From NCBI RefSeq assembly GCF_003018255.1, contig NZ_CP027440.1: 64,000 nucleotides of DNA. The stretch is one strand, 5' to 3'. The translations under genes were made by a program, and so were the position numbers. This stretch comes from Escherichia coli. Its GTDB lineage: Bacteria > Pseudomonadota > Gammaproteobacteria > Enterobacterales > Enterobacteriaceae. The notes beneath the pieces were generated by a model. The model was not told the origin of the DNA. It worked only from the letters and a program-made list of their open reading frames with translations, and ran no database searches. The number at the start of each line of letters is the position of its first letter. The stretch's first letter is position 1. Shown one piece after another: positions 1 through 64,000 of this stretch.

Positions 1-67
1 TGATGTCTGAAATTCGTTCGCTTTTGGCCTGCACGACCAGGCTGCAAACTTGCCAGTTAGTGTGCAT
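1..67 (-). CDS. napD: NapD, periplasmic nitrate reductase assembly chaperone (5' end only; gene continues past the window edge)
   Basis: Reverse complement of bases 1-67 translates to MHTNWQVCSLVVQAKSERISDI, which I recognise as the NapD N-terminus; start codon overlaps the 3' end of napF as in the nap operon. Confidence 0.75.
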   Translation of the reverse strand, partial: MHTNWQVCSLVVQAKSERISDI

Positions 68-551
68 GGAGATACTCCGCAGTTATGGCTGATACCGGAC
101 AGCTGGCTGCACATGCTCCACATCCGTTGCAAAGTTGGCTATTAAGTTGCGGCTGGTAGATCCCGGAGAGCGTCGGGCGAAAGATAATTGCCATTGGCTC
201 ACAGCTATCCTGACAGCGGCGGCATTCAACTGACTGATACGCCAGGCACGCCTCCCCGATGGTGAACAGCAAATCCCAGGCCCTGGTGTGGCGCGGAGAA
301 AATAGCGATTCGGGGCAAGCCTGCGCGCAGGCGTAACAGAAGCTGCACTCGTTATTTTTGAAATTAACGCTCGGATAGCCACCCGCGCCGCGTTGCAGAA
401 TGTTGTTTTCACAAGCATTAATACAGGCGTCGCAGCGAGTGCAATGGGTCAGAAAATGAGATTCATCACCGGACCAGGGCGGACGGATACCGTTACTGGC
501 TTTGCGCCAGCGACCAGTGAGTATGCCCCGACGGGATGCATCAATCTTCAC
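57..551 (-). CDS. napF: NapF, ferredoxin-type iron-sulfur protein of the periplasmic nitrate reductase operon
   Basis: 164-aa ORF with several CxxCxxCxxxCP 4Fe-4S motifs (e.g. CTRCDACINACE, CNGCGACAASCP); sits immediately upstream of napD. Confidence 0.9.
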   Translation of the reverse strand: MKIDASRRGILTGRWRKASNGIRPPWSGDESHFLTHCTRCDACINACENNILQRGAGGYPSVNFKNNECSFCYACAQACPESLFSPRHTRAWDLLFTIGEACLAYQSVECRRCQDSCEPMAIIFRPTLSGIYQPQLNSQLCNGCGACAASCPVSAITAEYLHAH

Positions 552-664
552 ATTGACCTTCCATCATTAACGCGCTCTGAAAATTGAGAGCGACCAAATA
601 AACCGCATAATTAATAAGCCATTTTTATAGCCGCTAAGATATTAAAGGATGTGTCAAAGATGCA

Positions 665-680
665 TACCCCGATCGGGGTA
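665..680. promoter_or_regulatory. Candidate NarP/NarL 7-2-7 heptamer inverted repeat in the napF control region
   Basis: Perfect palindrome TACCCCGATCGGGGTA upstream of napF; fits the NarL/NarP heptamer-pair class. Functional assignment is from general knowledge of nap regulation. Confidence 0.45.
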
Positions 681-958
681 AAACCTGTAGCAGGATCAAA
701 AGAGTGGCAGGAAGCGTGGCAAAAACGGGCTTTTGCTCACATTTCAAATGGTTATAAACATATTTATATAGCGATTAATTCGCCAGAGATATTTCTGCTG
801 GTTTGTTTTCTCATCAGAATTTAACACTAAAAGAGCAGGTAAAATTATCTGAATGTTCTTTAAGTTATTCATAAAGCAAATTAATAAATCTGATGAATAT
901 GTTAACCTTCAGCGACATCATCGGTGAAAACCTATAAATGAAGAAGGAAAGCAAAAAA

Positions 959-1447
959 ATGAAGACCATTCTACCTGCAGTATTGTTTGCCGCTTTCGCC
1001 ACCACTTCCGCCTGGGCGGCAGAAAGCGTCCAGCCACTGGAAAAAATCGCACCTTATCCACAAGCTGAAAAAGGCATGAAGCGCCAGGTGATTCAGTTAA
1101 CCCCGCAAGAAGATGAATCTACCCTGAAAGTAGAACTGTTAATCGGCCAGACGCTGGAAGTCGATTGCAATTTGCATCGTCTCGGCGGGAAGCTGGAAAG
1201 CAAAACGCTGGAAGGCTGGGGCTATGATTATTATGTCTTTGATAAAGTCAGTTCCCCGGTTTCGACGATGATGGCCTGCCCGGATGGCAAGAAAGAGAAG
1301 AAATTTGTCACCGCGTATCTGGGCGATGCCGGAATGCTGCGTTATAACAGCAAGCTGCCGATCGTGGTGTATACGCCAGACAATGTAGATGTGAAGTACC
1401 GCGTCTGGAAGGCGGAAGAGAAAATTGACAACGCGGTAGTTCGCTAA
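959..1447 (+). CDS. eco: Ecotin, periplasmic serine protease inhibitor
   Basis: ORF 938-1447; mature protein start [20 protein letters not shown] (signal peptide) at the internal ATG 959 gives the 162-aa size I recall for ecotin. Confidence 0.88.
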
Positions 1448-1474
1448 ACTGCTGTGAAGTGCTGCAACCGCCAG

Positions 1475-1590
1475 GTCGGATAAGGCGGTTACGCCGCATC
1501 CGACATCTAACGCCCGAGCCGGTTGCCTGATGCGACGCTGACGCGTCTTATCTGCATACGCCACATCCGGCATACCATGCCGGATGTGGC
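1475..1590. repeat. Cluster of REP-type (repetitive extragenic palindromic) elements between eco and mqo
   Basis: GC-rich imperfect palindromes of the familiar form GCCGCATCCGACA / GCCTGATGCGACGCTGACGCGTCTTATC / CCGGATGTGGC between convergent genes. Confidence 0.6.
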
Positions 1591-1596
1591 ACATCA

Positions 1597-3255
<1,659 letters not shown>

Positions 3256-3460
3256 TTACTTTTAGTCGCTTTATTGCAGGTGAGATTTGCGCGGCATCAA
3301 CGGTAACACTTAAGTAACAACATTTAAATAATGTTTATAAATTATATTCTAATTTTAGAAACATTATAATTTCGTTGATTAATTATAGGGTTATTAGAAA
3401 TGAAGGGATTTTTAGCATATTAACCTGGCGGCAGCAGTCCGCCAGGTCAGCGTCGTAATA

Positions 3461-5104
3461 TTATGCCGTCCGGGCAACGGCATCACGCGAAGCAGCATCG
3501 CGCTCTTCGCCTGTCAGCTCGCTAAGTTGCCCGTTGCGCATTTCCAGCAGGCGGTCGGCGTGGATAAAGTAATGATCATCATGACTGATGGCGAAAATAG
3601 TTTTACCCATCTCCTGCATCAGCGGCAGCAGCACCTGATAAAACTCACGACGGAAGTGTGGATCCTGATCCGCCGCCCATTCATCCAGCAGGATAATATC
3701 GCGTTCTTCTGCCAGCGCCAGCAACAGCGCCACGCGTTTTTTCTGCCCTTTTGATAACTTCAGGTTAACAATACGCCCGTTGCTTAACTCAAGCTTATGA
3801 GCCATTTTCAGCTGCGCCAGCCACTTCTCAACCAGTTGCGGGTTAGCGGGTTGCCCCTCCGGCCCCAGCAGTTGATCAAACAGCCAGACATCGGTAAACA
3901 CTGCCGAAAACAGTTTTCGATAATCTTCCGGTTGTTCGCCGCTGACAGGTTTGCCATCCAGCAAGATTTCGCCATTTTGTGGCTGGTACAAGCCCGTCAG
4001 CAACATCGCCAGCGTCGATTTTCCACTACCGTTGCCACCAATCAGAAACAGCAGCTCGCCACGTTTGATGGTGAGGTTAATTGGCCCAACGGAAAACGCG
4101 TTATCCTGATAGCTAAACGTCACGTTACGCAGCTCCAGCGTTTGCCAGTTGGGAAAAGCCTGCGGGCGCGGAAACTCTGCTTTGAAAGGCGCGAGCGCGA
4201 ATTTGTTCAGCTTGTTAAACGCCACCTGCGCCGTCAGCAGCGTCGGCAATGCGCCAACCGCCGAAAGCAGCGGCGTACGCAGGAATAACAGCGTCAACGA
4301 ATAGGTCGCAGCAACGTTGGTATCAGCCCAACCGAGACTGTTCGCCATCCAGAACACCAGGCCGATAGCGCCCAGCATCATGATGTTTGACCAGTTCACG
4401 GCACTAAGATGGAAGGTGTCTGCGCGAATAATATGATGGCGATACTCTTGCGCATCAGGAATGTAGAGGTTGTTAAACACATACTCGGCGCGTTCACGGT
4501 TCAGAGTCAGCTCTTTGCGCCCTTCGAGTACAGTTTGAAAATCCGTGTACAGCTTATCTTCGGTTTCACGCAGGGTCGCCATATGTTTGTACACCCGCGC
4601 CACCAGCACAAAACCGCCCCAGATGGTGACTGCCATCCAGATAGCCGTTACCAGCAACATTTTGCCCGACAGCATCCACAAATACGCCGCTGAACCGATA
4701 GTGAGAATGATCCCCTGCACCAGTTCCGGCAGACGCACAAAAGCAATGGTGATATTGCGCACATCGCTGGTTAATCCCGCCAGCAACGAGGCGCTACCGA
4801 GTTGTTCAATGCGCTCGACGTGAGTATCGAGAATCCGCTTGATAAATTCACTACGCAGTCGGTAAACGAAGTGATGCCCCAAAGTGGTGAGCGCCAGTTG
4901 CGATCCGAGAGTGACGGCCATCAACAGCAGCAATAACCCCAGAAACTCCGGCAATACCAGCAGACTGGTATCCGCCGTTTCGATAAGGCGCTGATTGATA
5001 AAAGCAATTAAGCCAATGCCTAATGCCGCACTGGCGAGGCTTAGCGCCATCACACTGATAAATGGCCAGCGATACTGCCGCCAGACAAGTACAAGAAGTT
5101 CCAT
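3461..5104 (-). CDS. yojI: ABC transporter fused permease/ATPase (microcin J25 efflux type)
   Basis: 547-aa ORF with N-terminal transmembrane region and C-terminal Walker A (GGNGSGKST), ABC signature (LSKGQKKR) and Walker B (ILLLDE). Confidence 0.88.
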
Positions 5105-5179
5105 GCAGAAAACCCGGACAATGAATTACAGCCCGCAGTTTAAACATCTTCGCGCGCACAGCAATAATAATTCTTATTT

Positions 5180-5830
5180 TTATTCTTTTTTACCTGCCTG
5201 ACGGAATGTCAGGTTGTAGCGGCAGTCGGTGGTGAGTGGATGAAACCCCGCTTTCAACGGTTGAATACCGTGATAAAACAGCCGCGATTCACCGCCCCAT
5301 ACCACCACATCGCCATGTTCCAGCAACAATCTTTTTAGCGGATCATTTCGTTTCAGGCCGCCAAATTGAAAAATCGCGGGTAAGCCCAGAGAAACAGAAA
5401 CAATCGGCGCGCGCAGATCCGGTTCGTCTTTATCCTGATGCAGCGACAGTTTCGCGCCAGGAGCGTAGCGGTTGATAAGACAAGCATCTGGCTGGAAATC
5501 TGGATAGCCCGCCGCCGTAGCCGCACGTTGACATAAATGATGAAAACTCTGCGGCATGGCGGGCCACGGTTTATTTGTTTGCGGATCAATGGGCGAATAG
5601 AGATAACCCTGCCGATGGGTGGTCCAGCCCAGACGCCCGCAGTTGGTCATCGCCACCGACATGGTATATCCGCCTGGAGTGACCATCTGGCGAAACGGCG
5701 ACTGGCTGGCAACGTCATTAATATCGCGGATCAGTTGCTCCGCAGCGTTAAAAGCAAAACGGTGCAAAATCACCGCTCCAGCCGCCAGTGGTTCTTGCCA
5801 CGGTTCAGCATCGGCAAACAGATCCAACAT
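5180..5830 (-). CDS. alkB: AlkB, Fe(II)/2-oxoglutarate-dependent DNA/RNA demethylase
   Basis: 216-aa ORF; start codon overlaps the ada stop by one base (ada-alkB operon arrangement); sequence recognised as AlkB. Confidence 0.9.
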   Translation of the reverse strand: MLDLFADAEPWQEPLAAGAVILHRFAFNAAEQLIRDINDVASQSPFRQMVTPGGYTMSVAMTNCGRLGWTTHRQGYLYSPIDPQTNKPWPAMPQSFHHLCQRAATAAGYPDFQPDACLINRYAPGAKLSLHQDKDEPDLRAPIVSVSLGLPAIFQFGGLKRNDPLKRLLLEHGDVVVWGGESRLFYHGIQPLKAGFHPLTTDCRYNLTFRQAGKKE

Positions 5831-6894
5831 TACCTCTCCTCATTCTCAGCTTCGCGGCGCAGCAGTTGCGCTTTACGCGACACGCCCCAGCGGTAACCGG
5901 AAAGTGTGCCATCACCACGGACCACCCGATGACAAGGTATAACGATAGCTAGCTTGTTGGCGGCACAGGCGCTGGCAACGGCCCGTACCGCTTTCGGTTT
6001 GCCAATGGCGTTAGCCAGTTGCTGATAACTGACGGTTTCACCGCAAGGTATCGTGCGCAGTGCCTGCCAGACTTGTTGCTGAAAAGCAGTGCCGCGAATG
6101 TCCAGTGGTAACGTCAGCGGCGTATCGCGTTGATTGAGGCTGGCGATCACTTCACGCACATGTTGCTGAAACGTAAGATCGGCAGGCGCGCTGTCGGCAG
6201 CGGGAAACATCTGCTGTAACTCGCTGATTAGTGTCGCGTCATCATCGCCCAGTAATATCGCGCAAATCCCCCGCTCACTTTCTGCCACCAGGCAACGGCC
6301 CAGCTCACAATCAGCCAGCGCGTAACGCACCGCCAGATTTTCGCCACCGTGACGGAATTGTTTAGCCGTCATGCCCAGCGTTTCGTCGGCTTTGCGGTAG
6401 TAACTGCTGCTGTCGGGGAATCCGGCGTTAAGAATAGATGTAGTCACGCTCTCCCCTTTCGCCAGCAATTCGCGCAAACGGCGAGCGCGCCAGGCCTGTT
6501 GCCAGGCTTTAGGCGTCATTCCGGTAGTCGCTTTAAACAACCGATGCAAATGAAATGGACTCATCGCCACCTGGTCGGCTAAGGCTTCCAGCGTTACAGG
6601 CGTTTCCTGTTCCAGAAGTCGGCAGGCGTGGGTAATTTTATCAAGGCGATGTTGCAGGGGATTGGCTTTGTCTGGCTGACAACGTTTGCAGGGACGAAAG
6701 CCAGCGGCAAGCGCCTCGCTGGCATTTGCGTAGAAGGAGACATTTTCCCGCAAGGCATGTCTGGCGCGGCAAGACGGACGGCAAAAGATACCCGTGGTGC
6801 GCACGGCGAAAACGAATTCGCCGTCGGCGTTCGGGTCGCGGGCTAAGACAGATTGCCAGCGTTGATCGTCAGTTAAACATGTGGCGTTTTTCAT
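5830..6894 (-). CDS. ada: Ada, bifunctional transcriptional activator / O6-methylguanine-DNA methyltransferase
   Basis: 354-aa ORF with N-terminal Cys cluster (CRPSCRARH...CKRC), AraC-type HTH, and C-terminal methyltransferase active site PCHRV. Confidence 0.92.
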   Translation of the reverse strand: MKNATCLTDDQRWQSVLARDPNADGEFVFAVRTTGIFCRPSCRARHALRENVSFYANASEALAAGFRPCKRCQPDKANPLQHRLDKITHACRLLEQETPVTLEALADQVAMSPFHLHRLFKATTGMTPKAWQQAWRARRLRELLAKGESVTTSILNAGFPDSSSYYRKADETLGMTAKQFRHGGENLAVRYALADCELGRCLVAESERGICAILLGDDDATLISELQQMFPAADSAPADLTFQQHVREVIASLNQRDTPLTLPLDIRGTAFQQQVWQALRTIPCGETVSYQQLANAIGKPKAVRAVASACAANKLAIVIPCHRVVRGDGTLSGYRWGVSRKAQLLRREAENEER

Positions 6895-6967
6895 AATCAG
6901 CTCCCTGGTTAAGGATAGCCGTTAGTCTGCCCGGTCACCATCGCGCAAAAACCAACAATCTTGCGCT

Positions 6968-8023
6968 TTAATTTTTTTCGCTGATAAGGAAGCTTTTAAA
7001 CTGCGGCGACATCCAGGTTTTAAAATTATCGCCCTCTTTGGTGATCATGTAGACCGCCAGTCCTTCCCGGCGAACAACCTCTTTGGCTTTCTCCGGCCCG
7101 AGCACCATTAAGCCAGTATCCCAGGCATCGGCTTCCAGCGCCGTCGGGGCAATCACCGTCACGGATACGAGATTGTGTTCGATAGGACGCCCGGTTTGCG
7201 GATCGATAACATGAGAAAGACGTTTGCCGTCCAGTTCGTAATAGTTACGGTAGCTGCCAGAGGTACTAATCCCATGACCGTTGATATCCACCACGGCCTG
7301 AACCGCGTTTTCTTTATCGGTTGGCTTTTGAATCGCTACCCGCCACGGCTTGCCAGCACCGTTCATACCACGGCTGTTCAGCGCGCCGCCCACCGACACC
7401 AGATAGCGGGAAATCCCTTCCTGCTCCATCAAGCGTGCCAGGTGATCCGCCGCATAACCTTCGCCGACGGTGGAGAGATCGACATATAAATCCGGCAGGT
7501 CTTTTTGCAGATATTGCTGATGCGACTGATTAATGACCGTCAGGTGCTGTAAGCCGGTTTTGGCTTTCATCGCATCGATCTGTTCCTGGCTCGGAATTTG
7601 AACCGGTTGTTGTTCCGGACCAAAGCCCCACAGATTCACCAGCGGCCCGACGGTTATATCCATCGCGCCATCGGTCTTCGCGCCAATGCGCAGCGAGGTA
7701 GTGACGATATCGGCCATCGCTTCACTTACCGGCCACGGCGACAAACTTTGCGAGTCGTTAAAGCGCATCAGCGCGGAATCTTTTTTATAGGTCGAAAGCA
7801 GCTGATCGTCAGCGTCCAGTTGGGTCTGAATCTTTTCTTTAAGTTCGGCACTGCGTTTGGCGTCAATGCCCGGGATGCTGGCACGCCAGAAGGTACCCAT
7901 GGTTTTGCCTTCAAGAACGGTAACTTCAGTAGCGTGGGTTTTGGCGGGTTGTGGTTTTTGATCGCAACCAACAAAGAAGAGCGCGGCAGCCAGCAGTGCC
8001 ACGCGGGTAAAGCTTATTTCCAT
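6968..8023 (-). CDS. apbE: ApbE/Ftp FAD:protein FMN transferase (lipoprotein)
   Basis: 351-aa ORF with lipoprotein signal (LFFVGC); sequence recognised as ApbE. Confidence 0.88.
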   Translation of the reverse strand: MEISFTRVALLAAALFFVGCDQKPQPAKTHATEVTVLEGKTMGTFWRASIPGIDAKRSAELKEKIQTQLDADDQLLSTYKKDSALMRFNDSQSLSPWPVSEAMADIVTTSLRIGAKTDGAMDITVGPLVNLWGFGPEQQPVQIPSQEQIDAMKAKTGLQHLTVINQSHQQYLQKDLPDLYVDLSTVGEGYAADHLARLMEQEGISRYLVSVGGALNSRGMNGAGKPWRVAIQKPTDKENAVQAVVDINGHGISTSGSYRNYYELDGKRLSHVIDPQTGRPIEHNLVSVTVIAPTALEADAWDTGLMVLGPEKAKEVVRREGLAVYMITKEGDNFKTWMSPQFKSFLISEKN

Positions 8024-8093
8024 ACGTGATTATCCTCATGCGAACGGTCGCAAGAGTACACCAAAAAACTGTGTTTGTACGCTGAAAACAATG

Positions 8094-8119
8094 AAAAAAG
8101 GGCCCGCAGGCCCTTTGTT
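8094..8119 (-). terminator. Rho-independent terminator downstream of ompC
   Basis: Perfect hairpin GGGCC-CGCA-GGCCC flanked by an A-tract on one side and TTTGTT on the other; on the minus strand it is followed by TTTTTT just after the ompC stop. Confidence 0.75.
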
Positions 8120-8134
8120 CGATATCAATCGAGA

Positions 8135-9280
<1,146 letters not shown>

Positions 9281-9392
9281 TTATATGCCTTTATTTGCTT
9301 TTTTATGCCACTGCATACTGATTAACCCTCATTAATCAGTCGGCAAGTCCATTCTCCCCAAAAATGCAGAATAATCCAACACGAATATGATA

Positions 9393-9450
9393 CTAAAACT
9401 TTTAAGATGTTTCATTTATCGCTATAGATGTTTCAGAATGTAAATGAAAG
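9393..9450. promoter_or_regulatory. OmpR binding region (C1-C3 type sites) of the ompC promoter
   Basis: Minus-strand reading gives TTTACATTCTGAAACATCTATAGCGATAAATGAAACATCTTAAAAGTT, tandem TTTACA/GAAACA OmpR half-site repeats upstream of ompC. Confidence 0.7.
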
Positions 9451-9599
9451 GGAACTTTTTAAGATTATTGCGGAATGACCAAATAAGCACCTAACATCAA
9501 GCAATATTAATTCAAGGTTAAAATCAATAACTTATTCTTAATTATTTGACAGCACTGAATGTCAAAACAAAACCTTCACTCGCAACTAGAATATCTTCC

Positions 9600-9692
9600 G
9601 CTATCATCATTAACTTTATTTATTACCGTCATTCATTTCTGAATGTCTGTTTACCCCTATTTCAACCGGATGCCTCGCATCCGGTTTTTTTT
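9600..9692 (+). ncRNA. micF: MicF antisense sRNA (represses ompF), transcribed divergently from ompC, with its own intrinsic terminator
   Basis: Sequence GCTATCATCATTAACTTTATTTATTACCGTCATTCATTTCTGAATGTCTGTTTACCCCTATTTCAACCGGATGCCTCGCATCCGGTTTTTTTT matches micF as I remember it; ends in the hairpin CCGGATGCCTCGCATCCGG plus U-tract. Confidence 0.9.
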
Positions 9693-10003
9693 ACCCTTCT
9701 TTACACACTTTTCATTATTCTGTGCTACCACAGATAAACTATAACGCTTGTTAACTATTTCACAAATAATTAACATCAGCATAATTTCCAGCAATCTTCG
9801 TTTATTTGCAATTAATTTCGTTAGGCTTTTTGTAGGTTATTTGTACAGCAAAATGGCGCTTGTACATCTATTTCCCCCAATGCAGGATGATAAATATCAC
9901 GGGAGAATAGAGAATCATCAATCCGGTAAGAGTCTGGAATTTCACACTGTACCCTTTATACTGCCCTATCACTTCGCGAAGTTTTAACAGGTCATAAACA
10001 CGA

Positions 10004-12676
10004 ATGCGTCAGAAAGAGACAACGGCCACGACCCGCTTTTCACTCCTACCGGGGAGCATTACCCGCTTCTTTTTACTGTTGATCATTGTGTTACTGGTGA
10101 CGATGGGTGTAATGGTACAAAGCGCCGTTAACGCCTGGCTGAAAGATAAAAGTTACCAGATTGTCGACATTACCCACGCTATCCAAAAGCGCGTCGATAC
10201 CTGGCGTTACGTGACCTGGCAGATCTACGACAACATTGCCGCGACGACCACCCCCTCCTCCGGCGAAGGTTTACAAGAGACGCGCCTGAAACAGGATGTC
10301 TACTATCTGGAGAAACCACGCCGCAAAACGGAAGCGTTAATCTTTGGCTCTCACGACAACTCAACGCTTGAGATGACTCAACGGATGTCCACTTATCTGG
10401 ATACATTGTGGGGCGCAGAAAATGTACCGTGGTCGATGTATTACCTGAATGGTCAGGATAACAGTCTGGTGCTGATCTCAACCCTGCCCCTCAAAGATCT
10501 CACCTCCGGATTTAAAGAATCGACCGTCAGCGACATTGTTGATTCACGTCGTGCAGAGATGTTGCAACAGGCCAACGCCCTCGATGAACGCGAAAGCTTT
10601 TCTAACATGCGCCGCCTGGCCTGGCAGAACGGTCATTACTTTACCTTGCGTACCACGTTCAACCAGCCGGGACATCTGGCAACGGTTGTGGCTTTTGATC
10701 TGCCGATTAATGATTTGATCCCACCGGGTATGCCGCTGGACAGTTTCCGCCTTGAGCCAGACGCGACGGCAACGGGAGACAATGATAATGAGAAAGAAGG
10801 GACGGATAGCGTCAGTATCCACTTTAACAGTACGAAGATTGAAATCTCCTCGGCACTCAACTCTACCGATATGCGCCTGGTCTGGCAGGTTCCTTATGGC
10901 ACCTTATTGCTGGATACGTTGCAAAACATTCTGCTGCCACTGCTGCTGAACATCGGTTTGCTGGCGCTGGCGTTATTTGGCTATACCACATTTCGCCATT
11001 TCTCCAGTCGCAGTACAGAAAGTCTACCCAACACGGCGGTCAATAACGAATTGCGCATTTTACGGGCAATCAATGAAGAGATAGTCTCACTGCTGCCGCT
11101 CGGCCTGCTGGTTCACGATCAGGAATCGAACCGCACTGTCATAAGTAACAAAATTGCCGATCATTTGCTGCCGCATTTGAATCTGCAAAACATCACCACC
11201 ATGGCGGAACAGCATCAGGGGATTATTCAGGCGACGATCAATAACGAGCTGTATGAGATCCGCATGTTCCGCAGCCAGGTTGCGCCGCGCACACAAATTT
11301 TCATTATTCGCGATCAGGATCGCGAAGTGCTGGTAAACAAGAAACTCAAGCAGGCGCAGCGTCTGTATGAGAAAAACCAGCAGGGGCGGATGACCTTTAT
11401 GAAAAACATTGGCGATGCGCTGAAAGAACCCGCACAGTCCCTGGCGGAGAGCGCGGCTAAACTCAACGCCCCGGAAGGCAAACAACTGACGAATCAGGCG
11501 GATGTGCTGGTGCGGCTGGTCGATGAAATACAGTTAGCGAACATGCTTGCGGACGATAGCTGGAAAAGTGAGACGGTGCTGTTCTCCGTGCAGGATTTAA
11601 TTGATGAAGTTGTGCCTTCAGTGTTGCCTGCCATCAAGCGTAAAGGTCTGCAACTGCTGATTAACAATCATCTGAAAGCACACGACATGCGCCGCGGCGA
11701 TCGCGATGCCTTACGACGTATTTTGCTGTTACTGATGCAATATGCCGTGACCTCAACGCAATTGGGAAAAATCACCCTTGAGGTTGATCAGGATGAGTCC
11801 TCCGAAGACCGCCTGACGTTCCGTATTCTGGACACTGGAGAAGGCGTAAGCATTCATGAAATGGATAATTTGCACTTCCCGTTTATCAACCAGACCCAAA
11901 ACGATCGCTATGGCAAGGCGGACCCGCTGGCATTCTGGCTGAGCGATCAACTGGCGCGTAAACTGGGCGGTCATTTAAACATCAAAACGCGGGATGGGCT
12001 TGGTACTCGCTACTCTGTGCATATCAAAATGCTCGCAGCTGACCCGGAAGTTGAAGAGGAAGAAGAGCGTTTACTGGATGATGTCTGCGTAATGGTGGAT
12101 GTTACTTCGGCAGAAATTCGGAATATTGTCACTCGCCAGTTAGAAAATTGGGGTGCAACCTGTATCACACCCGATGAAAGATTAATTAGTCAAGATTATG
12201 ATATCTTTTTAACGGATAATCCGTCTAATCTTACTGCCTCTGGCTTGCTTTTAAGCGATGATGAGTCTGGCGTACGGGAAATTGGGCCTGGTCAATTGTG
12301 CGTCAACTTCAATATGAGCAACGCTATGCAGGAAGCGGTCTTACAATTAATTGAAGTGCAACTGGCGCAGGAAGAGGTGACAGAATCGCCTCTGGGCGGA
12401 GATGAAAATGCGCAACTCCATGCCAGCGGCTATTATGCGCTCTTTGTAGACACAGTACCGGATGATGTTAAGAGGCTGTATACTGAAGCAGCGACCAGTG
12501 ACTTTGCTGCGTTAGCCCAAACGGCTCATCGTCTTAAAGGCGTATTTGCCATGCTAAATCTGGTACCCGGCAAGCAGTTATGTGAAACGCTGGAACATCT
12601 GATTCGTGAGAAGGATGTTCCAGGAATAGAAAAATACATCAGCGACATTGACAGTTATGTCAAGAGCTTGCTGTAG
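10004..12676 (+). CDS. rcsD: RcsD (YojN) phosphotransfer protein of the Rcs phosphorelay
   Basis: 890-aa ORF with N-terminal TM segments, degenerate kinase-like region and C-terminal HPt domain; upstream of and overlapping rcsB. Confidence 0.9.
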   Translation: MRQKETTATTRFSLLPGSITRFFLLLIIVLLVTMGVMVQSAVNAWLKDKSYQIVDITHAIQKRVDTWRYVTWQIYDNIAATTTPSSGEGLQETRLKQDVYYLEKPRRKTEALIFGSHDNSTLEMTQRMSTYLDTLWGAENVPWSMYYLNGQDNSLVLISTLPLKDLTSGFKESTVSDIVDSRRAEMLQQANALDERESFSNMRRLAWQNGHYFTLRTTFNQPGHLATVVAFDLPINDLIPPGMPLDSFRLEPDATATGDNDNEKEGTDSVSIHFNSTKIEISSALNSTDMRLVWQVPYGTLLLDTLQNILLPLLLNIGLLALALFGYTTFRHFSSRSTESLPNTAVNNELRILRAINEEIVSLLPLGLLVHDQESNRTVISNKIADHLLPHLNLQNITTMAEQHQGIIQATINNELYEIRMFRSQVAPRTQIFIIRDQDREVLVNKKLKQAQRLYEKNQQGRMTFMKNIGDALKEPAQSLAESAAKLNAPEGKQLTNQADVLVRLVDEIQLANMLADDSWKSETVLFSVQDLIDEVVPSVLPAIKRKGLQLLINNHLKAHDMRRGDRDALRRILLLLMQYAVTSTQLGKITLEVDQDESSEDRLTFRILDTGEGVSIHEMDNLHFPFINQTQNDRYGKADPLAFWLSDQLARKLGGHLNIKTRDGLGTRYSVHIKMLAADPEVEEEEERLLDDVCVMVDVTSAEIRNIVTRQLENWGATCITPDERLISQDYDIFLTDNPSNLTASGLLLSDDESGVREIGPGQLCVNFNMSNAMQEAVLQLIEVQLAQEEVTESPLGGDENAQLHASGYYALFVDTVPDDVKRLYTEAATSDFAALAQTAHRLKGVFAMLNLVPGKQLCETLEHLIREKDVPGIEKYISDIDSYVKSLL

Positions 12677-12692
12677 CAAGGTAGCCTATTAC

Positions 12693-13343
12693 ATGAACAA
12701 TATGAACGTAATTATTGCCGATGACCATCCGATAGTCTTGTTCGGTATTCGCAAATCACTTGAGCAAATTGAGTGGGTGAATGTTGTCGGCGAATTTGAA
12801 GACTCTACAGCACTGATCAACAACCTGCCGAAACTGGATGCGCATGTGTTGATTACCGATCTCTCCATGCCTGGCGATAAGTACGGCGATGGCATTACCT
12901 TAATCAAGTACATCAAGCGCCATTTCCCAAGCCTGTCGATCATTGTTCTGACTATGAACAACAACCCGGCGATTCTTAGTGCGGTATTGGATCTGGATAT
13001 CGAAGGGATCGTGCTGAAACAAGGTGCACCGACCGATCTGCCGAAAGCTCTCGCCGCGCTGCAGAAAGGGAAGAAATTTACCCCGGAAAGCGTTTCTCGC
13101 CTGTTGGAAAAAATCAGTGCTGGTGGTTACGGTGACAAGCGTCTCTCGCCAAAAGAGAGTGAAGTTCTACGCCTGTTTGCGGAAGGTTTCCTGGTGACCG
13201 AGATCGCTAAAAAGCTGAACCGCAGTATCAAAACCATCAGTAGCCAGAAGAAATCTGCGATGATGAAGCTGGGTGTCGAGAACGATATTGCTCTGCTGAA
13301 TTATCTCTCTTCTGTGACGTTAAGTCCGGCAGATAAAGACTAA
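12693..13343 (+). CDS. rcsB: RcsB response regulator (LuxR/FixJ family)
   Basis: Start set at MNNMNVIIADDHP (216 aa) inside the 231-codon ORF; receiver domain plus C-terminal LuxR HTH. Confidence 0.92.
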   Translation: MNNMNVIIADDHPIVLFGIRKSLEQIEWVNVVGEFEDSTALINNLPKLDAHVLITDLSMPGDKYGDGITLIKYIKRHFPSLSIIVLTMNNNPAILSAVLDLDIEGIVLKQGAPTDLPKALAALQKGKKFTPESVSRLLEKISAGGYGDKRLSPKESEVLRLFAEGFLVTEIAKKLNRSIKTISSQKKSAMMKLGVENDIALLNYLSSVTLSPADKD

Positions 13344-13344
13344 T

Positions 13345-13428
13345 CACCTGTAGGCCAGATAAGACGCGTCAGTGTCTTATCTGGCATTTGCACGGATTGC
13401 CGGATGCGGCGTAAACGCCTTATCCGTC
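13345..13428. repeat. REP-type palindromic element(s) between convergent rcsB and rcsC
   Basis: GTAGGCCAGATAAGACGCGTCAGTGTCTTATCTGGC ... GCCGGATGCGGCGTAAACGCCTTATCCG, typical REP sequence. Confidence 0.6.
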
Positions 13429-16278
13429 CTACGATTCCCGCGATTTCCTGACCCTCTCGGCATATACCGTCAGCGTCTGTTTTATCACATCCAGCGTTAC
13501 CGGCTTCGACAGGCAGCTGTCCATACCGGACTCCAGACACCGCTGCTTCTCTTCAGCCAACGCATTAGCAGTTACTCCGATTACCGGCAACGTCAGTCCC
13601 AACTGACGAATGCGTTGCGTCAAGCGGTAACCATCCATATTTGGCATGTTGACGTCGCTAAGCACGATATCAATATGATTCTTGCTAAGTACATTAAGCG
13701 CATCGACGCCATCATTCGCGGTTTTACATTGATAGCCCAACGATCCCAACTGATCTGCCAGCAGACGCCGGTTAATCGGATGATCATCCACGACCAGAAT
13801 CATCATATCGTCATTATCGCTGACCGCTTTGTCCGTTAACGGCAGAGCGTTAGCAGGATCGTCGCTCTCCATCTCGATCAAATAAATACGCGCCAACAAT
13901 GCCGGTAGCTCATGCGGGGCAGCCACACTGTGTACCCACTCTCCTGGCGCTTTCTCCAGCGGAATACCAATATGGCGACGACAGAAGGTCACAACCGCTC
14001 TACCCTGCCATTTTTTGCTCACTACCTCGTCAGTGATTAACACATCTTCGGGAGTCGGTTCCTGCCCTTCGTATGTTGTAACGACGATGCCGCTGCGCTG
14101 CAAACTGGTTTCCAGGAACTGACAGAGCGACGCATTGCGGACCGCCAGCCAGCAACGTTTACCACTCAACCCTTCCACGCCTTTTTTCTGCGGGTACTGA
14201 GCGCCGTACAACGGAATACGCACGGTAAACTGGCTGCCCATTCCCGGTTCTGAATCTACCGAGATGTCGCCGTCCATCATGCTGATCAGTTTTTCACAAA
14301 TCGCCAGACCCAGACCGGTCCCCTGGAAGTTACGCTGTACGCCCGTTCCGACCTGGAAGAAGGGATCAAACAAGCGCACCACTTCTTTCGCCGGAATCCC
14401 TACGCCGGTATCGCGAACACGGATAGAGAGATAATCGCCATCAGCGCGAACATGCAGAACTATACAGCCGGTATCGGTGAATTTTATGGCGTTACTCAAC
14501 AGGTTGGAGATGACCTGCTGTAAACGCATCGGGTCGCCATTTAAGGCCACTGGCACATCCGGTTCAATAAAGCAGTACAAGCCTAGCTGCTTGCGTACCA
14601 CCAGCGGTAAATAGTTGGCGGTGATGTGGTTCATCACTTCACGCGGTGAAAACTCACGCGGTTCGATCTTCAACTGTTCCGATTCAATCTTCGAGAAGTC
14701 GAGAATATCGCTGATAATTTTCAACAACAGGCTGGAAGAGTTGTTCATTGCCGTCACCAGACGATCGACGCCTTTCGGTAACTCTTTGGTTTGCAACAGA
14801 TCCAGGTTACCGATAATGCCATACAGCGGCGTTCGCAGCTCATGACTGACGGTGGCAAGGAACATCGATTTTGACTGGCTCGCCTGTTCCGCTGCTTGTG
14901 CCATCTCCTGCAACGACTCTTCCATCTTCACGCGCGAAGAAACATCCACCAGCACACAAATGGCCACGTTTTCATTACGATAGCGCGAATGGACGAAGCT
15001 GATTTGCAGGTTGGTATTGTTGCTGGTCAGGACATCAACAAAATTGACCTGCTGCCCACAGATAATTTGTGTCAGCCGTTGGCGGTCCTCATGCGTAAGC
15101 ATATTGAGATAGGTATGCGCCAGTTCGTTACTTAAAATATTGACGCCATCAGCGGTACGCAAAATGCAGATACCCACTGGCGCGGAGGCGACAATCTTGC
15201 GATTAAACTGCTCATGTTCTTCCAGTCGCAGGGCGTCGCTTTCCGCCGGAATGAAAATACGCCGCTCGTACATCCGCGCGAGAGTAAACAATGCAGCTCC
15301 GGCAAGCACATTCAGCAAAATTGCGTTAAGGATCAACATGCGAATGCGTTCCAGCACCTTATCAACCGGCACCGAATACACGATGCTTAGCGATGAGGGT
15401 GGCAGATTTTTCTTCAGCACCAGCTCCCGGAACCCTTCCGTATAGCCAAACCAGGAGCGTTCCTGCATCCAGCGAGGATCGCCCTTAATTTTGCTTTCTG
15501 GTCCGGTAAGCGAAATCAGGGTATGACCATTTTCATCAAGAATGGTAACCCCCATCGGCAACGTACCAGGTAAGAAAAAGTTCTCCATCCGGATGGTCTG
15601 CTCGACACCCAAAAGCGCCTGCAACCGGTTCGCCAGATAAACTGGCGTCAAGGCGTAAAAATACCCGACGCCAGGGCGCGGACCTTCGCTGATCCAGTAG
15701 AGGTTACTGCCACTATCATCTTGTGGTGCATTTCGATATTTATTAATGCGTTCATGCAAAGCTTTTAACGCGGTATCGCGTTCCACTGGCATATCACGCA
15801 GACCGAAATTGGCCATGCAGAGGTTATCGCTGCCGATTAAAAATACCCGGTTGAGATCGTAAGCCGCAGAAAAATTATCGCGCCAGTAGCGCATAAACCA
15901 CGCCAATGACTCCAGAGAACCTCGCCAGGTGTTACTCATTGCGGAACAATCAGAGTCAGCAAATAGCGGTTCAAACGCAGGCACATCCGTCTGCGTTTCT
16001 CGTCCACGCGGGGAAAGCACACCGTTTTCTGCCGATAAGCGATTTTCAGCTATGTACTTCAGCTCTTTCATCACATCAGAGGTGCGTTGAATAAAGCGCT
16101 GAGCCTGATCGGAACTCAGATTAAATTCCTGACGAATTTCCGATTCTCGCTGATGTAACGCATTAACGATGTAAAAAACGGATGAAAAAGCAATCAACAG
16201 CCAGAGCACTAACGCCAATGCTCTGAACATGTAGCGCGAGGCTTTCAGGGTTGTACGAAAAGAAGCAAGGTATTTCAA
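13429..16278 (-). CDS. rcsC: RcsC hybrid sensor histidine kinase
   Basis: 949-aa ORF; N-terminal TM, HisKA (HELRTPL), HATPase and C-terminal receiver domain. Confidence 0.92.
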   Translation of the reverse strand: MKYLASFRTTLKASRYMFRALALVLWLLIAFSSVFYIVNALHQRESEIRQEFNLSSDQAQRFIQRTSDVMKELKYIAENRLSAENGVLSPRGRETQTDVPAFEPLFADSDCSAMSNTWRGSLESLAWFMRYWRDNFSAAYDLNRVFLIGSDNLCMANFGLRDMPVERDTALKALHERINKYRNAPQDDSGSNLYWISEGPRPGVGYFYALTPVYLANRLQALLGVEQTIRMENFFLPGTLPMGVTILDENGHTLISLTGPESKIKGDPRWMQERSWFGYTEGFRELVLKKNLPPSSLSIVYSVPVDKVLERIRMLILNAILLNVLAGAALFTLARMYERRIFIPAESDALRLEEHEQFNRKIVASAPVGICILRTADGVNILSNELAHTYLNMLTHEDRQRLTQIICGQQVNFVDVLTSNNTNLQISFVHSRYRNENVAICVLVDVSSRVKMEESLQEMAQAAEQASQSKSMFLATVSHELRTPLYGIIGNLDLLQTKELPKGVDRLVTAMNNSSSLLLKIISDILDFSKIESEQLKIEPREFSPREVMNHITANYLPLVVRKQLGLYCFIEPDVPVALNGDPMRLQQVISNLLSNAIKFTDTGCIVLHVRADGDYLSIRVRDTGVGIPAKEVVRLFDPFFQVGTGVQRNFQGTGLGLAICEKLISMMDGDISVDSEPGMGSQFTVRIPLYGAQYPQKKGVEGLSGKRCWLAVRNASLCQFLETSLQRSGIVVTTYEGQEPTPEDVLITDEVVSKKWQGRAVVTFCRRHIGIPLEKAPGEWVHSVAAPHELPALLARIYLIEMESDDPANALPLTDKAVSDNDDMMILVVDDHPINRRLLADQLGSLGYQCKTANDGVDALNVLSKNHIDIVLSDVNMPNMDGYRLTQRIRQLGLTLPVIGVTANALAEEKQRCLESGMDSCLSKPVTLDVIKQTLTVYAERVRKSRES

Positions 16279-16444
16279 AGGGGCGAAGCTCCGCCTCAGG
16301 TGACCGATGGAGTGTGGTTAAGGTAGCGGTAAAAGCGTGTTACCGCAATGTTCTCTCTTCTCTGGAATATGATACACCGCCGAGAAATCATCACCTTAAC
16401 CTCTGATAATCGTCATATACCGGACAAGACTAGTGGATTTCAGC

Positions 16445-18271
16445 ATGCATTATATGAAGTGGATTTATCCACGCCGCTTACGCAATCAAATGATCCTGAT
16501 GGCAATCCTGATGGTCATTGTCCCAACGCTTACTATTGGTTATATCGTAGAAACGGAAGGACGTTCAGCAGTCTTATCTGAAAAAGAGAAAAAACTTTCT
16601 GCCGTGGTCAACCTGCTTAATCAGGCGCTAGGCAATCGCTACGATCTCTACATCGACTTACCGCGTGAGGAGCGTATCCGCGCATTAAATGCAGAACTTG
16701 CCCCCATTACCGAAAATATCACTCACGCCTTCCCTGGCATCGGCGCTGGTTATTACAACAAAACGCTGGATGCGATAATCACCTACGCGCCTTCAGCGCT
16801 ATATCAGAATAATGTGGGCGTTACCATTGCCGCAGATCACCCTGGTCGCGAAGTCATGCGTACAAATACCCCTTTGGTTTATTCAGGCAGACAGGTGCGC
16901 GGCGATATTTTGAATTCAATGATTCCCATTGAGCGTAATGGTGAAATCCTCGGCTATATCTGGGCCAATGAATTAACCGAAGATATTCGCCGCCAGGCCT
17001 GGAAAATGGATGTGAGGATTATCATTGTGCTCACCGCCGGTTTGCTGATAAGCCTGCTGTTGATTGTCCTTTTCTCCCGTCGCCTGAGCGCCAATATAGA
17101 TATCATCACCGATGGCCTCTCGACTCTGGCTCAAAATATTCCCACTCGATTACCACAATTGCCCGGTGAAATGGGGCAAATCAGTCAGAGTGTTAACAAC
17201 CTCGCCCAGGCACTGCGTGAAACGCGAACACTTAACGATCTGATTATTGAAAACGCTGCCGATGGCGTCATTGCCATTGACCGCCAGGGTGATGTAACCA
17301 CCATGAACCCAGCAGCAGAAGTCATCACTGGCTATCAACGTCATGAACTGGTAGGGCAGCCTTACTCCATGTTGTTCGACAATACTCAGTTCTACAGTCC
17401 CGTACTGGATACGCTGGAACATGGCACCGAACATGTAGCACTGGAGATCAGTTTTCCAGGCCGTGACCGCACCATTGAACTCAGTGTCACGACCAGTCGT
17501 ATTCATAACACGCACGGTGAAATGATAGGTGCTTTGGTGATTTTCTCTGATTTAACTGCCCGCAAAGAAACCCAGCGCCGCATGGCGCAAGCAGAACGCC
17601 TCGCCACACTGGGTGAGCTGATGGCTGGCGTGGCGCATGAAGTACGTAATCCGCTAACAGCTATTCGTGGTTATGTACAGATCTTGCGCCAACAAACCCG
17701 TGACCCAATACATCAGGAATATCTGTCCGTAGTACTCAAAGAAATCGATTCAATTAACAAAGTTATTCAGCAATTGCTCGAATTTTCACGCCCACGCCAC
17801 AGTCAATGGCAACAAGTCAGCCTCAATGCATTGGTTGAAGAAACTCTGGTACTGGTACAAACCGCCGGCGTACAAGCGCGGGTCGACTTCATAAGCGAAC
17901 TGGATAATGAATTAAGCCCGATTAACGCCGATCGTGAACTGCTCAAACAGGTACTACTGAATATCCTGATCAATGCCGTCCAGGCTATCAGTGCACGAGG
18001 GAAAATTCGCATTCGAACCTGGCAATACAGCGACTCACAACAGGCCATTTCGATAGAGGACAACGGCTGTGGCATTGATCTCTCGCTGCAAAAAAAGATC
18101 TTCGATCCCTTTTTCACCACCAAAGCCTCAGGAACCGGGCTTGGTCTGGCGTTAAGTCAACGCATCATTAATGCCCATCAGGGTGATATTCGCGTCGCCA
18201 GTTTGCCGGGCTACGGCGCAACCTTCACGCTTATTTTACCGATCAACCCGCAGGGAAATCAGACTGTATGA
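16445..18271 (+). CDS. atoS: AtoS sensor histidine kinase
   Basis: Start set at MHYMKWIYPRRL (608 aa); PAS domain, HisKA (HEVRNPL) and HATPase motifs; followed by atoC with a 4-nt overlap. Confidence 0.88.
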   Translation: MHYMKWIYPRRLRNQMILMAILMVIVPTLTIGYIVETEGRSAVLSEKEKKLSAVVNLLNQALGNRYDLYIDLPREERIRALNAELAPITENITHAFPGIGAGYYNKTLDAIITYAPSALYQNNVGVTIAADHPGREVMRTNTPLVYSGRQVRGDILNSMIPIERNGEILGYIWANELTEDIRRQAWKMDVRIIIVLTAGLLISLLLIVLFSRRLSANIDIITDGLSTLAQNIPTRLPQLPGEMGQISQSVNNLAQALRETRTLNDLIIENAADGVIAIDRQGDVTTMNPAAEVITGYQRHELVGQPYSMLFDNTQFYSPVLDTLEHGTEHVALEISFPGRDRTIELSVTTSRIHNTHGEMIGALVIFSDLTARKETQRRMAQAERLATLGELMAGVAHEVRNPLTAIRGYVQILRQQTRDPIHQEYLSVVLKEIDSINKVIQQLLEFSRPRHSQWQQVSLNALVEETLVLVQTAGVQARVDFISELDNELSPINADRELLKQVLLNILINAVQAISARGKIRIRTWQYSDSQQAISIEDNGCGIDLSLQKKIFDPFFTTKASGTGLGLALSQRIINAHQGDIRVASLPGYGATFTLILPINPQGNQTV

Positions 18272-19653
18272 CTGCTATTAATCGCATCCTTATTGTGGAT
18301 GATGAAGATAATGTTCGCCGTATGCTGAGCACCGCTTTTGCACTACAAGGTTTCGAAACACATTGTGCGAACAACGGACGCACAGCATTACACCTGTTTG
18401 CTGATATTCACCCTGACGTGGTGTTGATGGATATCCGCATGCCAGAGATGGACGGCATCAAGGCACTAAAGGAGATGCGCAGTAATGAGACCCGGACACC
18501 CGTTATTCTGATGACGGCCTATGCTGAAGTGGAAACCGCCGTCGAAGCGCTACGCTGCGGGGCCTTCGACTATGTTATTAAACCGTTTGATCTCGATGAG
18601 TTGAATTTAATCGTTCAGCGCGCTTTACAACTCCAGTCAATGAAAAAAGAGATCCGTCATCTGCACCAGGCACTGAGCACCAGCTGGCAATGGGGGCACA
18701 TTCTCACCAACAGCCCGGCGATGATGGATATCTGCAAAGACACCGCCAAAATTGCCCTTTCTCAGGCCAGCGTCTTGATTAGCGGTGAAAGCGGCACCGG
18801 GAAAGAGTTGATTGCCAGAGCGATTCACTACAATTCGCGGCGGGCAAAGGGGCCGTTCATTAAAGTCAACTGCGCGGCGCTGCCGGAATCGTTGCTCGAA
18901 AGTGAACTGTTTGGTCATGAAAAAGGTGCATTTACTGGTGCACAAACCTTGCGTCAGGGATTATTTGAACGTGCCAACGAAGGTACTCTGCTCCTCGACG
19001 AAATTGGCGAAATGCCGCTCGTACTGCAAGCCAAATTACTACGCATTCTGCAGGAACGGGAATTTGAACGGATTGGCGGTCATCAGACCATAAAAGTTGA
19101 CATCCGCATCATTGCTGCCACCAACCGTGACTTGCAGGCAATGGTAAAAGAAGGCACCTTCCGTGAAGATCTCTTTTATCGCCTTAACGTTATTCATTTA
19201 ATACTGCCGCCTCTGCGCGATCGCCGGGAAGATATTTCCCTGTTAGCTAATCACTTTTTGCAAAAATTCAGTAGTGAGAATCAGCGCGATATTATCGACA
19301 TCGATCCGATGGCAATGTCGCTGCTTACCGCCTGGTCATGGCCGGGTAATATTCGAGAGCTTTCCAACGTCATTGAACGCGCCGTCGTGATGAACTCAGG
19401 CCCGATCATTTTCTCTGAGGATCTTCCGCCGCAGATTCGTCAGCCAGTCTGTAATGCTGGTGAGGCAAAAACAGCCCCTGTCGGTGAGCGTAATTTAAAA
19501 GAGGAAATTAAACGCGTCGAAAAACGCATCATTATGGAAGTGCTGGAACAACAAGAAGGAAACCGAACCCGCACTGCGTTAATGCTGGGCATCAGTCGCC
19601 GTGCATTGATGTATAAACTCCAGGAATACGGTATCGATCCGGCGGATGTATAA
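18268..19653 (+). CDS. atoC: AtoC sigma54-dependent response regulator
   Basis: 461-aa ORF; receiver domain, AAA+ sigma54-interaction domain (GESGTGKE, GAFTGA motif) and C-terminal HTH. Confidence 0.92.
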   Translation: MTAINRILIVDDEDNVRRMLSTAFALQGFETHCANNGRTALHLFADIHPDVVLMDIRMPEMDGIKALKEMRSNETRTPVILMTAYAEVETAVEALRCGAFDYVIKPFDLDELNLIVQRALQLQSMKKEIRHLHQALSTSWQWGHILTNSPAMMDICKDTAKIALSQASVLISGESGTGKELIARAIHYNSRRAKGPFIKVNCAALPESLLESELFGHEKGAFTGAQTLRQGLFERANEGTLLLDEIGEMPLVLQAKLLRILQEREFERIGGHQTIKVDIRIIAATNRDLQAMVKEGTFREDLFYRLNVIHLILPPLRDRREDISLLANHFLQKFSSENQRDIIDIDPMAMSLLTAWSWPGNIRELSNVIERAVVMNSGPIIFSEDLPPQIRQPVCNAGEAKTAPVGERNLKEEIKRVEKRIIMEVLEQQEGNRTRTALMLGISRRALMYKLQEYGIDPADV

Positions 19654-19665
19654 CGCCAAAACTTG

Positions 19666-19705
19666 CTATGCAGAAATTTGCACAGTGCGCAATTTTCTGC
19701 ATAGC
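19666..19705. promoter_or_regulatory. AtoC upstream activating sequence (40-bp inverted repeat)
   Basis: Near-perfect palindrome GCTATGCAGAAATTTGCACA / GTGCGCAATTTTCTGCATAGC about 100 bp upstream of the sigma54 promoter; position fits the AtoC site described for atoDAEB. Confidence 0.7.
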
Positions 19706-19787
19706 CGCTCATTCTCCTTATGAATCCCCATCTAATTTATTCCTTTCTATTCAATTAGTTAAATAACAACATTCAATAATCTCATTC

Positions 19788-19803
19788 TGGCACTCCCCTT
19801 GCT
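19788..19803 (+). promoter_or_regulatory. Sigma54 (-24/-12) promoter of atoDAEB
   Basis: TGGCAC-N5-TTGCT with canonical GG and GC spacing, about 45 bp upstream of atoD. Confidence 0.75.
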
Positions 19804-19848
19804 ATTCCCTGACTGTACCCACAACGGTGTATGCAAGAGGGATAAAAA

Positions 19849-20511
19849 ATGAAAACAAAATTGATGACATTACAAGACGCCACCGGCTTCTTTCGTGACG
19901 GCATGACCATCATGGTGGGCGGATTTATGGGGATTGGCACTCCATCCCGCCTGGTTGAAGCATTACTGGAATCTGGTGTTCGCGACCTGACATTGATAGC
20001 CAATGATACCGCGTTTGTTGATACCGGCATCGGTCCGCTCATCGTCAATGGTCGAGTCCGCAAAGTGATTGCTTCACATATCGGCACCAACCCGGAAACA
20101 GGTCGGCGCATGATATCTGGTGAGATGGACGTCGTTCTGGTGCCGCAAGGTACGCTAATCGAGCAAATTCGCTGTGGCGGAGCTGGACTTGGTGGTTTTC
20201 TCACCCCAACTGGTGTCGGCACCGTCGTAGAGGAAGGCAAACAGACACTGACACTCGACGGTAAAACCTGGCTGCTCGAACGCCCGCTGCGCGCCGACCT
20301 GGCGCTAATTCGCGCTCATCGTTGCGACACACTTGGCAACCTTACCTATCAACTTAGCGCCCGCAACTTTAACCCCCTGATAGCCCTTGCGGCTGATATC
20401 ACGCTGGTAGAGCCAGATGAACTGGTCGAAACCGGCGAGCTGCAACCTGACCATATTGTCACCCCTGGTGCCGTTATCGACCACATCATCGTTTCACAGG
20501 AGAGCAAATAA
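19849..20511 (+). CDS. atoD: Acetate/acetoacetate CoA-transferase alpha subunit
   Basis: 220-aa ORF recognised as AtoD; first gene of the operon. Confidence 0.92.
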
Positions 20512-21161
20512 TGGATGCGAAACAACGTATTGCGCGCCGTGTGGCGCAAGAGCTTCGTGATGGTGACATCGTTAACTTAGGGATCGGTTTACCCACAATG
20601 GTCGCCAATTATTTACCGGAGGGTATTCATATCACTCTGCAATCGGAAAACGGCTTCCTCGGTTTAGGCCCGGTCACGACAGCGCATCCAGATCTGGTGA
20701 ACGCTGGCGGACAACCGTGCGGCATTTTACCCGGCGCAGCCATGTTTGATAGCGCCATGTCATTTGCGCTAATCCGCGGCGGTCATATTGATGCCTGCGT
20801 GCTCGGCGGTTTGCAAGTAGACGAAGAAGCAAACCTCGCGAACTGGGTAGTGCCTGGGAAAATGGTGCCCGGTATGGGTGGCGCGATGGATCTGGTGACC
20901 GGGTCACGCAAAGTGATCATCGCCATGGAACATTGCGCCAAAGATGGTTCAGCAAAAATTTTGCGCCGCTGCACCATGCCACTCACTGCGCAACATGCGG
21001 TGCATATGCTGGTTACTGAACTGGCTGTCTTTCGTTTTATTGACGGCAAAATGTGGCTCACCGAAATTGCCGACGGGTGTGATTTAGCCACCGTGCGTGC
21101 CAAAACAGAAGCTCGGTTTGAAGTTGCCGCCGATCTGAATACGCAACGGGGTGATTTATGA
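20511..21161 (+). CDS. atoA: Acetate/acetoacetate CoA-transferase beta subunit
   Basis: 216-aa ORF; start overlaps atoD stop by one base. Confidence 0.92.
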   Translation: MDAKQRIARRVAQELRDGDIVNLGIGLPTMVANYLPEGIHITLQSENGFLGLGPVTTAHPDLVNAGGQPCGILPGAAMFDSAMSFALIRGGHIDACVLGGLQVDEEANLANWVVPGKMVPGMGGAMDLVTGSRKVIIAMEHCAKDGSAKILRRCTMPLTAQHAVHMLVTELAVFRFIDGKMWLTEIADGCDLATVRAKTEARFEVAADLNTQRGDL

Positions 21162-22480
21162 TTGGTCGCATATCGCGTTTTATGACGCGTTTTGTCAGCC
21201 GGTGGCTTCCCGATCCACTGATCTTTGCCATGTTGCTGACATTGCTAACATTCGTGATCGCGCTTTGGTTAACACCACAAACGCCGATCAGCATGGTGAA
21301 AATGTGGGGTGATGGTTTCTGGAACTTGCTGGCGTTTGGTATGCAGATGGCGCTTATCATCGTTACCGGTCATGCCCTTGCCAGCTCCGCTCCGGTGAAA
21401 AGTTTGCTGCGTACTGCCGCCTCCGCCGCAAAGACGCCCGTACAGGGCGTCATGCTGGTTACTTTCTTCGGTTCAGTCGCTTGTGTCATCAACTGGGGAT
21501 TTGGTTTGGTTGTCGGTGCAATGTTCGCCCGTGAAGTCGCCCGGCGAGTACCCGGTTCTGATTATCCGTTGCTCATTGCCTGCGCCTACATTGGTTTTCT
21601 CACCTGGGGTGGCGGTTTCTCTGGCTCAATGCCTCTGTTGGCTGCAACACCGGGCAACCCGGTTGAGCATATCGCCGGGCTGATCCCGGTGGGCGATACT
21701 CTGTTCAGTGGTTTTAATATTTTCATCACTGTGGCGTTGATTGTGGTGATGCCATTTATCACCCGCATGATGATGCCAAAACCGTCTGACGTGGTGAGTA
21801 TCGATCCGAAACTACTCATGGAAGAGGCTGATTTTCAAAAGCAGCTACCGAAAGATGCCCCACCATCCGAGCGACTGGAAGAAAGCCGCATTCTGACGTT
21901 GATCATCGGCGCACTCGGTATCGCTTACCTTGCGATGTACTTCAGCGAACATGGCTTCAACATCACCATCAATACCGTCAACCTGATGTTTATGATTGCG
22001 GGTCTGCTGCTACATAAAACGCCAATGGCTTATATGCGTGCTATCAGCGCGGCAGCACGCAGTACTGCCGGTATTCTGGTGCAATTCCCCTTCTACGCTG
22101 GGATCCAACTGATGATGGAGCATTCCGGTCTGGGCGGACTCATTACCGAATTCTTCATCAATGTTGCGAACAAAGACACCTTCCCGATCATGACCTTTTT
22201 TAGTTCTGCACTGATTAACTTCGCCGTTCCGTCTGGCGGCGGGCACTGGGTTATTCAGGGGCCGTTCGTGATGCCCGCAGCCCAGGCGCTGGGCGCTGAT
22301 CTCGGTAAATCGGTAATGGCGATCGCCTACGGCGAGCAATGGATGAACATGGCACAACCGTTCTGGGCGCTGCCAGCACTGGCAATCGCCGGACTCGGTG
22401 TCCGCGACATCATGGGCTATTGCATCACTGCCCTGCTCTTCTCCGGCGTCATTTTCGTCATTGGTTTAACGCTGTTCTGA
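21158..22480 (+). CDS. atoE: Short-chain fatty acid transporter
   Basis: 440-aa polytopic membrane protein; overlaps atoA stop by 4 nt. Confidence 0.9.
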   Translation: MIGRISRFMTRFVSRWLPDPLIFAMLLTLLTFVIALWLTPQTPISMVKMWGDGFWNLLAFGMQMALIIVTGHALASSAPVKSLLRTAASAAKTPVQGVMLVTFFGSVACVINWGFGLVVGAMFAREVARRVPGSDYPLLIACAYIGFLTWGGGFSGSMPLLAATPGNPVEHIAGLIPVGDTLFSGFNIFITVALIVVMPFITRMMMPKPSDVVSIDPKLLMEEADFQKQLPKDAPPSERLEESRILTLIIGALGIAYLAMYFSEHGFNITINTVNLMFMIAGLLLHKTPMAYMRAISAAARSTAGILVQFPFYAGIQLMMEHSGLGGLITEFFINVANKDTFPIMTFFSSALINFAVPSGGGHWVIQGPFVMPAAQALGADLGKSVMAIAYGEQWMNMAQPFWALPALAIAGLGVRDIMGYCITALLFSGVIFVIGLTLF

Positions 22481-22510
22481 CGGCAACCCTACAGACAGAA
22501 GGAATATAAA

Positions 22511-23695
22511 ATGAAAAATTGTGTCATCGTCAGTGCGGTACGTACTGCTATCGGTAGTTTTAACGGTTCACTCGCTTCCACCAGCGCCATCGACCTGGGG
22601 GCGACAGTAATTAAAGCCGCCATTGAACGTGCAAAAATCGATTCACTACACGTTGATGAAGTGATTATGGGTAACGTGTTGCAAGCCGGACTGGGGCAAA
22701 ATCCGGCACGTCAGGCGCTGCTAAAAAGCGGACTGGCTGAAACGGTGTGCGGATTCACGGTCAACAAAGTGTGCGGTTCAGGTCTGAAAAGCGTGGCGCT
22801 TGCTGCACAGGCGATTCAGGCAGGTCAGGCACAGAGCATTGTGGCGGGGGGTATGGAAAATATGAGTTTAGCGCCCTACTTACTCGATGCAAAAGCACGC
22901 TCTGGTTATCGTCTTGGAGACGGACAGGTTTATGACGTAATCCTGCGCGATGGTCTGATGTGCGCCACCCATGGTTATCATATGGGGATTACCGCCGAAA
23001 ACGTGGCTAAAGAGTACGGAATTACCCGTGAAATGCAGGATGAACTGGCGCTACATTCACAGCGTAAAGCGGCAGCCGCAATTGAGTCCGGTGCTTTTAC
23101 AGCCGAAATCGTCCCGGTAAATGTTGTCACTCGGAAGAAAACCGTCGTCTTCAGTCAAGACGAATTCCCGAAAGCGGATTCTACGACTGAAGCGTTAGGC
23201 GCATTGCGCCCGGCCTTCGATAAAGCAGGAACAGTCACCGCCGGGAACGCGTCTGGTATTAACGACGGTGCTGCCGCTCTGGTGATTATGGAAGAATCTG
23301 CGGCGCTGGCAGCAGGCCTTACCCCCCTGGCTCGCATTAAAAGTTATGCCAGCGGTGGCGTGCCCCCCGCATTGATGGGTATGGGGCCAGTACCTGCCAC
23401 GCAAAAAGCGTTACAACTGGCGGGGCTGCAACTGGCGGATATTGATCTCATTGAGGCTAATGAAGCATTTGCTGCACAGTTCCTTGCCGTTGGGAAAACC
23501 CTGGGCTTTGATTCTGAGAAAGTGAATGTCAACGGCGGGGCCATCGCGCTCGGGCATCCTATCGGTGCCAGTGGTGCTCGTATTCTGGTCACACTATTAC
23601 ATGCCATGCAGGCACGCGATAAAACGCTGGGGCTGGCAACACTATGCATTGGTGGCGGCCAGGGAATTGCGATGGTGATTGAACGGTTGAATTAA
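22511..23695 (+). CDS. atoB: Acetyl-CoA acetyltransferase (thiolase II)
   Basis: 394-aa thiolase with active-site Cys region (NKVCGSG) and C-terminal GGGQG motif. Confidence 0.92.
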
Positions 23696-23705
23696 TCAAT
23701 AAAAA

Positions 23706-23737
23706 CACCCGATAGCGAAAGTTATCGGGTGTTTTCT
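23706..23737 (+). terminator. Rho-independent terminator after atoB
   Basis: Hairpin CACCCGATA-N8-TATCGGGTG followed by TTTTCTT. Confidence 0.75.
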
Positions 23738-23768
23738 TGAACATCGACGGCGAAGGTAACCCCATTAA

Positions 23769-24545
23769 TCACCAGTCAAAACTTTTCACCAGCGTCAGCT
23801 CGCCAGCATTACGCATCGGTACAATAAATGTTTCCTGTTTCTCATTGACCGATCCTTCATCGGTGATCAGCGTCAGTTGGGCGGTCGTCAATTCCGTTTC
23901 GCTGCGTCCGCCATAGTAGTTGATATACACCTGATAACGTCCGTGAATCGGCGCTGGCATGGCGAAAATCTCGGGTCCGTACCCCGTCGTGACATCCATA
24001 TCCAGTGCACCACTGTTTTTCAGCACCGTGTTACCGTACCAGGCGTGTTCGCCATCGGGCGTGACAACATGGAGATCGAGATCGGTATTGTCCGTATCCC
24101 ACGAGAGAACCAGCCGTAAACGTGCACGAATCGTTCCTGTACCCGGCGTTGAGTAAAACTGCATTTTTTGCCGGCTTTGCCCATCCGGGCTGATGACCTG
24201 CACGCTGTTGCTGCCTTCCGTGAAAATATAAGGGCGTGCAAATGAACCATCGGATTCAATTCTCTGCGGCATACTGGCACCGTTGACCACCAGCCGGCCC
24301 TGCTGAACTTTACCCGCCGCAGCATAATTCTTTATTTTGCCGCGGATCTGCGCTGAGATATTTTGATCATCTGCCATGTTGACGGACGACGCCGGGTAAT
24401 TGATCGATTGTGAAAAACTGGCATCTTCACCCTCTGCCGGATGCCAGCCAGAGAGCGGTGCATCAATCTCGACTTCCTGCACACCTTCACTGTGAGCGAC
24501 AGGCGAAAGCGCCACCAGTAACAACGGAAGAAAAATCTTTCGCAT
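23769..24545 (-). CDS. yfaP: YfaP, DUF2135-family secreted protein (last gene of the yfaA-yfaP alpha-2-macroglobulin operon)
   Basis: 258-aa ORF with signal peptide; recognised as YfaP. Confidence 0.8.
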   Translation of the reverse strand: MRKIFLPLLLVALSPVAHSEGVQEVEIDAPLSGWHPAEGEDASFSQSINYPASSVNMADDQNISAQIRGKIKNYAAAGKVQQGRLVVNGASMPQRIESDGSFARPYIFTEGSNSVQVISPDGQSRQKMQFYSTPGTGTIRARLRLVLSWDTDNTDLDLHVVTPDGEHAWYGNTVLKNSGALDMDVTTGYGPEIFAMPAPIHGRYQVYINYYGGRSETELTTAQLTLITDEGSVNEKQETFIVPMRNAGELTLVKSFDW

Positions 24546-24549
24546 AGCA

Positions 24550-26199
24550 TTAGTCCATTAATAATTGTCGGGTAAGCGTTTCGATATAGTTCTCATCAAG
24601 CCCGGTGGGATAACCATCAAAGGCCAGGTGCAGATACTCATGGGTTAAATCCAGCCGATCCTGAAGCGTAAAGAAGTTACGAATAAACAGCCGTTTCTGC
24701 TGCCGATCGGTATAGGGGAAACCTGAGACTAAACGGCAAACCGCAAACACGTCTGGTTCGTTGTACCCCGTCTCACCTTGTAATATACGCCGCCACTGCG
24801 GCATTTTTTTCGCCAGCCAGGCTTTCGCTTTGGGTAATAACTGGCAGGTTGAGCGTGGCGCTCCCCAGCGGCTAAGGCTATTGTCGGGATAAGCAAACGC
24901 GAGTATCTGATCGTAACGCTCTCCCTGCCCCGCCTGGGCCGTGGCTTGCCGCCAGGAAAGCGTCCCTTCGGTAGCGCGACTGCCGTGATAATGAACCGGA
25001 TCGCCCGCATAGATAAGATCCTGCGTCCAGGCGGTCATCGTTCGCGCCCCCGTGGTAGCTGGCGAAGCAGAAACACGCTGCGTGGCGCTGCTGTCAGGGA
25101 TGGTCAGGCAATCGCCTTCCCGATTGGCGTTTTGCTGTAAAAAAGTGCGTATCGCCACGGTCATGGCTTTCGCTGCCTCAGGTGGCGTACTTTTCGCCTC
25201 ACGATCCAGAACTCTGGCAACGTACTCTTCACGATCGAGATGCGACTGCAATTTCAGTTTGCCCTTTTCGCTCAGTAAGGTCGTCTCACCGTGGCTGACA
25301 AACATAATGTGGTTACCATTGGCAAACGTCACACGATAGCGCCCATTAAGTACGCCGGGTTTTACTGCCGTCGAACTCTTTTCCGCCGTGATTTTCTTCA
25401 GCGGATAGCGGGCAAACAGCTCCACCAGGACACATTGCCCACTGGCAACTTGCGTCGGCACTGGCAAAACCCGATTAAGCACCGTCGCATAACGGGTCAG
25501 TACCGTTTTGCTGGTGCCACTGCCAGTCACCCACAGCGGTGTACCATCGGTTAACCAGCCGGCAAAACCACCCTGACGGATTTCCTGTTTATCATCGGCA
25601 AACCAGCTCCAGGTTTTCACCCGTACCCGACTGCCGAGCATGGATGCGACACCGATTTTCGCCTCGTCCAGCACCACATCCAGTAAGACTTCCTGAGCTT
25701 TGTTTTGCGCAGGTAACGTCGCTAATGAATCAAGCAGCGAGTTAACCGTTACCGAGGTTTCTGGCTTCAGCGTAGTAAGAGACGCTAACCACGCAGGTGC
25801 CTGACGCTGTTGCCAATATTGCCCCCACACATCTGCGCCAATATGCAACCGCTGCGGCGCAAAATAGAGCCCACAGGAACGTACCAGCGCGGTATCGCGC
25901 GTTATACTCTCCCCAGCCTGACAACAATAAACCTCTTCCGGGGAGTTTCCGCGACACTGGTAGGGCTGCTCCGGTTGATGGGTATCCTCCAGCCAGGCGT
26001 AAACATACAGTTTCCACAAACTCCCTAACGGCGTGGTGAGCGTGTCAGGTAATGCCGAGACTTTGGTCACGCCTGATGACGACAGCTGATACAGTTGATC
26101 GTGCTGCGCACCGCGCAGCACCAGTTGTAACGGCGTCTCCTCCGCAAGCGTTGGCAGAGTAACCAACGCCAATAGCCAGACGATTCTGCGCCAGTTCAC
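24550..26199 (-). CDS. yfaQ: YfaQ, DUF2300-family secreted protein
   Basis: 549-aa ORF with signal peptide; directly downstream of yfaS on the same strand. Confidence 0.8.
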   Translation of the reverse strand: MNWRRIVWLLALVTLPTLAEETPLQLVLRGAQHDQLYQLSSSGVTKVSALPDTLTTPLGSLWKLYVYAWLEDTHQPEQPYQCRGNSPEEVYCCQAGESITRDTALVRSCGLYFAPQRLHIGADVWGQYWQQRQAPAWLASLTTLKPETSVTVNSLLDSLATLPAQNKAQEVLLDVVLDEAKIGVASMLGSRVRVKTWSWFADDKQEIRQGGFAGWLTDGTPLWVTGSGTSKTVLTRYATVLNRVLPVPTQVASGQCVLVELFARYPLKKITAEKSSTAVKPGVLNGRYRVTFANGNHIMFVSHGETTLLSEKGKLKLQSHLDREEYVARVLDREAKSTPPEAAKAMTVAIRTFLQQNANREGDCLTIPDSSATQRVSASPATTGARTMTAWTQDLIYAGDPVHYHGSRATEGTLSWRQATAQAGQGERYDQILAFAYPDNSLSRWGAPRSTCQLLPKAKAWLAKKMPQWRRILQGETGYNEPDVFAVCRLVSGFPYTDRQQKRLFIRNFFTLQDRLDLTHEYLHLAFDGYPTGLDENYIETLTRQLLMD

Positions 26200-33046
<6,847 letters not shown>

Positions 33047-33159
33047 TGCCACATTCCTTGTGTAAAGCCAGCCATTTTTTACGAGCACAGCAAAACTTTA
33101 CCGCGCCCTAATACGACAAAAGCCCAGACTTTGCAGCCTGGACTTTTCAATTCAAACAA

Positions 33160-33177
33160 GGGAGATAGCTCCCTTTT
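33160..33177 (-). terminator. Hairpin terminator downstream of gyrA
   Basis: GGGAG-ATAG-CTCCC perfect stem-loop with flanking T/A runs, just beyond the gyrA stop. Confidence 0.5.
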
Positions 33178-33194
33178 GGCATGAAGAAGTAAAA

Positions 33195-35822
33195 TTATTC
33201 TTCTTCTGGCTCGTCGTCAACGTCCACTTCCGGAGCGATTTCATCGTCCCCTTCCGCGGCACTGCCGTCGATGGTATCCAGATCTTCCTCGTCAACCGGT
33301 TCAGCAACACGTTGCAGACCCACTACGTTTTCATCTTCCGCAGTACGGATGAGGATCACGCCCTGGGTGTTACGGCCCACGATGCTGATTTCCGAAACGC
33401 GAGTACGTACCAGCGTACCGGCATCGGTGATCATCATGATCTGGTCGCAGTCATCTACCTGCACCGCGCCAACCACTAAACCGTTACGTTCGGTAACCTT
33501 GATGGAGATAACCCCTTTCGTCGCACGCGACTTAGTCGGGTATTCCGCCACTGCGGTACGTTTACCATAACCGTTCTGCGTTGCGGTGAGGATTGCGCCA
33601 TCGCCACGAGGCACGATCAGAGAGACGACTTTATCGCCTTCGCCTAAACGAATACCGCGAACACCGGTGGTGTTGCAGCCCATCGCACGGACAGAAGACT
33701 CTTTAAAGCGCACCACTTTACCTTCGGCGGAGAACAGCATTACTTCGTCTTCGCCGCTGGTCAGGTCAACGCCGATCAGCTCATCGCCTTCAACCAGTTT
33801 GATCGCCACTTTACCGGCGGTACGCAGACGGTTGAACTCGGTGAGGACGGTTTTCTTCACAGTACCGTTAGCGGTCGCCATGAAGACTTTCACGCCTTCT
33901 TCAAACTCGGTCACCGGCAGGATCGCAGTGATACGTTCGTCCTGCTCCAGCGGCAGCAGGTTGACGATCGGACGACCACGCGCGCCACGAGTGGCTTCTG
34001 GTAACTGGTAGACCTTCATCGAATAGACGCGGCCACGGCTGGAGAAGCACAGAATATGGTCGTGGGTGTTCGCCACCAGCAGTCGGTCAATAAAGTCTTC
34101 TTCTTTAATACGTGCGGCAGATTTGCCTTTCCCGCCACGACGCTGCGCTTCGTATTCAGAAAGCGGCTGATACTTCACGTAGCCCTGGTGAGAGAGTGTT
34201 ACCACCACATCTTCCTGGGTGATTAGATCTTCCAGGTTGATGTCAGCGCTGTTGGCAGTGATTTCAGTACGACGTTTGTCGCCGAACTGTTCACGAACCA
34301 GCTCCAGCTCTTCGCGGATCACTTCCATCAGACGATCGGCACTGCCAAGAATACGCAGCAGTTCTGCGATCTGATCCAGCAGCTCTTTGTATTCGTCGAG
34401 CAGTTTTTCATGCTCAAGGCCGGTCAGTTTCTGCAAACGCAGATCCAGAATCGCCTGAGCTTGCTGTTCGGTCAGGTAGTACAGACCATCACGCACGCCG
34501 AACTCTGGCTCCAGCCATTCCGGACGCGCAGCATCATCGCCCGCACGTTCGAGCATGGCGGCAACGTTGCCCAGCTGCCACGGATTAGCCACCAGCGCAG
34601 TTTTCGCTTCTGCAGGCGTCGGCGCATGACGGATCAGTTCGATGATCGGGTCGATGTTCGCCAGCGCTACGGCTAATGCTTCAAGGATATGAGCACGATC
34701 GCGAGCTTTACGCAGTTCGAAAATAGTACGACGAGTCACCACTTCGCGGCGGTGACGAACAAACGCCGCGATGATGTCTTTCAGGTTCATGATCTTCGGC
34801 TGACCATGGTGCAATGCCACCATGTTGATACCGAAAGAAACCTGCAACTGGGTCTGGGAGTAGAGGTTGTTGAGCACAACTTCACCGACCGCATCGCGTT
34901 TCACTTCAATCACGATGCGCATACCGTCTTTGTCAGACTCGTCACGCAGCGCGCTGATGCCTTCCACGCGTTTTTCTTTTACCAGTTCCGCAATCTTCTC
35001 GATCAGGCGCGCTTTGTTTACCTGATACGGAATTTCGTGGACGATAATGGTTTCACGTCCGGTTTTGGCGTCAACTTCCACTTCAGCACGGGCGCGGATA
35101 TATACCTTGCCGCGACCGGTACGGTAAGCTTCTTCAATACCGCGACGACCGTTAATGATTGCCGCCGTCGGGAAGTCCGGCCCGGGGATGTGTTCCATCA
35201 GCCCTTCAATGCTGATGTCTTCATCATCGATATACGCCAGACAACCGTTGATGACTTCCGTCAAGTTGTGCGGCGGGATGTTGGTTGCCATACCTACGGC
35301 GATACCGGAAGAACCGTTCACCAGCAGGTTAGGAATTTTGGTTGGCATGACGTCGGGAATTTTTTCCGTGCCGTCATAGTTATCTACGAAATCGACCGTC
35401 TCTTTTTCGAGATCGGCCATCAGTTCATGGGCAATTTTCGCCAGACGGATTTCCGTATAACGCATTGCCGCCGCAGAGTCGCCGTCGATGGAACCGAAGT
35501 TACCCTGACCGTCTACCAGCATGTAACGCAGCGAGAATGGCTGCGCCATACGGACGATCGTGTCATAAACCGCCGAGTCACCATGGGGATGGTATTTACC
35601 GATTACGTCACCAACGACACGGGCAGATTTTTTATAGGCTTTGTTCCAGTCATTGCCTAGTACGTTCATGGCGTAAAGTACGCGACGGTGTACCGGCTTC
35701 AGGCCATCTCGGACATCTGGCAGCGCACGGCCAACAATGACCGACATCGCATAATCCAGATAGGAGCTCTTCAGCTCTTCCTCAATGTTGACCGGTGTAA
35801 TTTCTCTCGCAAGGTCGCTCAT
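33195..35822 (-). CDS. gyrA: DNA gyrase subunit A
   Basis: 875-aa ORF; N-terminal [18 protein letters not shown], active-site Tyr region, acidic C-terminal tail; QRDR reads [10 protein letters not shown] (Ser83, Asp87). Confidence 0.95.
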
Positions 35823-35968
35823 CTAACCGCTATCCCTCTACTGTATCCCGGATTCAAAGGTCGCAAATTATAACACAGCCGCGCAGTTTGAGGTAAACCT
35901 ATACGCTTTATTCACATCCAATGCCTGATATACTCGTTTGTCTTGCCAATTACGGAGTAGAAGTGCCA

Positions 35969-36691
35969 ATGAATGCCGAAAAATCGCCGGTAAACCATAA
36001 CGTAGACCACGAAGAGATCGCTAAATTTGAAGCTGTCGCCTCCCGCTGGTGGGATCTTGAAGGTGAGTTCAAACCGCTGCACCGCATTAACCCGCTGCGT
36101 CTGGGCTATATTGCCGAGCGTGCTGGCGGTTTATTTGGCAAAAAGGTGCTCGATGTCGGTTGTGGCGGCGGCATTCTGGCCGAGAGTATGGCGCGCGAAG
36201 GTGCGACGGTGACCGGTCTGGATATGGGCTTTGAGCCATTGCAGGTGGCAAAGCTGCACGCGCTGGAAAGCGGCATTCAGGTGGATTACGTGCAGGAAAC
36301 CGTGGAAGAGCACGCGGCAAAACATGCCGGGCAGTATGATGTGGTGACCTGCATGGAGATGCTGGAGCACGTCCCCGATCCGCAGTCAGTGGTCAGAGCC
36401 TGTGCGCAACTGGTGAAACCGGGCGGCGATGTCTTTTTCTCGACGCTTAACCGCAACGGCAAGTCATGGCTGATGGCGGTGGTTGGCGCGGAATATATTT
36501 TGCGCATGGTGCCCAAAGGCACGCATGATGTGAAGAAGTTTATTAAACCGGCAGAGCTGCTGGGCTGGGTGGATCAGACCAGTCTTAAAGAGCGACATAT
36601 AACCGGGTTACATTACAACCCGATCACTAATTCCTTTAAGCTCGGCCCCGGCGTGGATGTGAACTATATGCTGCACACGCAGAATAAGTGA
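35969..36691 (+). CDS. ubiG: UbiG, ubiquinone biosynthesis O-methyltransferase
   Basis: Start set at [10 protein letters not shown] (240 aa); SAM-binding motif VLDVGCGGG. Confidence 0.9.
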
Positions 36692-36699
36692 GGTTGTTG

Positions 36700-36830
36700 T
36701 TTGGATTCATCCGGCAACCGCGCCAATGCCTGATGCGACGCTTGCCGCGTCTTATCAGGCCTACAAATGCTCTCCGTAGGCCTGATAAGGCGTTTACGCC
36801 GCATCCGGCAATAGTGATGGTCAGACAGCG
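36700..36830. repeat. REP-type palindromic element cluster between ubiG and yfaL
   Basis: Repeated GCCTGATGCGACGCTTGCCGCGTCTTATCAGGCCTAC / GCCTGATAAGGCGTTTACGCCGCATCCGGCA units. Confidence 0.6.
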
Positions 36831-36831
36831 A

Positions 36832-39800
36832 TTACCATTTCACCGTCATCGACAAAAACCCTGCCGTCTGGGCAAAATCATCACTCCCTTTCTGCCACGC
36901 CACGCTGCCGCGCAGGGACACTCGCTGACTGATATTGCCCGTGACTCCCACTTTTATTTCACCCCGTTGCTTCACCCCATCGTCACTGATAGTGCTGCCA
37001 TCTTCTTCAATTTCCGTCGCATGGGGATCGTGATAATAATTCAGATCTAATGTTGGTATGACATGAACAGCGGTACGCCATTCGCTGTGTAAACCCAGCC
37101 GCGTCTGAATATCATCACCCTGCGATTGTGACACGCGCGCATGGTTAGCGGCGGTAAAATCATCCTGCTGCACGCCCTGATAAATCACCTGCGCCTGCGG
37201 TTCAATCACCACACCACGCCCCGGTAACCATTGATACCCGGCTTCCAGCGAGGCGATAATCCCCGACGAGTGGTAATGATCCACGCCATCGTCTTGTTCA
37301 GAAACATCATTGTTAAACCACGCATATTGCAGCCAGCTATCCAGCCAGACCCCCTGCTTCTGATTACCGTGCTGATACCAGCTTGAGGTCAGCCCAACGG
37401 CATAACCGTGGTTCTGGTTATCGGCGCGAGTTCCGCTCATATTCGAGCGGCTGTCGCCCTGGTTATCGCTGTAGCCACCAACAATCCCAAGCATCCACTC
37501 GCCATCATCACCCCAGTGCCTGCTAAACAGATCGCCGCTAAGCTGCACCGTAGAAGTGTCTTCATGCTGAGCCAGTTGCCCTGCCGCCGTGTAATGATAA
37601 CGCCCGCCGATAACGCGTAAATTCAGCGTCTGACCATCGCCACCAGCGTGATCGCGTCGCTCCATCACAAATGCCTGATTTGCCGCACGTAGGTTATTAA
37701 AATATCCACCAACTTTGGCATTCAACACCGGCTGGTAAGCAGGCGTAGGTCCAGGGTCGGGGGTTGGGTCGGGATCCGGCGTGGGATCAGGATCTGGAGT
37801 CGGGTCCGGATCGGGCGGCGGCGTCGGAGTGACTTCTTGCGATCGCAGATACCAGTCATTGTTATCTTCCACCAGCGTATAGTCATACGCCCCCATATTG
37901 ACGTAGCCGCTTCCTGCCAGACGGAACTGCGCATTGTTTTGAAACTGCGTGGGATCAGCTGCGAAATCAACCACTTTAATACCTGTAGATGTCGGCTCAC
38001 CAATACCCGTAATGGGGTTAATTACCACGGCCGTGTTGCCAGCAGTATTACCGTTCAATACCAGTTGGTCACTTGCCGAGTCATCGCCGTTTAATTCGCT
38101 GTCGAGCAGTAGCGTACCGCCGCCGGTATAATCACCATTTACCGTCAGCGTGTCGCCAGCGACGCCATTTTGCAGGCTAATCGCACCGGACGTATTGGTC
38201 AGATTGCCATTAACCGTCACGTCGGAAAGATAAGTCAGGCTGTCAGTTTCAAGGTTGGTATTAAGCTCGCCTGTCAGCGTCACGCCATCGGTGGCATTCA
38301 CCAACGTACCGTCGCCGCTAAACAGCGAGGCATCCAGCACCTGGTTCGTATCCTGCTGCGTCAATCGCAACACAGTACCATCGGTTATGTCGATATCGCC
38401 GCCAGAGGTGGCATCGATTGAGCGAATATCCTGATTTTGCCCGGTTTCAAAAACACCGTCTTCCCCCACCCACAGTGAAGAAACATAAGGAATAATATTC
38501 TCCGCTTCACCTTTTAGCGTTCCGTCCTCCACACGTACCGCAGACGTCGCAGTGCCGCTGGCGGTCAACTCCAGCGTACCGCCGCCACTTTTAGTCAACG
38601 TGCTTACGCTATCCAGTTGTTGCCCGGTACTATCCGCCATCAACCCGCCCCATTGCGTATCTACGCCATCCTCAACGTGTATTTCGCCATCAGCGCGCAT
38701 TTCAATATTCCTGCCCTGACCTGTTGTAGCCGAGCGAGTGTCAACATCAGTCGTCACATCCATTTCACTGTGTTGTTGGGGATCTGTGAAGATCACTGAA
38801 CGGTTGTAACTTGTGTCCCCCAATTGCGAATTATCGCTGACTTCAAGCGTACCGGAGGCGATTTGCGTATTACCGAGATAACCGTTGTTATTCGCCAGCG
38901 TTACGCGCTGATCCCCCGCATTAATGACGACATAAACGCCATTCTGGCTGGCATCACTGCCGCCAATATGTAAATCATCGCCACTGCTGATATCAACGAC
39001 ATCATTACTGCCAATCACTGTCCCCCCGCTGCCGCTGATTTGCAGACCGTCATTGTATGAGCTATCGCCATCCCAGGTGGTGAAATCAGAGAGATCCAAT
39101 ACTCCGCCATTTAGCACGATCGATTGCGGATCGCTCTGCATTGCCCGTAAATCGGCCTGATTCCCCGCTAGCGACAATACGGCGTTATCTTCCACCACAA
39201 TATCGCCGGTTAATGCCATCGACTGCGCCCCTGTCAGGAGATAGCTGCCATCTTGCGCTACCGTCAACTGTCCTTCACCCTGAATCGAGCCGGAAAAACC
39301 GCCCTGGTTTACGGTAACATTGCCGCCTGCGTCGATATTCAAAATGCCATTAGCAAAACCGGTTAATGAGTGCACAAACGTTTGTTGTGTATTGCCAACA
39401 TTCAGTTCTGCCTGATACTCAGAATGAACAGTGCTGCCGACCATCAGACCAAAGCAATCCTGCGGATCGCTCTGACAGTGCGTGTCGCCGACATTCATTA
39501 ACTCATCGCTGCGCCCCAACGTCACCTCGCCATTCTGGATACTTATCTCGCCGGTAAACGCATTATTGTCGGCATTGAGGACTAACTCTCCCGCTCCCTC
39601 TTTAACGATGACTCCCGTTCCGGCAAGAGAATCAATCGCGCCATCGTTGCTGGTATTGCCTATTACCAGCGTTTTATCGGCGGCAATGTTAAATTCAGCC
39701 ACACTATGACCGATATACATAAAGCCCCCCGCCGCTGCCGTCGCCGAATGGTCATATCCCGAGGCGCTGTTATTTTCATCAATCATCACACCATTGTTTT

Positions 39801-40596
39801 GGTCATAATTATCATCAACAGAAATATCAATAAGATACGGGGATGTGGTGCTGCTGGTATAAATTGCTCCGCCATAACCTTCTGCATAGTTATTGGTAAA
39901 GGAGGTATTATTAATTATCGTTTTTCCTGAAAGATGTGTGTTATCCGTACTATTATCCGTAACATCAATAGCGCCGCCATCCCCATCACTATAACTTGTT
40001 GATGTATATGCCTGGTTATTATTAAAAGCATCATCACTTAAATAGTCGTCATTATTGATGGTATAAATTGCACCGCCTTTGCCGTCATTAGCGATGTTAT
40101 TGTGAAATACGGCGTTAGTGACACGTAAATCGGCGGCACCGGTATCATTGGTACCGGCAGAATAGATTGCTCCGCCATAGCCTCCTGCAACATTACTGTC
40201 GAAAATAACATTCGCAAGATTTATCGTTGAGTTTTCTTTAGCAAAGATAGCCCCACCATTATTATATTCGCCACTAACCGAGTTATCAGCAAACAGGGTC
40301 ATCCCTGTTTCATTTTGTGGTGAAATCGTAAATTCAGCACTTTGCTGCAAAAATACTGCGCCACCGCTGGCATTATTGGCCATACCCGAAAAAATCAACC
40401 ATTGCCCATCCGCGATGCTCCAGTCCTGCATATTGCCCGAAAGGCTTTGCCTGCTGGCCTGACAGTTCGCTTTGATATCATATCCCTGGCATGAATCGAT
40501 GACCGCTGCGGCACCGTTACCAGAGAAAAGAGATGCAATCATTGACGGGAGTAAAGATAAATACTCCTTGCGTAGAAAGATAATCCGCATATTCAT
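36832..40596 (-). CDS. yfaL: YfaL, AIDA-I-type autotransporter adhesin
   Basis: About 1250-aa ORF with signal peptide, long beta-helical passenger with G/N/T/S-rich repeats, Pro-Thr/Pro-Asp linker and C-terminal beta-barrel ending in W. Start may be the ATG at 40590. Confidence 0.85.
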   Translation of the reverse strand: MNMRIIFLRKEYLSLLPSMIASLFSGNGAAAVIDSCQGYDIKANCQASRQSLSGNMQDWSIADGQWLIFSGMANNASGGAVFLQQSAEFTISPQNETGMTLFADNSVSGEYNNGGAIFAKENSTINLANVIFDSNVAGGYGGAIYSAGTNDTGAADLRVTNAVFHNNIANDGKGGAIYTINNDDYLSDDAFNNNQAYTSTSYSDGDGGAIDVTDNSTDNTHLSGKTIINNTSFTNNYAEGYGGAIYTSSTTSPYLIDISVDDNYDQNNGVMIDENNSASGYDHSATAAAGGFMYIGHSVAEFNIAADKTLVIGNTSNDGAIDSLAGTGVIVKEGAGELVLNADNNAFTGEISIQNGEVTLGRSDELMNVGDTHCQSDPQDCFGLMVGSTVHSEYQAELNVGNTQQTFVHSLTGFANGILNIDAGGNVTVNQGGFSGSIQGEGQLTVAQDGSYLLTGAQSMALTGDIVVEDNAVLSLAGNQADLRAMQSDPQSIVLNGGVLDLSDFTTWDGDSSYNDGLQISGSGGTVIGSNDVVDISSGDDLHIGGSDASQNGVYVVINAGDQRVTLANNNGYLGNTQIASGTLEVSDNSQLGDTSYNRSVIFTDPQQHSEMDVTTDVDTRSATTGQGRNIEMRADGEIHVEDGVDTQWGGLMADSTGQQLDSVSTLTKSGGGTLELTASGTATSAVRVEDGTLKGEAENIIPYVSSLWVGEDGVFETGQNQDIRSIDATSGGDIDITDGTVLRLTQQDTNQVLDASLFSGDGTLVNATDGVTLTGELNTNLETDSLTYLSDVTVNGNLTNTSGAISLQNGVAGDTLTVNGDYTGGGTLLLDSELNGDDSASDQLVLNGNTAGNTAVVINPITGIGEPTSTGIKVVDFAADPTQFQNNAQFRLAGSGYVNMGAYDYTLVEDNNDWYLRSQEVTPTPPPDPDPTPDPDPTPDPDPTPDPGPTPAYQPVLNAKVGGYFNNLRAANQAFVMERRDHAGGDGQTLNLRVIGGRYHYTAAGQLAQHEDTSTVQLSGDLFSRHWGDDGEWMLGIVGGYSDNQGDSRSNMSGTRADNQNHGYAVGLTSSWYQHGNQKQGVWLDSWLQYAWFNNDVSEQDDGVDHYHSSGIIASLEAGYQWLPGRGVVIEPQAQVIYQGVQQDDFTAANHARVSQSQGDDIQTRLGLHSEWRTAVHVIPTLDLNYYHDPHATEIEEDGSTISDDGVKQRGEIKVGVTGNISQRVSLRGSVAWQKGSDDFAQTAGFLSMTVKW

Positions 40597-41122
40597 CTAA
40601 CCATCATTTTCTATAAGATGGCGTATTTAATCGCATTATGCGATATAGGGTATTTTTCTTTTGTAAATTCTGCCCCTGATGTAATAACTATTTTGTTATT
40701 ATCTGATAATTAATTTAGATGCATCACAATTCAAATTAATAACTTTAAGGTAAATCGGTTATATTTAAACTAAATTAAAGCAATAAATAATATTCTTATA
40801 ATAAATACAAAAGTAACAAATTGGCTTAGTATTTAACAATAACCGCATAGAAAACAACCATTTCGACATCAACAATCGCTTACATTCGCTTATATATTGA
40901 CCACAACTGATACATCAGATTATGTGATGACTCGTGCTTAGATCAATTTTTGCAATCATTAGCAAAAAGATTAATAAACCATCTATATCAATTTATCCAA
41001 CCTATTCTGCCGTTCAAGAAATCACCGAACAGTTATTTTTAACAAATTTTTCTCTTCCCATTGACTTTCCCGGACACCTTGTCTGACCTAAGGTGCGCGA
41101 AAGCCACTTTTTCCTTCCTGAG

Positions 41123-41143
41123 TTATCCACAAAGTTATGCACT
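41123..41143. promoter_or_regulatory. DnaA box(es) in the nrdAB promoter region
   Basis: TTATCCACA (consensus DnaA box) followed by TTATGCACT about 150 bp upstream of nrdA. Confidence 0.55.
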
Positions 41144-41160
41144 TGCAAGAGGGCCATTTT

Positions 41161-41208
41161 CACACTATCTTGCAGTGAATCCCAAACATACCCCCTATAT
41201 ATAGTGTT
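41161..41208. promoter_or_regulatory. Tandem NrdR boxes of the nrdAB promoter
   Basis: CACACTATCTTGCAGTG and CCCTATATATAGTGTT, two palindromic NrdR-type boxes with the spacing typical of class I RNR promoters. Confidence 0.65.
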
Positions 41209-41284
41209 CTAAGCAGCTTCCCTCACTACAGGTAGTCTGCATGAAACTATTGCGGAAAGAATTCCAAAAACAGGTACGACATAC

Positions 41285-43570
41285 ATGAATCAGAATCTGC
41301 TGGTGACAAAGCGCGACGGTAGCACAGAGCGCATCAATCTCGACAAAATCCATCGCGTTCTGGATTGGGCGGCAGAAGGACTGCATAACGTTTCGATTTC
41401 CCAGGTCGAACTGCGCTCCCACATTCAGTTTTATGACGGTATCAAGACCTCTGACATCCACGAAACCATTATCAAGGCTGCCGCAGACCTGATCTCCCGT
41501 GATGCGCCGGATTATCAGTATCTCGCCGCGCGCCTGGCGATCTTCCACCTGCGTAAAAAAGCCTACGGCCAGTTTGAGCCGCCTGCGCTGTACGACCACG
41601 TGGTGAAAATGGTCGAGATGGGCAAATACGATAATCATCTGCTGGAAGACTACACGGAAGAAGAGTTCAAGCAGATGGACACGTTTATCGATCACGACCG
41701 TGATATGACCTTCTCTTATGCTGCCGTTAAGCAGCTGGAAGGCAAATATCTGGTACAGAACCGCGTGACCGGCGAAATCTACGAAAGCGCCCAGTTCCTT
41801 TATATTCTGGTTGCCGCGTGCCTGTTCTCGAACTACCCGCGTGAAACGCGCCTGCAATACGTGAAGCGTTTTTACGACGCGGTTTCCACATTTAAAATTT
41901 CGCTGCCGACGCCAATCATGTCCGGCGTGCGTACCCCGACTCGTCAGTTCAGCTCCTGCGTACTGATCGAGTGCGGCGACAGCCTGGATTCCATCAACGC
42001 CACCTCCAGCGCGATTGTTAAATACGTTTCCCAGCGTGCCGGGATCGGCATCAACGCCGGGCGTATTCGTGCGTTGGGTAGCCCGATTCGCGGTGGCGAA
42101 GCATTCCACACCGGCTGTATTCCGTTTTACAAACATTTCCAGACAGCGGTGAAATCCTGCTCTCAGGGCGGTGTGCGCGGCGGTGCGGCAACACTGTTCT
42201 ACCCGATGTGGCATCTGGAAGTGGAAAGCCTGCTGGTGTTGAAAAACAACCGTGGGGTTGAAGGCAACCGCGTGCGTCATATGGACTACGGGGTACAAAT
42301 CAACAAACTGATGTATACCCGTCTGCTGAAAGGTGAAGATATCACCCTGTTCAGCCCGTCCGACGTACCGGGGCTGTACGACGCGTTCTTCGCCGATCAG
42401 GAAGAGTTTGAACGCCTGTACACCAAATATGAGAAAGACGACAGCATCCGCAAGCAGCGTGTGAAAGCCGTTGAGCTGTTCTCGCTGATGATGCAGGAAC
42501 GTGCGTCTACCGGTCGTATCTATATTCAGAACGTAGACCACTGCAACACCCACAGCCCGTTTGATCCGGCTATTGCACCAGTGCGCCAGTCTAACCTGTG
42601 CCTGGAAATCGCCCTACCGACCAAACCACTGAACGACGTCAACGACGAGAACGGTGAAATCGCGCTGTGTACGCTTTCTGCTTTCAACCTGGGCGCAATT
42701 AACAGCCTGGATGAACTGGAAGAGCTGGCAATTCTGGCGGTTCGCGCACTCGACGCACTGCTGGATTATCAGGATTACCCGATCCCGGCCGCTAAACGTG
42801 GAGCGATGGGGCGTCGTACGCTGGGTATTGGTGTGATCAACTTCGCTTACTACCTGGCGAAGCACGGTAAACGCTACTCCGACGGCAGCGCCAACAACCT
42901 GACGCATAAAACCTTCGAAGCCATTCAGTATTACCTGCTGAAAGCGTCTAATGAGCTGGCGAAAGAGCAAGGCGCGTGCCCGTGGTTTAACGAAACCACT
43001 TACGCGAAAGGGATCCTGCCGATCGATACCTATAAGAAAGATCTGGATGCCATCGCTAATGAGCCGCTGCATTACGACTGGGAAGCACTGCGTGAGTCAA
43101 TCAAAACGCACGGCCTGCGTAACTCCACGCTTTCTGCTCTGATGCCGTCAGAGACCTCTTCGCAGATCTCTAACGCCACTAACGGTATTGAACCGCCGCG
43201 TGGTTACGTCAGCATCAAAGCGTCGAAAGACGGTATTCTGCGCCAGGTGGTGCCGGACTACGAGCATCTGCACGACGCCTATGAACTGCTGTGGGAAATG
43301 CCGGGTAACGATGGCTATCTGCAACTGGTGGGTATCATGCAGAAATTTATCGATCAGTCGATCTCTGCTAACACCAACTACGATCCGTCACGCTTCCCGT
43401 CAGGAAAAGTGCCGATGCAGCAACTGCTGAAAGACCTGCTCACCGCCTACAAATTCGGGGTCAAAACGCTGTATTATCAGAACACCCGTGACGGTGCTGA
43501 AGACGCACAAGACGATCTGGTACCGTCAATCCAGGACGATGGCTGCGAAAGCGGCGCATGTAAGATCTGA
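41285..43570 (+). CDS. nrdA: Ribonucleoside-diphosphate reductase 1, alpha subunit
   Basis: 761-aa ORF beginning [26 protein letters not shown] (ATP-cone), with the class I RNR catalytic core. Confidence 0.95.
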
Positions 43571-43635
43571 TATTGAGATGCCGGATGCGGCGTAAAATGC
43601 CTTATCCGGCATTAAACTCCCAACAGGACACATTC

Positions 43636-44766
43636 ATGGCATATACCACCTTTTCACAGACGAAAAATGATCAGCTGAAAGAACCGATGTTCTTTGGTCA
43701 GCCGGTTAACGTGGCTCGCTACGATCAGCAAAAATATGACATCTTCGAAAAGCTGATCGAAAAGCAGCTCTCTTTCTTCTGGCGTCCGGAAGAAGTTGAC
43801 GTTTCTCGTGACCGTATCGATTACCAGGCACTACCTGAACACGAAAAACACATCTTTATCAGCAACCTGAAATATCAGACGCTGCTGGACTCCATTCAGG
43901 GTCGCAGCCCGAACGTGGCACTGCTGCCGCTGATCTCGATCCCTGAGCTGGAAACCTGGGTCGAAACCTGGGCGTTCTCAGAAACCATTCACTCTCGTTC
44001 TTATACCCATATCATTCGTAATATCGTTAACGATCCGTCTGTTGTGTTTGACGATATCGTCACCAACGAGCAGATCCAGAAACGTGCGGAAGGGATCTCC
44101 AGCTATTACGATGAGCTGATCGAAATGACCAGCTACTGGCATCTGCTGGGCGAAGGTACCCACACCGTTAACGGTAAAACCGTAACCGTTAGCCTGCGCG
44201 AGCTGAAGAAAAAACTGTATCTCTGCCTGATGAGCGTTAACGCGCTGGAAGCGATCCGCTTCTACGTCAGCTTTGCTTGTTCCTTTGCCTTTGCAGAACG
44301 CGAACTGATGGAAGGTAACGCCAAAATTATTCGCCTGATTGCCCGCGATGAAGCCCTGCACCTGACCGGTACTCAGCATATGCTGAATCTGCTGCGCAGC
44401 GGCGCGGATGATCCGGAGATGGCGGAAATTGCCGAAGAATGTAAGCAGGAGTGCTATGACCTGTTTGTCCAGGCGGCACAGCAAGAGAAAGACTGGGCGG
44501 ATTATCTGTTCCGTGACGGTTCGATGATTGGTCTGAATAAAGACATTCTCTGCCAGTACGTTGAATACATCACCAATATCCGCATGCAGGCAGTCGGTTT
44601 GGATCTGCCGTTCCAGACACGCTCCAACCCGATCCCGTGGATCAATACCTGGCTGGTGTCTGATAACGTGCAGGTTGCTCCGCAGGAAGTGGAAGTCAGT
44701 TCTTATCTGGTCGGGCAGATTGACTCGGAAGTGGACACCGACGATTTGAGTAACTTCCAGCTCTGA
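43636..44766 (+). CDS. nrdB: Ribonucleoside-diphosphate reductase 1, beta subunit
   Basis: Start set at [13 protein letters not shown] (376 aa); di-iron/tyrosyl-radical subunit; REP-like palindrome in the nrdA-nrdB spacer. Confidence 0.93.
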
Positions 44767-45020
44767 TGGCTCGCGTTACCCTGCGCATCACTGGCACACA
44801 ACTGCTGTGCCAGGATGAACACCCTTCCCTTCTGGCGGCGCTGGAATCCCACAATGTGGCGGTTGAGTACCAGTGCCGCGAAGGTTACTGCGGTTCCTGT
44901 CGCACGCGCCTTGTTGCAGGCCAGGTGGACTGGATTGCCGAACCGTTAGCCTTTATTCAGCCGGGGGAAATTTTGCCCTGTTGTTGCCGGGCAAAAGGCG
45001 ATATTGAAATCGAGTTGTGA
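44766..45020 (+). CDS. yfaE: YfaE, 2Fe-2S ferredoxin associated with NrdB
   Basis: 84-aa ORF with a plant-type ferredoxin Cys pattern (CREGYCGSC...CCC); start overlaps nrdB stop. Confidence 0.88.
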   Translation: MARVTLRITGTQLLCQDEHPSLLAALESHNVAVEYQCREGYCGSCRTRLVAGQVDWIAEPLAFIQPGEILPCCCRAKGDIEIEL

Positions 45021-45025
45021 TCGGG

Positions 45026-45073
45026 TACTAGCGCCAGATACGACGCTTACGCGTATTATCTGGCCTACAACGA
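45026..45073. repeat. REP-type palindrome between yfaE and inaA
   Basis: CGCCAGATACGACGCTTACGCGTATTATCTGGCCTAC. Confidence 0.55.
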
Positions 45074-45724
45074 TTACATGGCGTAGTAATACGCTTTCAC
45101 CTGCTCCCAGTCCGCTTTAGGGATCGGCTCCAGATATTTTTCCAGCTGGCGGAAGTCATGATTAATCGCTTTATCGCGACGCAAGCGGCGACGACTTTTC
45201 TCCAGATCAAGAAAACCAGCTTCTGACTTACCTTCTGTTTTCACATAGATATGGCGAACATAGCAACAGCCATGCTGACGATTAACGCTATGCATTTTCT
45301 TAAACGCCAGCGCCACTGCTTTCAACATGGCTTGCCGTACTTCGTCAGAATAGGGCGTTACTGCATGCTGGGCATACCAGTCAGCAATGCTGATGAACCC
45401 CGCCATATCTTCAGTCACCAGCAACGCGCGCCATTCCCCCTCAATTTTCACCGCTTCACCAAAAACGATCTTCGGCACGATGACACCGGCCCGTTCCAGT
45501 TCTTTAATTACCGCAACCTCACGGACAATCGTTGGTCGGCCGAACGGATAACGTACGGAATGAAACAGATGATGCGTCATGCGCTTTACATATAGCTTTT
45601 TGCCGTTGCGCTCGACGCATTGCACCCCGCTCATACCATTACGGCGATAGTTAGGCTCTTCAACCCAGTCGCCCTCTGTTGCCCACCAGTGATTAAATTC
45701 GTCGTGCTTTGCTGAAACTGCCAT
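45074..45724 (-). CDS. inaA: InaA, acid-inducible Kdo/WaaP-family kinase-like protein
   Basis: 216-aa ORF recognised as InaA. Confidence 0.85.
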   Translation of the reverse strand: MAVSAKHDEFNHWWATEGDWVEEPNYRRNGMSGVQCVERNGKKLYVKRMTHHLFHSVRYPFGRPTIVREVAVIKELERAGVIVPKIVFGEAVKIEGEWRALLVTEDMAGFISIADWYAQHAVTPYSDEVRQAMLKAVALAFKKMHSVNRQHGCCYVRHIYVKTEGKSEAGFLDLEKSRRRLRRDKAINHDFRQLEKYLEPIPKADWEQVKAYYYAM

Positions 45725-45926
45725 ACCCTATCGCCTGTCGTTTTTTATTAACGACAATGACTATAGATGTTTAGCTGAGGAAAATCTTAATAATACGTGT
45801 TGTATTGACGAGTATCTTATGCCGGGAACAAGTCATCTCGCTCAAAATAATTGCAATTAAGGATAACCCACAGACTTTAATGAAGAGTGGTATCGGATAG
45901 CACATAAGTGCCATCCGGTAGTTAAT

Positions 45927-47003
45927 TTACTCTTTATTAAGAAATTTTACTGCCTTATCAGGGAAATCAGTAAATAGCCCATTTACACCCGCTTTGTTAT
46001 ACAGAGCATCATATAACTGATTCACATCAGTAGTGTATTCAGGCAGTTTATCTGACCGCACGGTATAAGGATGCACTACCAGCTTGTTCTGCTGAGCATC
46101 TTGCACCATGCCAGTGAGTTTGATATTACCCGGCTGCGATGTCTCCTCAATCAACATATGGTAATCCGGACCAATACCATCTGCATATTCCGCCACCTGT
46201 TTCATGGCTCCCGGCTTAAACATCCAGTCGTAGTTGTAATTAACCCAGCTTCCGTCCGGCTGTTTCTGCTGCGTTTCATTCCAGTCGGTATAGGCAATCA
46301 GCTGTACCAGATTGAGGTCCATGCCCATTTTAGGTTCCAGCTCATTCTTAATACGCTTCAGTTCATCGGCATCAAAACATTGCAAATAAACTTTGTCGTC
46401 CTTACCGCTGTAACCATATTTCTTCAGCACTTCCAGCGTTTTTGCCGCAATATCCTTCCCTTCCTGATGATGGAACCACGGCGCTTTAATTTCTGGATAG
46501 ATACCGATATTTTTCCCGGTAGAGTGATTTAACCCCTGAACAAATTCAATCTCTTCTTCGAAAGTGTGTACCCGGAAGTCAGATTTACCCATCGGGAAAC
46601 GGCCCGGATAAGTCTGTACTTTCTTACCGTTTTCAATATCGAAACCTTCGGTAAATTTCAGTGACTTAATTTCATCGAGCGTGAAATCTATCGCGTAGTA
46701 ACGACCGTCTTTGCGCGCCCGATCCGGGAAACGATCGGCAACATCAGTAACACGATCGAGATAATGGTCATGCAGGACAACCAGATGGTCGTCCTTCGTC
46801 ATCACCAAATCCTGTTCCAGATAATCCGCTCCCTGCGCATACGCCATCGCTTTTGCTGGCAGCGTATGCTCCGGCAAATATCCACTGGCACCGCGATGGG
46901 CGATGACTATTTTTTCGTTGCTGTCCGCCGCCATTGCACTACTTCCCATGACCATAGTGCTCATCATGATCGCCATGCTAAGGTTTTTCAGCGTCAATTT
47001 CAT
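45927..47003 (-). CDS. glpQ: Periplasmic glycerophosphodiester phosphodiesterase
   Basis: Start set at MKLTLKNLSMAIMM (358 aa, signal peptide) inside the 377-codon ORF; HRG catalytic motif (IAHRGASGYLPEHT). Confidence 0.9.
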   Translation of the reverse strand: MKLTLKNLSMAIMMSTMVMGSSAMAADSNEKIVIAHRGASGYLPEHTLPAKAMAYAQGADYLEQDLVMTKDDHLVVLHDHYLDRVTDVADRFPDRARKDGRYYAIDFTLDEIKSLKFTEGFDIENGKKVQTYPGRFPMGKSDFRVHTFEEEIEFVQGLNHSTGKNIGIYPEIKAPWFHHQEGKDIAAKTLEVLKKYGYSGKDDKVYLQCFDADELKRIKNELEPKMGMDLNLVQLIAYTDWNETQQKQPDGSWVNYNYDWMFKPGAMKQVAEYADGIGPDYHMLIEETSQPGNIKLTGMVQDAQQNKLVVHPYTVRSDKLPEYTTDVNQLYDALYNKAGVNGLFTDFPDKAVKFLNKE

Positions 47004-47007
47004 GCCA

Positions 47008-48366
47008 TTAGCCTCCGTTGCGTTTTTGCAGTAATTCCTGATGGCGACGTTTTTCGCCAATCATCACAACAATCAACAAGATAACCGCGAGAATGCTGCC
47101 GCCAATCATTACCATAAAGCCGCCATCCCAGCCGAAGAAGTCCACGGTGTAGCCAACAATCGCGCTCGCCGCCACCGAACCGCCCAGGTAACCAAACAGC
47201 CCGGTAAAGCCCGCTGCCGTACCTGCCGCTTTTTTCGGTGCCAGTTCCAGCGCATGCAGACCGATCAACATCACAGGACCGTAAATCAGGAAGCCGATAA
47301 CAATCATACAGATCATATCGACGTTCGGATTGCCCGCCGGGTTCATCCAGTAAACGATAGTCGCGATGGTCACCAGTGTCATAAAGAAGACGCCGGTGGC
47401 CCCACGGTTGCCACGGAAGACTTTATCCGACATCCAGCCGCACAGCAGGGTGCCCGGAATGCCCGCATACTCATAGAAGAAGTAGGCCCAGGAGGATTTA
47501 TCCAGCGCGAAGTGTTTCACCTCTTTCAGATAAGTCGGTGACCAGTCGAGGATGCCGTAACGCAGCAGATAAACGAACACGTTGGCGATAGCGATGTACC
47601 ACAGCAATTTGTTCGGCAGCACGTACTGCATGAAGATTTGCTTCGCAGTCAGCTCCTGTTCCGCTTTTTCGTTATAGTCGTCCGGATAATCATTTTTGTA
47701 CTCTTCGATCGGCGGCAGGCCACAAGATTGCGGGGTATCGCGCATCATCGCAAAGGCGAACAGTGCCACCAGAATGGCGCAGAAAGCGGGCATATAGAGC
47801 GCCGCGTGCCAGTCATTGAACCAGGCCATCCCCAGCAGGAACAGCAGCGGCGGAATACCACCACCGACGTTGTGCGCACAGTTCCACACTGACACAATGC
47901 CGCCACGTTCTTTCTGCGACCACCAGTGCACCATAGTACGACCACACGGCGGCCACCCCATCCCCTGGAACCAACCGCAGAGGAACAACAGTACAAACAT
48001 CACCGCAATGCTCGACGTCGCCCACGGCACAAAGCCCATAAACAACATCACTGCCGCCGCCAGAATCAAACCTGCGGGCAGGAAAACGCGCGGATTCGAG
48101 CGATCCGACACCGAGCCCATGATGAATTTCGAAAATCCATAAGCGATCGAGATCCCAGAAAGCGCGAAACCTAAATCACCGCGTGAGAATCCCTGCTCGA
48201 CCAGGTAAGGCATAGCAAGCGCAAAGTTCTTACGAACCAAATAGTAAGCAGCATAGCCAAAGAATATCCCCAGGAAAATTTGCCAGCGCAATCGACGATA
48301 AGTCGGATCGATCTCCGCGGCAGGTAAGCGCGCTTTGTGTGGCGCTGGTTTAAAAATACTCAACAT
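47008..48366 (-). CDS. glpT: Glycerol-3-phosphate:phosphate antiporter (MFS); apparently intact
   Basis: 452-aa 12-TM MFS protein recognised as GlpT; first gene of glpTQ. Confidence 0.93.
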
Positions 48367-48638
48367 TGATAGCCTCCGTGGCCCGTGGTCTTATTTATGA
48401 TTAACAGCCTGATTCAGTGGGAGAACCTGCCGTTTCTTGAGTTGCCGCGATGTTAAGAAAACATTCATAAATTAAATGTGAATTACCGCACACATTATTA
48501 AATACGATGGTTTAAATGTTCAGAATGACGCATGAAATCACGTTTCACTTTCGAATTGTGAGCGAATATGCGCGAAATCAAACAATTCATGTTTTTACTA
48601 TGGCTAAATGGTAAAAAACGAACTTCAGAGGGATAACA
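48367..48638. promoter_or_regulatory. Divergent glpTQ / glpACB control region (candidate CRP and GlpR operator sites)
   Basis: AT-rich 272-bp spacer between divergent operons with CRP-like TGTGA-N6-GCACA and several AATGTTC/GAACTT motifs resembling GlpR operator half-sites; individual sites not resolved. Confidence 0.5.
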
Positions 48639-52703
<4,065 letters not shown>

Positions 52704-52717
52704 AACTCCCATCTGAT

Positions 52718-52749
52718 GCCCGGTAAGCATGTTGTTACCGGGCATTTTT
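52718..52749 (+). terminator. Rho-independent terminator after glpC
   Basis: Hairpin GCCCGGTAA-N8-TTACCGGGC followed by ATTTTT. Confidence 0.75.
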
Positions 52750-52896
52750 GCGTCCACGATTCCGCGCTCAATGTATACGTTGCAACGCAGTGAAAATTCC
52801 TCTGAAAACGTCTCGCAAAGGCTGAAACTGGCAGATGTCAAAGGCCTGGGATAACCGTAATGTCGCGTTATCATAAATATCAGGTGACGGACAACC

Positions 52897-53856
52897 ATGA
52901 CCGAATCAACAACCTCCTCCCCGCATGATGCGGTATTTAAAACCTTTATGTTCTCGCCCGATACGGCGCGAGATTTTCTCGAAATACATCTGCCAGAGCC
53001 GCTGCGCAAGCTTTGCAACCTGCAAACCTTACGCCTGGAACCCACCAGCTTTATTGAAAAAAGTTTACGCGCTTACTACTAGGATGTTTTGTGGTCGGTG
53101 GAAACCAGCGACGGTGACGGCTATATCTACTGCGTGATTGAACATCAAAGTTCTGCAGAAAAGAATATGGCTTTTCGACTAATGCGCTATGCCACTGCCG
53201 CCATGCAACGTCACCTGGATAAAGGCTATGACAGAGTTCCGCTGGTGGTGCCATTGCTGTTTTATCATGGCGAAACCTCGCCCTACCCGTACTCACTCAA
53301 CTGGCTGGATGAGTTTGACGATCCGCAACTTGCCCGGCAGTTGTACACCGAAGCTTTTCCGTTGGTGGATATCACCATCGTACCTGACGATGAGATCATG
53401 CAACATCGGCGTATAGCTCTGCTGGAACTGATTCAAAAGCATATTCGCGACCGCGATTTAATCGGTATGGTCGACAGGATCACCACGCTTTTGGTTAGAG
53501 GCTTCACTAATGACAGCCAGCTACAAACGCTGTTTAATTATCTGCTGCAATGCGGCGATACCTCCCGTTTCACCCGCTTTATTCAGGAGATTGCCGAACG
53601 TTCACCACTACAAAAGGAGAGATTAATGACTATTGCTGAACGGCTACGGCAGGAAGGACATCAAATTGGCTGGCAGGAAGGTAAATTAGAAGGCTGGCAG
53701 GAGGGGAAATTGGAGGGTTTGCAGAAAGGCAAAGTAGAAGGTATGCATGAACAAGCCATTAAAATTGCCTTGCGCATGCTGGAACAGGGCTTTGAACGTG
53801 AGATTGTGCTGGCGACAACCCAACTCACTGATGCTGATATTCCGAACGGTCATTAA
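52897..53856 (+). pseudogene. yfaD: yfaD/rpnE, Rpn-family (transposase_31 / PD-(D/E)XK) nuclease gene interrupted by one in-frame TAG at 53080-53082
   Basis: 61-codon ORF ([17 protein letters not shown]...LRAYY*) and the following 255-codon ORF (from TTG 53089, [21 protein letters not shown]...) are in the same frame, separated only by a TAG. Confidence 0.6.
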
Positions 53857-53868
53857 AAGGAGAGATTA

Positions 53869-54042
53869 ATGACTATTGCTGAACGGCTACGGCAGGAAGG
53901 ACATCAAATTGGCTGGCAGGAAGGCATGCATGAACAAGCCATTAAAATTGCTTTGCGCATGCTGGAGCAGGGCATTGATCGTGATCAGGTGCTCGCGGCC
54001 ACTCAGCTAAGCGAAGCCGATCTGGCAGCGAATAACCACTAA
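53869..54042 (+). CDS. ypaA: YpaA, small Rpn C-terminal-domain paralogue (tandem partial copy of the yfaD 3' end)
   Basis: 57-codon [38 protein letters not shown]...; about 70 nt including the AAGGAGAGATTAATG leader are identical to 53613-53680 inside yfaD. Below the 60-aa cutoff of the ORF track. Confidence 0.65.
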   Translation: MTIAERLRQEGHQIGWQEGMHEQAIKIALRMLEQGIDRDQVLAATQLSEADLAANNH

Positions 54043-54051
54043 TTAACACAG

Positions 54052-54080
54052 GCCCACAGCCGATCCCCATGGGCCTTTGA
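54052..54080. terminator. Candidate bidirectional terminator between ypaA and rhmA
   Basis: Hairpin AGGCCCA-N13-TGGGCCT followed by TTTGATATCAA, between convergent genes. Confidence 0.45.
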
Positions 54081-54082
54081 TA

Positions 54083-54886
54083 TCAATAACTACCTTTTAC
54101 GCGTGGCCCATTTTTGCCTGATTTAAACATCGCCAGTCGTTGATCCAGGGCATCGCTGTAGAGCATCGTGTCAACGCCAACAGCGACAAAGTTCGCTCCC
54201 CACGCCAGGCATTGCTGCGCCATATCAGGAGCCACAGCCAGAAAACCAGCCGCTTTACCCGCAGCACGGATCCGCCGAATGCTGGTTTCAATAATTCGCT
54301 GCACTTCCGGGTGCCCGGCGTTATCCGGGTAGCCCAACGACGCAGAAAGATCCGCAGGTCCAATAAACACGCCATCAATCCCTTCAACATCGAGGATTTC
54401 GTCCAGGTTATCCAGTGCCGTTTTACTTTCCACCTGCACCAACAGACAAAGCGAATCGTTGACTTGCGCCATGTAATTCTCAATGCGTCCCCAGCGCGCA
54501 GCCCGTGCCACACTGGCCCCAACACCACGCTCACCGTAGGGAGGATAGCGCGTGGCAGACACCACCTGACGTGCCTGATCGGCAGTATCGACCATTGGGA
54601 TCAGTAGAGTTTGCGCGCCAATATCCAGGACTTGTTTAATCAGCGGCTTACTGCCTTCCACCGGACGGATCACGGGGTGGCTGGCATAGGGCGCTACCGC
54701 CTGTAGCTGGTGATAAAGATCCTGAATGGTGTTTGGCGCATGCTCCCCGTCAATCAGCAACCAGTCATAACCGGAAGTGGCGGCAATTTCTGCCATATAG
54801 GCAGTCGTTGAGCTTAACCACAGACCAATTTGCACTTCGCCCTTGCGTAAACGTTCTTTAAAGGGATTGGTTAATAATGCGTTCAT
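54083..54886 (-). CDS. rhmA: 2-keto-3-deoxy-L-rhamnonate aldolase
   Basis: 267-aa HpcH/HpaI-family aldolase ORF recognised as RhmA (YfaU). Confidence 0.88.
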
Positions 54887-54902
54887 CGTGTTCCTTAACT
54901 AT

Positions 54903-56039
54903 TTAATGATGTGCCACGTCGGTCTGCGCAACAGTGCGATTTACACGCAGAGTGAAAATAATCAGCGAACCGATGACCGCCACCGCTGCCAGCGTCAGTA
55001 ATCCCGCCGCATCGCTGGAAAATAACGTTTCTGCTTTCACGCGCAGGATCGGGGCAATAAACCCGCCCACTGCACCAAACAGGTTTATAAAACCAATCCC
55101 CGCAGCCAGCGCCGTACCGGAAAGAAGCTGTGTCGGCATCGTCCAGAACACTGGCTGTACGGCAATAAACCCGATGGCTGCAACACACAGCGCAACGATC
55201 GCCAGTAATGTCAGCGCCGCGACATTACGCCGCTCGCCGGTTTTATCGGAATAGCGCGGAATAAGCCAGGTCCCAAACAAGGCCGCGACCCACGGAATGG
55301 CGGTGACCACCGACGCCGTAAAGCCCACTTTTGTCCCCAACAATGCAGCAACCTGCGTCGGCAGGAAGAAAATTAATCCGTAAACCGCCACCTGAATGGT
55401 CAGGTAGATAATCGCCAGTTGCCAGACTCGGCCATTACGCAGCGCATCGCTCAATCGAGAAGTCACTTTCTGTTGTTCTTCACTTGCCAGTTGGTTGATA
55501 AGCAACGTTTTTTCTTCTTTACTCAGAAAACGTGCCTGCTCCGGCGTGTCATCAAGCCAAAAGAATGTGAATACCCCAGCGCCGACTGCCAGCAATCCTT
55601 CAATCACAAACATCCAGAACCAGCCGGGATGCCCCATAAATCCATGCATCTCCAGCAGCGCGCCGGAAAGCGGTGATCCCAGTGTTAACGCCAACGGTGC
55701 GCCCATATAGAACAGCCCCATAATGCTGGCGCGATTACGCTGCGGAAACCATTGCGAGGTGAGATAAATCATACCAGGGAAGAACCCGGCCTCCGCAGCA
55801 CCAAGCAGAGTACGAACGATCAGAAATTTCGCTTCAGTATCGGCCCATGCCATGGCTGCCGAAAGAAATCCCCACAGCAGTGTTGTCGTACCAATCCAGG
55901 TTCTTGCCCCCAGTTTGCGCATCAAAAGATTCGCCGGAACACCCAGAAACGCATATACCACAAAGAAAATGCCTGCTCCCAGACCAGCCCTTCGATAATA
56001 CTTTGCTGTACAGCTGCAGGTTGCCAGGCAAGCAGGCAT
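54903..56039 (-). pseudogene. rhmT: rhmT (yfaV) L-rhamnonate MFS transporter, 5'-truncated remnant
   Basis: 378-codon ORF is MFS-like from GAGIFFVVYAFLGVP onward, but the first ~20 codons are non-hydrophobic and overlap the rhmR remnant; the expected first TM helix is absent. Confidence 0.65.
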
Positions 56040-56464
56040 TTACCTATTCCGGAGCGATAAAGCGAAAGGCTTTTTCCTTCATGGGAACGCACGCTGATAG
56101 TGGCTGATGACTCCACTTTCAAAATGTAATAAGCGCTGCCGTTATCAATAATCCCCAGGTGACATAACAGCCCAGTGGTATCCATCAGTTGCGTCAAACG
56201 CGGTCGAGCCAGTTCCCGGAGATCCATCTTGCTTAACGCATGACCGGAAAGCTCCACCAGCCTGGTCCACAAACAAAAATTTTCCTGGTGATCAAGGCTA
56301 AGAAAACGCTGACGCCTGAGTTCATTAAGCAGCAAATAGGCCGTGCTTTTAGGGATCCCCAATGTGTCAATGATCGTCGCAGCACTACAGGGGCCAATGC
56401 GGGCAATCAAATTGAGAATATCAATAGCCCGTGTCAGGGCGGGAACTTTGCTTGATTCCAACAT
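55922..56464 (-). pseudogene. rhmR: rhmR (yfaX) IclR-family regulator, 3'-truncated remnant
   Basis: 180-codon ORF has an intact IclR-type HTH (TRAIDILNLIARIGPCSAATIIDTLGIPKSTAYLLLNEL) but ends after a partial effector domain with an out-of-frame tail (FSLWYMRFWVFRRIF) that is rhmT sequence read in another frame. Confidence 0.65.
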
Positions 56465-56683
56465 ACTGGACTCCAGTCTTAGATACTGGAATCAGTCTCG
56501 TTGCTCAGGGGGAGTAAAATTGTGAAGCTCATCAAATCCCGCTCCTCGTCCAGCGGACTGGAGAAATTACGCACAAATTTGTGAATTAGCGCACGGATTT
56601 TTTCTTATTGAGTACAACAGGTTGGACAAATTTTGCCGGAGGGGGAATGTGCCGGTGCAGTAAACCGGCACAGAGTGGCGGAA

Positions 56684-57886
56684 TCAGACAGATAAGGTCA
56701 TGGACTCAACAACCTCAATCCAGCCATGCTCACTGGCGATGTCCTGGCCGTTTAACCAACGGCGCAGCATATTCAGTGCCATCATTGCGCACACTTCCTG
56801 ACGGATAGCCAGGCTGTAGCGTGTAGTGCTGAAACGCACACGCAGAGCGAAAGTGCCATCTGGCGTGGATAGCGCAAAGTTGAGATGCTCGTTCTCGAAA
56901 CCCGAAACAGCCAGTGCCAGCCCGGCAAAATGGTTGGCCCGCCGTTCTGTAATCCAGTGCGCAGTTTGCGCCAGGGTTTCTTCCTGTGAAGGAACCACTT
57001 CACACGCCAGCAATGGAGCACCTGCGCGAGAAAGTTGCAAAGCCAATAAACCGCCGGTGAATTGCTCGCTCAACGTCAGGCTGAACTGGCGGTTTTGCAA
57101 TTCGCGACTGATCTGCGCGGGCAGTCCTTCGGTGCCTTCGAAAATCACGCTCTGTCCGGCAACACGTTTAACGTCCAGCCACAGTTTTTCCATCGCCTGT
57201 TGCTCGCTTGCCGGTCCGGTGAGTTTCAGTTCGATGATAGGCATTGAGGAGCGATAACCCATTGTTACGCCCGGCGGCAGTTGTAGAGTGTCCAGGCTTT
57301 GTGCCAGATCGCTTTCCGAACGACCAAAGGTAGTTAAACGCAGACAAACCGGCGGCTGTGGTAAAGAAAAACGCTCGCGCAGGCGCGGCAGGATTTCGTG
57401 CTCGACCATCACCTTAAATTCTGACGGTACGCCGGGGGTAAAGAACATCAGGCAACGATTAAGCTGCACGGCAAAACCACAGGCGGTGCCTACCGGGTTA
57501 TTGATAAATTCAGCACTGGCAGGTAGCTCCGCTTGTTTACGGTTGCTCGGTGCCATTACTCGTCCACGTTCGTGGAAATAGCGTTCCATCTCTTTGAGCC
57601 AGGCTTCATGCAGCACCAGGCCTTCACCTTTTGCTGTCGCAGCGGCGAGTGCGCTTAAATCATCACTGGTCGGCCCCAGCCCGCCGTTAACGATCAGCAC
57701 ATCGGTGTGCTGACTCCGTTCGCGAAGAATGGTGACTAAGTCATCAAGGTTATCCCCCACCGTATTGCGGCGAGATAATGGCAACCCCTGATGAAAGAAA
57801 AAATCGGCCAGCCAGGCAGCGTTAGTGTCAACGATTTGCCCGTGTAACACTTCATCCCCGGTGGATAACATTTCCACTTTTAACAT
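56684..57886 (-). CDS. yfaY: YfaY, CinA-like protein (MoCF-binding domain)
   Basis: 400-aa ORF beginning MLKVEMLSTGDEVLHGQIVDTNAAWLA, typical CinA N-terminus. Confidence 0.85.
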   Translation of the reverse strand: MLKVEMLSTGDEVLHGQIVDTNAAWLADFFFHQGLPLSRRNTVGDNLDDLVTILRERSQHTDVLIVNGGLGPTSDDLSALAAATAKGEGLVLHEAWLKEMERYFHERGRVMAPSNRKQAELPASAEFINNPVGTACGFAVQLNRCLMFFTPGVPSEFKVMVEHEILPRLRERFSLPQPPVCLRLTTFGRSESDLAQSLDTLQLPPGVTMGYRSSMPIIELKLTGPASEQQAMEKLWLDVKRVAGQSVIFEGTEGLPAQISRELQNRQFSLTLSEQFTGGLLALQLSRAGAPLLACEVVPSQEETLAQTAHWITERRANHFAGLALAVSGFENEHLNFALSTPDGTFALRVRFSTTRYSLAIRQEVCAMMALNMLRRWLNGQDIASEHGWIEVVESMTLSV

Positions 57887-57985
57887 GGTTATCTCCTGCT
57901 TTTGTTATCGAATCACTATAACGCAAAGGGAGACAGGGCGTAGTAACAAACTGAATGGCGCGACAGAATGCCGCGCCGGAAGGGA

Positions 57986-58528
57986 TCAGAAACTGGCGTT
58001 AACCCCCACATACGGGCCGTCAGCCACGGCGTTGTCGCGGTTACCGTCTTTACCAGAAAGGTTCAGGTAGCGATAACCCGCCTCAATACTGACTGGACGC
58101 ATAATGGTGTAACGCGCGCCAACATTCGCTTCCTCATAACTTTGAATACCGCTGGAGAGCGAATCCGGAGAGTAGTAATACTCGCCAAACAAACGGAAGC
58201 TGTTGCCAATTTTCCACTGCAAACCACCTCCTACCGCTGCGGCATAACCTTCATCGCCGTAATTCGGGTTGGTGTAAACGCCTTTTCCGCCAACGGTCGC
58301 CATTAACGGCCCGAGAGGCAGATTCAACCCCAGCCCCACGCCCGCGACGTCACCGTCGTCGTCGTTATGTGTCCAGTTACCGCTTAACGCCAGGCCCGTT
58401 GATTCAGTCCCAAAACCGACACCAATATTGGTGTATTCTTTACCCGCCTGGCCGCTGATGCTCATTGCATTGACCGATGCAGAAACCAACAGCATTCCGG
58501 CCAGACCTGCTAGCGCAATTTTTTTCAT
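57986..58528 (-). CDS. yfaZ: YfaZ, outer-membrane beta-barrel protein
   Basis: Start set at MKKIALAGLAGMLLVSASVNA (signal peptide, 180 aa) inside the 205-codon ORF; ends with aromatic C-terminal residue F. Confidence 0.8.
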   Translation of the reverse strand: MKKIALAGLAGMLLVSASVNAMSISGQAGKEYTNIGVGFGTESTGLALSGNWTHNDDDGDVAGVGLGLNLPLGPLMATVGGKGVYTNPNYGDEGYAAAVGGGLQWKIGNSFRLFGEYYYSPDSLSSGIQSYEEANVGARYTIMRPVSIEAGYRYLNLSGKDGNRDNAVADGPYVGVNASF

Positions 58529-58806
58529 TTTCCCCTCTCCCACAAGCAATAAATCAAAATTCCCAAAGCTGCGGGATTGTACTGCCTGGCACAGAGGATT
58601 CAATGAGCGAAAAAAGGGATCTAGTCACTTATTGTAACTAAATACTTCTTAAATAATTAAACGCCGAAAAAATAAACATACTTTATCGATACACACAAAA
58701 ATAATAATAAGTGCAGTTATCATCGCAAAAGAGATTACTGTCACTTTCACATATTTCTGAGTTACCGTATTCTCATGGTTTCTTTTTATTTATAAGGAAT
58801 ACCCCT

Positions 58807-59232
58807 GTGCGACAACGGACTATTGTATGCCCTTTGATTCAAAATGATGGTGCTTATTTGCTGTGTAAAATGGCCGACGATCGCGGCGTTTTCCCCGGTC
58901 AATGGGCGCTTTCGGGTGGCGGCGTAGAGCCTGGCGAACGAATTGAAGAGGCACTACGCCGCGAAATTCGCGAAGAACTGGGAGAACAGCTGCTTTTGAC
59001 AGAAATCACGCCGTGGACCTTCAGCGATGATATTCGCACCAAGACGTATGCAGATGGTCGCAAGGAAGAGATTTATATGATTTACCTGATTTTTGACTGC
59101 GTTTCTGCCAACCGAGAAGTGAAAATAAACGAAGAGTTTCAGGACTACGCGTGGGTAAAACCTGAAGATCTGGCGCACTATGATTTGAATGTCGCCACCC
59201 GAAAAACGTTACGTTTGAAAGGTCTTCTGTAA
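58807..59232 (+). CDS. nudI: NudI, Nudix nucleoside triphosphatase
   Basis: GTG start giving [19 protein letters not shown]... (141 aa); Nudix box [24 protein letters not shown]. Confidence 0.8.
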
Positions 59233-59270
59233 CAATGATGACAGCCATTACTGGCTGTCAGATTGAAAAT

Positions 59271-59873
59271 TTAGTGGTTAACGAATTCCCCATCCAGATA
59301 AACTTTGCCTTTTTCCACATGCATGACTAAACCATCCAGATAATCAGGTTTAAATGTCGCATCACGCTTATCTTTAGCAATATATGTCAGGCAATGATTA
59401 TGGGTGAAAATAACGATATTTTTATCAGGCGCTTTGCTTTGTAAGTCCTTAATTGCACTATAAATCTCATTACCGCACTGAAGAAGTCGTTTATCTACCG
59501 TCAGCTTTTTACCCGCTGAAAACCAGGTCGCCGACTGAATGGTCCGGACGGTATTACTGGAATAAAGATCGAAATCAGGGATATCAGCACTAAAAGCGTT
59601 GCCCAGTTCACGGGCATCCTGGGTACCTTTAACCGTAATACCTGTTTTATCTGACAAGCATTGGTTGGTTGAACGATCGCAACGTTCAGCATGGCGAAAC
59701 AAAACGACAACCGGATGCTGCTGTGCCAGTCTGGCCAGCGTTTTATTGTCGATACGTGGCAAACCATTGCTACTCCAGGCGGCATGAGTACCCAGTCCGG
59801 CAATTGCAGCGAGCGCCAGTAAAATGATGAAATATTTTTTTGACTTCAACGAAGAGCGGCAAAAAGCTAACAC
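59271..59873 (-). CDS. ais: Ais (PmrG), LPS core heptose(II)-phosphate phosphatase
   Basis: 200-aa product from a GTG start inside the 219-codon ORF ([20 protein letters not shown]...); histidine-phosphatase RHAER motif ([11 protein letters not shown]). Confidence 0.8.
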
Positions 59874-60065
59874 GTAAACTCCACCTATAGACAAGCGCAA
59901 CCAGACAATTACCGTGAAATTGAGCGACATTTCTGGCGATAATTAGCAGTTGGTGTAATATTAAAAATCCTGCGATGCCGGCAAAATGCCTCAAAATTTT
60001 GCCAAATGCAAAGCCTAAATAAGAAAAAATATAAAAATTTCAATATTTACGTCTAATATTAGTTT

Positions 60066-60083
60066 CTTAAGGTTAAGTTAATA
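60066..60083 (+). promoter_or_regulatory. Candidate PmrA (BasR) box of the arnB promoter
   Basis: CTTAAG-GTTAAG-TTAAT direct hexamer repeats about 80 bp upstream of arnB, resembling the CTTAAT-N5-CTTAAT PmrA box. Confidence 0.55.
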
Positions 60084-60162
60084 TTCTATCCTTAAAATTT
60101 TGCTCCAAATGGCAAAATATACACAACACTCTTTATAGCAAATATAAGTGGACAGGTATTCA

Positions 60163-61320
60163 ATGGCGGAAGGAAAAGCAATGTCAGAATTTTTGCCTTT
60201 TTCGCGACCAGCAATGGGCGTGGAGGAACTCGCTGCAGTTAAAGAGGTTCTCGAATCCGGTTGGATCACAACCGGTCCGAAGAATCAGGCGCTTGAACAA
60301 GCCTTTTGCCAGTTGACGGGAAATCAGCATGCCATCGCGGTCAGTTCAGCCACCGCCGGAATGCATATCACGCTAATGGCGTTGGAAATTGGCAAGGGCG
60401 ATGAAGTGATTACGCCTTCCCTGACCTGGGTTTCAACCCTCAATATGATTTCCTTGTTGGATGCAACGCCGGTAATGGTGGATGTCGACCACGATACGCT
60501 GATGGTCACGCCTGAAGCGATCGAGTCAGCCATTACGCCACGCACTAAAGCCATCATTCCGGTGCATTATGCCGGTGCGCCAGCAGATATTGACGCCATT
60601 CGCGCCATTGGCGAACGTTACGGCATCGCAGTTATCGAAGATGCTGCCCATGCCGTCGGTACGTATTACAAAGGCCGACATATTGGCGCAAAAGGTACCG
60701 CTATTTTTTCGTTTCACGCCATCAAAAATATTACCTGTGCGGAAGGTGGCCTGATTGTTACAGATAATGAAAACCTTGCCCGCCAGCTACGGATGCTAAA
60801 ATTTCACGGTCTGGGTGTCGATGCCTATGACAGACAAACCTGGGGCCGTGCACCGCAAGCTGAAGTCTTAACGCCGGGCTATAAGTATAATCTGACCGAT
60901 ATTAACGCCGCGATTGCCCTGACCCAGTTAGCCAAATTAGAGCACCTCAACACCCGTCGGCGCGAAATTGCTCTGCAATATCAACAAGCACTGGCAGCTC
61001 TCCCTTTTCAGCCATTAAGCCTTCCCGCCTGGCCGCACGTTCACGCCTGGCATCTGTTTATTATTCGTGTCGATGAACAACGTTGTGGTATCAGTCGCGA
61101 TGCGTTGATGGAAGCGTTAAAAGAAAGAGGCATTGGTACCGGGTTACATTTCCGCGCCGCTCACACACAAAAATATTATCGCGAGCGTTTTCCCACGCTG
61201 TCGTTACCGAATACCGAATGGAATAGCGAACGCATCTGTTCGTTGCCGCTGTTCCCGGATATGACCACCGCCGATGCCGACCGCGTCATCACAGCCCTTC
61301 AGCAACTCGCAGGACAATAA
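60163..61320 (+). CDS. arnB: UDP-4-amino-4-deoxy-L-arabinose:oxoglutarate aminotransferase
   Basis: DegT/ArnB-family PLP aminotransferase; start set at [10 protein letters not shown] (385 aa; alternative ATG at 60181 gives 379 aa). Confidence 0.9.
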
Positions 61321-62291
<971 letters not shown>

Positions 62292-62292
<1 letters not shown>

Positions 62293-64000
62293 TGAAAACC
62301 GTCGTTTTTGCCTACCACGATATGGGATGCCTCGGTATTGAAGCCCTGCTGTCTGCCGGTTACGAAATTAGCGCCATTTTTACCCATACCGATAATCCCG
62401 GTGAAAAAGCCTTTTATGGTTCGGTGGCTCGTCTGGCGGCGGAAAGAGGCATTCCAGTTTATGCGCCGGATAACGTTAATCATCCGCTGTGGGTGGAACG
62501 TATTGCCCAACTCTCACCAGAGGTGATTTTCTCTTTTTATTATCGCCATCTTATTTGCGACGAGATTTTGCAGCTCGCTCCCGCAGGTGCATTTAATCTG
62601 CACGGTTCGCTGTTACCAAAATATCGTGGTCGCGCGCCGCTGAACTGGGTGCTGGTGAACGGTGAAACGGAAACTGGCGTTACATTGCACCGAATGGTGA
62701 AACGTGCCGATGCCGGGGCCATTGTGGCGCAACTGCGCATTGCCATTGCGCCAGACGATATCGCCATTACGCTGCATCATAAATTGTGCCATGCCGCGCG
62801 CCAGCTACTGGAACAGACATTACCCGCCATTAAACACGGTAATATTCTGGAAATCGCCCAGCGCGAAAACGAAGCCACCTGTTTTGGTCGCAGAACACCG
62901 GAAGACAGTTTCCTCGAATGGCATAAACCGGCATCCGTGCTGCACAACATGGTGCGTGCCGTTGCCGATCCGTGGCCGGGTGCCTTCAGCTATGTTGGTA
63001 ATCAGAAATTTACCGTCTGGTCGTCACGCGTGCATTCTCATGCGCCCGCAGCACAACCGGGGAGCGTGATTTCTGTTGCGCCACTGCTGATTGCCTGTGG
63101 CGATGGCGCGCTGGAAATCGTCACCGGACAGGCGGGCGACGGCATTACTATGCAGGGCTCGCAATTAGCGCAGACGCTGGGCCTGGTGCAAGGTTCACGC
63201 TTGAATAGCCAGCCTGCCTGCACCGCCCGACGCCGTACTCGGGTACTCATCCTCGGGGTGAATGGCTTTATTGGCAACCATCTGACAGAACGCCTGCTGC
63301 GCGAAGATCATTATGAAGTTTACGGTCTGGATATCGGCAGCGATGCGATAAGCCGTTTTCTGAATCATCCGCATTTTCACTTTGTCGAAGGCGATATCAG
63401 TATTCATTCCGAATGGATTGAGTATCACGTCAAAAAATGTGATGTCGTCTTGCCGCTGGTGGCGATAGCCACGCCGATTGAATATACCCGCAACCCACTG
63501 CGCGTATTTGAACTCGATTTTGAAGAGAATCTGCGCATTATCCGCTACTGCGTGAAGTACCGTAAGCGAATCATCTTCCCGTCGACTTCAGAAGTTTATG
63601 GGATGTGTAGCGATAAATACTTCGATGAGGACCATTCTAATTTAATCGTCGGCCCGGTGAATAAACCACGCTGGATTTATTCGGTGTCTAAACAATTACT
63701 TGATCGAGTGATCTGGGCCTATGGCGAAAAAGAGGGTTTACAGTTCACCCTCTTCCGCCCGTTTAACTGGATGGGGCCTCGACTGGATAACCTTAATGCG
63801 GCACGAATCGGCAGCTCCCGCGCTATTACGCAACTCATTCTCAATCTGGTAGAAGGTTCACCGATTAAGCTGATTGATGGCGGAAAACAAAAACGCTGCT
63901 TTACTGATATTCGCGATGGTATCGAGGCGTTATACCGCATCATCGAAAATGCGGGAAATCGCTGCGACGGCGAAATTATCAACATTGGCAATCCTGCGAA
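62292..64000 (+). CDS. arnA: ArnA, bifunctional UDP-glucuronate decarboxylase / formyltransferase (3' end beyond window)
   Basis: ATG at 62292 overlaps the arnC stop (TAATG); translation [38 protein letters not shown]..., formyltransferase domain then the start of the NAD-dependent decarboxylase domain; runs to the window end. Confidence 0.9.

Follow-up and report, generated by a model that had tools for sequence, protein, structure and literature searches.

The 64-kb stretch of DNA analyzed here (the window) comes from an E. coli chromosome and runs from the end of napD through ompC, rcsDBC, atoSC, atoDAEB, yfaP, gyrA, and nrdAB to the start of arnC. Around the feature under study, the gene order is rcsC-atoS-atoC-atoD-atoA-atoE-atoB, and the feature itself occupies the 195-bp spacer between the atoC stop (19653) and the atoD ATG (19849). 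All six ato genes are read from the plus strand. The atoS gene (16445-18271) encodes a 608-amino-acid sensor histidine kinase that matches the NCBIfam AtoS equivalog model at 998 bits (cutoff 646), contains PAS, HisKA, and HATPase_c Pfam domains, and differs from the K-12 protein by 5 substitutions and no stops. The atoC gene (18268-19653) encodes a 461-amino-acid sigma-54 enhancer-binding response regulator (AtoC equivalog, 1002 bits; cutoff 714) with Response_reg, Sigma54_activat, AAA_lid_14, and HTH_8 domains, in which D55, the Walker A motif GESGTGK (173), and GAFTGA (220) are all retained and two positions (H73N and V400A) differ from K-12. Within the atoDAEB operon (19849-23695), AtoD (19849-20511) matches the NCBIfam equivalog for acetate CoA-transferase subunit alpha, and AtoA (20511-21161), AtoE (21158-22480), and AtoB (22511-23695) match family-level NCBIfam models for CoA-transferase subunit B, TIGR00366, and thiolase, respectively. 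These four reading frames are full length without internal stops, and their products are 98.7-100% identical to the K-12 proteins. With all six ato reading frames (6/6) full length and 98.7-100% identical to those of K-12, and with the palindrome and -24/-12 element described below identical to those of K-12, the view put forward in an earlier sequence-only reading of this DNA, that the ato system is intact, was upheld at the level of reading frames and elements; its inducibility by acetoacetate in the present strain is a presumption from K-12. The rpoN and ihf genes are located outside the 64-kb window.

The spacer opens with a symmetric element of 41 bp (19665-19705, unstranded) that starts 12 nt past the atoC stop. 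Its arms, GCTATGCAGAAATTTGCACA (19665-19684) and TGCGCAATTTTCTGCATAGC (19686-19705), are complementary at 18/20 positions and flank a single central base, G19685. The sequence-only reading had described a 40-bp inverted repeat at 19666-19705; the repeat is present, and its start was misplaced by one position. Among the close inverted repeats of the window, this palindrome is the longest, and 18/20 complementarity for 20-nt arms with a loop of 0-3 nt was reached in 1 of 200 Markov-1 simulations of 64 kb. According to Pilalis et al. (2011; PMC3118216), the experimentally verified AtoC site upstream of atoDAEB is a 40-bp palindrome made up of two 20-bp halves in inverted orientation. They place one half between -184 and -165 relative to the atoD start, which corresponds to 19665-19684 of the window. 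The same study reports acetoacetate-inducible ChIP for AtoC and sigma-54-dependent expression of atoDAEB, and through it, published DNase footprinting assigns the palindrome to AtoC. Both the published sequence (41/41 bp identical to K-12) and the published position were found here, and the cognate AtoC, with its HTH_8 domain, and AtoS are encoded alongside, as judged by equivalog and Pfam matches. The earlier proposal that the repeat is the AtoC site is thereby supported.

We asked which of these bases are constrained across genera. A scan of species-representative genomes for ATGCAGAAA-N17-TTTCTGCAT was abandoned as a route to orthologs: unrelated hairpins, mostly from Lachnospiraceae, dominated it, the species distribution was not readable from the matches listed, and E69 was the only Escherichia locus among the approximately 80 matches listed. 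Among the hairpins unrelated to ato were multi-copy Lachnospiraceae elements of the form ATGCAGAAAGCCTGCC..GGCAGGCTTTCTGCAT, often beside ACGATGGTATAA, and, in Dictyobacter formicarum (locus 12576-12610), an almost perfect palindrome about 58 bp long. Because the palindrome scan was swamped in this way, orthologous spacers were instead collected through AtoD homologs from E. fergusonii, Escherichia sp., a Citrobacter freundii-group genome, and C. amalonaticus, and were aligned with those of K-12 and the divergent strain E69. In the resulting alignment of 7 Escherichia/Citrobacter sequences, invariant columns make up 83% of the palindrome (34/41), 62% of an IHF-like core, 69% of the sigma-54 block, and 71% of the leader, compared to 7% and 16% of the two intervening spacers. 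The spacing between elements is constant within about 3 bp, with 102-105 bp from the palindrome centre to TGGCA and 47-48 nt from the promoter GC to the ATG, and atoC lies directly upstream of the palindrome in every genome examined. In one C. amalonaticus assembly (Logan SRR19691748, 918-2303), an internal stop splits atoC, and the palindrome and promoter are intact.

Conservation within the palindrome is concentrated in four invariant TGCA/CGCA tetranucleotides, which start at 19669, 19679, 19688, and 19698 (spacing 10-9-10 bp) and are one helical turn apart, with variable A/T runs between them. The A/G asymmetry of the arms (TGCACA versus TGCGCA) is retained in 7/7 sequences, and C. amalonaticus carries a symmetric co-change in both arms, so that its dyad symmetry stays at 19/20. 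This layout suggests that two AtoC dimers would bind, each contacting two adjacent major grooves, a reading that would fit the "two 20-bp stretches" of the published footprint.

The palindrome could instead act mainly as an RNA hairpin that ends or stabilises the atoSC mRNA, its place upstream of atoD being incidental. As RNA, it would fold into a hairpin of -24.3 kcal/mol (z = -5.6 compared to shuffles), and it begins 12 nt behind the atoC stop. However, the A-C mismatch at 19682/19688 is present in 7/7 orthologs, and in E. fergusonii pairing has dropped to 17/20 while each half-site block is still invariant. A mismatch that is kept, pairing that is lost, and half-sites that do not vary suggest that the sequence is conserved rather than the pairing. 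In addition, the published footprinting and ChIP assign the palindrome to AtoC. We likewise rejected the palindrome as an intrinsic terminator, since no U-run follows it and a plus-strand scan of 19400-20000 found no intrinsic terminator. We therefore regard a primarily RNA-level function as very unlikely, although the palindrome may have a secondary role in RNA.

Downstream of the palindrome, the plus strand carries the sigma-54 -24/-12 promoter element CTGGCACTCCCCTTGCT (19787-19803), in which the doublets GG (19789-19790) and GC (19801-19802) are exactly 10 bp apart, as in a sigma-54 core. The core consists of TGGCAC (19788-19793), TCCCC, and TTGCT (19799-19803), and the TGGCAC-N5-TTGCT element is exactly where the sequence-only reading had placed it (19788-19803). 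That reading had put the palindrome "about 100 bp" upstream, which agrees with the 82 bp measured from the palindrome end to TGGCAC and the 103 bp measured from the palindrome centre to the T of TGGCAC. This is the sole exact match to TGGCAC-N5-TTGCW on both strands of the 64 kb, where 0.18 matches are expected, and at least one match occurred in 16 of 100 shuffles. We also scored the window with a sigma-54 weight matrix built from 134 published ChIP-seq sites with the atoD site left out. The atoD site scored 12.9 bits, which is fifth in the window and would rank 101st against the 134 known sites (range 6.9-20.3 bits; median 14.4). Because about 4.5 sites of such a score are expected by chance per 64 kb, the motif alone is weak evidence, and its position and context are decisive: the element is intergenic, is directed at atoD from 46 bp upstream, and adjoins the gene of a sigma-54 activator.

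Published binding data place sigma-54 at the same position. The motif of sigma-54 ChIP-seq peak OS21 is the exact 17-mer CTGGCACTCCCCTTGCT (Bonocora et al., 2015; PMC4591121), and gSELEX detected binding of the RpoN holoenzyme in the atoC>atoD spacer (Shimada et al., 2021; PMC8743547). The earlier call of a sigma-54 promoter is thus borne out by identity to the K-12 OS21 site and by location within the gSELEX peak. The frequency of chance sites with equal weight-matrix scores, together with the conclusion of Bonocora et al. (PMC4591121) that many sigma-54 sites perhaps never fire, nevertheless raises the question of whether TGGCAC-N5-TTGCT is a non-productive binding site, like the intragenic ones, with some other promoter driving atoDAEB. 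We consider this highly improbable. Besides being the only exact core match in the window and being aimed at atoD from beside the activator gene, the element keeps its GG and GC doublets invariant in the 7 orthologs across genera, and a search of 19400-20000 found no sigma-70-like promoters. Moreover, atoDAEB expression is reported to depend on sigma-54 (PMC3118216), and OS21 is flagged as experimentally confirmed in EcoCyc (PMC4591121). The sigma-54 element thus remains the preferred promoter of atoDAEB.

The transcription start is predicted to fall within 19811-19814 on the plus strand, as judged from the -24/-12 convention and from promoter numbering. For the latter, we take the palindrome to span -146 to -107 of the atoD promoter, as the sequence-only reading also did, which implies a +1 at 19811-19812. 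If position -184 of Pilalis et al. is equated with this -146, +1 would be at 19811, with GG at -22/-21 and GC at -10/-9. The coordinates used in the sequence-only reading would give a +1 at 19812, with GG at -23/-22 and GC at -11/-10, and canonical -24/-12 placement would give a +1 at 19813-19814, with GG between -25 and -23 and GC between -13 and -11; GG at exactly -25/-24 and GC at exactly -13/-12 require +1 to be 19814. The start implied by the assumed numbering (19811-19812) is accordingly 2-3 nt upstream of the canonical position, with GC at -11 to -9. Sigma-54 start sites normally scatter enough to cover an offset of 2-3 nt. The earlier estimate of a start near 19812 with GG and GC at -24 and -12 therefore agrees to within 2-3 nt and is not exact, the doublets being at -23/-22 and -11/-10. 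The rule of Bonocora et al. (PMC4591121), which sets the start 19 bp downstream of the motif centre, gives 19814, and the start predicted there for OS21, 35 bp before atoD, is this same window position.

Between the palindrome and the promoter, the spacer is 72% A+T and contains the IHF-like core ATTCAATTAGTTA (19749-19761, plus strand), which has one mismatch to WATCAANNNNTTR. Matches to WATCAANNNNTTR with one mismatch are no commoner across the window than expected by chance. In the 7 orthologous spacers, however, TTCAA (19750-19754) and TTA (19759-19761) are the same throughout, and it is the N4 positions between them that vary; fixed consensus bases around a variable N4 are the expected signature of a real WATCAANNNNTTR site. 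The core also lies 37-39 bp upstream of TGGCA in all 7 sequences. IHF is reportedly required for induction of atoDAEB. We infer that the TTCAA-N4-TTA core is an IHF site, an assignment that draws on the pattern of conservation.

The atoD leader (19812-19848) is conserved across genera on a par with the promoter. It includes a Shine-Dalgarno-like AAGAGGG (19835-19841, plus strand), which is located 7 nt before the atoD ATG in a block conserved in the ortholog alignment. The first segment of the leader, ACTGTACCCACA (ACUGUACCCACA; 19812-19823, plus strand), is complementary to nt 1-12 of the Spot 42 sRNA, an unstructured part of that molecule, for which the K-12 sequence was used. The predicted duplex has a dG of -15.7 kcal/mol, which was equaled by 0/300 shuffles. 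When the full-length Spot 42/leader duplex was predicted, shuffles outscored it, and a region-by-region analysis was then used. The complementarity is also present in E. fergusonii and Citrobacter, and GTACCCA (19815-19821) is invariant in the ortholog alignment. In a passage of PMC7618054 that cites Beisel et al. (2012), atoD is given as a reported Spot 42 target. Positions 19812-19823 would thus be a candidate Spot 42 pairing site, and pairing with Spot 42 would account for the conserved leader. A Spot 42-complementary leader that begins at 19812 moreover fits a transcription start at or just upstream of 19812-19813.

Compared to the K-12 atoDAEB promoter, the window is identical in the palindrome and in the -24/-12 17-mer and has the same spacing from palindrome centre to TGGCA (103 bp) and the same distance to the atoD ATG. 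The 195-bp MG1655 spacer differs by 10 substitutions, all of which are outside the palindrome and the 17-mer and 8 of which are within 19706-19786. Among 10 E. coli strains chosen to span the identity range, the -24/-12 block was unchanged except in CUVM53, where a deletion runs from the -12 element through into atoD. Single SNPs in the palindrome occurred in two of the 10 strains; one of these, MS 69-1, carries the equivalent of A19675T together with a frameshifted atoE. The atoC-atoD junction had no match in 1,501 of 5,426 complete E. coli genomes. In some E. coli lineages, the ato system seems to be in decay.

Taken together, the identity of these elements to those of K-12 and their conserved positions across genera lead us to conclude with high confidence that this spacer controls the acetoacetate/short-chain fatty acid operon atoDAEB and comprises an AtoC palindrome, an IHF-like bend site, and a sigma-54 promoter. 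For binding by AtoC and by sigma-54 and for dependence on sigma-54, we rely on the K-12 literature. TGCA-rich dyads are typical of other NtrC-family activators too, but a different regulator acting at the palindrome can be practically dismissed, since footprinting and acetoacetate-inducible ChIP have been attributed to AtoC and atoC adjoins the site in all genomes examined.

For the AtoC-controlled promoter, we envisage the standard course of enhancer-dependent sigma-54 activation. Sigma-54 RNA polymerase would occupy 19787-19803 as a closed complex that is unable to start alone. In response to acetoacetate, AtoS would phosphorylate AtoC, which would then bind the palindrome, whose centre lies about 127-129 bp upstream of the predicted start; binding is probably by two dimers, from which a hexamer would grow. 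The A+T-rich spacer would bend, most likely through IHF bound at 19749-19761, and so bring the AtoC ATPase onto the polymerase in a loop, and ATP hydrolysis would open the promoter for a start at about 19811-19814. The strain is presumed to respond as K-12 does.

This arrangement resembles the NtrC enhancer at glnAp2, where two NtrC dimer sites lie about 110-140 bp upstream of a sigma-54 promoter: both have TGCA-type dyads more than 100 bp from the -24/-12 element, and both use an activator of the receiver-AAA+-HTH_8 type (AtoC scores 477 bits on the NtrC model). Unlike at glnAp2, the sites at atoD are fused in one 41-bp palindrome with four TGCA/CGCA motifs in a 10-9-10 bp array, the signal is acetoacetate acting via AtoS, and the loop region contains an IHF-like core. 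The prpBCDE promoter is a second relative. The prpB sigma-54 site GTGGCACACCCCTTGCT, taken from a literature table, is identical to the atoD site at 15/17 positions and has the same atypical C-rich spacer, and prpBCDE likewise serves short-chain fatty acid catabolism (of propionate). In contrast to atoDAEB, prpBCDE is controlled by PrpR, an activator without a receiver domain, from a different upstream site.

Both the enhancer and the promoter are already known, and they occur here in an ordinary, intact textbook form, such that the finding matters little beyond annotation. The strain carries a complete AtoSC-atoDAEB module with the published enhancer, promoter, and leader, which helps to predict whether it grows on acetoacetate and butyrate and is of use where acetoacetate biosensors are built on the atoD promoter. 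The cross-genus alignment adds little to this picture: it reduces the constrained bases of the AtoC site to the four TGCA-type motifs one helical turn apart, backs one specific IHF core, and marks the first 12 nt of the leader as conserved as well as Spot 42-complementary.

A possible qualification comes from AtoC itself. Codon 73 (18484-18486) is AAT and encodes Asn in the window, whereas His73 is found in K-12 and in 9 further E. coli strains sampled. Of the 3,240 complete E. coli genomes with a match to this stretch, 188 contain the exact 61-mer with the Asn73 codon. His73 of AtoC is reportedly a second phospho-acceptor needed for full activation, and because of this role, the Asn73 allele could change the response of the intact enhancer-promoter pair to acetoacetate or abolish it, an effect that we consider rather doubtful. 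AtoC orthologs of Citrobacter have Gln73 with the same cis architecture, which implies that residue 73 is probably not essential.

Several minor observations were made elsewhere in the window. The top sigma-54 weight-matrix match, ATGGCACTGAATATGCT (56766-56782, minus strand; 15.6 bits), is within the yfaY reading frame (56684-57886) and is the published intragenic sigma-54 ChIP-seq site IS27. Compared to strain JNE23-011, the window is 99.2% identical over 54 kb and 100% identical over 701 bp at atoC-atoD. At about 55971-55982, approximately 1.7 kb present in JNE23-011 and K-12 is absent, leaving a junction with a 12-bp overlap; the deletion takes rhmD (L-rhamnonate dehydratase), the 5' end of yfaV, and the 3' end of yfaX. 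Rfam gave no matches in the ato region and, above gathering score, identified the MicF sRNA upstream of ompC (9599-9692, plus strand) and naRNA4, a REP-derived nucleoid-associated RNA, between rcsB and rcsC (13353-13429, minus strand). Finally, a REP-like inverted repeat (CGTCTTATCAGGCCTAC / GTAGGCCTGATAAGGCG) lies at 36748-36792, between ubiG and yfaL.

Follow-up and report, generated by a model that had tools for sequence, protein, structure and literature searches.

We analysed a window of 64,000 nucleotides of Escherichia coli DNA, which includes gyrA, encoding DNA gyrase subunit A, together with glpT, ais and the beginning of the arn operon. The gyrA coding sequence is located at 33195..35822 on the minus strand. 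The open reading frame listing and the translation give an ATG start codon at 35822 and 875 codons plus a stop codon. The translated protein was aligned with K-12 MG1655 GyrA (b2231, 875 aa; NP_416734.1; UniProt P0AES4) over the full length without any gap, and 874 of the 875 residues were identical. Besides the length and the quinolone resistance-determining region (QRDR), the two genes share their neighbours yfaA and ubiG and the upstream region. The spacer between gyrA and the start of the divergent ubiG (35823..35968, minus strand) is as in K-12 at 146 of 146 nt, which supports the use of the same start codon as in K-12. The order yfaA-gyrA-ubiG is conserved in K-12 and also in strain JNE112863, whose annotation places gyrA at identical coordinates.

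Protein family models agreed with this identity. The gyrA equivalog model TIGR01063 matched the protein with 1309.7 bits (cutoff 877) and NF004043 with 1258.7 bits (cutoff 902), and the best match among solved structures was E. coli GyrA (6rks), covering residues 1-875. Codons 121 and 122 (35457..35462, minus strand) are CGT TAT in the translation and encode Arg-Tyr; Tyr122, with Arg121 before it, is the DNA-cleaving catalytic tyrosine of E. coli gyrase. In the C-terminal domain, the translation has the GyrA-box QRRGGKG at residues 560-566 (34125..34145, minus strand), the motif that tells gyrase from the topoisomerase IV protein ParC.

Because ParC has a similar motif, we also considered whether the region might be parC or another type IIA topoisomerase paralogue. 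The parC_Gneg model gave 581.5 bits, under its cutoff of 628.9, and ParC models in general stayed below their cutoffs, while the gyrA equivalog model scored over its cutoff. Together with the GyrA-box, the yfaA-gyrA-ubiG synteny and the numbering verified by alignment, this leaves a ParC identity with a negligible probability, and the gene is gyrA.

The gap-free full-length alignment to K-12 GyrA fixes the residue numbering, so the codons of gyrA were counted without error. The first-pass annotation had named a miscount of codon positions as the thing that could overturn its reading of the QRDR; re-translation and the K-12 alignment gave no sign of one, and an alternative start is ruled out by this alignment and the identical upstream region.

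State of the quinolone resistance-determining region

The QRDR of gyrA, whose limits were reportedly set at codons 67-106 by Yoshida et al. in 1990, lies at 35505..35624 on the minus strand and is wild type by translation. An alignment of this region to a reference had been proposed as a check, and when it was run against K-12 GyrA, residues 67-106 were identical. The reverse complement of 35562-35576 reads TCG GCG GTT TAT GAC, which encodes S-A-V-Y-D; extended to 35582, it reads GGT GAC TCG GCG GTT TAT GAC, which encodes GDSAVYD at residues 81-87. The first-pass annotation had given TCG for codon 83 and GAC for codon 87 within this motif, and on re-translation from the ATG its coordinates, codons and motif were all right.

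Codon 83 (35574..35576, minus strand) is TCG and encodes Ser, as in the wild type, where the S83L allele would have TTG. Codon 87 (35562..35564, minus strand) is GAC and encodes Asp, also as in the wild type, where resistance alleles would have AAC, GGC or TAC. Fluoroquinolone-resistant gyrA alleles (S83L, D87N/G/Y) concern the same gene and the same codons, but the window carries neither change. The absence of these substitutions had already been claimed, and it was borne out by the direct reading of Ser83 and Asp87 and by a whole QRDR with the amino acids of K-12. Codons 83 and 87 were read directly from a conserved gene, so chance is not an issue for this call.

Further positions, read one by one against K-12, were all in the reference state: A51, A67, G81, D82, A84, Q106, A119 and A196. 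Inside the QRDR, the only differences from K-12 are silent changes at codons 85 (GTT), 91 (CGT) and 100 (TAC), and a fourth silent change is located just beyond it at codon 111 (TCC). Nothing in the window sequence contradicts the reading as wild-type gyrA. We conclude that this is almost certainly the chromosomal gyrA of E. coli with its QRDR in the ancestral, quinolone-sensitive state.

Variation of gyrA and mosaic structure of the window

Compared with K-12, the gyrA gene of the window has 59 nucleotide differences. Of these, 58 are synonymous, which points to strong purifying selection on a functional gene. D678E, located outside the QRDR, is the only replacement: in the alignment and the translation, codon 678 (33789..33791, minus strand) is GAA, encoding Glu, instead of the GAC of K-12, encoding Asp.

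D678E lies in the C-terminal DNA-wrapping domain of GyrA, and we considered whether it could alter the behaviour of gyrase or the quinolone susceptibility. It is the sole amino-acid difference from K-12, it is listed beside resistance mutations in surveillance tables (PMC10638923), and it appears in a machine-learning resistance study (PMC7067475). However, the change from Asp to Glu is conservative and is about 570 residues away from the drug pocket. It also tracks the sequence types ST405, ST38, ST448 and ST1193; a Thai survey tabulates it in these four and in ST2011, and one ST38 isolate has D678E without a change at S83 or D87 (PMC10638923). Moreover, the exact protein of the window, with D678E, is very common, being found on at least 1000 contigs under the name DNA gyrase subunit A of E. 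coli. An effect of D678E is thus very improbable, and the pattern over sequence types suggests that it is a lineage polymorphism.

At the DNA level, the best gyrA match among complete RefSeq E. coli genomes had 99.4% identity, and none of these genomes had 100%. It means that the gyrA of the window is a slightly novel combination of silent sites, while the protein is not new. The closest complete genomes are those of JNE112863 and JNE23-011 (NZ_AP045072.1 and NZ_AP045067.1), in which the QRDR is also wild type. The gyrA of JNE112863 differs from that of the window at 17 nucleotides, 14 of them within nt 1521-1734 of the gene, and at residue 535 JNE112863 has Ile, in contrast to the Thr of the window and of K-12.

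The window is colinear with JNE112863 over positions 1-49999 with 99.5% identity, and the best matches of the flanks were JNE112863 and JNE23-011 (99.6-99.8%). The right-hand third is closest to another strain, 2017.09.02CC (99.2%). Judged from these matches, the window is a typical recombinational mosaic of E. coli.

The differences from JNE112863 are gathered in short dense patches with 10-17 differences per kb, compared with 0-1 elsewhere. These patches are at 34089-34302 (nt 1521-1734 of gyrA), about 5001-8000, 22001-23000, 29001-30000 and 36001-36700, and by their density they look like short recombination imports. The cluster within gyrA might mark one such import, and together with D678E it might mean that the C-terminal half of this essential gene, a drug target, is exchanged between E. 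coli lineages independently of the QRDR. We put this forward only tentatively and hold it to be rather doubtful. If it is true, it matters only as a caveat for the use of gyrA alleles as clonal markers.

Other genes and features of the window

The first-pass annotation had also made side claims on glpT, the arn operon and a PmrA box, which are mostly right and slightly overstated. The glpT gene (47008..48366, minus strand) encodes a glycerol-3-phosphate transporter of 452 aa. It was described as intact, and indeed it has full length and no internal stop, and its product, assigned to the GlpT family (NF008433/TIGR00712), matched NF008433 with 976 bits (cutoff 748). It was also described as the fosfomycin uptake route, which says too much, because GlpT is one of two routes and the other, UhpT, is encoded outside the window. 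Compared with K-12, GlpT has the substitutions L297F, T348N, E443Q, Q444E and E448K. The last three are recognised as leaving the function of GlpT unaffected, and L297F is classed as neutral, though not functionally investigated, in a source that does not cover T348N (PMC10269928).

We identified an intact ais gene (59271..59873, minus strand) encoding an LPS core heptose(II)-phosphate phosphatase of 200 aa, with I15F compared with K-12 and 392 bits to NF011945 (cutoff 142). On the plus strand are arnB (60163..61320, 385 aa by the K-12 start, intact), arnC (61324..62292, 322 aa, intact) and arnA (62292..64000), which is cut by the window end after the first 568 of 660 codons; tblastn with K-12 ArnA covered residues 1-568. 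The operon, arnBCADTEF (pmrHFIJKLM), continues with arnD, arnT, arnE and arnF beyond base 64000. So the description of the arn operon as present and unremarkable holds only for ais, arnB, arnC and codons 1-568 of arnA, and its other four genes are outside the window.

A direct repeat resembling a PmrA/BasR box, CTTAAGgttaaGTTAAT, is found at 60066..60082 (plus strand) between ais and arnB, 81 nt before the ATG of arnB. It is arranged as CTTAAG-gttaa-GTTAAT, and K-12 and strain 2017.09.02CC have exactly the same sequence. In the Salmonella consensus, the PmrA box is a direct hexamer repeat of the type CTTAAT-N5-CTTAAT, with a 5-nt spacer, located upstream of a PmrA-activated promoter. With the relaxed pattern CTTAAK-N5-BTTAAT, this repeat was the only match without mismatch in the 64 kb window. 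The strict pattern YTTAAK-N5-YTTAAK had no match in the window, and the repeat itself does not fit it because its second half-site begins with G. When the ais-arnB spacer was scanned for promoters, matches were no more numerous than in shuffled sequence. The putative PmrA box of the first-pass annotation is therefore real as a repeat that is the same as in K-12, and it departs from the strict pattern; going by its similarity, PmrA may bind there.

Left of gyrA, two structured RNAs were the only Rfam matches of the window over the gathering score: the antisense RNA MicF upstream of ompC (9599-9692, plus strand; 116.8 bits) and naRNA4 (13353-13429, minus strand; 70 bits), which lies between rcsB and rcsC and is a nucleoid-associated RNA derived from REP sequences. 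The cluster yfaP-yfaQ-yfaS-yfaT-yfaA is directly downstream of gyrA. In this cluster yfaS (26200-30819, minus strand) is a long intact open reading frame of 1539 aa from the first ATG, and its counterpart in JNE112863 is annotated as an alpha-2-macroglobulin family protein of 1504 aa.

On the other side of gyrA, the autotransporter adhesin gene yfaL/ehaC (36832-40596, minus strand) had 83% protein identity to K-12, compared with 97.7-100% for the genes from nrdA through glpC; its product is a hypervariable surface protein. The spacer between nrdA and nrdB (43570-43636) is about 65 nt long in the window and in JNE112863. In FDAARGOS_1287 it has about 145 nt, and in K-12, whose annotation places the small gene yoaM there, it has 233 nt. 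This difference is a variable intergenic insertion.

The gene rpnE/yfaD (52897-53856, plus strand) is of the 319-aa type, in which 20 aa are inserted compared with K-12, and it is annotated in relatives as an 'ISNCY family transposase'. A premature stop at codon 62 (53080-53082), where 2017.09.02CC has Ser, makes it a pseudogene in the strain of the window. The rhamnonate-utilisation cluster (54903-56464) is broken, with about 1.74 kb of the K-12 sequence missing. This deletion takes all of rhmD, the C-terminal third of yfaX, of which only residues 1-165 are left, and 54 codons from the start of yfaV. Its junction is at about 55971-55982, within a 12-bp overlap of two BLAST segments. FDAARGOS_1287 has the same large deletion, and what is left of the cluster there is listed in its annotation as a shortened MFS transporter and a partial IclR pseudogene. 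A second, small deletion in yfaV at about 55200-55207 removes 48 nt (16 codons) which are kept in FDAARGOS_1287 and 2017.09.02CC.

Wild-type gyrA and quinolone susceptibility

GyrA provides the breakage-reunion core of gyrase, in which Tyr122 is the catalytic residue. Ser83 and Asp87 are located on helix alpha-4, which lines the pocket where a fluoroquinolone inserts into the cleaved DNA. The C3/C4 keto-acid of the drug chelates Mg2+, and the water molecules around this ion form hydrogen bonds with Ser83 and Asp87, giving a water-metal ion bridge. Biochemistry of E. coli gyrase supports Ser83 and Asp87 as the anchors of this bridge, and among resistance changes S83L and D87N/Y are the commonest (PMC9917921). 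The protein of the window has both anchors, so the enzyme is expected, on this published biochemistry, to bind quinolones and to be poisoned normally, and the gyrA locus would confer no target-mediated resistance.

The frequency of this allele was estimated in complete E. coli genomes. The gyrA gene was found in one copy in each of the 5425 genomes with a match. The exact 51-nt sequence of the window over codons 74-90 was present in 2011 of the 5425, and the silent variant of K-12 (GTC at codon 85) in a further 639, so by nucleotide sequence at least 2650 genomes (49%) are wild type over these codons. At most 2775 genomes are changed from both wild-type alleles; the counts are exact 51-nt matches obtained via identity bands, and this number is an upper bound which includes rare silent variants. 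Most of these genomes presumably have S83L with or without D87N. The wild-type QRDR is thus one of two common states in E. coli.

A wild-type gyrA does not by itself establish the susceptibility of the strain, because the window does not include parC, parE, gyrB, the efflux regulators or any plasmid gene. The strain could have a wild-type QRDR and still be less susceptible to quinolones through such determinants, for example qnr, aac(6')-Ib-cr, qepA or oqxAB, up-regulation of efflux through marR, acrR or soxR, or changes in gyrB or parC/parE; a wild-type call would then be misleading as a statement on susceptibility. The window, of which all genes from 1 to 64000 belong to the napF-to-arnA segment of the chromosome, holds none of these loci, so they must be elsewhere. 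Resistance is common in E. coli, as up to about half of the complete genomes depart from the wild type over gyrA codons 74-90. On the other hand, gyrase is the primary quinolone target of E. coli, plasmid and efflux mechanisms alone cause only a low-level reduction of susceptibility, and no resistance gene or mobile element was seen within the window. We consider reduced susceptibility through determinants outside the window to be unlikely, and keep to the reading of a quinolone-sensitive gyrA.

The finding of a wild-type gyrA is correct and belongs to textbook biology; the exact protein is already catalogued, and no new biological question comes from it. Its practical value hinges on parC, parE, gyrB and the plasmids of the same genome. 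The wild-type gyrA excludes the usual first step of target-mediated fluoroquinolone resistance, and its use is in routine resistance genotyping, where it marks a strain without this first-step target resistance, which is present in roughly half of complete E. coli genomes.

Follow-up and report, generated by a model that had tools for sequence, protein, structure and literature searches.

A lineage-variable proline-rich tract, probably a spacer, in the YfaL/EhaC autotransporter of Escherichia coli

A stretch of Escherichia coli DNA of 64,000 nucleotides (contig NZ_CP027440.1; the whole stretch analyzed is called the window below) contains a short proline-coding tandem repeat within a gene for a surface autotransporter, which raises the question of what such a repeat does in the protein and how readily its length changes. 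A sequence-only reading of this DNA had described imperfect 12-bp units at positions 37743-37825, lying between the passenger and the barrel of the yfaL product, and had considered them prone to slippage and likely to differ in length between strains. The analysis presented here leads to a real but ordinary feature, a lineage-variable tract of Asp/Thr-Pro dipeptides in YfaL/EhaC that is probably a spacer.

The repeat lies in an ORF of 1254 codons plus a stop codon on the minus strand (36832-40596), whose product matched the NCBIfam equivalog NF007285 with 2717.8 bits (cut-off 1459), residues 3-1254 aligning with profile positions 1-1250. The gene order gyrA-ubiG-yfaL-nrdA is that of K-12, the region being collinear over 10 kb with K-12 DH1 and with the RefSeq annotation there, and every E. 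coli match at the locus bears the RefSeq annotation yfaL. The gene is therefore yfaL/ehaC, encoding an AIDA-I-type (type Va) autotransporter adhesin, and the assignment of the repeat to yfaL holds. Since the NF007285 alignment begins at residue 3, and the RefSeq CDS in a 99%-identical strain has 3759 nt, translation probably begins at Met3 (position 40590), which gives a protein of 1252 aa. The N-terminus (MRIIFLRKEYLSLLPSMIASLFS…), where a Sec signal peptide would be expected, resembles its K-12 counterpart. A second gene or an RNA at the repeat, on either strand, was ruled out: the Rfam search of 36500-41300 returned no matches, and the only ORFs overlapping the repeat were short and spurious.

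The repeat encodes a tract of X-Pro dipeptides, TPTPPPDPDPTPDPDPTPDPDPTPDPGPTP, that occupies positions 37741-37830 of the minus strand (90 nt, 30 residues, ORF residues 923-952), the minus-strand translation of 37741-37836 being EVTPTPPPDPDPTPDPDPTPDPDPTPDPGPTP within the 1254-codon ORF. Its GC content is 71%, compared with 50.5% for the whole yfaL gene, and proline makes up 47% of its residues. The core consists of three DPDPTP units of 18 nt each and identical peptide sequence (37759-37812, minus strand), and the ends of the tract are TPTPPP and DPGPTP. At the DNA level, the three units are pairwise identical at only 13-14 of 18 nt, and all the differences fall in third codon positions, which indicates that the repeat is maintained by selection on the peptide. 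The proline codons are mixed (six CCG, four CCC, four CCT and two CCA). Relative to K-12, 10 codons differ synonymously and 3 non-synonymously, the latter all outside the core, and proline stands at alternate positions nearly without exception across the alleles compared.

The self-identity of the tract at a shift of 18 nt was 0.65 (calculated on 37743-37832) versus a background of 0.26 ± 0.055, a value that none of 6391 other 90-nt windows sampled in the 64 kb matched. In agreement with this periodicity, Tandem Repeats Finder reported a period of 18 with 2.6 copies and 75% matches, and a repeat search gave three 21-nt copies at 18-nt spacing with 71-76% identity; the longest exact repeat inside the tract is 8 nt. 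Each DPDPTP unit thus corresponds to one DNA period of 18 nt, and each X-Pro dipeptide to a sub-period of 6 nt. The 12-nt unit proposed earlier was dropped, since self-identity at that shift was only 0.50, compared with 0.65 at 18 nt and 0.54 at 6 nt. Both the translation and a repeat far above chance confirmed that the tract exists where it had been placed, although its high end had been drawn slightly short of the codon-exact limit.

Upstream of the tract in the protein lies the autochaperone or junction domain (37837-38232, minus strand; ORF residues about 789-920), identified by matches to IcsA (3ML3/5KE1) and AIDA-I (4MEE) and supported by PF03212/PF18883, precomputed on close homologues. 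The domain ends, directly before the tract, with the motif WYLRSQ (37837-37854, minus strand). This motif aligns with WYLTSQ, the end of the IcsA autochaperone structure 3ML3, and W183, Y184, L185 and S187 were invariant in 12 homologues. Downstream, a few residues past the tract, begins a predicted pore-plugging α-helix (37675-37719, minus strand; ORF residues 960-974), followed by the β-barrel translocator (36835-37629, minus strand; PF03797 at residues 993-1232, E 4.9e-34). An AlphaFold2 model reproduced this order, with strands at query residues 172-188, where the predicted β strands of the upstream domain end, a coil with pLDDT below 50 at 189-225, the helix at 228-242 and barrel strands at 258-521 with pLDDT 80-95. 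The top Foldseek matches of the model were 4MEE, EspP, BrkA, Hbp and NalP. The tract hence joins the last autochaperone β-hairpin (…DWYLRSQ) to the α-helix that plugs the 12-stranded barrel, so the earlier placement between passenger and barrel stands in this refined form. In the model itself the tract is a low-confidence coil, which is compatible with a rod and with a floppy linker alike.

Length variation was surveyed in 120 complete genomes of E. coli, drawn as two sets of 60. The tract had the length of the window allele in 78 genomes, that is, in 65%, and it was shorter by 18 nt in 28, longer by 6 nt in 6, shorter by 24 nt in 4, and shorter by 6 nt and by 12 nt in one each; of the remaining two, one matched in part and the other had lost 168 nt. 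Tract length therefore differed from that of the window in 40 of 120 genomes, ranging from -24 to +6 nt, and in all 16 alleles from complete genomes whose sequences were checked, the difference mapped to the tract and consisted of in-frame multiples of 6 nt. Escherichia as a whole has tracts of all nine even-numbered lengths between 20 and 36 residues, both limits included. The polymorphism predicted from the sequence alone is thus real, the comparison of yfaL alleles having revealed a spread of lengths rather than one uniform length.

The variation follows allele lineages. All 13 sampled window-type alleles had one tract length, and 1916 genomes were at least 99% identical to K-12 across 490 nt, which implies that they carry no indel there. 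Allele pairs with up to 6 differences in 660 nt of flanking sequence were always equal in tract length, and at 9-11 differences the gap can reach 10 aa; flank divergence and length difference showed no overall correlation (Spearman -0.20, p 0.06). Tract length is, then, stable within allele lineages and varies between them, and the recurrence of equal lengths in different backgrounds is due to either homoplasy or recombination.

The anatomy of a few indels points to how the changes arise. They sit at microhomologies of 8-11 nt: the 17MR471 allele is identical to that of S1-SRL-01-C except for the loss of a single 18-nt unit, flanked by two copies of GATCCTGATCC, and the allele of VTB97022v has a 168-nt in-frame deletion that fuses two 'DPT' microhomologies. 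Between E. coli lineages, the tract gains or loses 6 nt (one X-Pro) or 18 nt (one unit) at a time and stays in frame. From these cases, we infer that the changes may arise when replication occasionally slips, or a segment is deleted through microhomology, between direct repeats of 8-11 nt; selection presumably acts on the peptide pattern and not on one exact length. Because the scrambled synonymous codons make the tract a poor repeat at the DNA level, slippage events should be rare, and length consequently stable within lineages.

A quite different behavior would be that of a contingency locus, in which frequent slipped-strand mispairing switches YfaL on and off or alters it quickly. A tandem repeat within a surface adhesin gene would suit such a locus, and a few draft-assembly proteins (P0037 and others) are frameshifted inside the tract, where many draft contigs also terminate. 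Nevertheless, a contingency locus should contain a long run of near-identical short units, and neither the 71-76% identity of the copies nor a longest exact repeat of 8 nt fits this expectation. It should also show frame-switching changes among close relatives, whereas all the sequence-checked alleles kept the frame, pairs with flank divergence of up to 1% never differed in length, and the large K-12-like group is free of indels. Phase variation was rejected on the grounds of the degenerate copies, the in-frame indels and the lineage-constant lengths, and the contingency-locus explanation, largely refuted in this analysis, is highly improbable; the process is probably slow slippage rather than phase variation. 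As for the tract being prone to slippage, the variable length was foreseen correctly and the rate was overstated.

Several further observations concern the DNA of the tract. A hairpin or cruciform, suggested by the 10-nt palindrome CCG-GAT-CCG-G, was rejected, since single-stranded folding of both tract strands was no better than that of shuffled sequences (z -0.16 and +1.13) and the sole inverted repeat found was weak, with its 14-nt arms on either side of the tract. The only canonical G-quadruplex motif of the 64-kb window, GGGTCGGGGGTTGGGTCGGG, lies at 37754-37773 on the plus strand, that is, on the yfaL template strand, and is an allele-specific by-product of the CCC proline codons. In Shigella sonnei, contigs end at the tract in yfaL sequence, with no IS termini and with upstream ends scattered over more than 20 codons; an IS insertion behind these breaks was rejected on both grounds, and sequencing or assembly dropout is the more likely cause.

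With regard to function, the tract is probably an acidic X-Pro spacer or stalk of YfaL/EhaC whose length varies in frame by rare slippage. An extended spacer is the most likely role and is compatible with the low-confidence coil of the model, and proline at every second position should permit neither helix nor sheet. The tract would leave the barrel at its extracellular opening and, as a semi-rigid stalk resistant to proteases, keep the folded passenger clear of both barrel and LPS layer, with room for the passenger to fold after translocation. A literature search found no experiment on the YfaL tract and nothing specific to it in the full texts.

Other explanations were weighed against this one. 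The tract might be neutral low-complexity filler, a selectively unimportant proline-rich expansion drifting in length at an insertion-tolerant site. A survey of 137 cluster representatives of the family, found with a tract-deleted query, gave linkers of 0-110 aa at this site (median 17 aa, less than 15 aa in 63 of them), AIDA-I has no proline-rich tract, and Escherichia tolerates all nine length classes. These data indeed suggest that a long proline-rich stalk is not essential for secretion, many relatives having short linkers, and that no particular length between 20 and 36 aa is critical in Escherichia. However, the (DPDPTP)3 peptide has remained intact despite heavy synonymous divergence within and between alleles, the alternation of proline is almost invariable, and similar tracts of 20-55 aa (D/E/T/N/G-Pro) directly follow WYL[TR]S in homologues that share 27-35% identity and belong to other genera, one of them from Pseudomonas citronellolis; we therefore consider neutrality unlikely. 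We also regard as rather improbable that the tract is an exposed immunodominant repeat, comparable to the GGFGP/PQP repeats of pertactin, whose copy number is varied by host antibody pressure. A surface-proximal proline-rich tandem repeat of strain-variable copy number, next to a strongly diversified yfaL passenger, would agree with this proposal, as does the concentration of pertactin variation in the proline-rich regions R1 and R2 (PMC3966384, PMC12994607). Against it, length is constant in large lineages and a single length is shared by most sampled genomes, the core peptide has been conserved, which argues against diversifying selection on the tract sequence, the tract lies at the membrane-proximal base, where it is probably buried beneath LPS and passenger, and the literature search found no immunological data for YfaL.

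That the tract serves as a hinge for shedding the passenger from the barrel, through its acid-labile Asp-Pro bonds or as a protease target, appears the least credible of these explanations. No peptide bond is more acid-labile than Asp-Pro, of which the window allele contains seven, and a site between passenger and anchor would be well placed for release; yet these bonds hydrolyze slowly at 37 °C, X-Pro sequences are mostly protease-resistant, and homologous tracts frequently have Glu, Thr, Val or Gln in place of Asp. In addition, the group 8 autotransporters, YfaL among them, have been described as anchored in the outer membrane (PMC9289746). A last proposal, to which we likewise assign a low probability, is that tract length is tuned in each lineage to the surface layer or the passenger allele and, independently, that the G-quadruplex motif affects replication or transcription of yfaL. 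If length were tuned to the thickness of the LPS core, O-antigen or capsule, the length of the stalk would decide between exposure and masking of YfaL; purifying selection on the peptide pattern alongside discrete X-Pro length steps would then be accounted for, as would the single length of the window-type passenger family in the 13 sampled genomes. If the motif acted in this way, it would contribute to contig breaks in short-read assemblies.

The tract is of small importance to biology at large, and its consequences are mostly practical. The polymorphism in its length is stable and marks lineages, and is not a switch; in-frame indels of 6 and 18 nt are to be expected in gene-by-gene typing and in pseudogene calls at yfaL, and breaks in this GC-rich tract are frequent in short-read assemblies. 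YfaL residues 786-1250, tract included, are enough for the display of a foreign passenger (PMC7138890), so that surface-display vectors of this type hold a natural spacer, which could be tuned between about 20 and 36 residues by means of existing natural alleles.

Among known systems, the solved structure nearest to the YfaL C-terminal unit is the AIDA-I transport unit 4MEE (sequence E 7e-39; TM 0.91 and rmsd 2.0 Å for the model), which presents the autochaperone end, linker, pore helix and 12-stranded barrel in the same order but, in place of the 30-residue X-Pro tract of YfaL, has only a short proline-poor segment (…HLPTSDTRQYRPENGSY…). About a fifth of the related autotransporters (26 of the 137 representatives, 19%) have a proline-rich linker of at least 15 aa at this site. 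PF05887, a family of procyclin-type EP/DP repeats, was precomputed on the distant YfaL-family homologues P0108, P0116, P0118 and P0119 and gave no match in the window YfaL at E ≤ 0.001; procyclins are surface coat proteins of trypanosomes, and the likeness is one of acidic X-Pro dipeptide composition alone. According to PMC5413942, which cites Köhler et al. 2010, the proline-rich linker of TonB forms an extended polyproline-II rod, and this alternating Glu-Pro/Lys-Pro tract of an envelope protein, which spans a compartment, provides a functional analogy for a rigid spacer. The TonB linker is unrelated to YfaL, periplasmic instead of extracellular, and longer, with acidic and basic halves, so that the resemblance is compositional, without homology.

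Pertactin of Bordetella, a classical autotransporter, shares with YfaL proline-rich tandem peptide repeats (R1, GGxxP; R2, PQP) whose copy number varies between strains or species (PMC3966384, PMC12994607), and six length classes, from -24 to +6 nt, were found for the YfaL tract. In pertactin, however, the repeats are loops of the β-helical passenger and are tied to vaccine-driven antigenic change, whereas the YfaL tract is a linker located after the autochaperone, with a conserved core peptide and lineage-stable lengths. An architectural parallel is TibA, the self-associating AIDA-I-type autotransporter of ETEC, in which a proline-rich domain of about 50 residues (627-677) lies between the junction and the membrane domain (PMC3835316), the very slot that the YfaL tract occupies between autochaperone and membrane domain. 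TibA is another protein with another passenger family, and the two are likened by domain placement, not by unit sequence; in this respect, YfaL/EhaC, a reference E. coli adhesin, would carry a proline-rich stalk of the kind described for TibA.

A single long open reading frame of 1254 codons on the minus strand (36832-40596) was matched from residue 3 onwards by the NCBIfam equivalog model NF007285 (2718 bits, cut-off 1459), and it carries a Pfam autotransporter beta-domain at residues 993-1232. The gene order gyrA-ubiG-yfaL-nrdA is the same as in K-12, and in 5419 of the 5426 complete E. coli genomes the matching region carries the RefSeq annotation yfaL. On these grounds the frame is YfaL/EhaC, a member of the outer-membrane-anchored 'Group 8' adhesins (PMC9289746) whose overexpression promotes biofilm, according to the passage of PMC7251025 that cites Roux et al. 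2005, and whose residues 786-1250, comprising autochaperone, tract and barrel, suffice for surface display of a foreign enzyme (PMC7138890). The mechanical frame begins MNMRIIF… (40588-40596); because residue 3 is where the family model starts to align, and a 99%-identical strain has a RefSeq coding sequence of 1252 aa, the true start is probably the third codon, Met3, at 40590.

Translation placed a codon-exact, proline-rich tract of 30 residues at 37741-37830 on the minus strand, with 37741-37836 reading EVTPTPPPDPDPTPDPDPTPDPDPTPDPGPTP. The self-identity of this tract at a shift of 18 nt was 65%, versus a background of 26 ± 5.5% (90-nt windows, 64 kb), and it was matched by none of the other windows among 6391 sampled, so that the repeat is not due to chance. 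Tandem Repeats Finder returned a period of 18 with 2.6 copies and 75% matches, and a repeat search found three 21-nt copies at 18-nt spacing with 71-76% identity. The sequence-only reading had proposed a proline-rich tandem repeat in yfaL made of 12-nt units; the repeat is borne out by translation and by both analyses of periodicity, but the unit is wrong, since self-identity was 0.50 at 12 nt versus 0.65 at 18 nt and 0.54 at 6 nt. The repeat is instead built on DPDPTP (18 nt), itself a series of X-Pro dipeptides (6 nt). As a DNA-level repeat the tract is poor: its longest exact repeat is 8 nt, and its Pro codons are mixed (CCG 6, CCC 4, CCT 4, CCA 2). No overlapping Rfam family and no credible second open reading frame were found across the tract.

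The three DPDPTP units are identical in peptide and share 13-14 of 18 nt, all their differences lying at third codon positions, and over 32 codons the window and K-12 alleles differ by 10 synonymous and 3 non-synonymous changes, none of the latter inside the (DPDPTP)3 core. The third-position scrambling between units and the location of the non-synonymous changes outside the core therefore show that the peptide pattern is held by purifying selection. Among the fetched alleles the only break of the alternate-Pro pattern in this core was found in O157 strain 9000, where codon 20 of the tract is changed from Pro to Gln (CCG to CAG, …DPTQDPDP…). The CCC Pro codons also give rise to a predicted G-quadruplex motif, GGGTCGGGGGTTGGGTCGGG, detected by motif scan on the plus strand at 37754-37773, which is the only canonical one (four G3+ runs, loops of at most 7 nt) on either strand of the entire 64-kb window; the window, FDAARGOS_497 and Nissle-derived alleles have this motif, a few others have a variant of it, and K-12, BL21 and O157 lack it.

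Length variation was tabulated from match spans by sampling the 5419 ranked complete genomes at even intervals, 60 genomes with the window allele as query and 60 with the K-12 allele. Of these 120 genomes, 78 had the tract length of the window, 28 were shorter by 18 nt, 6 longer by 6 nt and 4 shorter by 24 nt, and one each was shorter by 6 nt, shorter by 12 nt, a partial match and a 168-nt deletion. In all 16 fetched and sequence-checked alleles the differences were inside the tract and were in-frame multiples of 6 nt, and when protein database variants were included the distance from WYLRSQ, the end of the autochaperone, to AYQP, just after the tract, took every even value from 20 to 36 residues in Escherichia, the longest being from a cryptic-clade Escherichia sp. 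Tract lengths thus differ among strains instead of being identical in all of them, and the polymorphism foreseen from the sequence alone therefore stands.

Tract length tracks allele lineage. It was the same in 13 of 13 sampled window-type alleles, and 1916 genomes have at least 99% identity to K-12 over 490 nt across the tract, a level at which no indel can be present. Allele pairs with at most 6 differences per 660 flanking nt always had a common length; at 9-11 differences, pairs could already be 10 residues apart. The 17MR471 allele is that of S1-SRL-01-C with a single 18-nt unit removed, a unit flanked on both sides by GATCCTGATCC; this anatomy, like that of the deletion in strain VTB97022v, fits slippage at microhomology. 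The predicted proneness to slippage is too strong as to rate, the tract looking like a degenerate repeat with occasional slippage rather than a contingency locus. In VTB97022v (NZ_CP178670.1) a 168-nt in-frame deletion fuses upstream 'AADPT' to 'PDPDPT' of the tract, with 'DPT' shared by the two sides, removing the last autochaperone beta-hairpin including WYLRSQ from a coding sequence annotated as intact; a similar junction was seen in the metagenome-assembled protein P0022. In the complete genome 14EC033 yfaL is annotated as a frameshifted pseudogene, but the tract is in frame, so that the annotated frameshift must be elsewhere. Four draft-assembly proteins run out of frame inside the tract (P0037 and three others, e.g. 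…PPDPDPTQHPILTQHPIQSPLTSRC); this could stem from genuine frameshifts or from sequencing errors in C-runs.

Breaks within the tract are frequent in short-read assemblies (draft contigs L015-L026; database proteins P0026, P0028 and P0035-P0117). One partial-protein cluster (P0026, 519 E. coli member sequences) begins YQPVLN and another (P0028, 303 Shigella sonnei members) begins APTPAYQP; the ends of dozens of S. sonnei upstream contigs are scattered 1-23 codons into the tract, and the broken ends consist of yfaL sequence and carry no IS termini. The breaks probably reflect a dropout of coverage or sequencing in this 71%-GC tract. The metagenome protein P0032 (ENA, 624 aa), in which the YfaL autochaperone and the initial portion of the tract (…TPDPEPTPDP) are followed by unrelated Asn/Lys-rich sequence with PF25833, is probably a chimeric assembly joined via Pro-rich low-complexity sequence.

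The passenger segment at about 38320-39820 gave a megablast match in just 1245 of the 5426 complete E. coli genomes, all at 99% identity or more, and K-12 is 66-74% identical over it, almost gapless, versus 95-100% in gyrA, ubiG and nrdA and 95-98% in the yfaL barrel; identity switches near 38320. The passenger is thus sharply dimorphic. This pattern points to two ancient allele families or to replacement of the passenger, and it holds more interest than the linker. In the ubiG-yfaL intergenic region, a 300-nt block (about 36521-36820) shows 89% identity and 13 gap positions against K-12, compared with 98-99% identity in the two flanking genes.

The IcsA autochaperone structure 3ML3 aligned up to its terminal WYLTSQ, equivalent to the WYLRSQ directly before the tract. 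The C-terminal 522 residues were modelled with AlphaFold2 (12-sequence alignment; mean pLDDT 70.9, barrel 80-95, autochaperone part weaker); the model predicted beta strands to query residue 188, coil with pLDDT below 50 at 189-225, corresponding to the tract, a helix at 228-242 and then barrel strands, and it superposed on the AIDA-I transport unit 4MEE with a TM of 0.91 and an rmsd of 2.0 Å, followed by the EspP, BrkA, Hbp and NalP translocators. From these alignments and this model, the tract joins the autochaperone end to the pore helix and emerges where the barrel opens to the cell exterior; its placement between passenger and barrel by the sequence-only reading was correct, the exact neighbours being the autochaperone and the alpha-helical plug. 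In homologues at only 27-35% identity, one of them from Pseudomonas citronellolis, WYL[TR]S is followed immediately by D/E/T/N/G-Pro tracts 20-55 residues long. When the C-terminal unit, stripped of the tract to avoid bias, was searched against 1.84 billion cluster representatives, 2888 relatives were retrieved; among the best 150, 137 had both required anchors (the WYL motif and RPExxxY at the pore helix start). The linkers of these 137 measure 0-110 aa (median 17), and 26 of them (19%) qualify as Pro-rich, with a length of 15 aa or more and 30% Pro or more. The site is therefore a family-wide length-variable linker, with the X-Pro tract as one recurring solution.

Direct evidence covers the position, composition, peptide conservation and recurrence of the tract at the same site, and a literature search on the YfaL tract itself found no paper describing it. 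The tract is an ordinary feature, a probable Pro-rich spacer of known kind in a well-known gene, and its length polymorphism is modest, lineage-stable and in-frame. A neutral filler is not better supported as an explanation, and recent duplication or DNA homogenisation as upkeep of the pattern is ruled out by the third-position scrambling together with the differences between the window and K-12 alleles. Neither phase variation nor a variable epitope of the pertactin kind (compare PMC3966384, PMC12994607) has better support, and the same holds for an acid- or protease-labile release hinge.

With Pro at every second position, the tract would be unable to adopt regular secondary structure and would most likely take an extended polyproline-II-like form; its 30 residues, at 3.1 Å per residue, would reach about 9 nm, which would hold the folded passenger away from the barrel rim and the LPS and give clearance for folding led by the autochaperone. 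A strict need for it is counted against by the short linkers of many relatives, including AIDA-I, and by the tolerance of all lengths of 20-36 aa. The predicted form is that reported, in a passage of PMC5413942, for the Pro-rich linker of TonB. In the AIDA-I transport unit the stretch equivalent to the 30-residue X-Pro tract of YfaL is short with few prolines.

Follow-up and report, generated by a model that had tools for sequence, protein, structure and literature searches.

Promoter islands were defined in Escherichia coli as stretches of 300 bp or more in which potential transcription start points are exceptionally dense (Panyukov & Ozoline). They are described as binding RNA polymerase and forming open complexes with very low transcription, and the authors read them as heterochromatin-like DNA that accompanies horizontally acquired genes. 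One of the 78 islands listed is a 534-bp tract of K-12, '2342143_534 yfaL(-)/ypaB(-)' (Panyukov & Ozoline 2013, PMC3661553 Table 1), which was scored as H-NS-bound 'according to all studies' (Grainger, Kahramanoglou, Oshima) and flagged as tied to foreign genes (PMC3661553). Other cryptic E. coli adhesin loci also appear in the list, namely ycgV, yadN, fimB/fimE, sfmA, elfA and ecpR (PMC3661553). Given that the gap between yfaL and ypaB measures just 423 bp, the 534-bp island must cover essentially the whole tract between these genes. We analyzed this locus in a 64,000-nt stretch of E. coli chromosomal DNA, hereafter the window. The tract found there is orthologous to the K-12 island, and like it is extremely AT-rich and dense in promoter-like sites. 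It differs in being a minority haplotype, 88% identical to the K-12 tract from which H-NS binding is known.

Three further systems invite comparison. As in H-NS xenogeneic silencing, a surface-protein gene limited to one lineage is AT-rich in its promoter and 5' coding sequence, H-NS occupies this DNA in K-12 and expression is low; a difference is that the tract abuts nrdAB, which is essential, highly expressed and reportedly H-NS-modulated. The upstream region of nrdAB, studied by the Fuchs laboratory, is reported to contain Fis and DnaA sites, an upstream AT-rich element and a 45-bp inverted repeat. This region is contiguous with the tract, and its left 90 bp fall inside the interval 40597-41100 that a first-pass annotation of the window had singled out; the 420-bp core of the tract, however, shows no conservation alongside nrdA, and loci without yfaL lack it. 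Finally, the regulatory region of agn43 (Ag43) also lies upstream of an AIDA-type autotransporter adhesin gene, but the tract has a single GATC in place of a GATC cluster and gives no sign of Dam/OxyR phase variation.

Layout of the yfaL-nrdA locus

Gene annotation was taken from a RefSeq record that is 100% identical to the window. The annotated order is gyrA, ubiG, yfaL (-), ypaB (-), nrdA (+), nrdB and yfaE, and the features discussed below are collected in Table 1. The names and geometry given by the first-pass annotation agree with this record, which places the interval between yfaL and nrdA. The annotated ATG of yfaL is at 40590, and a longer open reading frame begins at 40596. A 1-kb query around the spacer matched 5425 of the 5426 complete E. 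coli genomes; over this query strain DETEC-S792 is 100% identical to the window and K-12 is 93.5% identical.

Elsewhere in the window, a prophage at 1-12535 adjoins rcsB and carries an integrase (11246-12535), an excisionase and a LexA-family repressor. The gap between nrdA and nrdB (about 43571-43635 here) is ~168 bp longer in K-12, where the additional sequence probably consists of REP-type repeats. The inaA-glpQ intergenic region (45800-46400) is strongly unlike its K-12 counterpart, in which pseudogene fragments sit.

Table 1. Features of the yfaL-nrdA locus, in window coordinates
Feature	Position	Strand	Basis
yfaL/ehaC, AIDA-I family autotransporter adhesin gene (YfaL/EhaC)	36832-40590	-	annotation and ORF list
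Low-GC 5' part of yfaL coding region, GC 0.37-0.48, continuous with spacer	39700-40590	-	composition profile and GC per 300 nt
AT-rich hypervariable yfaL-linked spacer, GC 0.271	40591-41010	.	composition, divergence, length, ubiquity
Sigma-70-like TTGATC-16-CATAAT, candidate yfaL promoter	40919-40946	-	consensus scan; same hexamers in PMC3946193
Sole strongly bent segment predicted in spacer, around T5/A5 tracts	40925-40975	.	wedge model, 29 degrees, >99th percentile of window
nrdAB regulatory module (upstream elements, core promoter, 5' UTR)	41011-41284	+	alignments
ypaB, annotated 47-aa ORF	41014-41157	-	annotation
Short AT-rich element TTATTTTTAACAAATTTTTCTCTT	41032-41056	+	read from sequence, invariant across Escherichia; position inferred
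Imperfect 45-bp inverted repeat, cell-cycle control element of nrd, upstream of DnaA boxes	41063-41107	+	fold; position inferred
DnaA boxes TTATCCACA (41123-41131) and TTATGCACT (41135-41143)	41123-41143	+	direct repeat, sequence, literature
nrdAB core promoter: -35 TTGCAA, -10 TATCTT, 17-nt spacer	41143-41171	+	sequence; position inferred
NrdR boxes	~41162-41177, 41190-41207, 41224-41239	+	description in PMC12176259; positions inferred
nrdA, class Ia ribonucleotide reductase alpha subunit	41285-43570	+	annotation

Composition of the AT-rich tract

The interval 40597-41100 has a GC content of 0.300 (AT 0.700) against 0.512 for the whole window, a departure of about -4.8 standard deviations (the standard deviation of 504-bp windows being 0.044). 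It forms part of the lowest-GC 0.5 kb of the 64 kb, 40553-41056 (GC 0.278), and the strong AT-richness noted in the first pass is fully borne out. The next independent low, GC 0.313 at 9351-9854, lies within the prophage, and all lower windows overlap the yfaL-nrdA locus. Composition is uneven within the interval, with GC at 0.271 in the core (40591-41010) and 0.42 in the nrdAB regulatory block to which 41011-41100 belongs. On its other side the low-GC domain extends ~900 bp into the 5' part of yfaL (GC about 0.37-0.48), so that, as in H-NS silencing regions, AT content is far above average across both the spacer and the beginning of the coding sequence. The interval had also been credited with little coding potential, and indeed the list of open reading frames contains none of at least 60 aa in 40597-41100; short ones of 30-50 codons exist.

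We then asked how much of the tract's character goes beyond base composition. The interval holds 11 mixed A/T runs of at least 8 nt, the longest of 13 nt, which amounts to 21.8 per kb; elsewhere in the window the figure is 2.6 per kb. The long A/T runs described in the first pass are therefore present, but their number and length show no excess over composition-matched shuffles (shuffle P = 0.17-0.8), and homopolymer runs of A or T do not exceed 5 nt, a length below that predicted from composition (P = 0.97). TpA steps in the interval are likewise as frequent as in shuffled sequence. Curvature, which had been proposed as a check, was calculated with a wedge model. It predicts the one bend listed in Table 1 and a second in the nrd module, at 41045; over most of its length the tract has average curvature, and AA/TT helical periodicity is absent from it (highest z = 1.4). 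Strong predicted curvature is limited to one segment of the spacer and does not seem to be a general property of the tract.

The high-affinity H-NS motif TCGATAAATT is not enriched, with two approximate matches in the tract and 79 found against 64 expected window-wide. A consensus scan found 4 promoter-like sites in the 420-bp spacer and 17 in the surrounding 20 kb, a density ~11-fold higher in the spacer; dense promoter-like sites therefore characterize this haplotype as well as the listed K-12 orthologue, and their count matches that of composition-matched shuffles (4 versus 3.8). Taken together, the tests suggest that the tract looks like an H-NS target through its composition and not through special motifs or phased A-tracts.

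The same features bear on whether the tract might be a phase-variation switch, built on Dam/OxyR control as at agn43, on DNA inversion or on slipped-strand repeats. Like Ag43, YfaL belongs to the autotransporter adhesins, and the tract contains several weak inverted repeats. However, as 75-90% AT-rich matches, these repeats are no more than chance would produce, no homopolymer is longer than 5 nt, and there is one GATC in all of 40500-41300 (at 40941, inside the candidate yfaL promoter). We regard a switch as exceedingly improbable.

The border between the spacer and nrdAB regulatory DNA

To place the tract in an evolutionary context, we aligned 40300-41320 of the window with the corresponding DNA of K-12, E. 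albertii, SCPM-O-B-8794, E. whittamii and Escherichia sp. E1V33. Across 40591-41010 identity between Escherichia species is 0.39-0.60 (0.33-0.60 to the window by sub-block), and it rises to 0.96 at 41011. The six sequences fall into three haplotype classes over 40591-41010, with core identity between classes close to that of aligned unrelated AT-rich DNA. Identity is only 0.53-0.64 in the region coding for the YfaL signal peptide (40451-40590). Beyond 41011, the 274 bp up to 41284 (GC 0.42) are 88-99% identical in every Escherichia pair and 89-99% identical to the window; by sub-block, identity between species is 0.94-0.96 over 41011-41200 and 0.69-0.82 in the 5' UTR part, 41201-41284. Judged by these alignments, the interval drawn in the first pass joins two modules that meet at a sharp border at 41010/41011. 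Its description as a yfaL spacer holds for 40597-41010, which is linked to yfaL, but not for the last 90 bp (41011-41100), which are nrdAB regulatory DNA and include the short AT-rich element along with the greater part of the 45-bp inverted repeat.

Despite the turnover of its sequence, the spacer has kept a constant length of 411-421 bp in all six lineages, with the true yfaL start codon and the conserved motif at 41011 taken as its ends, and a GC content of 0.26-0.29 in every one of them. Its invariant runs are four in number and 5-6 nt long: TTGTAA at 40661, TTACA at 40880, and ATCAA at 40942 and 40987.

Within E. coli a milder version of this pattern is seen. The K-12 counterpart of 40591-41010 is 88% identical, that is, 12% different overall and about 20% different in 40619-40860. 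This divergence belongs to a larger block of low identity to K-12 that runs from the yfaL passenger domain at 38300 to ~40900 in the spacer, after which identity is 98-99%; per 100-bp bin, the passenger part at 38300-40400 is 59-90% identical, mostly 60-80%. Because one diverged block spans both the passenger domain and the spacer, the tract is inherited with the yfaL allele, and the alignments tie it evolutionarily to that allele and not to nrdA. The genes flanking yfaL are 95-100% identical to K-12, and the yfaL passenger here represents a deeply diverged adhesin allele.

The spacer itself was found in 5425 of 5426 complete E. coli genomes, of which 439 carry the haplotype of the window at 95% identity or more over 420 bp, making it a minority type. 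Spacers of the E. albertii/SCPM type and of the E. whittamii type were found in none of the 5426, which argues for species-level divergence and against a polymorphism shared across species. For the same reason SCPM-O-B-8794, although labelled E. coli, probably belongs to another Escherichia lineage. Compared with the E. albertii allele, yfaL in this record (L031) carries one additional base at codon 3 and is probably frameshifted.

Other loci were collected in two ways. A scan with the DnaA-box pair pattern GTTATCCACANNGTTATGCAC returned, among the matches listed, mostly unrelated sites from many phyla; four Escherichia loci among them were useful (L005, L031, L104 and L106). The nrdAB neighborhoods of other genera were obtained through YfaE homologues. 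In Salmonella, Klebsiella oxytoca, Atlantibacter, Cronobacter and Yokenella the order is gyrA-ubiG-nrdA-nrdB-yfaE, and neither yfaL nor the AT-rich spacer lies between ubiG and nrdA in these five genera. Their ubiG-nrdA spacer is 340-355 bp long with a GC content of 0.36-0.41, and its homology to the E. coli DNA upstream of nrdA starts at ~41012 (AAGAAATCA...TTGAC), the same border as within Escherichia. Given that these genera lack yfaL and share this border, yfaL and its ~420-bp AT-rich flank (about 36.75-41.01 kb) are best described, on gene order and alignment, as an Escherichia-specific insertion between ubiG and nrdA. Like H-NS silencing regions, the tract is thus associated with a lineage-specific gene, and the insertion agrees with the foreign-gene flag on the K-12 island (PMC3661553). 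The ubiG-yfaL intergenic region at 36692-36831 (GC 0.56), made up of REP/BIME-like palindromic units, bounds the yfaL insertion on its left when compared with the other genera.

These comparisons bear on two other accounts of the tract. It could serve mainly as far-upstream control DNA for nrdAB, holding Fis or IciA sites or an AT-rich element for cell-cycle timing, with its adjacency to yfaL incidental. Reviews do report repression of nrdAB by H-NS (PMC4009431, PMC12176259), and the second predicted bend, at 41045, would fit such a role. Yet the elements that could be placed (the AT-rich element, the 45-bp inverted repeat and the DnaA boxes) all lie at 41011 or beyond. Across Escherichia, conservation together with nrdA was seen only in the last 90 bp of the interval and not in 40591-41010: the core is essentially unalignable between species, whereas the nrd-proximal DNA is 88-99% identical. 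Five genera, moreover, have the same nrdAB operon and lack the core. An nrdAB-control role for the core is, in our judgment, quite unlikely, although K-12 may have Fis sites far upstream.

Alternatively, the tract could be unselected DNA that came with yfaL and became AT-rich by mutation bias, H-NS binding it as it binds any AT-rich DNA. Near-random identity between species (0.39-0.60) is the rapid turnover expected of non-functional DNA, only four short runs are fully conserved, and the A/T runs, TpA steps and promoter-like sites are those of shuffled sequence. Against this, length (411-421 bp) and GC (0.26-0.29) are steady over six lineages, the tract is kept in all but one of the 5426 E. 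coli genomes, and homopolymer runs are shorter than composition predicts. In addition, the nearest DNA upstream of yfaL beyond the tract belongs to the divergent nrdAB unit, so the tract must contain the yfaL promoter. That the tract is mere filler therefore strikes us as unlikely.

The regulatory module to the right of the border overlaps the annotated gene ypaB, which raised the question of whether the region hides a gene, be it ypaB, another short open reading frame or a small RNA. Besides the ypaB annotation (41014-41157), short frames of 30-50 codons are present, and P1-like phages have an open reading frame, upfO, over homologous DNA. In three of the six Escherichia sequences (E. albertii, E. 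whittamii and E1V33), however, the ypaB frame is interrupted by a premature stop at codon 18 although the DNA is 89-97% identical, and its variable sites show no third-codon-position bias. No Rfam family matched (best 16.8 bits against a gathering threshold of 94.2), and the core is too poorly conserved to encode anything common. These patterns make a hidden gene highly improbable. They suggest that ypaB is probably not a real gene and that conservation across its block is regulatory, not coding. Within that block, the 45-bp inverted repeat folds with 13 pairs (z = -2.3).

The arrangement of the nrdAB promoter differs between genera. Escherichia has its DnaA boxes immediately 5' of the -35 element; in Salmonella, Klebsiella, Atlantibacter, Cronobacter and Yokenella (L125-L129), boxes TTATCCACA and TGTGGATAA lie in the 5' UTR, downstream of the conserved NrdR box. 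When 41067-41284 was compared with these five loci, 41067-41190 was barely alignable.

Copies of the DNA upstream of nrdAB, 115-130 bp long and 83-95% identical, occur in P1/P7-like phages and at 235 places on phage-plasmid records. The phage copy (window 41032-41161; L003 4001-4139; L004 1501-1615) contains the AT-rich element, the 45-bp inverted repeat, both DnaA boxes and the -35 element, and adjoins hot, a homologue of the DNA polymerase III theta subunit. GenBank AF234173 notes its likeness to an 'E. coli DNA region containing two predicted DnaA boxes'.

H-NS, RNA polymerase and expression of yfaL

Binding of both H-NS and RNA polymerase is documented for the K-12 orthologue. Besides the ChIP studies compared for the promoter islands, genomic SELEX placed an H-NS site in the spacer of K-12 (yfaL<HNS>nrdA; Shimada et al., PMC3946193), and the RpoD holoenzyme also bound the yfaL/nrdA spacer (PMC3946193). 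The first-pass annotation had called the region H-NS-bound and suggested examining ChIP-seq data. That binding is published, by ChIP and SELEX, for the 88%-identical K-12 tract, which was bound in all compared ChIP studies, and by extension the haplotype in the window would be expected to bind H-NS too. The gene affected is a different matter: according to the reviews, H-NS binds the promoter region of nrdAB and represses this operon, and they name nrdAB, not yfaL (PMC4009431, PMC12176259). In the accessible literature we found no paper in which yfaL is derepressed in an hns mutant.

The same SELEX study predicted a yfaL promoter, TTGATC-16-CATAAT (PMC3946193 Table 1), with the hexamers of our candidate. 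If real, this promoter (40946-40919) would imply a yfaL leader of ~320 nt. Seo et al. reported regulation by GadE and GadX, whose two ChIP-exo peaks, 2342146-2342207, sit at the island's left end (the island starts at 2342143). A biofilm phenotype of yfaL was obtained with a constitutive promoter inserted ahead of the gene (PMC3764049). In the coordinates of the window, the candidate promoter lies well inside the spacer. The GadE/GadX peaks we take to lie at the yfaL start codon. Under laboratory conditions yfaL is reportedly not expressed.

We consider it probable that the tract is the upstream and leader region of yfaL and acts as an H-NS-bound platform that keeps yfaL expression low while also dampening nrdAB. 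According to this model, 40591-41010 would provide both the upstream DNA and the leader of a cryptic adhesin gene restricted to Escherichia, and the AT-rich core together with the low-GC first ~900 bp of yfaL would form a platform, defined by composition, on which H-NS could nucleate and spread. RNA polymerase would bind promoter-like sites that arise by chance in such AT-rich DNA, with productive transcription of yfaL staying very low. H-NS filaments may trap or exclude the polymerase, the state described for promoter islands and xenogeneic silencing, and would in that case be what keeps yfaL silent. The AT-binding activators GadX and GadE could relieve silencing under particular conditions. 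H-NS on the tract might also dampen the adjacent nrdAB promoter, whose regulatory DNA starts abruptly at 41011.

A more specific reading follows from the six lineages, which keep length and composition while identity falls to 39-60%. Selection may act on the length of the spacer (411-421 bp) and its ~27% GC and not on its sequence, making it an H-NS 'buffer' or insulator; we hold this to be unlikely. It would be a similarly long shot that such an insulator keeps yfaL silent while setting the influence of H-NS and supercoiling on the nrdAB promoter, 165 bp past the edge.

The AT-richness, H-NS occupancy, promoter-island status and foreign-gene association of this locus were already known from publications on the K-12 orthologue. 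Our additions are small: the exact border between the modules, the recognition of yfaL as an Escherichia-specific islet, and the finding that the spacer has kept its length and composition during sequence decay. The tract is an H-NS target of the textbook type, and the value of the analysis lies mainly in its correct annotation. More speculatively, if length and composition are indeed selected, the spacer would offer a natural example of a composition-only constraint on H-NS-bound DNA beside an essential promoter.

What the first reader, a model, noticed from the sequence alone, without database searches (positions are those of the whole stretch)
53077..53091. Single in-frame amber codon splits the Rpn-family nuclease gene yfaD/rpnE
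The 61-codon and 255-codon ORFs are in one frame, separated only by TAG at 53080-53082 (reading ...[27 protein letters not shown]...). The stop falls between the N-terminal HDxxFK region and the predicted PD-(D/E)XK core, so the full-length nuclease would not be made unless the stop is suppressed or translation restarts at the in-frame TTG at 53089. It could be a real nonsense allele, a sequencing error, or relevant in an amber-suppressor background.
Basis: partly seen in the sequence, partly recalled or inferred. Interest (0 to 1): 0.45.

Follow-up and report, generated by a model that had tools for sequence, protein, structure and literature searches.

The report
Natural amber nonsense allele of rpnE
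A single C-to-A change turns serine codon 62 of the E. coli toxin-nuclease gene rpnE into a stop codon, a real but rare natural knockout that leaves the gene's two small antitoxin genes intact, so it is an ordinary pseudogene with a small twist.

Summary
TAG at 53080-53082 lies in frame between a 61-codon and a 255-codon ORF that together are rpnE (yfaD), between glpC and ypaA/rhmA on an E. coli chromosome. In relatives the codon is TCG (Ser62). The closest intact allele (strain 104) differs from the window at this one base in 1,231 nt.

It is not a sequencing error. The same TAG with identical flanks occurs in at least eight independent public assemblies. It also occurs on a second haplotype about 3.5% divergent (isolate SC418), where RefSeq already annotates a pseudogene with an internal stop. 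Only 1 of about 5,400 complete E. coli genomes carries it.

The stop sits one codon before Asp63 and separates Asp11 from Asp63, Glu82 and Gln84. These residues are essential in the paralogue RpnA. Every in-frame restart codon lies at or after codon 65, so a restart cannot rebuild an active nuclease. The internal start of the small antitoxin RpnE-S (53626) and the duplicate ypaA (53869) are intact.

Best reading: a toxin-null, antitoxin-retaining rpnE allele that is carried on recombination blocks. Suppression is unlikely but could not be tested genome-wide. Interest is low.

The parts
52897..53079 (+). rpnE codons 1-61, the N-terminal fragment. It contains His10-Asp11 (Asp11 at 52927-52929).
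   Evidence: for the ORF. One search gives a gapless alignment to K-12 RpnA and RpnE.
53080..53082 (+). Amber codon TAG replacing TCG (Ser62). The mutated base is 53081 (C to A).
   Evidence: Only 1 of 5,426 complete E. coli genomes matches a 41-mer centred on the TAG.
53083..53856 (+). Remainder of rpnE, codons 63-319 plus the TAA stop. It is still fully open and holds Asp63 (53083-85), Glu82 (53140-42), Gln84 (53146-48) and the PDDE motif.
   Evidence: Apart from 53081 it is identical to the intact allele of strain 104.
53089..53100 (+). First in-frame restart candidates: TTG at codon 65 (53089-91) and GTG at codon 68 (53098-100). An out-of-frame ATG at 53084-86 lies closer to the stop.
   Evidence: Pairing to the anti-Shine-Dalgarno sequence is weak (-4.8 kcal/mol with TAG, -4.1 with TCG), against -8.7 at the rpnES start.
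53612..53681 (+). Copy 1 of a 70-nt perfect direct repeat. It carries the Shine-Dalgarno AAGGAG (53614-19) and the ATG (53626-28) of the internal gene rpnES.
53626..53856 (+). rpnES, a gene within a gene: a 76-aa C-terminal protein, the antitoxin by homology. It is intact.
   Evidence: The K-12 internal start was shown by Ribo-RET and SPA tagging (10.1101/520783; PMC10400941).
53648..53753 (+). Array with a 24-nt period that encodes the hypervariable four-amino-acid repeats. It is 20 aa longer than in K-12.
   Evidence: The role of the repeats is described in PMC10400941.
53855..53924 (+). Copy 2 of the 70-nt direct repeat, carrying the Shine-Dalgarno sequence and start of ypaA.
53869..54042 (+). 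ypaA (rpnESs), the second free-standing copy of the small antitoxin-type protein (57 aa). It is intact.
   Evidence: PMC10400941.

Best explanation
This is a genuine, heritable loss-of-function allele of rpnE (yfaD). A C-to-A transversion at 53081 converts Ser62 (TCG) into an amber stop. Translation from the rpnE start ends after 61 residues, so the long form RpnE-L cannot be made. RpnE-L is a PD-(D/E)XK nuclease and the toxin half of an Rpn toxin-antitoxin and antiphage module. The fragment carries Asp11 but not Asp63, Glu82 or Gln84. Any reinitiation at TTG (codon 65) or GTG (codon 68) would lack Asp11 and Asp63. The small protein RpnE-S has its own Shine-Dalgarno sequence and ATG at 53626, and in K-12 its own internal promoter. 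It and its duplicate YpaA are untouched, so the locus has become antitoxin-only. The allele is rare and travels with its surrounding block by homologous recombination. Shown here: the mutation, its reality in independent assemblies, its position relative to conserved catalytic residues, and the intactness of rpnES and ypaA. Inferred: loss of nuclease activity (from RpnA mutants), continued expression of RpnE-S and YpaA (from K-12 data), and near-neutral fitness effect.
For: The TAG and the shared frame are. The codon is TCG in K-12, strain 104 and strain 98192, and strain 104 differs only at 53081 in 1,231 nt and has an intact 319-aa CDS. The exact 61-aa product is on 22 contigs. Loci L004-L007 and L009-L013, from ENA metagenome and Logan SRA assemblies, carry the TAG with 99.97-100% identical flanks. 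The same TAG is in the complete genome SC418, annotated as a pseudogene with an internal stop, and in L017-L019. RpnE aligns without gaps to RpnA through residue 255, with D11, D63, E82 and Q84 conserved. RpnA D11A, D63A and E82A lose all phenotypes, and D63A has less than 0.006 of wild-type nuclease activity (PMC5350276). All in-frame restart codons are at or after codon 65, with weak Shine-Dalgarno pairing. The rpnES and ypaA starts have a strong Shine-Dalgarno sequence (-8.7 kcal/mol) inside a perfect 70-nt repeat. RpnS proteins are antitoxins of RpnL and ypaA is a second RpnE-S copy (PMC10400941). The internal starts are the major initiation sites of rpn genes (10.1101/520783). Recombination blocks: L017 and L018 differ at 93 sites in 6.2 kb but at none across rpnE-ypaA. 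The window and L011 are identical from 43523 to 56173, apart from the 48-bp rhmT deletion noted in passing, with SNP clusters outside.
Against: No reads were available for the window's own genome. The ORF downstream of the stop shows no secondary lesion on any carrier, although the carriers are too similar to one another for decay to be expected. The identical substitution on two haplotypes about 3.5% apart is not what simple neutral decay predicts, and could mean selection, a hotspot or micro-conversion. The suppressor status of the source genome is unknown. K-12 RpnE was inactive in toxicity, SOS and recombination assays (PMC5350276), so calling it a 'toxin' rests on family membership, not on a direct test.
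Confidence: 0.85

Rival explanations
1. Sequencing or assembly error: the true codon in this genome is TCG and rpnE is intact.
For: The window differs from the intact allele of strain 104 by only this base. All but one of about 5,400 complete genomes lack the TAG.
Against: The same TAG with identical flanks is found in independent assemblies made by different pipelines and from different samples. It is also in the complete genome SC418 and its relatives.
Confidence: 0.02
2. The amber codon is read through, either by a suppressor tRNA in the host or brought by a phage, or by natural leakiness. Functional full-length RpnE is then still made, constitutively or conditionally.
For: The downstream ORF is fully open with all catalytic residues in place. 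The allele persists on three backgrounds.
Against: The 64-kb window has no tRNA gene. Exact supE-type and supF-type anticodon alleles occur in 157 and 1 of 5,426 complete genomes. The 60 supE carriers listed are mostly named K-12-derived laboratory strains and all are K-12-sized. The window is 3.5% diverged from K-12 at this locus. The TAG is not conserved among orthologues. Basal UAG readthrough in E. coli is low (general knowledge).
Confidence: 0.03
3. Ribosomes terminating at the TAG reinitiate at TTG 53089 or GTG 53098. This gives an N-terminally truncated RpnE (lacking residues 1-64 or 1-67) that keeps the C-terminal oligomerisation domain and acts as a nuclease-dead, antitoxin-like or dominant-negative protein.
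For: In-frame TTG and GTG lie 6 and 15 nt after the stop, and the mutation slightly improves an AGGA Shine-Dalgarno-like motif. Gene callers place a 252-aa gene at the GTG. Reinitiation after early nonsense codons is classical in lacI (general knowledge).
Against: Shine-Dalgarno pairing is weak (-4.8 against -8.7 kcal/mol at the true internal start). An out-of-frame ATG at 53084 is closer to the stop and would compete. The product lacks Asp11 and Asp63. There is no expression evidence.
Confidence: 0.1
4. The allele is positively selected. Loss of the RpnE long form with retention of the antitoxins is advantageous, which would explain why the identical change is seen on divergent haplotypes.
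For: The same C-to-A change occurs on haplotypes about 3.5% apart, with the flanking differences only 32 nt upstream and 73 nt downstream of it. The TAG block has been transferred between backgrounds. The antitoxin genes are intact on all carriers.
Against: Frequency is very low, 1 of about 5,400 complete genomes. A conversion tract under 105 nt or plain coincidence among many null alleles is not excluded. Other rpnE null alleles were not counted. K-12 RpnE has no measurable toxicity to relieve.
Confidence: 0.12

Closest known systems
rpnE (yfaD, b2244) with ypaA of E. coli K-12: the RpnE-L / RpnE-S / RpnE-Ss module (Kingston 2017, PMC5350276; Zhong 2023, PMC10400941)
   Same: The synteny glpC-rpnE-ypaA-rhmA is the same. 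DNA identity is about 96.5%. The catalytic signature D11/D63/E82/Q84 is the same. The internal Shine-Dalgarno sequence and ATG for the small protein, and the duplicated small gene, are the same.
   Different: Codon 62 is TAG instead of TCG, so the long form cannot be made. The tail carries five more four-amino-acid repeats than in K-12.
Pseudogene H1D11_RS10770 of E. coli isolate SC418 (NZ_LR778147.1), annotated 'ISNCY family transposase, internal stop'
   Same: It has the identical TCG-to-TAG change at codon 62, and rpnES and ypaA are intact.
   Different: Its haplotype differs by about 3.5%. It has one more repeat, a 73-aa YpaA and an intact rhmT. The window's lineage also carries the rhmT-rhmD-rhmR deletion.
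Intact window-type allele WP_000140533.1 of E. coli strain 104 (NZ_CP029164.1)
   Same: It is identical over 1,231 nt, including the tail repeats and ypaA, except for one base.
   Different: It has TCG at codon 62 and an uninterrupted 319-aa CDS.
Toxin-antitoxin loci with an inactivated toxin and a retained ('orphan') antitoxin (a general class, cited from general knowledge)
   Same: The toxin reading frame is broken while the antitoxin coding sequences and their translation signals are kept.
   Different: Here the antitoxin is encoded inside the toxin gene itself. A pseudogene label on the whole CDS therefore hides a probably functional small gene.

Membership tests
Rpn / YhgA-like recombination-promoting nuclease (RpnE orthologue) | PF04754 (Transposase_31) domain | tested here: met
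   E=1e-87 over residues 8-209 of the translation with Ser at codon 62.
Rpn / YhgA-like recombination-promoting nuclease (RpnE orthologue) | Score above the curated cutoff of the RpnE equivalog model NF007418 | tested here: met
   707.6 bits against a cutoff of 583. The RpnA model scores 415.9, below its cutoff.
Rpn / YhgA-like recombination-promoting nuclease (RpnE orthologue) | PD-(D/E)XK signature residues Asp11, Asp63, Glu82 and Gln84 | tested here: met
   gapless alignment to RpnA with all four residues conserved. Their necessity was shown for RpnA only (PMC5350276).
Rpn / YhgA-like recombination-promoting nuclease (RpnE orthologue) | Uninterrupted reading frame able to give the full-length enzyme | tested here: not met
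   TAG at codon 62. It is therefore a pseudogene allele of the family member, not a functional member.
Rpn / YhgA-like recombination-promoting nuclease (RpnE orthologue) | Chromosomal position between glpC and ypaA/rhmA | tested here: met
RpnL-RpnS intragenic toxin-antitoxin / antiphage system (Zhong 2023) | In-frame internal start with a Shine-Dalgarno sequence, giving a small C-terminal protein | tested here: met
   AAGGAG at 53614-19 and ATG at 53626, with -8.7 kcal/mol pairing, identical to the ypaA start. Expression itself was not testable here.
RpnL-RpnS intragenic toxin-antitoxin / antiphage system (Zhong 2023) | Hypervariable four-amino-acid repeats in the shared tail | tested here: met
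   an array with a 24-nt period, with 20 extra residues relative to K-12.
RpnL-RpnS intragenic toxin-antitoxin / antiphage system (Zhong 2023) | A producible toxin (RpnL) | tested here: not met
   The amber codon lies one codon before Asp63.
RpnL-RpnS intragenic toxin-antitoxin / antiphage system (Zhong 2023) | Toxicity of RpnL, neutralisation by RpnS, and phage protection | not testable with these tools
   These need experiments. K-12 RpnE was inactive in toxicity, SOS and recombination assays (PMC5350276).
Suppressed or programmed-readthrough amber gene | A cognate suppressor tRNA (CUA anticodon) in the genome | tested here: inconclusive
   The window holds no tRNA gene and the rest of the genome is not available. 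supE-type and supF-type alleles were found only among laboratory-type strains in the genomes listed.
Suppressed or programmed-readthrough amber gene | Conservation of the in-frame stop among orthologues | tested here: not met
   1 of 5,426 complete genomes has the TAG 41-mer. No genome is identical over the 81-mer.

The most novel reading that the evidence does not exclude
The identical Ser62-to-amber change on two haplotypes about 3.5% apart reflects selection for an antitoxin-only rpnE locus. The nuclease would be lost while RpnE-S and YpaA are kept, for example as immunity against incoming rpnE-type toxins. A more exotic version is an amber-gated nuclease that is completed only when an infecting phage supplies an amber-suppressor tRNA.
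Probability: 0.08. Interest if true: 0.5.

Novelty: already known. Interest (0 to 1): 0.18.

Why it matters
The direct significance is small. It documents a rare natural knockout of one of five Rpn nuclease paralogues in E. coli.

Two practical points follow. First, annotating the whole CDS as a pseudogene, as RefSeq does for SC418, hides the gene-within-a-gene rpnES, whose start signals and coding sequence are intact. The neighbouring ypaA is also often mislabelled as a partial pseudogene. Second, natural strains that lack RpnE-L but keep RpnE-S and YpaA are ready-made material. They could be used to test whether chromosomal RpnE has any toxin or phage-defence role, and whether Rpn antitoxins have a function of their own.

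Tried and rejected
(1) The sequence search of the PDB with the read-through RpnE found nothing. PADLOC gave only a marginal unrelated hit.

(2) The exact-pattern scan of the metagenome collection for the TAG 41-mer found 0 loci, but the TCG control found only 7. The scan therefore says nothing about allele frequency.

(3) Several contigs end exactly at codon 61 (L008, L020-L026). This first looked like a breakpoint or polymorphism hotspot. It is a selection effect of looking up an exact 61-aa product, because N-terminal fragments of many other lengths (50-85 aa) are equally common at contig ends. An intragenomic repeat with rpnA was excluded, since the longest identical run is 16 nt.

(4) The idea that the mutation creates a useful Shine-Dalgarno sequence (AGGA) for a restart was rejected. 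The gain is only 0.7 kcal/mol, and the motif abuts an out-of-frame ATG.

(5) The consensus promoter scan found no sigma-70-like site in 52650-54120. The internal rpnES promoter therefore rests on published K-12 data only.

(6) I could not decide between independent recurrence and a conversion tract under 105 nt for the two TAG haplotypes, because there is no informative SNP between 53049 and 53154.

(7) I could not confirm that SC418 is absent from the 97 unlisted supE-type genomes.

Full report
**Observation.** The window is an ordinary E. coli chromosomal segment running from the ompC/micF region to arnA. At the reported site, an ORF at 52897-53082 (61 aa, ending ...LRAYY) and an ORF at 53089-53856 (255 aa from TTG) share one frame. 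They are separated only by TAG at 53080-53082. With a sense codon at that position the 319-aa translation matches Pfam PF04754 over residues 8-209 (E=1e-87). It also matches NCBIfam NF007418, the RpnE equivalog that NCBI confusingly names 'ISNCY family transposase', at 707.6 bits against a cutoff of 583. The locus lies between glpC and ypaA/rhmA, as in K-12.

**What the codon was.** In K-12, strain 104 and strain 98192 codon 62 is TCG (Ser), so the window carries a C-to-A transversion at 53081. Strain 104 (NZ_CP029164.1) has an intact 960-nt CDS. It differs from the window at this one base over the 1,231-nt rpnE-ypaA segment.

**Real or error, and how common.**
- No complete RefSeq E. coli genome is identical over an 81-mer around the stop.
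- A 41-mer centred on the TAG can seed a megablast hit only if the A is present. It hits exactly one of 5,426 genomes, isolate SC418 from sediment (NZ_LR778147.1). There PGAP annotates the CDS as a pseudogene with an 'internal stop'.
- An exact look-up of the 61-aa product finds it on 22 contigs.
- Loci L004-L007 and L009-L013, from ENA metagenome scaffolds (at least one labelled human gut) and Logan SRA assemblies, carry the TAG with flanks 99.97-100% identical to the window.
- The allele is therefore real and heritable. It is rare, and it is not present in K-12.

**Two haplotypes and recombination.** SC418 and loci L017-L019 carry the identical TAG on a haplotype about 3.5% different from the window. 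That haplotype has N-terminal ...FTPETARDF..., one more tail repeat and a 73-aa YpaA. The nearest differences between the two haplotypes flank the TAG at 53049 and 53154. The shared stop therefore reflects either independent recurrence or a conversion tract shorter than 105 nt, and I could not decide between these.

Within the SC418 type, L017 and L018 differ at 93 sites in 6.2 kb but at none across a 2.27-kb block covering rpnE, ypaA and most of rhmA. The window and scaffold L011 are identical from 43523 to 56173, apart from one 48-bp indel, with SNP clusters on both sides. The TAG-bearing block thus sits in recombination mosaics.

Contigs that merely end at codon 61 (L008, L020-L026) are an artefact of the exact-length look-up and are not evidence of anything. 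A paralogue repeat was excluded as their cause.

**Consequence for the protein.** RpnE aligns without a gap to RpnA through residue 255, and Asp11, Asp63, Glu82, Gln84 and the PDDE motif are conserved. In RpnA the D11A, D63A, E82A and Q84K mutants lose recombination, toxicity and SOS phenotypes. Purified D63A has less than 0.006 of wild-type nuclease activity (PMC5350276).

The amber codon is the codon immediately before Asp63. The 61-aa fragment keeps Asp11 only. Every in-frame restart codon (TTG codon 65, GTG codon 68, GTG 80, ATG 91 and later) lies beyond Asp63. Residues 62-64 would therefore be missing even from a two-fragment combination. Restart is also poorly supported. Anti-Shine-Dalgarno pairing is -4.8 kcal/mol, against -4.1 for the TCG allele and -8.7 at the true internal start. 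An out-of-frame ATG at 53084 is closer to the stop. Only readthrough could give an active enzyme.

**Suppression.**
- The window contains no tRNA gene.
- As a test of how common natural amber suppressors are, 41-mers carrying the supE (glnV CTA) and supF (tyrT CTA) anticodons were searched.
- supE-type alleles occur in 157 of 5,426 complete genomes. The 60 listed are mostly named K-12-derived laboratory strains such as C600, DH5alpha, DH1 and J53, and all are K-12-sized. This also serves as a positive control for the method.
- supF-type occurs in one laboratory strain.
- The window is 3.5% diverged from K-12 at this locus.
- Suppression is therefore unlikely, but it is untested for the source genome.

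**What remains functional.** Zhong et al. 2023 (PMC10400941) showed that rpn genes are toxin-antitoxin and antiphage modules. The long protein RpnL is a toxic nuclease. A small C-terminal protein RpnS is made from an internal promoter and internal start, and it is its antitoxin. [quoted passage not shown] Ribo-RET data indicate that the internal starts are the major initiation sites of rpn genes (10.1101/520783).

In the window the internal start (AAGGAG at 53614-19, ATG at 53626) and the 76-aa rpnES are intact. So is the 57-aa ypaA (53869-54042). The two starts lie in a perfect 70-nt direct repeat. The tail has 20 residues more than in K-12. The locus is thus toxin-null but antitoxin-retaining.

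Continued expression of the small genes is inferred from K-12 data and was not shown here. K-12 RpnE was inactive in all of Kingston's assays, so loss of the long form may carry little cost.

**Comparison and verdict.** The thing is a nonsense pseudogene allele of a known gene. The identical allele is already annotated as a pseudogene in a public complete genome. It is not a sequencing error, and it shows no sign of programmed recoding. The only mildly unusual features are two:
- the same substitution appears on two divergent haplotypes;
- a whole-CDS 'pseudogene' label conceals an intact gene-within-a-gene.

Interest is low and the novelty class is 'already known'. The most novel reading not excluded is selection for an antitoxin-only locus, or an amber-gated nuclease, at a probability of about 0.08.

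**Local context.** Among the 26 complete reference genes between yfaT and arnC compared with the closest complete genome, plus the part of arnA inside the window, rpnE is the only one with a premature stop. The adjacent rhamnonate locus is also decayed, as listed under things noticed in passing.

Noticed in passing
window 55971-55982 (junction): A deletion of about 1.73 kb removes the first 162 nt of rhmT (yfaV), all of rhmD and the last 289 nt of rhmR (yfaX). The ends join at a 12-bp microhomology. It is shared with metagenome scaffold L011 but absent from the closest complete genome (2017.09.02CC) and from SC418. The rhamnonate locus next to rpnE is therefore also decayed in this lineage.
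   Followed up: partly
window 55207/55208: A further 48-bp in-frame deletion lies inside the rhmT remnant, between 8-bp direct repeats (CGCCAGTA). It is seen only in the window, not in L001, L004, L005 or L011, which are otherwise 99.9-100% identical.
   Followed up: partly
window 53612-53681 and 53855-53924; loci L005 and L009: Perfect 70-nt direct repeats carry the starts of rpnES and ypaA. Two TAG-lineage contigs (L005, L009) lack the 243 bp between them, which fuses rpnE to the ypaA tail. This is either a real repeat-mediated deletion, as described for rpn loci, or an assembly collapse. Other Logan contigs end inside the repeat at 53641.
   Followed up: partly
L016 (SC418, NZ_LR778147.1) 2337-3308; L017-L019: The identical Ser62 amber allele sits on a second haplotype about 3.5% divergent. 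Within that type, a 2.27-kb block covering rpnE, ypaA and most of rhmA is identical between backgrounds that differ by about 2.8% in glpABC, which is evidence of transfer by recombination.
   Followed up: yes
L001 2508-2693, L003 2508-2693, L014 25858-26043 (equivalent to window 53857-54042): RefSeq/PGAP labels the ypaA region in many genomes as 'hypothetical protein; incomplete; missing N-terminus' (pseudo), starting right after the rpnE stop. Yet an ATG with the same strong Shine-Dalgarno sequence as rpnES lies 12 nt further on. This looks like an annotation artefact for a real small gene.
   Followed up: no
window 52834-52846 and 54072-54084: A 13-nt inverted repeat (GATGTCAAAGGCC / GGCCTTTGATATC, 92% complementary) brackets the rpnE-ypaA module. 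The right arm overlaps the terminator-like hairpin at 54050-54076. It may be chance.
   Followed up: no
window 9599-9692 and 13353-13429: MicF sRNA (116.8 bits) is found upstream of ompC. A naRNA4 element (70 bits) lies between the rcsB and rcsC regions. Both are expected features of this chromosomal region.
   Followed up: no
protein cluster of rpnE N-terminal fragments (P0003 and others): A 60-aa 'partial' RpnE N-terminal fragment (WP_179841585.1) is recorded on 226 contigs, more than neighbouring fragment lengths. This might mark a common contig break, for example an insertion, near codon 60-61 in some lineage. However, 5,402 of 5,403 complete genomes are contiguous across this site.
   Followed up: partly

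Follow-up and report, generated by a model that had tools for sequence, protein, structure and literature searches.

The locus described here is very probably rpnE-ypaA, which belongs to the published Rpn "gene-within-a-gene" family of toxin-antitoxin systems; its short gene is duplicated, and it contains 12-nt repeats prone to slippage. It was found in a window of 64,000 nucleotides of Escherichia coli DNA (the whole stretch analyzed), between glpC, which ends at 52703, and the convergent yfaU (54083–54886, minus strand). The order glpC-rpnE-ypaA-yfaU is the same in the closest complete genomes and in K-12 MG1655, and the genes of the window are rpnE (formerly yfaD) and ypaA, flanked by glpC and yfaU as in K-12. 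Except for one base, rpnE of the window is the annotated rpnE of APEC O2-211. The features of the locus are as follows, with coordinates given as positions in the window:

52897–53856, plus strand: long frame of rpnE (yfaD), encoding RpnE_L, 319 codons; an open reading frame (ORF) that is a pseudogene here, with an amber at codon 62.
53080–53082, plus strand: private amber codon TAG (C to A at 53081), Ser62 in relatives, from comparison with the nearest genomes.
53612–53681, plus strand: copy 1 of a 70-nt direct repeat, with the Shine-Dalgarno (SD) sequence AAGGAG at 53614–53619, an ATG at 53626 and the first 18 codons of rpnE_S.
53626–53856, plus strand: rpnE_S, in-frame internal ORF of 76 codons and putative antitoxin form of RpnE; from translation, with initiation in K-12 published.
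53647–53742, plus strand: tract of eight four-residue (12-nt) units, which at the DNA level appears as about three 24-nt repeats.
53680–53739, plus strand: stretch of 60 nt, or five units, that rpnE has and ypaA lacks; the borders are ambiguous by a few bases owing to the repeats.
53855–53924, plus strand: copy 2 of the 70-nt repeat, with the SD at 53857–53862 and an ATG at 53869; it begins within the rpnE stop codon TAA (53854–53856).
53869–54042, plus strand: ypaA (rpnE_Ss), an ORF of 57 codons that encodes the RpnS domain as a free-standing copy and has diverged in its tail (...AANNH).
54050–54076, no strand assigned: G+C-rich hairpin, scored on the minus strand, that separates the convergent genes ypaA and yfaU and probably serves both as a terminator.

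A repeat search of the window showed that 53612–53681 and 53855–53924 form a direct repeat of 70 nt with 100% identity and a spacing of 243. The first-pass annotation of this DNA had described 53613–53680 as recurring almost exactly at 53856–53923; the repeat is in fact exact and extends one base further at each end. The shared segment contains AAGGAG, a 6-nt spacer and ATG in both copies, and within rpnE the same bases are read as in-frame internal codons (12 residues), so that this part of the earlier description was borne out by the sequence and the ORF translations. The segment differs from that of K-12 by one base in rpnE and one base in ypaA. A second block, identified by repeat search and pairwise alignment, pairs 53737–53838 with 53920–54021 over 102 nt at 81% identity, and between the two blocks the alignment places 60 nt of rpnE that are missing in ypaA. 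Since copy 2 starts within the stop codon of rpnE, the duplicated unit extends from the SD to the stop, and its two copies stand head to tail. The repeat and its reading are confirmed, but this arrangement has already been published as that of rpnE-ypaA in E. coli.

The distribution of the locus was examined in 5426 complete E. coli genomes, and the region was matched in 5420 of them. A 91-nt probe covering the rpnE tail and its junction with ypaA detected the two-gene junction in 3133 genomes (58%), while about 42% lacked it and have a single gene. For closer comparison, 18 loci were fetched across the range of match lengths and, together with the window (19 loci), translated from every MTIAER start. 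The hallmark of RpnS, an SD and start codon lying in frame within the 3' part of the rpn gene, is conserved in 19/19 of these loci. The first-pass annotation had named absence of ypaA from related strains and an invariant repeat number as findings that would speak against its reading; ypaA occurs in 58% of complete genomes, and the repeat number varies among strains. The same data exclude chance similarity or an assembly artefact as the source of the repeat. An exact 70-nt match in 64 kb would arise by chance with a negligible probability, about 4^-70 per position pair, it is accompanied by the 102-nt match at 81%, and the same arrangement occurs in 3133 independently assembled genomes; no evidence in favor of chance or artefact was found.

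The family assignment of the long form was evaluated with an amber-repaired translation of RpnE. This translation matched Pfam PF04754 Transposase_31 (E 7.5e-88, 293.9 bits, cut-off 21), the NCBIfam RpnE equivalog NF007418 (707.6 bits, cut-off 583) and TIGR01784 (172.7 bits, cut-off 52.1), placing it above the curated thresholds of the Rpn (YhgA-like) nuclease-family domain. The PD-(D/E)XK signature residues D11, D63, E82 and Q84 (RpnA numbering) are all present in the conceptual translation; mutation of these residues inactivates RpnA, and D63 is essential (Kingston et al. 2017, PMC5350276). The product actually encoded by rpnE of the window ends at codon 62 and so cannot hold D63, E82 or Q84.

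For the small proteins, YpaA matched positions 244–308 (the last 65) of the NCBIfam RpnE model with an E value of 7e-29. It also aligned over its whole length (residues 1–55 versus 1–47, E 4e-5) with the RpnA_S crystal chain (PDB 7TH0), and the first 11 residues of RpnA_S are those of the duplicated small-protein start. The earlier view that ypaA encodes the Rpn C-terminal domain as a free-standing copy therefore holds. An AlphaFold2 model of RpnE_S, built on a shallow alignment of 14 sequences, reached a modest mean pLDDT of 67.7, with values of 83–87 in the C-terminal helices, and its best Foldseek match in the PDB was again 7TH0 (prob 0.99, TM 0.73 on target, ~28% identity). In the repeat segment (residues 19–29) the pLDDT fell below 50, and the model gives no confident support for the repeats lengthening helix 1. 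Relatedness to RpnA_S, a small three-helix protein, is indicated by sequence for YpaA and by a modest-confidence model for RpnE_S. In the Pfam scan, PF14261 (DUF4351) gave no match to YpaA or RpnE_S at E <= 1; this is without bearing on the identity of rpnE_Ss, and the DUF4351 label for free-standing RpnSs applies "in some species" (PMC10400941). Sub-threshold Pfam matches of the small proteins to helical or HTH families such as Yae1_N, RepB_primase_C and HTH_7 were taken as composition or helix noise. Their PDB sequence matches to PPR proteins and to designed proteins built of helical repeats were likewise set aside, as a similarity between low-complexity helices. PADLOC (2023) contains no Rpn model; its sole match, a weak "putative invertase" in the C-terminal region (E 1.5e-4), is uninformative.

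These findings agree with a published body of work on the Rpn proteins. RpnA–E were named and nuclease-dependent toxicity was described for RpnA–D, while K-12 RpnE was inactive in all assays, causing neither toxicity nor SOS induction nor recombination (Kingston et al. 2017, PMC5350276). The constructs used in that work also expressed RpnS, which had gone unrecognized at the time (Zhong et al. 2023, PMC10400941). Retapamulin ribosome profiling revealed peaks at in-frame internal starts in all five rpn genes, and the internal product of RpnE was reported to be 98% identical to YpaA (Meydan et al. 2019, bioRxiv 10.1101/520783). The small RpnS products were subsequently described as antitoxins that bind and block the RpnL nucleases (Zhong et al. 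2023, PNAS, PMC10400941), an activity shown for RpnA, RpnB, RpnC and RpnP2. In the same work the structure of RpnA_S was solved, ypaA was named rpnE_Ss, and SPA-tagged RpnE_S and YpaA/RpnE_Ss were detected on immunoblots in MG1655. All RpnS and RpnSs were found to differ among strains through 4-amino-acid repeats in their first helix, the L form of RpnC was blocked only by an S form of equal repeat number, rpnSs genes were noted to be capable of disappearing through deletion or through fusion to the N-terminal region of rpn, and phage defence was shown for the plasmid-encoded RpnP2 (PMC10400941). The earlier suggestion that the C-terminal domain is also made by itself from within yfaD is borne out by the K-12 data, in which initiation at rpnE and ypaA was observed by Ribo-RET/Onc112 profiling and SPA tagging (10.1101/520783, PMC10400941). 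The gene within a gene had been correctly inferred from raw sequence alone. Published experiments already cover the internal start, the duplication of the small gene and the variation in repeats, which have little discovery value here.

Under the rpnE-ypaA reading, RpnE_L is a PD-(D/E)XK nuclease-family protein, and the internal SD and ATG (53614–53628) would direct the separate synthesis of its last 76 residues as RpnE_S. This small helical protein would bind and block RpnE_L, by analogy with RpnA, RpnB, RpnC and RpnP2. Tandem head-to-tail duplication of the SD-to-stop unit produced ypaA with its own SD and ATG, probably co-transcribed with rpnE/rpnE_S. The four-residue (12-nt) units of the first helix would expand and contract through slippage or unequal recombination, and recombination between the two copies could also delete the intervening tail, giving single-gene strains in which rpnE carries a ypaA-type tail. 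We infer from these analogies that RpnE_S and YpaA are antitoxins of RpnE_L; a toxin-antitoxin role for the RpnE paralogue is weakened by the inactivity of K-12 RpnE in the published assays. A scan of 52650–54150 found no hairpin in the gap between rpnE and ypaA, and the only terminator-like one was that at 54050–54076, 3' of ypaA. A consensus scan of the same interval found no sigma-70-like promoters, with 1.9 expected by chance, and neither favors nor disfavors an internal promoter; an internal transcript at rpnE rests on published dRNA-seq.

Three consecutive 24-bp repeats in yfaD, collapsed in ypaA, had also been noted in the first-pass annotation, and this description was only partly upheld. 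At the DNA level the 24-nt array is present in this allele: Tandem Repeats Finder reported 3.1 copies at 53668–53741 (76% matches, score 85), and the self-identity of the tract was 0.69 at lag 24, against ~0.2–0.38 at other lags (0.38 at lag 12). At the protein level and between strains, however, the unit is 12 nt or four amino acids, and the tract at 53647–53742 comprises eight such units. The 60 nt are missing from ypaA, but what is gone are five four-residue units (20 residues), with the first WQEG kept, rather than a clean collapse of three 24-nt repeats.

Across the 19 loci, RpnE_S (with the ...IPNxH tail) was 56, 64, 68, 72, 76 or 88 aa long, corresponding to 0 to 8 extra 4-aa units. Free-standing YpaA (with the ...AANNH tail) was 53, 57, 61, 65, 73 or 81 aa long, corresponding to −1 to 6 extra units, and YpaA-type products of all 19 loci together had lengths of 53, 57, 61, 65, 73, 77 or 81 aa. 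All length differences are multiples of 4 aa (12 nt). Variation begins after residue 10–19, in agreement with the description of RpnS proteins, in which four-residue repeats start 8–20 residues past the initiating Met (Zhong et al. 2023, PMC10400941). In the two-gene loci, the extra units of RpnE_S and YpaA were (5,0), (0,1), (5,1), (5,2), (4,0), (3,1), (8,4), (0,−1), (8,6) and (2,2). The two repeat numbers are therefore unequal in 9 of these 10 distinct allele pairs, a small and phylogenetically non-independent sample.

Six of the sampled loci (L007–L010, L014 and L018, including those of O104:H4 and O157:H7) carry a single gene. All six have the ypaA-type tail (...AANNH), and none has the rpnE-type tail (...IPNCH). 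In L007, an rpnE-type repeat array (...LQKGKVEG) is joined to a ypaA-type tail, and this allele is the fusion product that recombination between the two copies would be expected to yield.

The two tails in the window differ with a pS of 0.46 and a pN of 0.15, while diversity within each tail type among strains amounts to a pS of 0.07–0.09. Tail divergence lies far above within-type diversity, and the duplication is therefore old. In all 13 sampled two-gene loci, the first 48 nt (SD and 11 codons) are 94–100% identical between the copies, and the tails are 75–79% identical. Recent duplication as the source of the identical 70 nt was ruled out by the tail pS of 0.46 and by the recurrence of this pattern in 13/13 two-gene loci; the perfect identity is best read as start-region constraint or gene conversion, not recency. 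Reduced synonymous variation has been reported at the internal start site of yfaD (Meydan et al., 10.1101/520783).

The contrast between a conserved 5' part and diverged tails in 13/13 loci could also be expected if ypaA served mainly as a silent or semi-silent donor cassette, whose tail and repeats are swapped into rpnE by recombination between the near-identical 5' segments, for switchable specificity, with neutralization of RpnE_L secondary or absent. The tails of the window, at a pS of 0.46 beside an identical upstream 70 nt, would fit such exchange, as would the six natural fusion alleles and the mostly unequal repeat numbers of the two copies. A constrained SD, start codon and N-terminal helix, the last sharing its 11-residue start with RpnA_S, explain the 5' conservation equally well, however, and the reduced synonymous variation at the yfaD start (10.1101/520783) speaks for the same constraint. 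Moreover, YpaA is translated and hence not silent (PMC10400941), and among the 19 loci only deletions (the fusions, already described by Zhong et al.) were seen, with no reciprocal switching. We regard a primarily donor function as quite unlikely.

Alternatively, ypaA could be a dead gene fragment, a functionless remnant left by partial duplication, and genome annotation treats it in this way. The K-12 record marks it as a pseudogene, PGAP labels it "incomplete, missing N-terminus" in most genomes, and the two-gene junction is missing from ~42% of complete genomes. Against decay, the SD, the ATG and the open frame are intact in 13 of 13 sampled free-standing copies, and their length changes are all multiples of 12 nt. 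Free-standing ypaA tails contain 5 synonymous versus 2 non-synonymous variable codons (pN/pS 0.13, a small sample), and this apparent constraint, small as the sample is, argues against the "pseudogene" label. The YpaA protein was seen after SPA tagging in MG1655 and profiling shows initiation (PMC10400941, 10.1101/520783), and the record of strain H46 already names the ypaA product as a domain-containing protein. A dead fragment is accordingly very unlikely.

Routine annotation mislabels both genes and lags behind the 2019 and 2023 papers. In RefSeq (PGAP), rpnE is labeled "ISNCY family transposase" and ypaA, in most genomes, "hypothetical protein, incomplete, missing N-terminus". The K-12 record gives ypaA as "pseudogene" and RpnE as "inactive recombination-promoting nuclease-like protein". 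A single sampled record, the recent one of H46, names ypaA "Rpn/YhgA-type helix-turn-helix domain-containing protein".

The long form of rpnE is interrupted in the window, a feature missed in the first-pass annotation. The TAG at 53080–53082 lies one codon before the catalytic Asp63 of the PD-(D/E)XK site, and over 52850–54100 (1251 nt) nothing but the C to A change at 53081 sets the window apart from the 30 nearest genomes. The 71 nt around the amber had an exact match in none of the 5403 complete E. coli genomes matching there. The next possible start after the amber is a TTG at 53089, and a product restarted there would lack D11 and D63; the long form therefore appears to be knocked out, while both small ORFs are intact. 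The amber is either a private toxin knockout or a sequencing error. In BUCT2930 (locus L004, 239–1197), rpnE is annotated as frameshifted with ypaA intact, which makes this strain another, independent example in which the long form is damaged and the small ORFs are retained.

The repeat numbers also bear on the partner of YpaA. Under the matching rule described for RpnC, the mostly unequal numbers of RpnE_S and YpaA mean that YpaA may usually not neutralize the resident RpnE_L, as judged by analogy and from a small, non-independent sample. YpaA, perhaps not the antitoxin of the resident RpnE_L, and the orphaned RpnE_S might then have a role of their own; this reading draws on the repeat mismatch in 9/10 pairs, the apparent purifying selection on ypaA and the survival of both small ORFs beside the interrupted long form here, though we consider it unlikely. 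Such a role could consist in neutralizing Rpn nucleases of other repeat lengths arriving on plasmids or phages, or in a donor cassette that switches the tail and repeat number of rpnE. The additions made here, namely the 58% frequency of the two-gene arrangement, the usual repeat mismatch, the purifying selection on ypaA and a strain with a long-form knockout, could guide testing of whether YpaA is the cognate antitoxin.

Among known systems, the closest is RpnE_L/RpnE_S/RpnE_Ss of K-12, which shares with the window the locus, the genes, the SD and ATG start, the downstream copy and the glpC/yfaU flanks. The alleles differ: RpnE_S and YpaA have 0 and 1 extra units in K-12 and 5 and 0 in the window, and rpnE of the window carries the amber at codon 62, unlike that of K-12. 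RpnC/RpnC_Ss of some E. coli likewise combines an RpnS copy just downstream of its parent with 4-aa repeat variation, but it concerns another paralogue, and the published phylogeny traces it to a separate, independent duplication event (PMC10400941). RpnA_S (7TH0) has the same 11-residue N-terminus, matches YpaA over its whole length and is the best fold match of RpnE_S; at 49 aa it has zero extra repeat units, unlike RpnE_S of the window. An analogy drawn in PMC10400941 concerns the specificity subunits of EcoR124I/EcoR124II, in which the number of four-residue helix units (TAEL) alters specificity by setting the spacer length of the recognition site. These subunits would serve as an analogy only, since they belong to an unrelated family and their readout is DNA spacing, not protein pairing.

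Downstream of the locus, the rhamnonate-utilization cluster (54900–56470) is degraded relative to K-12. A gap of ~48 nt lies inside yfaV near 55200, and a deletion of ~1.7 kb at 55971–55982 has removed rhmD entirely, together with the 5' end of yfaV and the 3' part of yfaX, so that truncated ORFs remain, which overlap. At least 80% of 54880–56300 is found in one place in only 143 complete genomes.

Follow-up and report, generated by a model that had tools for sequence, protein, structure and literature searches.

An Escherichia coli rhmRDTA (yfaXWVU) locus as the probable decaying remnant of two deletions between short direct repeats

The window analysed here is a 64-kb stretch of E. coli DNA, and positions are those of this stretch unless another locus is named. 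Three reading frames on its minus strand are related to the rhmRDTA operon. The first, rhmA (yfaU; 54083-54886), is intact and codes for a 2-keto-3-deoxy-L-rhamnonate aldolase of 267 residues; just 3' of it, on the same strand, lies a terminator-like hairpin (54050-54076; 10-bp stem with 6 GC pairs), recognised by a consensus scan only, which is likely to mark the end of the operon. The second is a chimeric ORF of the MFS type (54903-56039, minus strand; 378 aa), in which 19 N-terminal codons of out-of-frame rhmR DNA precede a remnant of rhmT (yfaV; 54903-55982). As judged from protein alignment and from the DNA blocks shared with an intact locus (L001, see below), this remnant comprises native codons 55-429 minus codons ~314-329. 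The third is a remnant of rhmR (yfaX; 55922-56464, minus strand) coding for 180 aa, of which residues 1-165 are native (DNA 55971-56464) and the last 15 are a frameshifted tail derived from rhmT. The MFS and IclR-type ORFs overlap by 118 nt. Beyond the rhmR remnant, the rhmR-yfaY spacer with the upstream control region of the operon (56465-56683, minus strand) is retained and colinear with intact loci, and is followed by yfaY (56684-57886).

Two intact loci served as references: that of strain 200164 (L001), which is 99.9% identical to the window, and that of the K-12 derivative EC600 (L002). In both, the order on the window strand is rhmA-rhmT-rhmD-rhmR, with products of 429, 401 and 260 aa for rhmT, rhmD and rhmR, respectively. 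This is the order that an earlier note on this DNA, made from the sequence alone, had given; the ORF layout which it described (the 118-nt overlap, an IclR-type ORF of 180 codons and no dehydratase ORF) was also borne out by the sequence. A megablast search with 54000-56700 gave matches in 5,410 of 5,426 complete E. coli genomes, most of them spanning ~4,488 bp annotated as yfaU, yfaV, rhmD and yfaX. Since RhmT and RhmR have 429 and 260 residues in the references, the short forms in the window are not natural ones. The earlier note had asked whether RhmR might naturally have 180 residues, or RhmT naturally begin with MPACLATCSC; neither form was found in any of the intact loci L001, L002, L010 and L013-L016, and both were ruled out.

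Alignment of the window with L001 and L002 revealed one gap of 1,739 bp, extending from 3520/3532 to 5258/5270 of L001. The left alignment ends at 55982 and the right one begins at 55971, so that 12 bases fit both breakpoints. These bases, GCCTGCTCCCAG, are present twice in L001, at 3520-3531 and 5259-5270, with one copy in rhmT and the other in rhmR; base-by-base comparison with both L001 breakpoints showed that the window retains a single copy, at 55971-55982, which we call junction J1. On the coding strand the repeat is CTGGGAGCAGGC, read as W-E-Q-A in RhmR (codons 162-165) and as L-G-A-G in RhmT (codons 55-58). Residues 1-54 of RhmT, the whole of rhmD and residues 166-260 of RhmR were lost with the deletion. 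The alignment to K-12 sequence proposed in the earlier note thus placed the breakpoints at a 12-bp repeat, and the deletion of roughly 1.7 kb expected there proved to be one of 1,739 bp. The loss of the rhmT 5' end and of all of rhmD was as described in that note, whereas what is missing from rhmR is not its 3' half but 95 of 260 residues (~37%). Likewise, the note was right about a microhomology junction read in the WEQA and LGAG frames, but the 13 nt that it took to be shared are 12, the final A belonging to rhmT only.

Among exact direct repeats in the 4.2-kb intact locus, the 12-mer ranks second in length; a 13-bp repeat is also present inside rhmT. Shuffled versions of the 4.2-kb locus are expected to contain 0.58 repeated 12-mers, so that the existence of the repeat as such is at chance level and fortuitous. 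Its position at the breakpoints bears on the mechanism all the same, since two breakpoints placed at random would agree over 12 bases with a probability of ~4^-12. The pair of repeats lies exactly 1,739 bp apart in six of the seven intact loci examined, and most strains could therefore undergo the same deletion.

A second deletion, unnoticed in the earlier note, was found within the rhmT remnant. It removes 48 bp in frame at 55199/55200 (2701-2748 of L001). Where this segment is intact, the 8-bp direct repeat CGCCAGTA flanks it, and the window keeps one copy of the repeat at 55200-55207 (junction J2). The 16 residues lost, RhmT ~314-329 (LAAGIGIGLSGLLSPV), form a hydrophobic stretch. A 46-mer spanning J2 had no match in the 5,426 complete genomes, a RefSeq set of E. 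coli to which the strain of the window does not belong. The exact 378-aa product is catalogued for E. coli as WP_106905172.1 and occurs on at most 3 public contigs; contigs with J2 include GCA_005046355.1 (L003), which is 100% identical to the window over 52000-57900, and one of 4.89 Mb. J2 is private to close relatives of this strain.

At the protein level, RhmA is identical (100%) to that of the intact locus L001 and scores 594 bits against the NCBIfam equivalog NF007521 (cut-off 441), over positions 1-267 of 267. In contrast to the full-length match of RhmA, the RhmT remnant, whose native part starts at Leu55 in the 378-aa ORF, reaches 210 bits against TIGR00893 (cut-off 395) and covers only profile positions 31-398. 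IclR-family profiles match the rhmR remnant over the first ~160-175 of their ~250-270 positions only; a protein identical to the 180-aa product carries Pfam HTH_IclR and IclR_C. In a tblastn search of the whole 64-kb window RhmD gave a best E value of 2.6, and no ORF of the enolase superfamily lies between the rhmT and rhmR remnants. Of what a functional operon comprises, the locus thus has RhmA; RhmD, full-length RhmT and a full-length RhmR whose effector-binding domain is complete are missing. RhmT was examined by a hydropathy scan; from what is known of MFS anion:cation symporters, its lost N-terminus probably contains transmembrane helix 1.

The stop codon of the rhmR remnant overlaps the native Met74 codon of RhmT as TGATG (55920-55924, minus strand), the stop having been placed there by the deletion. 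In other carriers of J1, some gene callers start a 355-aa ORF at this Met74 (3543-4610 in L004 and L006). Stop/start overlaps of this kind are typical of translational coupling; here, the overlap is probably coincidental. A sigma-70 consensus scan of 54000-56750 gave no promoter match. The rhmRDTA genes have been treated as one transcription unit (PMC6206212), and an RpoN gSELEX site in the K-12 yfaX-yfaY spacer has been assigned to yfaX-rhmD-yfaVU (PMC8743547).

On the gene content, the strain is almost certainly unable to catabolise L-rhamnonate. This compound is a dead-end metabolite in EcoCyc (PMC3781023), and K-12 BW25113, whose locus is intact, reportedly does not grow on it (bioRxiv 10.64898/2026.05.20.726482). 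Because an intact locus reportedly does not confer growth either, the predicted phenotype is uninformative.

To determine how common the main junction is, we used a 42-mer (55956-55997) designed such that no 28-mer seed could come from one side of J1 only. It matched 137 of the 5,426 complete genomes at 100% (~2.5%), so that the survey for the same junction suggested in the earlier note shows J1 to be common; a figure of 143 carriers from a looser 160-bp query is superseded by this stricter count. In a public gene index the exact 180-aa product occurs in 860 blocks. PGAP annotates the IclR remnant of J1 genomes as a partial pseudogene 'missing C-terminus', and names the 394-aa MFS fragment of these genomes 'MFS transporter' (WP_001110518.1). 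The J1 allele is thus already in public genomes, though undiscussed.

Of the 5,426 genomes, 3,836 contained rhmD DNA and 1,590 (~29%) did not; a segment of rhmR was detected in 3,976. As 3,976 minus 137 gives about 3,836, the J1 carriers hold no rhmD anywhere; these genome counts also answer the earlier note's question of whether rhmD exists elsewhere. The rhm genes have been lost in other ways as well. A 3,862-bp deletion has one end within rhmA and the other in the rhmR-yfaY spacer (2046-5907 of L001; 2584-3108 of CFSAN027346, L017) and is carried by ~1,430 genomes, a number estimated from the difference between the megablast and rhmR-segment counts. Further lesions are an IS200/IS605-linked loss of rhmD-rhmR (L018) and insertions of IS1 or IS1203 in rhmT, and an insertion of mcr-1-pap2 in rhmT has been described (PMC6206212). 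The interval beside rpnE has thus been deleted repeatedly, by the 3,862-bp deletion and by IS-linked losses. Because ~2.5% of the genomes share its junction and ~29% are without rhmD, J1 represents ordinary gene decay. It is a common polymorphism rather than a strain-specific one, and a further allele of an operon which is dispensable to E. coli and has been lost repeatedly.

The flanks of J1 were compared among the window, 13 other carriers (L003-L009, L011, L012 and L019-L022) and 7 intact loci. To the right of J1 all compared carriers have one rhmR haplotype in common. A synonymous marker linked to J1 lies at 56174, where the codon for Thr97 of RhmR is ACT in the window and ACC in intact loci. 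The corresponding A was found in the window and in 10 of the 13 carriers, and a 33-mer centred on it in 111 of the 5,426 genomes. Among 60 genomes sampled from those with this 33-mer, 59 had a truncated IclR gene and one, GF3-3, an intact one. At least 27 J1 carriers have G at this position. To the left of J1, at least five haplotypes were found among carriers, and four of the five seen are united by A at 56174. The left flanks begin to diverge close to the junction: 55953, 18 bp from J1, is G in L011 and L019-L022 and A in the window and in the L004 and L005 types. F344, JNE21-003 and MLI114 combine J1 with G at 56174 and with the fifth left haplotype, which differs 18-54 bp from J1.

Taken together, the rhmRDTA (yfaXWVU) locus of the window is very probably a decaying remnant left by two deletions between short repeats, with a single origin most likely for J1. 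Deletion endpoints that fall exactly on a direct repeat, of which one copy is kept, are the classical signature of slipped-strand deletion as mapped in E. coli lacI. Slipped-strand misalignment, a form of RecA-independent recombination at short homologies during replication, would have removed the 1,739 bp and left one copy of the repeat. We infer this mechanism from the repeat signature alone, that is, from a repeat at both breakpoints with one copy kept in each of the two deletions. The first deletion would have taken transmembrane helix 1 from RhmT, and the locus would then have been unable to dehydrate or import L-rhamnonate, with only the RhmA aldolase intact. The 48-bp deletion between the 8-bp repeats came later, at the cost of 16 residues of an already dead rhmT. 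Damage subsequent to J1 is represented by J2 in the window, by a nonsense change at 55125 in L007 and by insertions of ISEc46 into the rhmR remnant in HUE1, F344, JNE21-003 and MLI114. As the upstream region is retained, rhmA may still be transcribed from it, though no functional regulator is left.

J1 most likely arose once and then spread between E. coli backgrounds by homologous recombination. A single origin is favoured because A at 56174 unites carriers with four left-flank haplotypes. It requires a crossover within ~29 bp of J1, since the left flanks of carriers differ from 18 bp outwards and both G and A occur at 56174. The uniformity of the right flank among carriers is weak evidence for a single origin, as rhmR appears to be generally low in diversity.

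The same 1,739-bp deletion may instead have arisen two or more times, in which case J1 of the window would not necessarily be identical by descent to that of the other 137 genomes. Several observations are in line with this reading: the spacing of the repeat pair, conserved in six of seven intact haplotypes; the five or more left flanks of carriers, two of which differ at 55917, 55941 and 55953; and the private 48-bp deletion, also between short repeats in rhmT, which shows that slippage of this kind occurs here. Moreover, the left flank of the window is identical over 1.9 kb to those of the intact strains 200164 and 2017.09.02CC. The two strains, however, differ from the window just to the right of J1, having T at 55984 (2 bp off), G at 56174 and A at 56297, which means that the allele of the window did not originate as a recent deletion in their background. 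At these three positions the window resembles the other carriers and not its intact relatives. Also against recurrence, A at 56174 is found almost only in carriers and crosses four left-flank types, and the sole intact genome with this A, GF3-3, is on an unrelated haplotype. GF3-3 was considered as the ancestral haplotype and ruled out, having EDL933-like flanks and differing at 56014, 56084, 56262 and 56385; its A at 56174 appears to reflect homoplasy or a small recombination patch. In view of the close crossover that a single origin needs and of the generally low diversity of rhmR, we hold recurrence to be credible, and on balance improbable.

A broader form of recurrence would make the 12-bp pair a deletion hotspot used in several lineages, or the rhm locus unusually prone to deletion owing to its position beside rpnE, a gene for a recombination-promoting nuclease. 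We consider this doubtful. If true, deletion-proneness next to rpnE would explain the loss of rhmD from ~29% of genomes by at least four different lesions.

The reading in which J1 arose once and the locus has been decaying since can also be set against one in which the remnant has been retained for a function. Without RhmR the surviving transcript would be derepressed, RhmA, a promiscuous class II aldolase, would be made constitutively, and selection would maintain rhmA. Consistent with this, rhmA is full-length and free of internal stops in all nine carriers translated (L003-L009, L011 and L012), while the rhmT and rhmR remnants gain further lesions; in addition, the upstream spacer is retained and the rhmR remnant meets Met74 of RhmT in the TGATG overlap. 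But for a gene as short as rhmA (804 bp), in carriers that are close relatives at the locus, intactness is expected by chance. Furthermore, the 3,862-bp deletion in ~1,430 genomes also truncates rhmA, which is thus dispensable in E. coli. We regard a maintained function of the remnant as quite unlikely. That the gaps are artefacts of sequencing or of assembly, by collapse between the short direct repeats that flank both, is scarcely conceivable: repeats of 12 and 8 bp are far too short for such a collapse, 137 complete genomes from independent assemblies have an identical J1, and J2 is reproduced in the independent assembly GCA_005046355.1 and on the 4.89-Mb contig.

Many J1 carriers have ISEc46, an element of the IS200/IS605 type with tnpA and tnpB, at one common site within the rhmR remnant, equivalent to 56297 of the window. 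It is found there in F344, JNE21-003 and MLI114 and also in HUE1, a carrier with A at 56174; in locus coordinates it spans 4442-6093 of L012 and 3383-5034 of L019, L020 and L021. The element is associated with both the A and the G allele of 56174, and with genomes of 4.56 Mb as well as of 5.1-5.3 Mb. Shared descent combined with recombination may account for the common site, as may reinsertion at a specific target.

The neighbouring genes also vary. On the plus strand at 52897-53856 lies rpnE, a gene of the Rpn/YhgA type annotated as 'ISNCY family transposase', with a nonsense change from C to A at 53081 that converts the TCA codon of Ser62 to TAA. This is its only difference from the intact 319-aa rpnE of APEC E14033 (L011). 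As the same nonsense change is present in GCA_005046355.1, a second gene beside the rhm remnant has been inactivated too. Over 53600-54042 (plus strand), the C-terminal part of rpnE has tandem repeats, and a 57-aa ORF that follows rpnE (53869-54042) duplicates the C-terminal HTH of the Rpn protein (PF27070 in equivalent loci). This stretch differs between strains by indels, with 36-73 gap columns over 52000-54000. For the 14 kb from 48000 to 62000 the best identity among the 5,426 complete RefSeq genomes is 99.6%, and only 24 genomes reach 99%. This modest identity raised the suspicion of a Shigella origin, which was rejected because the exact 378-aa product is catalogued for E. coli, on the 4.89-Mb contig among others, and because GCA_005046355.1 agrees fully with the window from 52000 to 57900. 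The yfaY haplotype (56641-57900) is unlike those of other carriers and of intact relatives, with 13-27 differences. The 48000-62000 region is a recombination mosaic.

Pseudogene would be the proper annotation for both the 378-aa 'MFS transporter' and the 180-aa 'IclR regulator' ORF, as each is a fragment; in RefSeq, the MFS fragments WP_001110518.1 and WP_106905172.1 are at present named as proteins. The locus offers a clear case of stepwise decay in an operon that is dispensable to E. coli. J1, the marker at 56174 and ISEc46 form a compact marker set with which recombination between E. coli backgrounds could be followed. The importance of the locus is small outside annotation and strain typing.

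Compared with the rhmRDTA operon of K-12 (yfaX-rhmD-yfaV-yfaU, b2245-b2248), the locus of the window has the same position (rpnE/glpC to yfaY), order and strand, and it keeps full-length RhmA and the upstream spacer; it differs in lacking rhmD, residues 1-54 and ~314-329 of RhmT and residues 166-260 of RhmR. With the J1 alleles of APEC E14033, 2014C-3338 and H9Ecoli it shares the 42-bp junction, the 180-aa RhmR product and A at 56174, whereas the 48-bp deletion, and a left-flank haplotype otherwise found only in intact loci, set it apart from these RefSeq alleles. The other rhm lesions inactivate the same operon as J1, but their breakpoints and mechanisms differ: microhomology at the ends of the 3,862-bp deletion does not exceed 1 bp, as against 12 bp at J1, and the others are driven by mobile elements. 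Finally, both deletions in the window resemble the short-repeat deletions of lacI in having repeats in the parental sequence and one copy kept in the product, although repeats of 12 bp that lie 1,739 bp apart are widely spaced for their length.

Follow-up and report, generated by a model that had tools for sequence, protein, structure and literature searches.

The ais gene of this Escherichia coli strain very likely initiates translation at a GTG codon that lies 19 codons inside the longest open reading frame (ORF), and the ATG that opens this frame would be spurious. The window (the whole stretch of 64,000 nucleotides that was analysed) carries ais between nudI and arnB, in a region for which 5,417 of the 5,426 complete E. 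coli genomes searched give a match, with 100% identity in strain 7/2. The GTG start is already known, as it matches the reference annotation, and is ordinary, GTG starts being common: GUG opens approximately 14% of E. coli genes, and initiation at the three canonical start codons runs at 10–100% of the AUG level (10.1101/063800). The gene and its start codon are:

59271..59873, minus strand: ais (pmrG-like) coding sequence, 200 amino acids plus stop; lipopolysaccharide (LPS) core heptose(II)-phosphate phosphatase with a histidine-phosphatase fold (NF011945, PF00300, RefSeq)
59871..59873, minus strand: ais GTG initiation codon, codon 20 of the longest ORF (sequence, RefSeq, orthologues, population)

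Position and annotation of the GTG start

The program-made ORF list gives the longest minus-strand frame as 59271–59930, a protein of 219 amino acids with ATG as its first codon. Codon 20 of this frame is GTG in the window sequence (59873–59871). The minus strand around it reads ...ctatAGGTGGAGtttacGTGttagctttttgccgc... and, over a longer stretch, ...gtctatAGGTGGAGtttacGTGttagctttttgccgctcttcgttgaag... An earlier note on this DNA had proposed that ais starts at this GTG, directly before the conserved Ais N-terminus, with the ORF track's ATG 19 codons further 5'. Translation after the GTG matches the N-terminus that it quoted, and 57 nt separate both candidates (59930 to 59873), equal to 19 codons. 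Its proposal of a GTG start agrees with a strong Shine-Dalgarno (SD) sequence, with conservation, with the family profile and with the reference annotation. An in-frame GTG within an ORF is unremarkable by chance. This one stands apart because it is the only candidate with a real SD, is GTG across four genera and coincides with position 1 of the family profile.

The comparison with reference annotations that the earlier note recommended returned this same GTG in K-12 MG1655 and in 13 other E. coli genomes. RefSeq places K-12 MG1655 ais (b2252, NP_416755.1) at 2365018–2365620, a coding sequence of 603 nt and 200 amino acids with a GTG start, and a gap-free alignment assigns its first base to window position 59873. 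The 13 further E. coli genomes that we sampled, chosen to span the range of identity, all carry the PGAP annotation of a 603-nt coding sequence with a GTG start. PGAP relies on the same family models, which makes the RefSeq annotations non-independent evidence on the start. In the protein database, the 200-residue Ais dominates with a cluster of 3,315 members, and the 219-residue forms are rare automatic calls. Literature searches on the start or promoter of pmrG/ais found no experiment that maps the N-terminus of Ais or its site of initiation, and the PDB has no solved structure for Ais or any relative that could provide a construct N-terminus. Mature Ais cannot report the translation start if its signal peptide is cleaved.

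Shine-Dalgarno sequence and candidate starts

Three features on the minus strand bear on the choice of start:

59879..59886, minus strand: Shine-Dalgarno sequence AGGTGGAG, with the core GGAG at 59879–59882 and a 5-nt spacer (TTTAC) to the GTG (anti-SD duplex, orthologues)
59874..59930, minus strand: leader segment read as a 19-codon extension by the longest-ORF rule, with the spurious ATG at 59928–59930 (lack of an SD, polymorphism, indels, stops)
59847..59849, minus strand: in-frame TTG at codon 9, rejected here as a start; it would give MKSKKYF... (lack of an SD, not conserved)

The search for a ribosome binding site upstream of the GTG, also recommended in the earlier note, identified AGGTGGAG 5 nt away. 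Its duplex with the 3' end of 16S rRNA has a free energy of −5.9 kcal/mol, more favourable than at any other candidate start. The upstream ATG (+0.2 kcal/mol) and the in-frame TTG at codon 9 (position +8; +1.3 kcal/mol) have no SD, and two in-frame TTGs at −9 and −7 reach −3.0 kcal/mol with unsuitable spacing. Hence, no candidate other than the GTG, whether in the leader or in the early ORF, has a real SD. The site has the hallmarks of canonical SD-led initiation at a near-cognate (GUG) codon: a stretch complementary to the anti-SD within 4–9 nt upstream (GGAG, 5-nt spacer) and a conserved start preceded by a non-conserved frame. The GUGUG/AUGUG motif of dual-frame initiation (PMC9841429) does not apply to this site, where the sequence is GUGUUA.

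Conservation across orthologues and within E. coli

We examined orthologous loci from one genome per species, taken from GTDB. All 17 loci of Escherichia, Salmonella, Citrobacter and Intestinirhabdus have GTG as the codon aligned to Ais residue 1, and a purine-rich SD (GGTGGAG, GAGAGG or GTGGAGAG) precedes it by 5–7 nt in each of them. A distant Cedecea homologue (42% identity) is the sole case of ATG at the aligned start. The codons that follow vary synonymously between genera (TTA, TTG, CTG or CTT for leucine 2; GCT, GCC or GCA for alanine 3) and are therefore translated. Of 25 diverse homologues, furthermore, 22 have their N-terminus at the alignment column of the GTG start.

The frame 5' of the GTG is not conserved. 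Most of the 17 orthologues have an in-frame stop 1–10 codons upstream of the GTG: at −1 in E. coli E69, −4 in both Salmonella, −5 or −6 in several Citrobacter, −9 in Intestinirhabdus and −10 in E. albertii. Frame-breaking indels (1 and 2 nt elsewhere in Escherichia) and in-frame stops interrupt the segment in other Escherichia, Salmonella and Citrobacter. Among the orthologous loci, the upstream ATG is in frame in the window and in one near-identical Escherichia genome only. The triplet pair at this position also varies within E. coli: ATG TCG in the window, O157:H7 and others, ATG TAG in the K-12 lineage, and AAG TCG in a third lineage (EC28, Ecol_745 and NR1441). By contrast, all 13 E. coli sequences compared share an identical SD and GTG. 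The ATG TAG of the K-12 lineage is a minimal start-stop within the ais leader (window 59928–59925, minus strand, where the window has ATG TCG); it lacks an SD and is, for this reason, probably inert.

For a population test, a 35-mer centred on the start was searched in its GTG and ATG forms against 5,426 complete E. coli genomes. ATG was present at the ais start in 0 of the 5,403 genomes that carry the locus. The two common variants of the 35-mer carry silent changes at the third base of codons 6 and 7.

Alternative starts

Initiation at the upstream ATG (59930) would yield a protein of 219 amino acids with an N-terminal extension of 19 residues. This ATG opens the longest ORF, lies inside the mapped transcript and is used by a few automatic gene calls in ENA/nr (P0001–P0005). 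Against it, the codon has no SD (+0.2 kcal/mol), is followed directly by TAG in K-12, is replaced by AAG in the third E. coli lineage and, in all other species, is either not in frame or cut off by stops. The extension that it adds falls outside the family profile (NF011945) and would disrupt the n-region of the signal peptide. We regard this start as extremely improbable. The earlier note had described the extension as non-conserved, which is borne out by the variation of the ATG among orthologues and within E. coli, and had named conservation of the upstream ATG in orthologues as the observation that would overturn the GTG start. The orthologue alignments have no conserved ATG and, as far as these sequences go, the upstream ATG is already refuted as a conserved start.

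A second alternative is translation wholly or partly from the in-frame TTG at codon 9 (59849), which would give Ais a textbook-looking signal peptide with an n-region of more typical length. The same codon is ATG in some alleles of the Escherichia clade (P0025 has methionine at residue 9), and gene callers sometimes pick it (P0033, P0035 and P0061). However, the TTG has no SD (+1.3 kcal/mol), and its counterparts in Salmonella (ATT) and Citrobacter (GTA) are not start codons. Furthermore, residues 2–4 (L-A-F/L) are conserved despite synonymous DNA changes, indicating that they are translated and arguing against a start at codon 9. A contribution from this codon is therefore quite improbable, though a shade less so than that of the upstream ATG, and initiation at the GTG remains the preferred reading.

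Family assignment and predicted signal peptide of Ais

The window protein was tested for membership in the Ais/PmrG subfamily of LPS core heptose(II)-phosphate phosphatases (NF011945, PRK15416). It matched NCBIfam NF011945 with 390.6 bits (E = 1.2e-117; curated cut-off 142 bits). The alignment covers profile positions 1–201 of 201 and residues 20–219 of the long ORF, with the GTG codon at profile position 1. The match to the PmrG equivalog model (NCBIfam NF052369, profile positions 8–155 of 168) scored 145.4 bits, which is below the cut-off of 170, and NCBI accordingly gives the protein the name Ais and not PmrG. On these profile scores, the protein is classed as a member of the Ais subfamily and not as a strict PmrG equivalog. 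The low score of E. coli Ais against this model (145.4 versus 170 bits) is found even though the literature treats Ais as the PmrG orthologue.

The conserved domain of branch 1 of the histidine phosphatase superfamily (PF00300) was detected at residues 75–148 of the long form (36 bits; cut-off 21.7). Across 25 orthologues, R60, H61, R64 and H160 do not vary, providing the RH(A/G)xR motif and the downstream histidine expected of the superfamily. Removal of phosphate from heptose(II) of the LPS core, like PmrA-dependent induction, is known only from the Salmonella PmrG literature, as cited in PMC8129183. The genomic context is also that of Ais/PmrG proteins: the gene is divergent from arnB/pbgP with a PmrA box in between (nudI-ais-arnB in RefSeq).

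59772..59870, minus strand: predicted Sec signal peptide, codons 2–34 (hydropathy profile and inspection)

The predicted signal peptide has an n-region with R6, K10, K12 and K13 (charge +4), a hydrophobic h-region of 14 residues and a c-region (THAAWS) that is followed by the conserved SNGLPRI; a 10-residue stretch is conserved here across 25 orthologues. By inspection and hydropathy, these are the attributes of a Sec signal peptide cleaved by signal peptidase I (positively charged n-region, hydrophobic h-region of 10–15 residues and small residues at −3 and −1) ahead of S35. A start at the ATG would set 19 mostly hydrophobic residues before the charged n-region.

The length of Ais varies in E. 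coli (200, 203 or 206 amino acids) with the copy number of a 9-bp unit that encodes ARL (..KTLARLARLARLAQQ..). The repeat site is at window 59721–59738 (minus strand CTGGCCAGACTGGCACAG, residues LARLAQ), and a LAALAALAKQ variant in Salmonella (204 amino acids) parallels it at the same site. The databases also hold frameshifted or truncated ais alleles of 164 (264 members), 162 (440) and 186 amino acids (209). The number of such calls, with hundreds of member sequences, suggests that ais is often pseudogenised in E. coli lineages. One sampled genome, EC28, also has a frameshift in arnB.

Transcript leader and intergenic region

The transcribed leader and the regulatory elements around it are listed below, together with a terminator-like element at the other end of the gene:

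59874..59976, minus strand: ais 5' untranslated region, 103 nt from the Cappable-seq primary transcription start site (TSS) to the GTG (TSS mapped via gap-free alignment)
59983..59995, minus strand: conserved promoter block TTTGAGGCATTTT, which reads TTTAAGGCATTTT in most species (seen at all 17 enteric loci)
60066..60082, plus strand: PmrA/BasR box CTTAAGGTTAAGTTAAT, pointing at arnB (consensus match, position, conservation)
59239..59260, minus strand: terminator-like hairpin after the ais stop, between the convergent ais and nudI (consensus scan; 9-bp stem with 5 GC pairs)

A re-analysis of Cappable-seq data for MG1655 lists primary TSSs at 2365723 (minus strand) for ais and 2365854 (plus strand) for arnB (PMC12987492, Table 1). 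The TSSs of ugd, arnB and ais are induced together in K-12 (PMC12987492). Gap-free alignment places the ais TSS at window position 59976 and that of arnB at 60107. The ais TSS lies 5' of both candidate starts, and we set it aside as an arbiter between them. The leader contains the upstream ATG, and the TSS alone therefore does not exclude this codon in strains of the window type, where the frame is open. A riboswitch or other structured leader was also set aside: the leader RNA folds no better than shuffled sequences (z = +0.94) and has no match in Rfam at E ≤ 1.

The promoter block is located 85–126 nt 5' of the GTG in 17 of 17 enteric loci. Its CATTTT (59983–59988) occupies positions −12 to −7 of the mapped ais TSS and is the putative −10 element. 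The block also contains a hexamer resembling a PmrA half-site (TTTAAG), which we rejected as a binding site because its position (−20 to −15 of the TSS) is not a normal one for an activator. The PmrA box proper has one mismatch to the consensus YTTAAK-N5-YTTAAK, and no other site in the intergenic region is a good match. It spans −41 to −25 of the arnB TSS, and every orthologue locus has it conserved. Over the window as a whole the motif shows no enrichment, so the box is assigned by its position. A second box with two or fewer mismatches was not found near the ais promoter (59976–60030).

The distance between the PmrA box and the ais promoter block (59983–60082 in the window) takes three values only among the 17 enteric loci. 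Most Escherichia, together with C. amalonaticus S646 and Citrobacter NCU1 and R56, have 87 bp; Salmonella, Intestinirhabdus and several Citrobacter have 77 bp; and Escherichia sp. E1V33 has 66 bp. Steps of approximately 10.5 bp, about one helical turn, suggest that one PmrA box may serve both divergent promoters under a face-of-helix constraint. Such a shared box would be proximal for arnB and centred near −98 for ais. At the arnB end (60148–60183, plus strand), annotations of the arnB start disagree: K-12 (NP_416756.6) starts at 60163 and PGAP, in other strains, at 60181 (MSEFLPF...). The longest arnB ORF starts at a GTG at 60148.

Is the GTG codon under selection?

The earlier note had raised the idea that a weak start codon may matter for PmrA-dependent expression of ais. 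In its stronger form, selection would keep GTG as a weak start across four genera and cap Ais output when PmrA/BasR fires. GTG is invariant across the four genera at a divergence that leaves none of 28 four-fold degenerate sites invariant (pairwise four-fold differences to Salmonella and Citrobacter of 0.57–0.74), it is present in 5,403 of 5,403 E. coli genomes with the locus, and a strong SD accompanies it. For lacI, furthermore, a GTG start has been shown to be functional (PMC11445065). Saturated four-fold sites are, however, the wrong control for a start codon, in which a C or T abolishes or weakens initiation, and we rejected the argument for selection drawn from them. The matched control instead took sites that have G in the window and where a G-to-A change is silent, and asked whether A ever appears. 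Two of seven and then three of nine such sites never show A, the latter across the same 17 sequences, and the result is not significant. The invariance of GTG has a neutral expectation of roughly one in three and is, from this control, compatible with neutrality. Within E. coli, a single site in a background of low diversity has little power; GTG also opens approximately 14% of genes and retains 10–100% of AUG-level initiation (10.1101/063800). Our literature search found no measurements of ais expression or fitness. From this analysis, we consider selection for a weak start to be unlikely, at perhaps one chance in a handful. If it were operating, a GTG-to-ATG change would be deleterious under PmrA-inducing conditions, as it is for lacI. 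It would then add one more case of start-codon tuning in a stress regulon, a modest result.

Proposed expression of ais

The evidence is consistent with an ordinary mode of expression. The ais mRNA would start near 59976 with an unstructured leader of 103 nt, in which the upstream ATG is presumably a chance in-frame triplet that does not serve as a start. Positioning of the 30S subunit by AGGTGGAG, 5 nt before the GTG, would then lead to SD-led initiation at 59873–59871, probably with somewhat less efficiency than an ATG would confer. The predicted product is a 200-residue precursor whose first ~34 residues form the Sec signal peptide. Removal of this peptide on export would deliver an enzyme with the histidine-phosphatase fold to the periplasm.

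Ais is an LPS-core phosphatase of the polymyxin-resistance regulon. In this strain, the longest-ORF rule over-extends its gene by 19 codons, and the curated GTG start appears to be right. The GTG start is relevant to Ais expression constructs, reporter fusions and signal-peptide predictions; otherwise, the matter is one of annotation hygiene.

Comparison with known systems

The lacI gene resembles ais in being an enterobacterial gene with a conserved non-ATG start. Changing GTG to ATG in lacI alters the protein level and gut fitness (PMC11445065), an analogy that serves only as a lead for ais. The closest system is ais of K-12, the same gene at the same nudI-arnB position with the same 603-nt coding sequence and GTG start. 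Over the 1-kb region, the window and K-12-lineage genomes share 98.5% identity. The two differ at Ais residue 15 (F/I) and after the upstream ATG, where the window has TCG and K-12 has TAG; the 19-codon frame is open only in the window-type allele. PmrG of Salmonella enterica occupies the orthologous position, divergent from pbgP/arnB, and is approximately 67% identical to the window Ais. It also has a GTG start with an SD (GAGAGG) and a 5-nt spacer, and shares the MLAF... N-terminus and the AWS(G/S)NGLP sequence after the signal peptide. Unlike the window, Salmonella pmrG has an in-frame TGA 4 codons before the GTG, and its PmrA box lies 77 bp, rather than 87 bp, from the promoter block.
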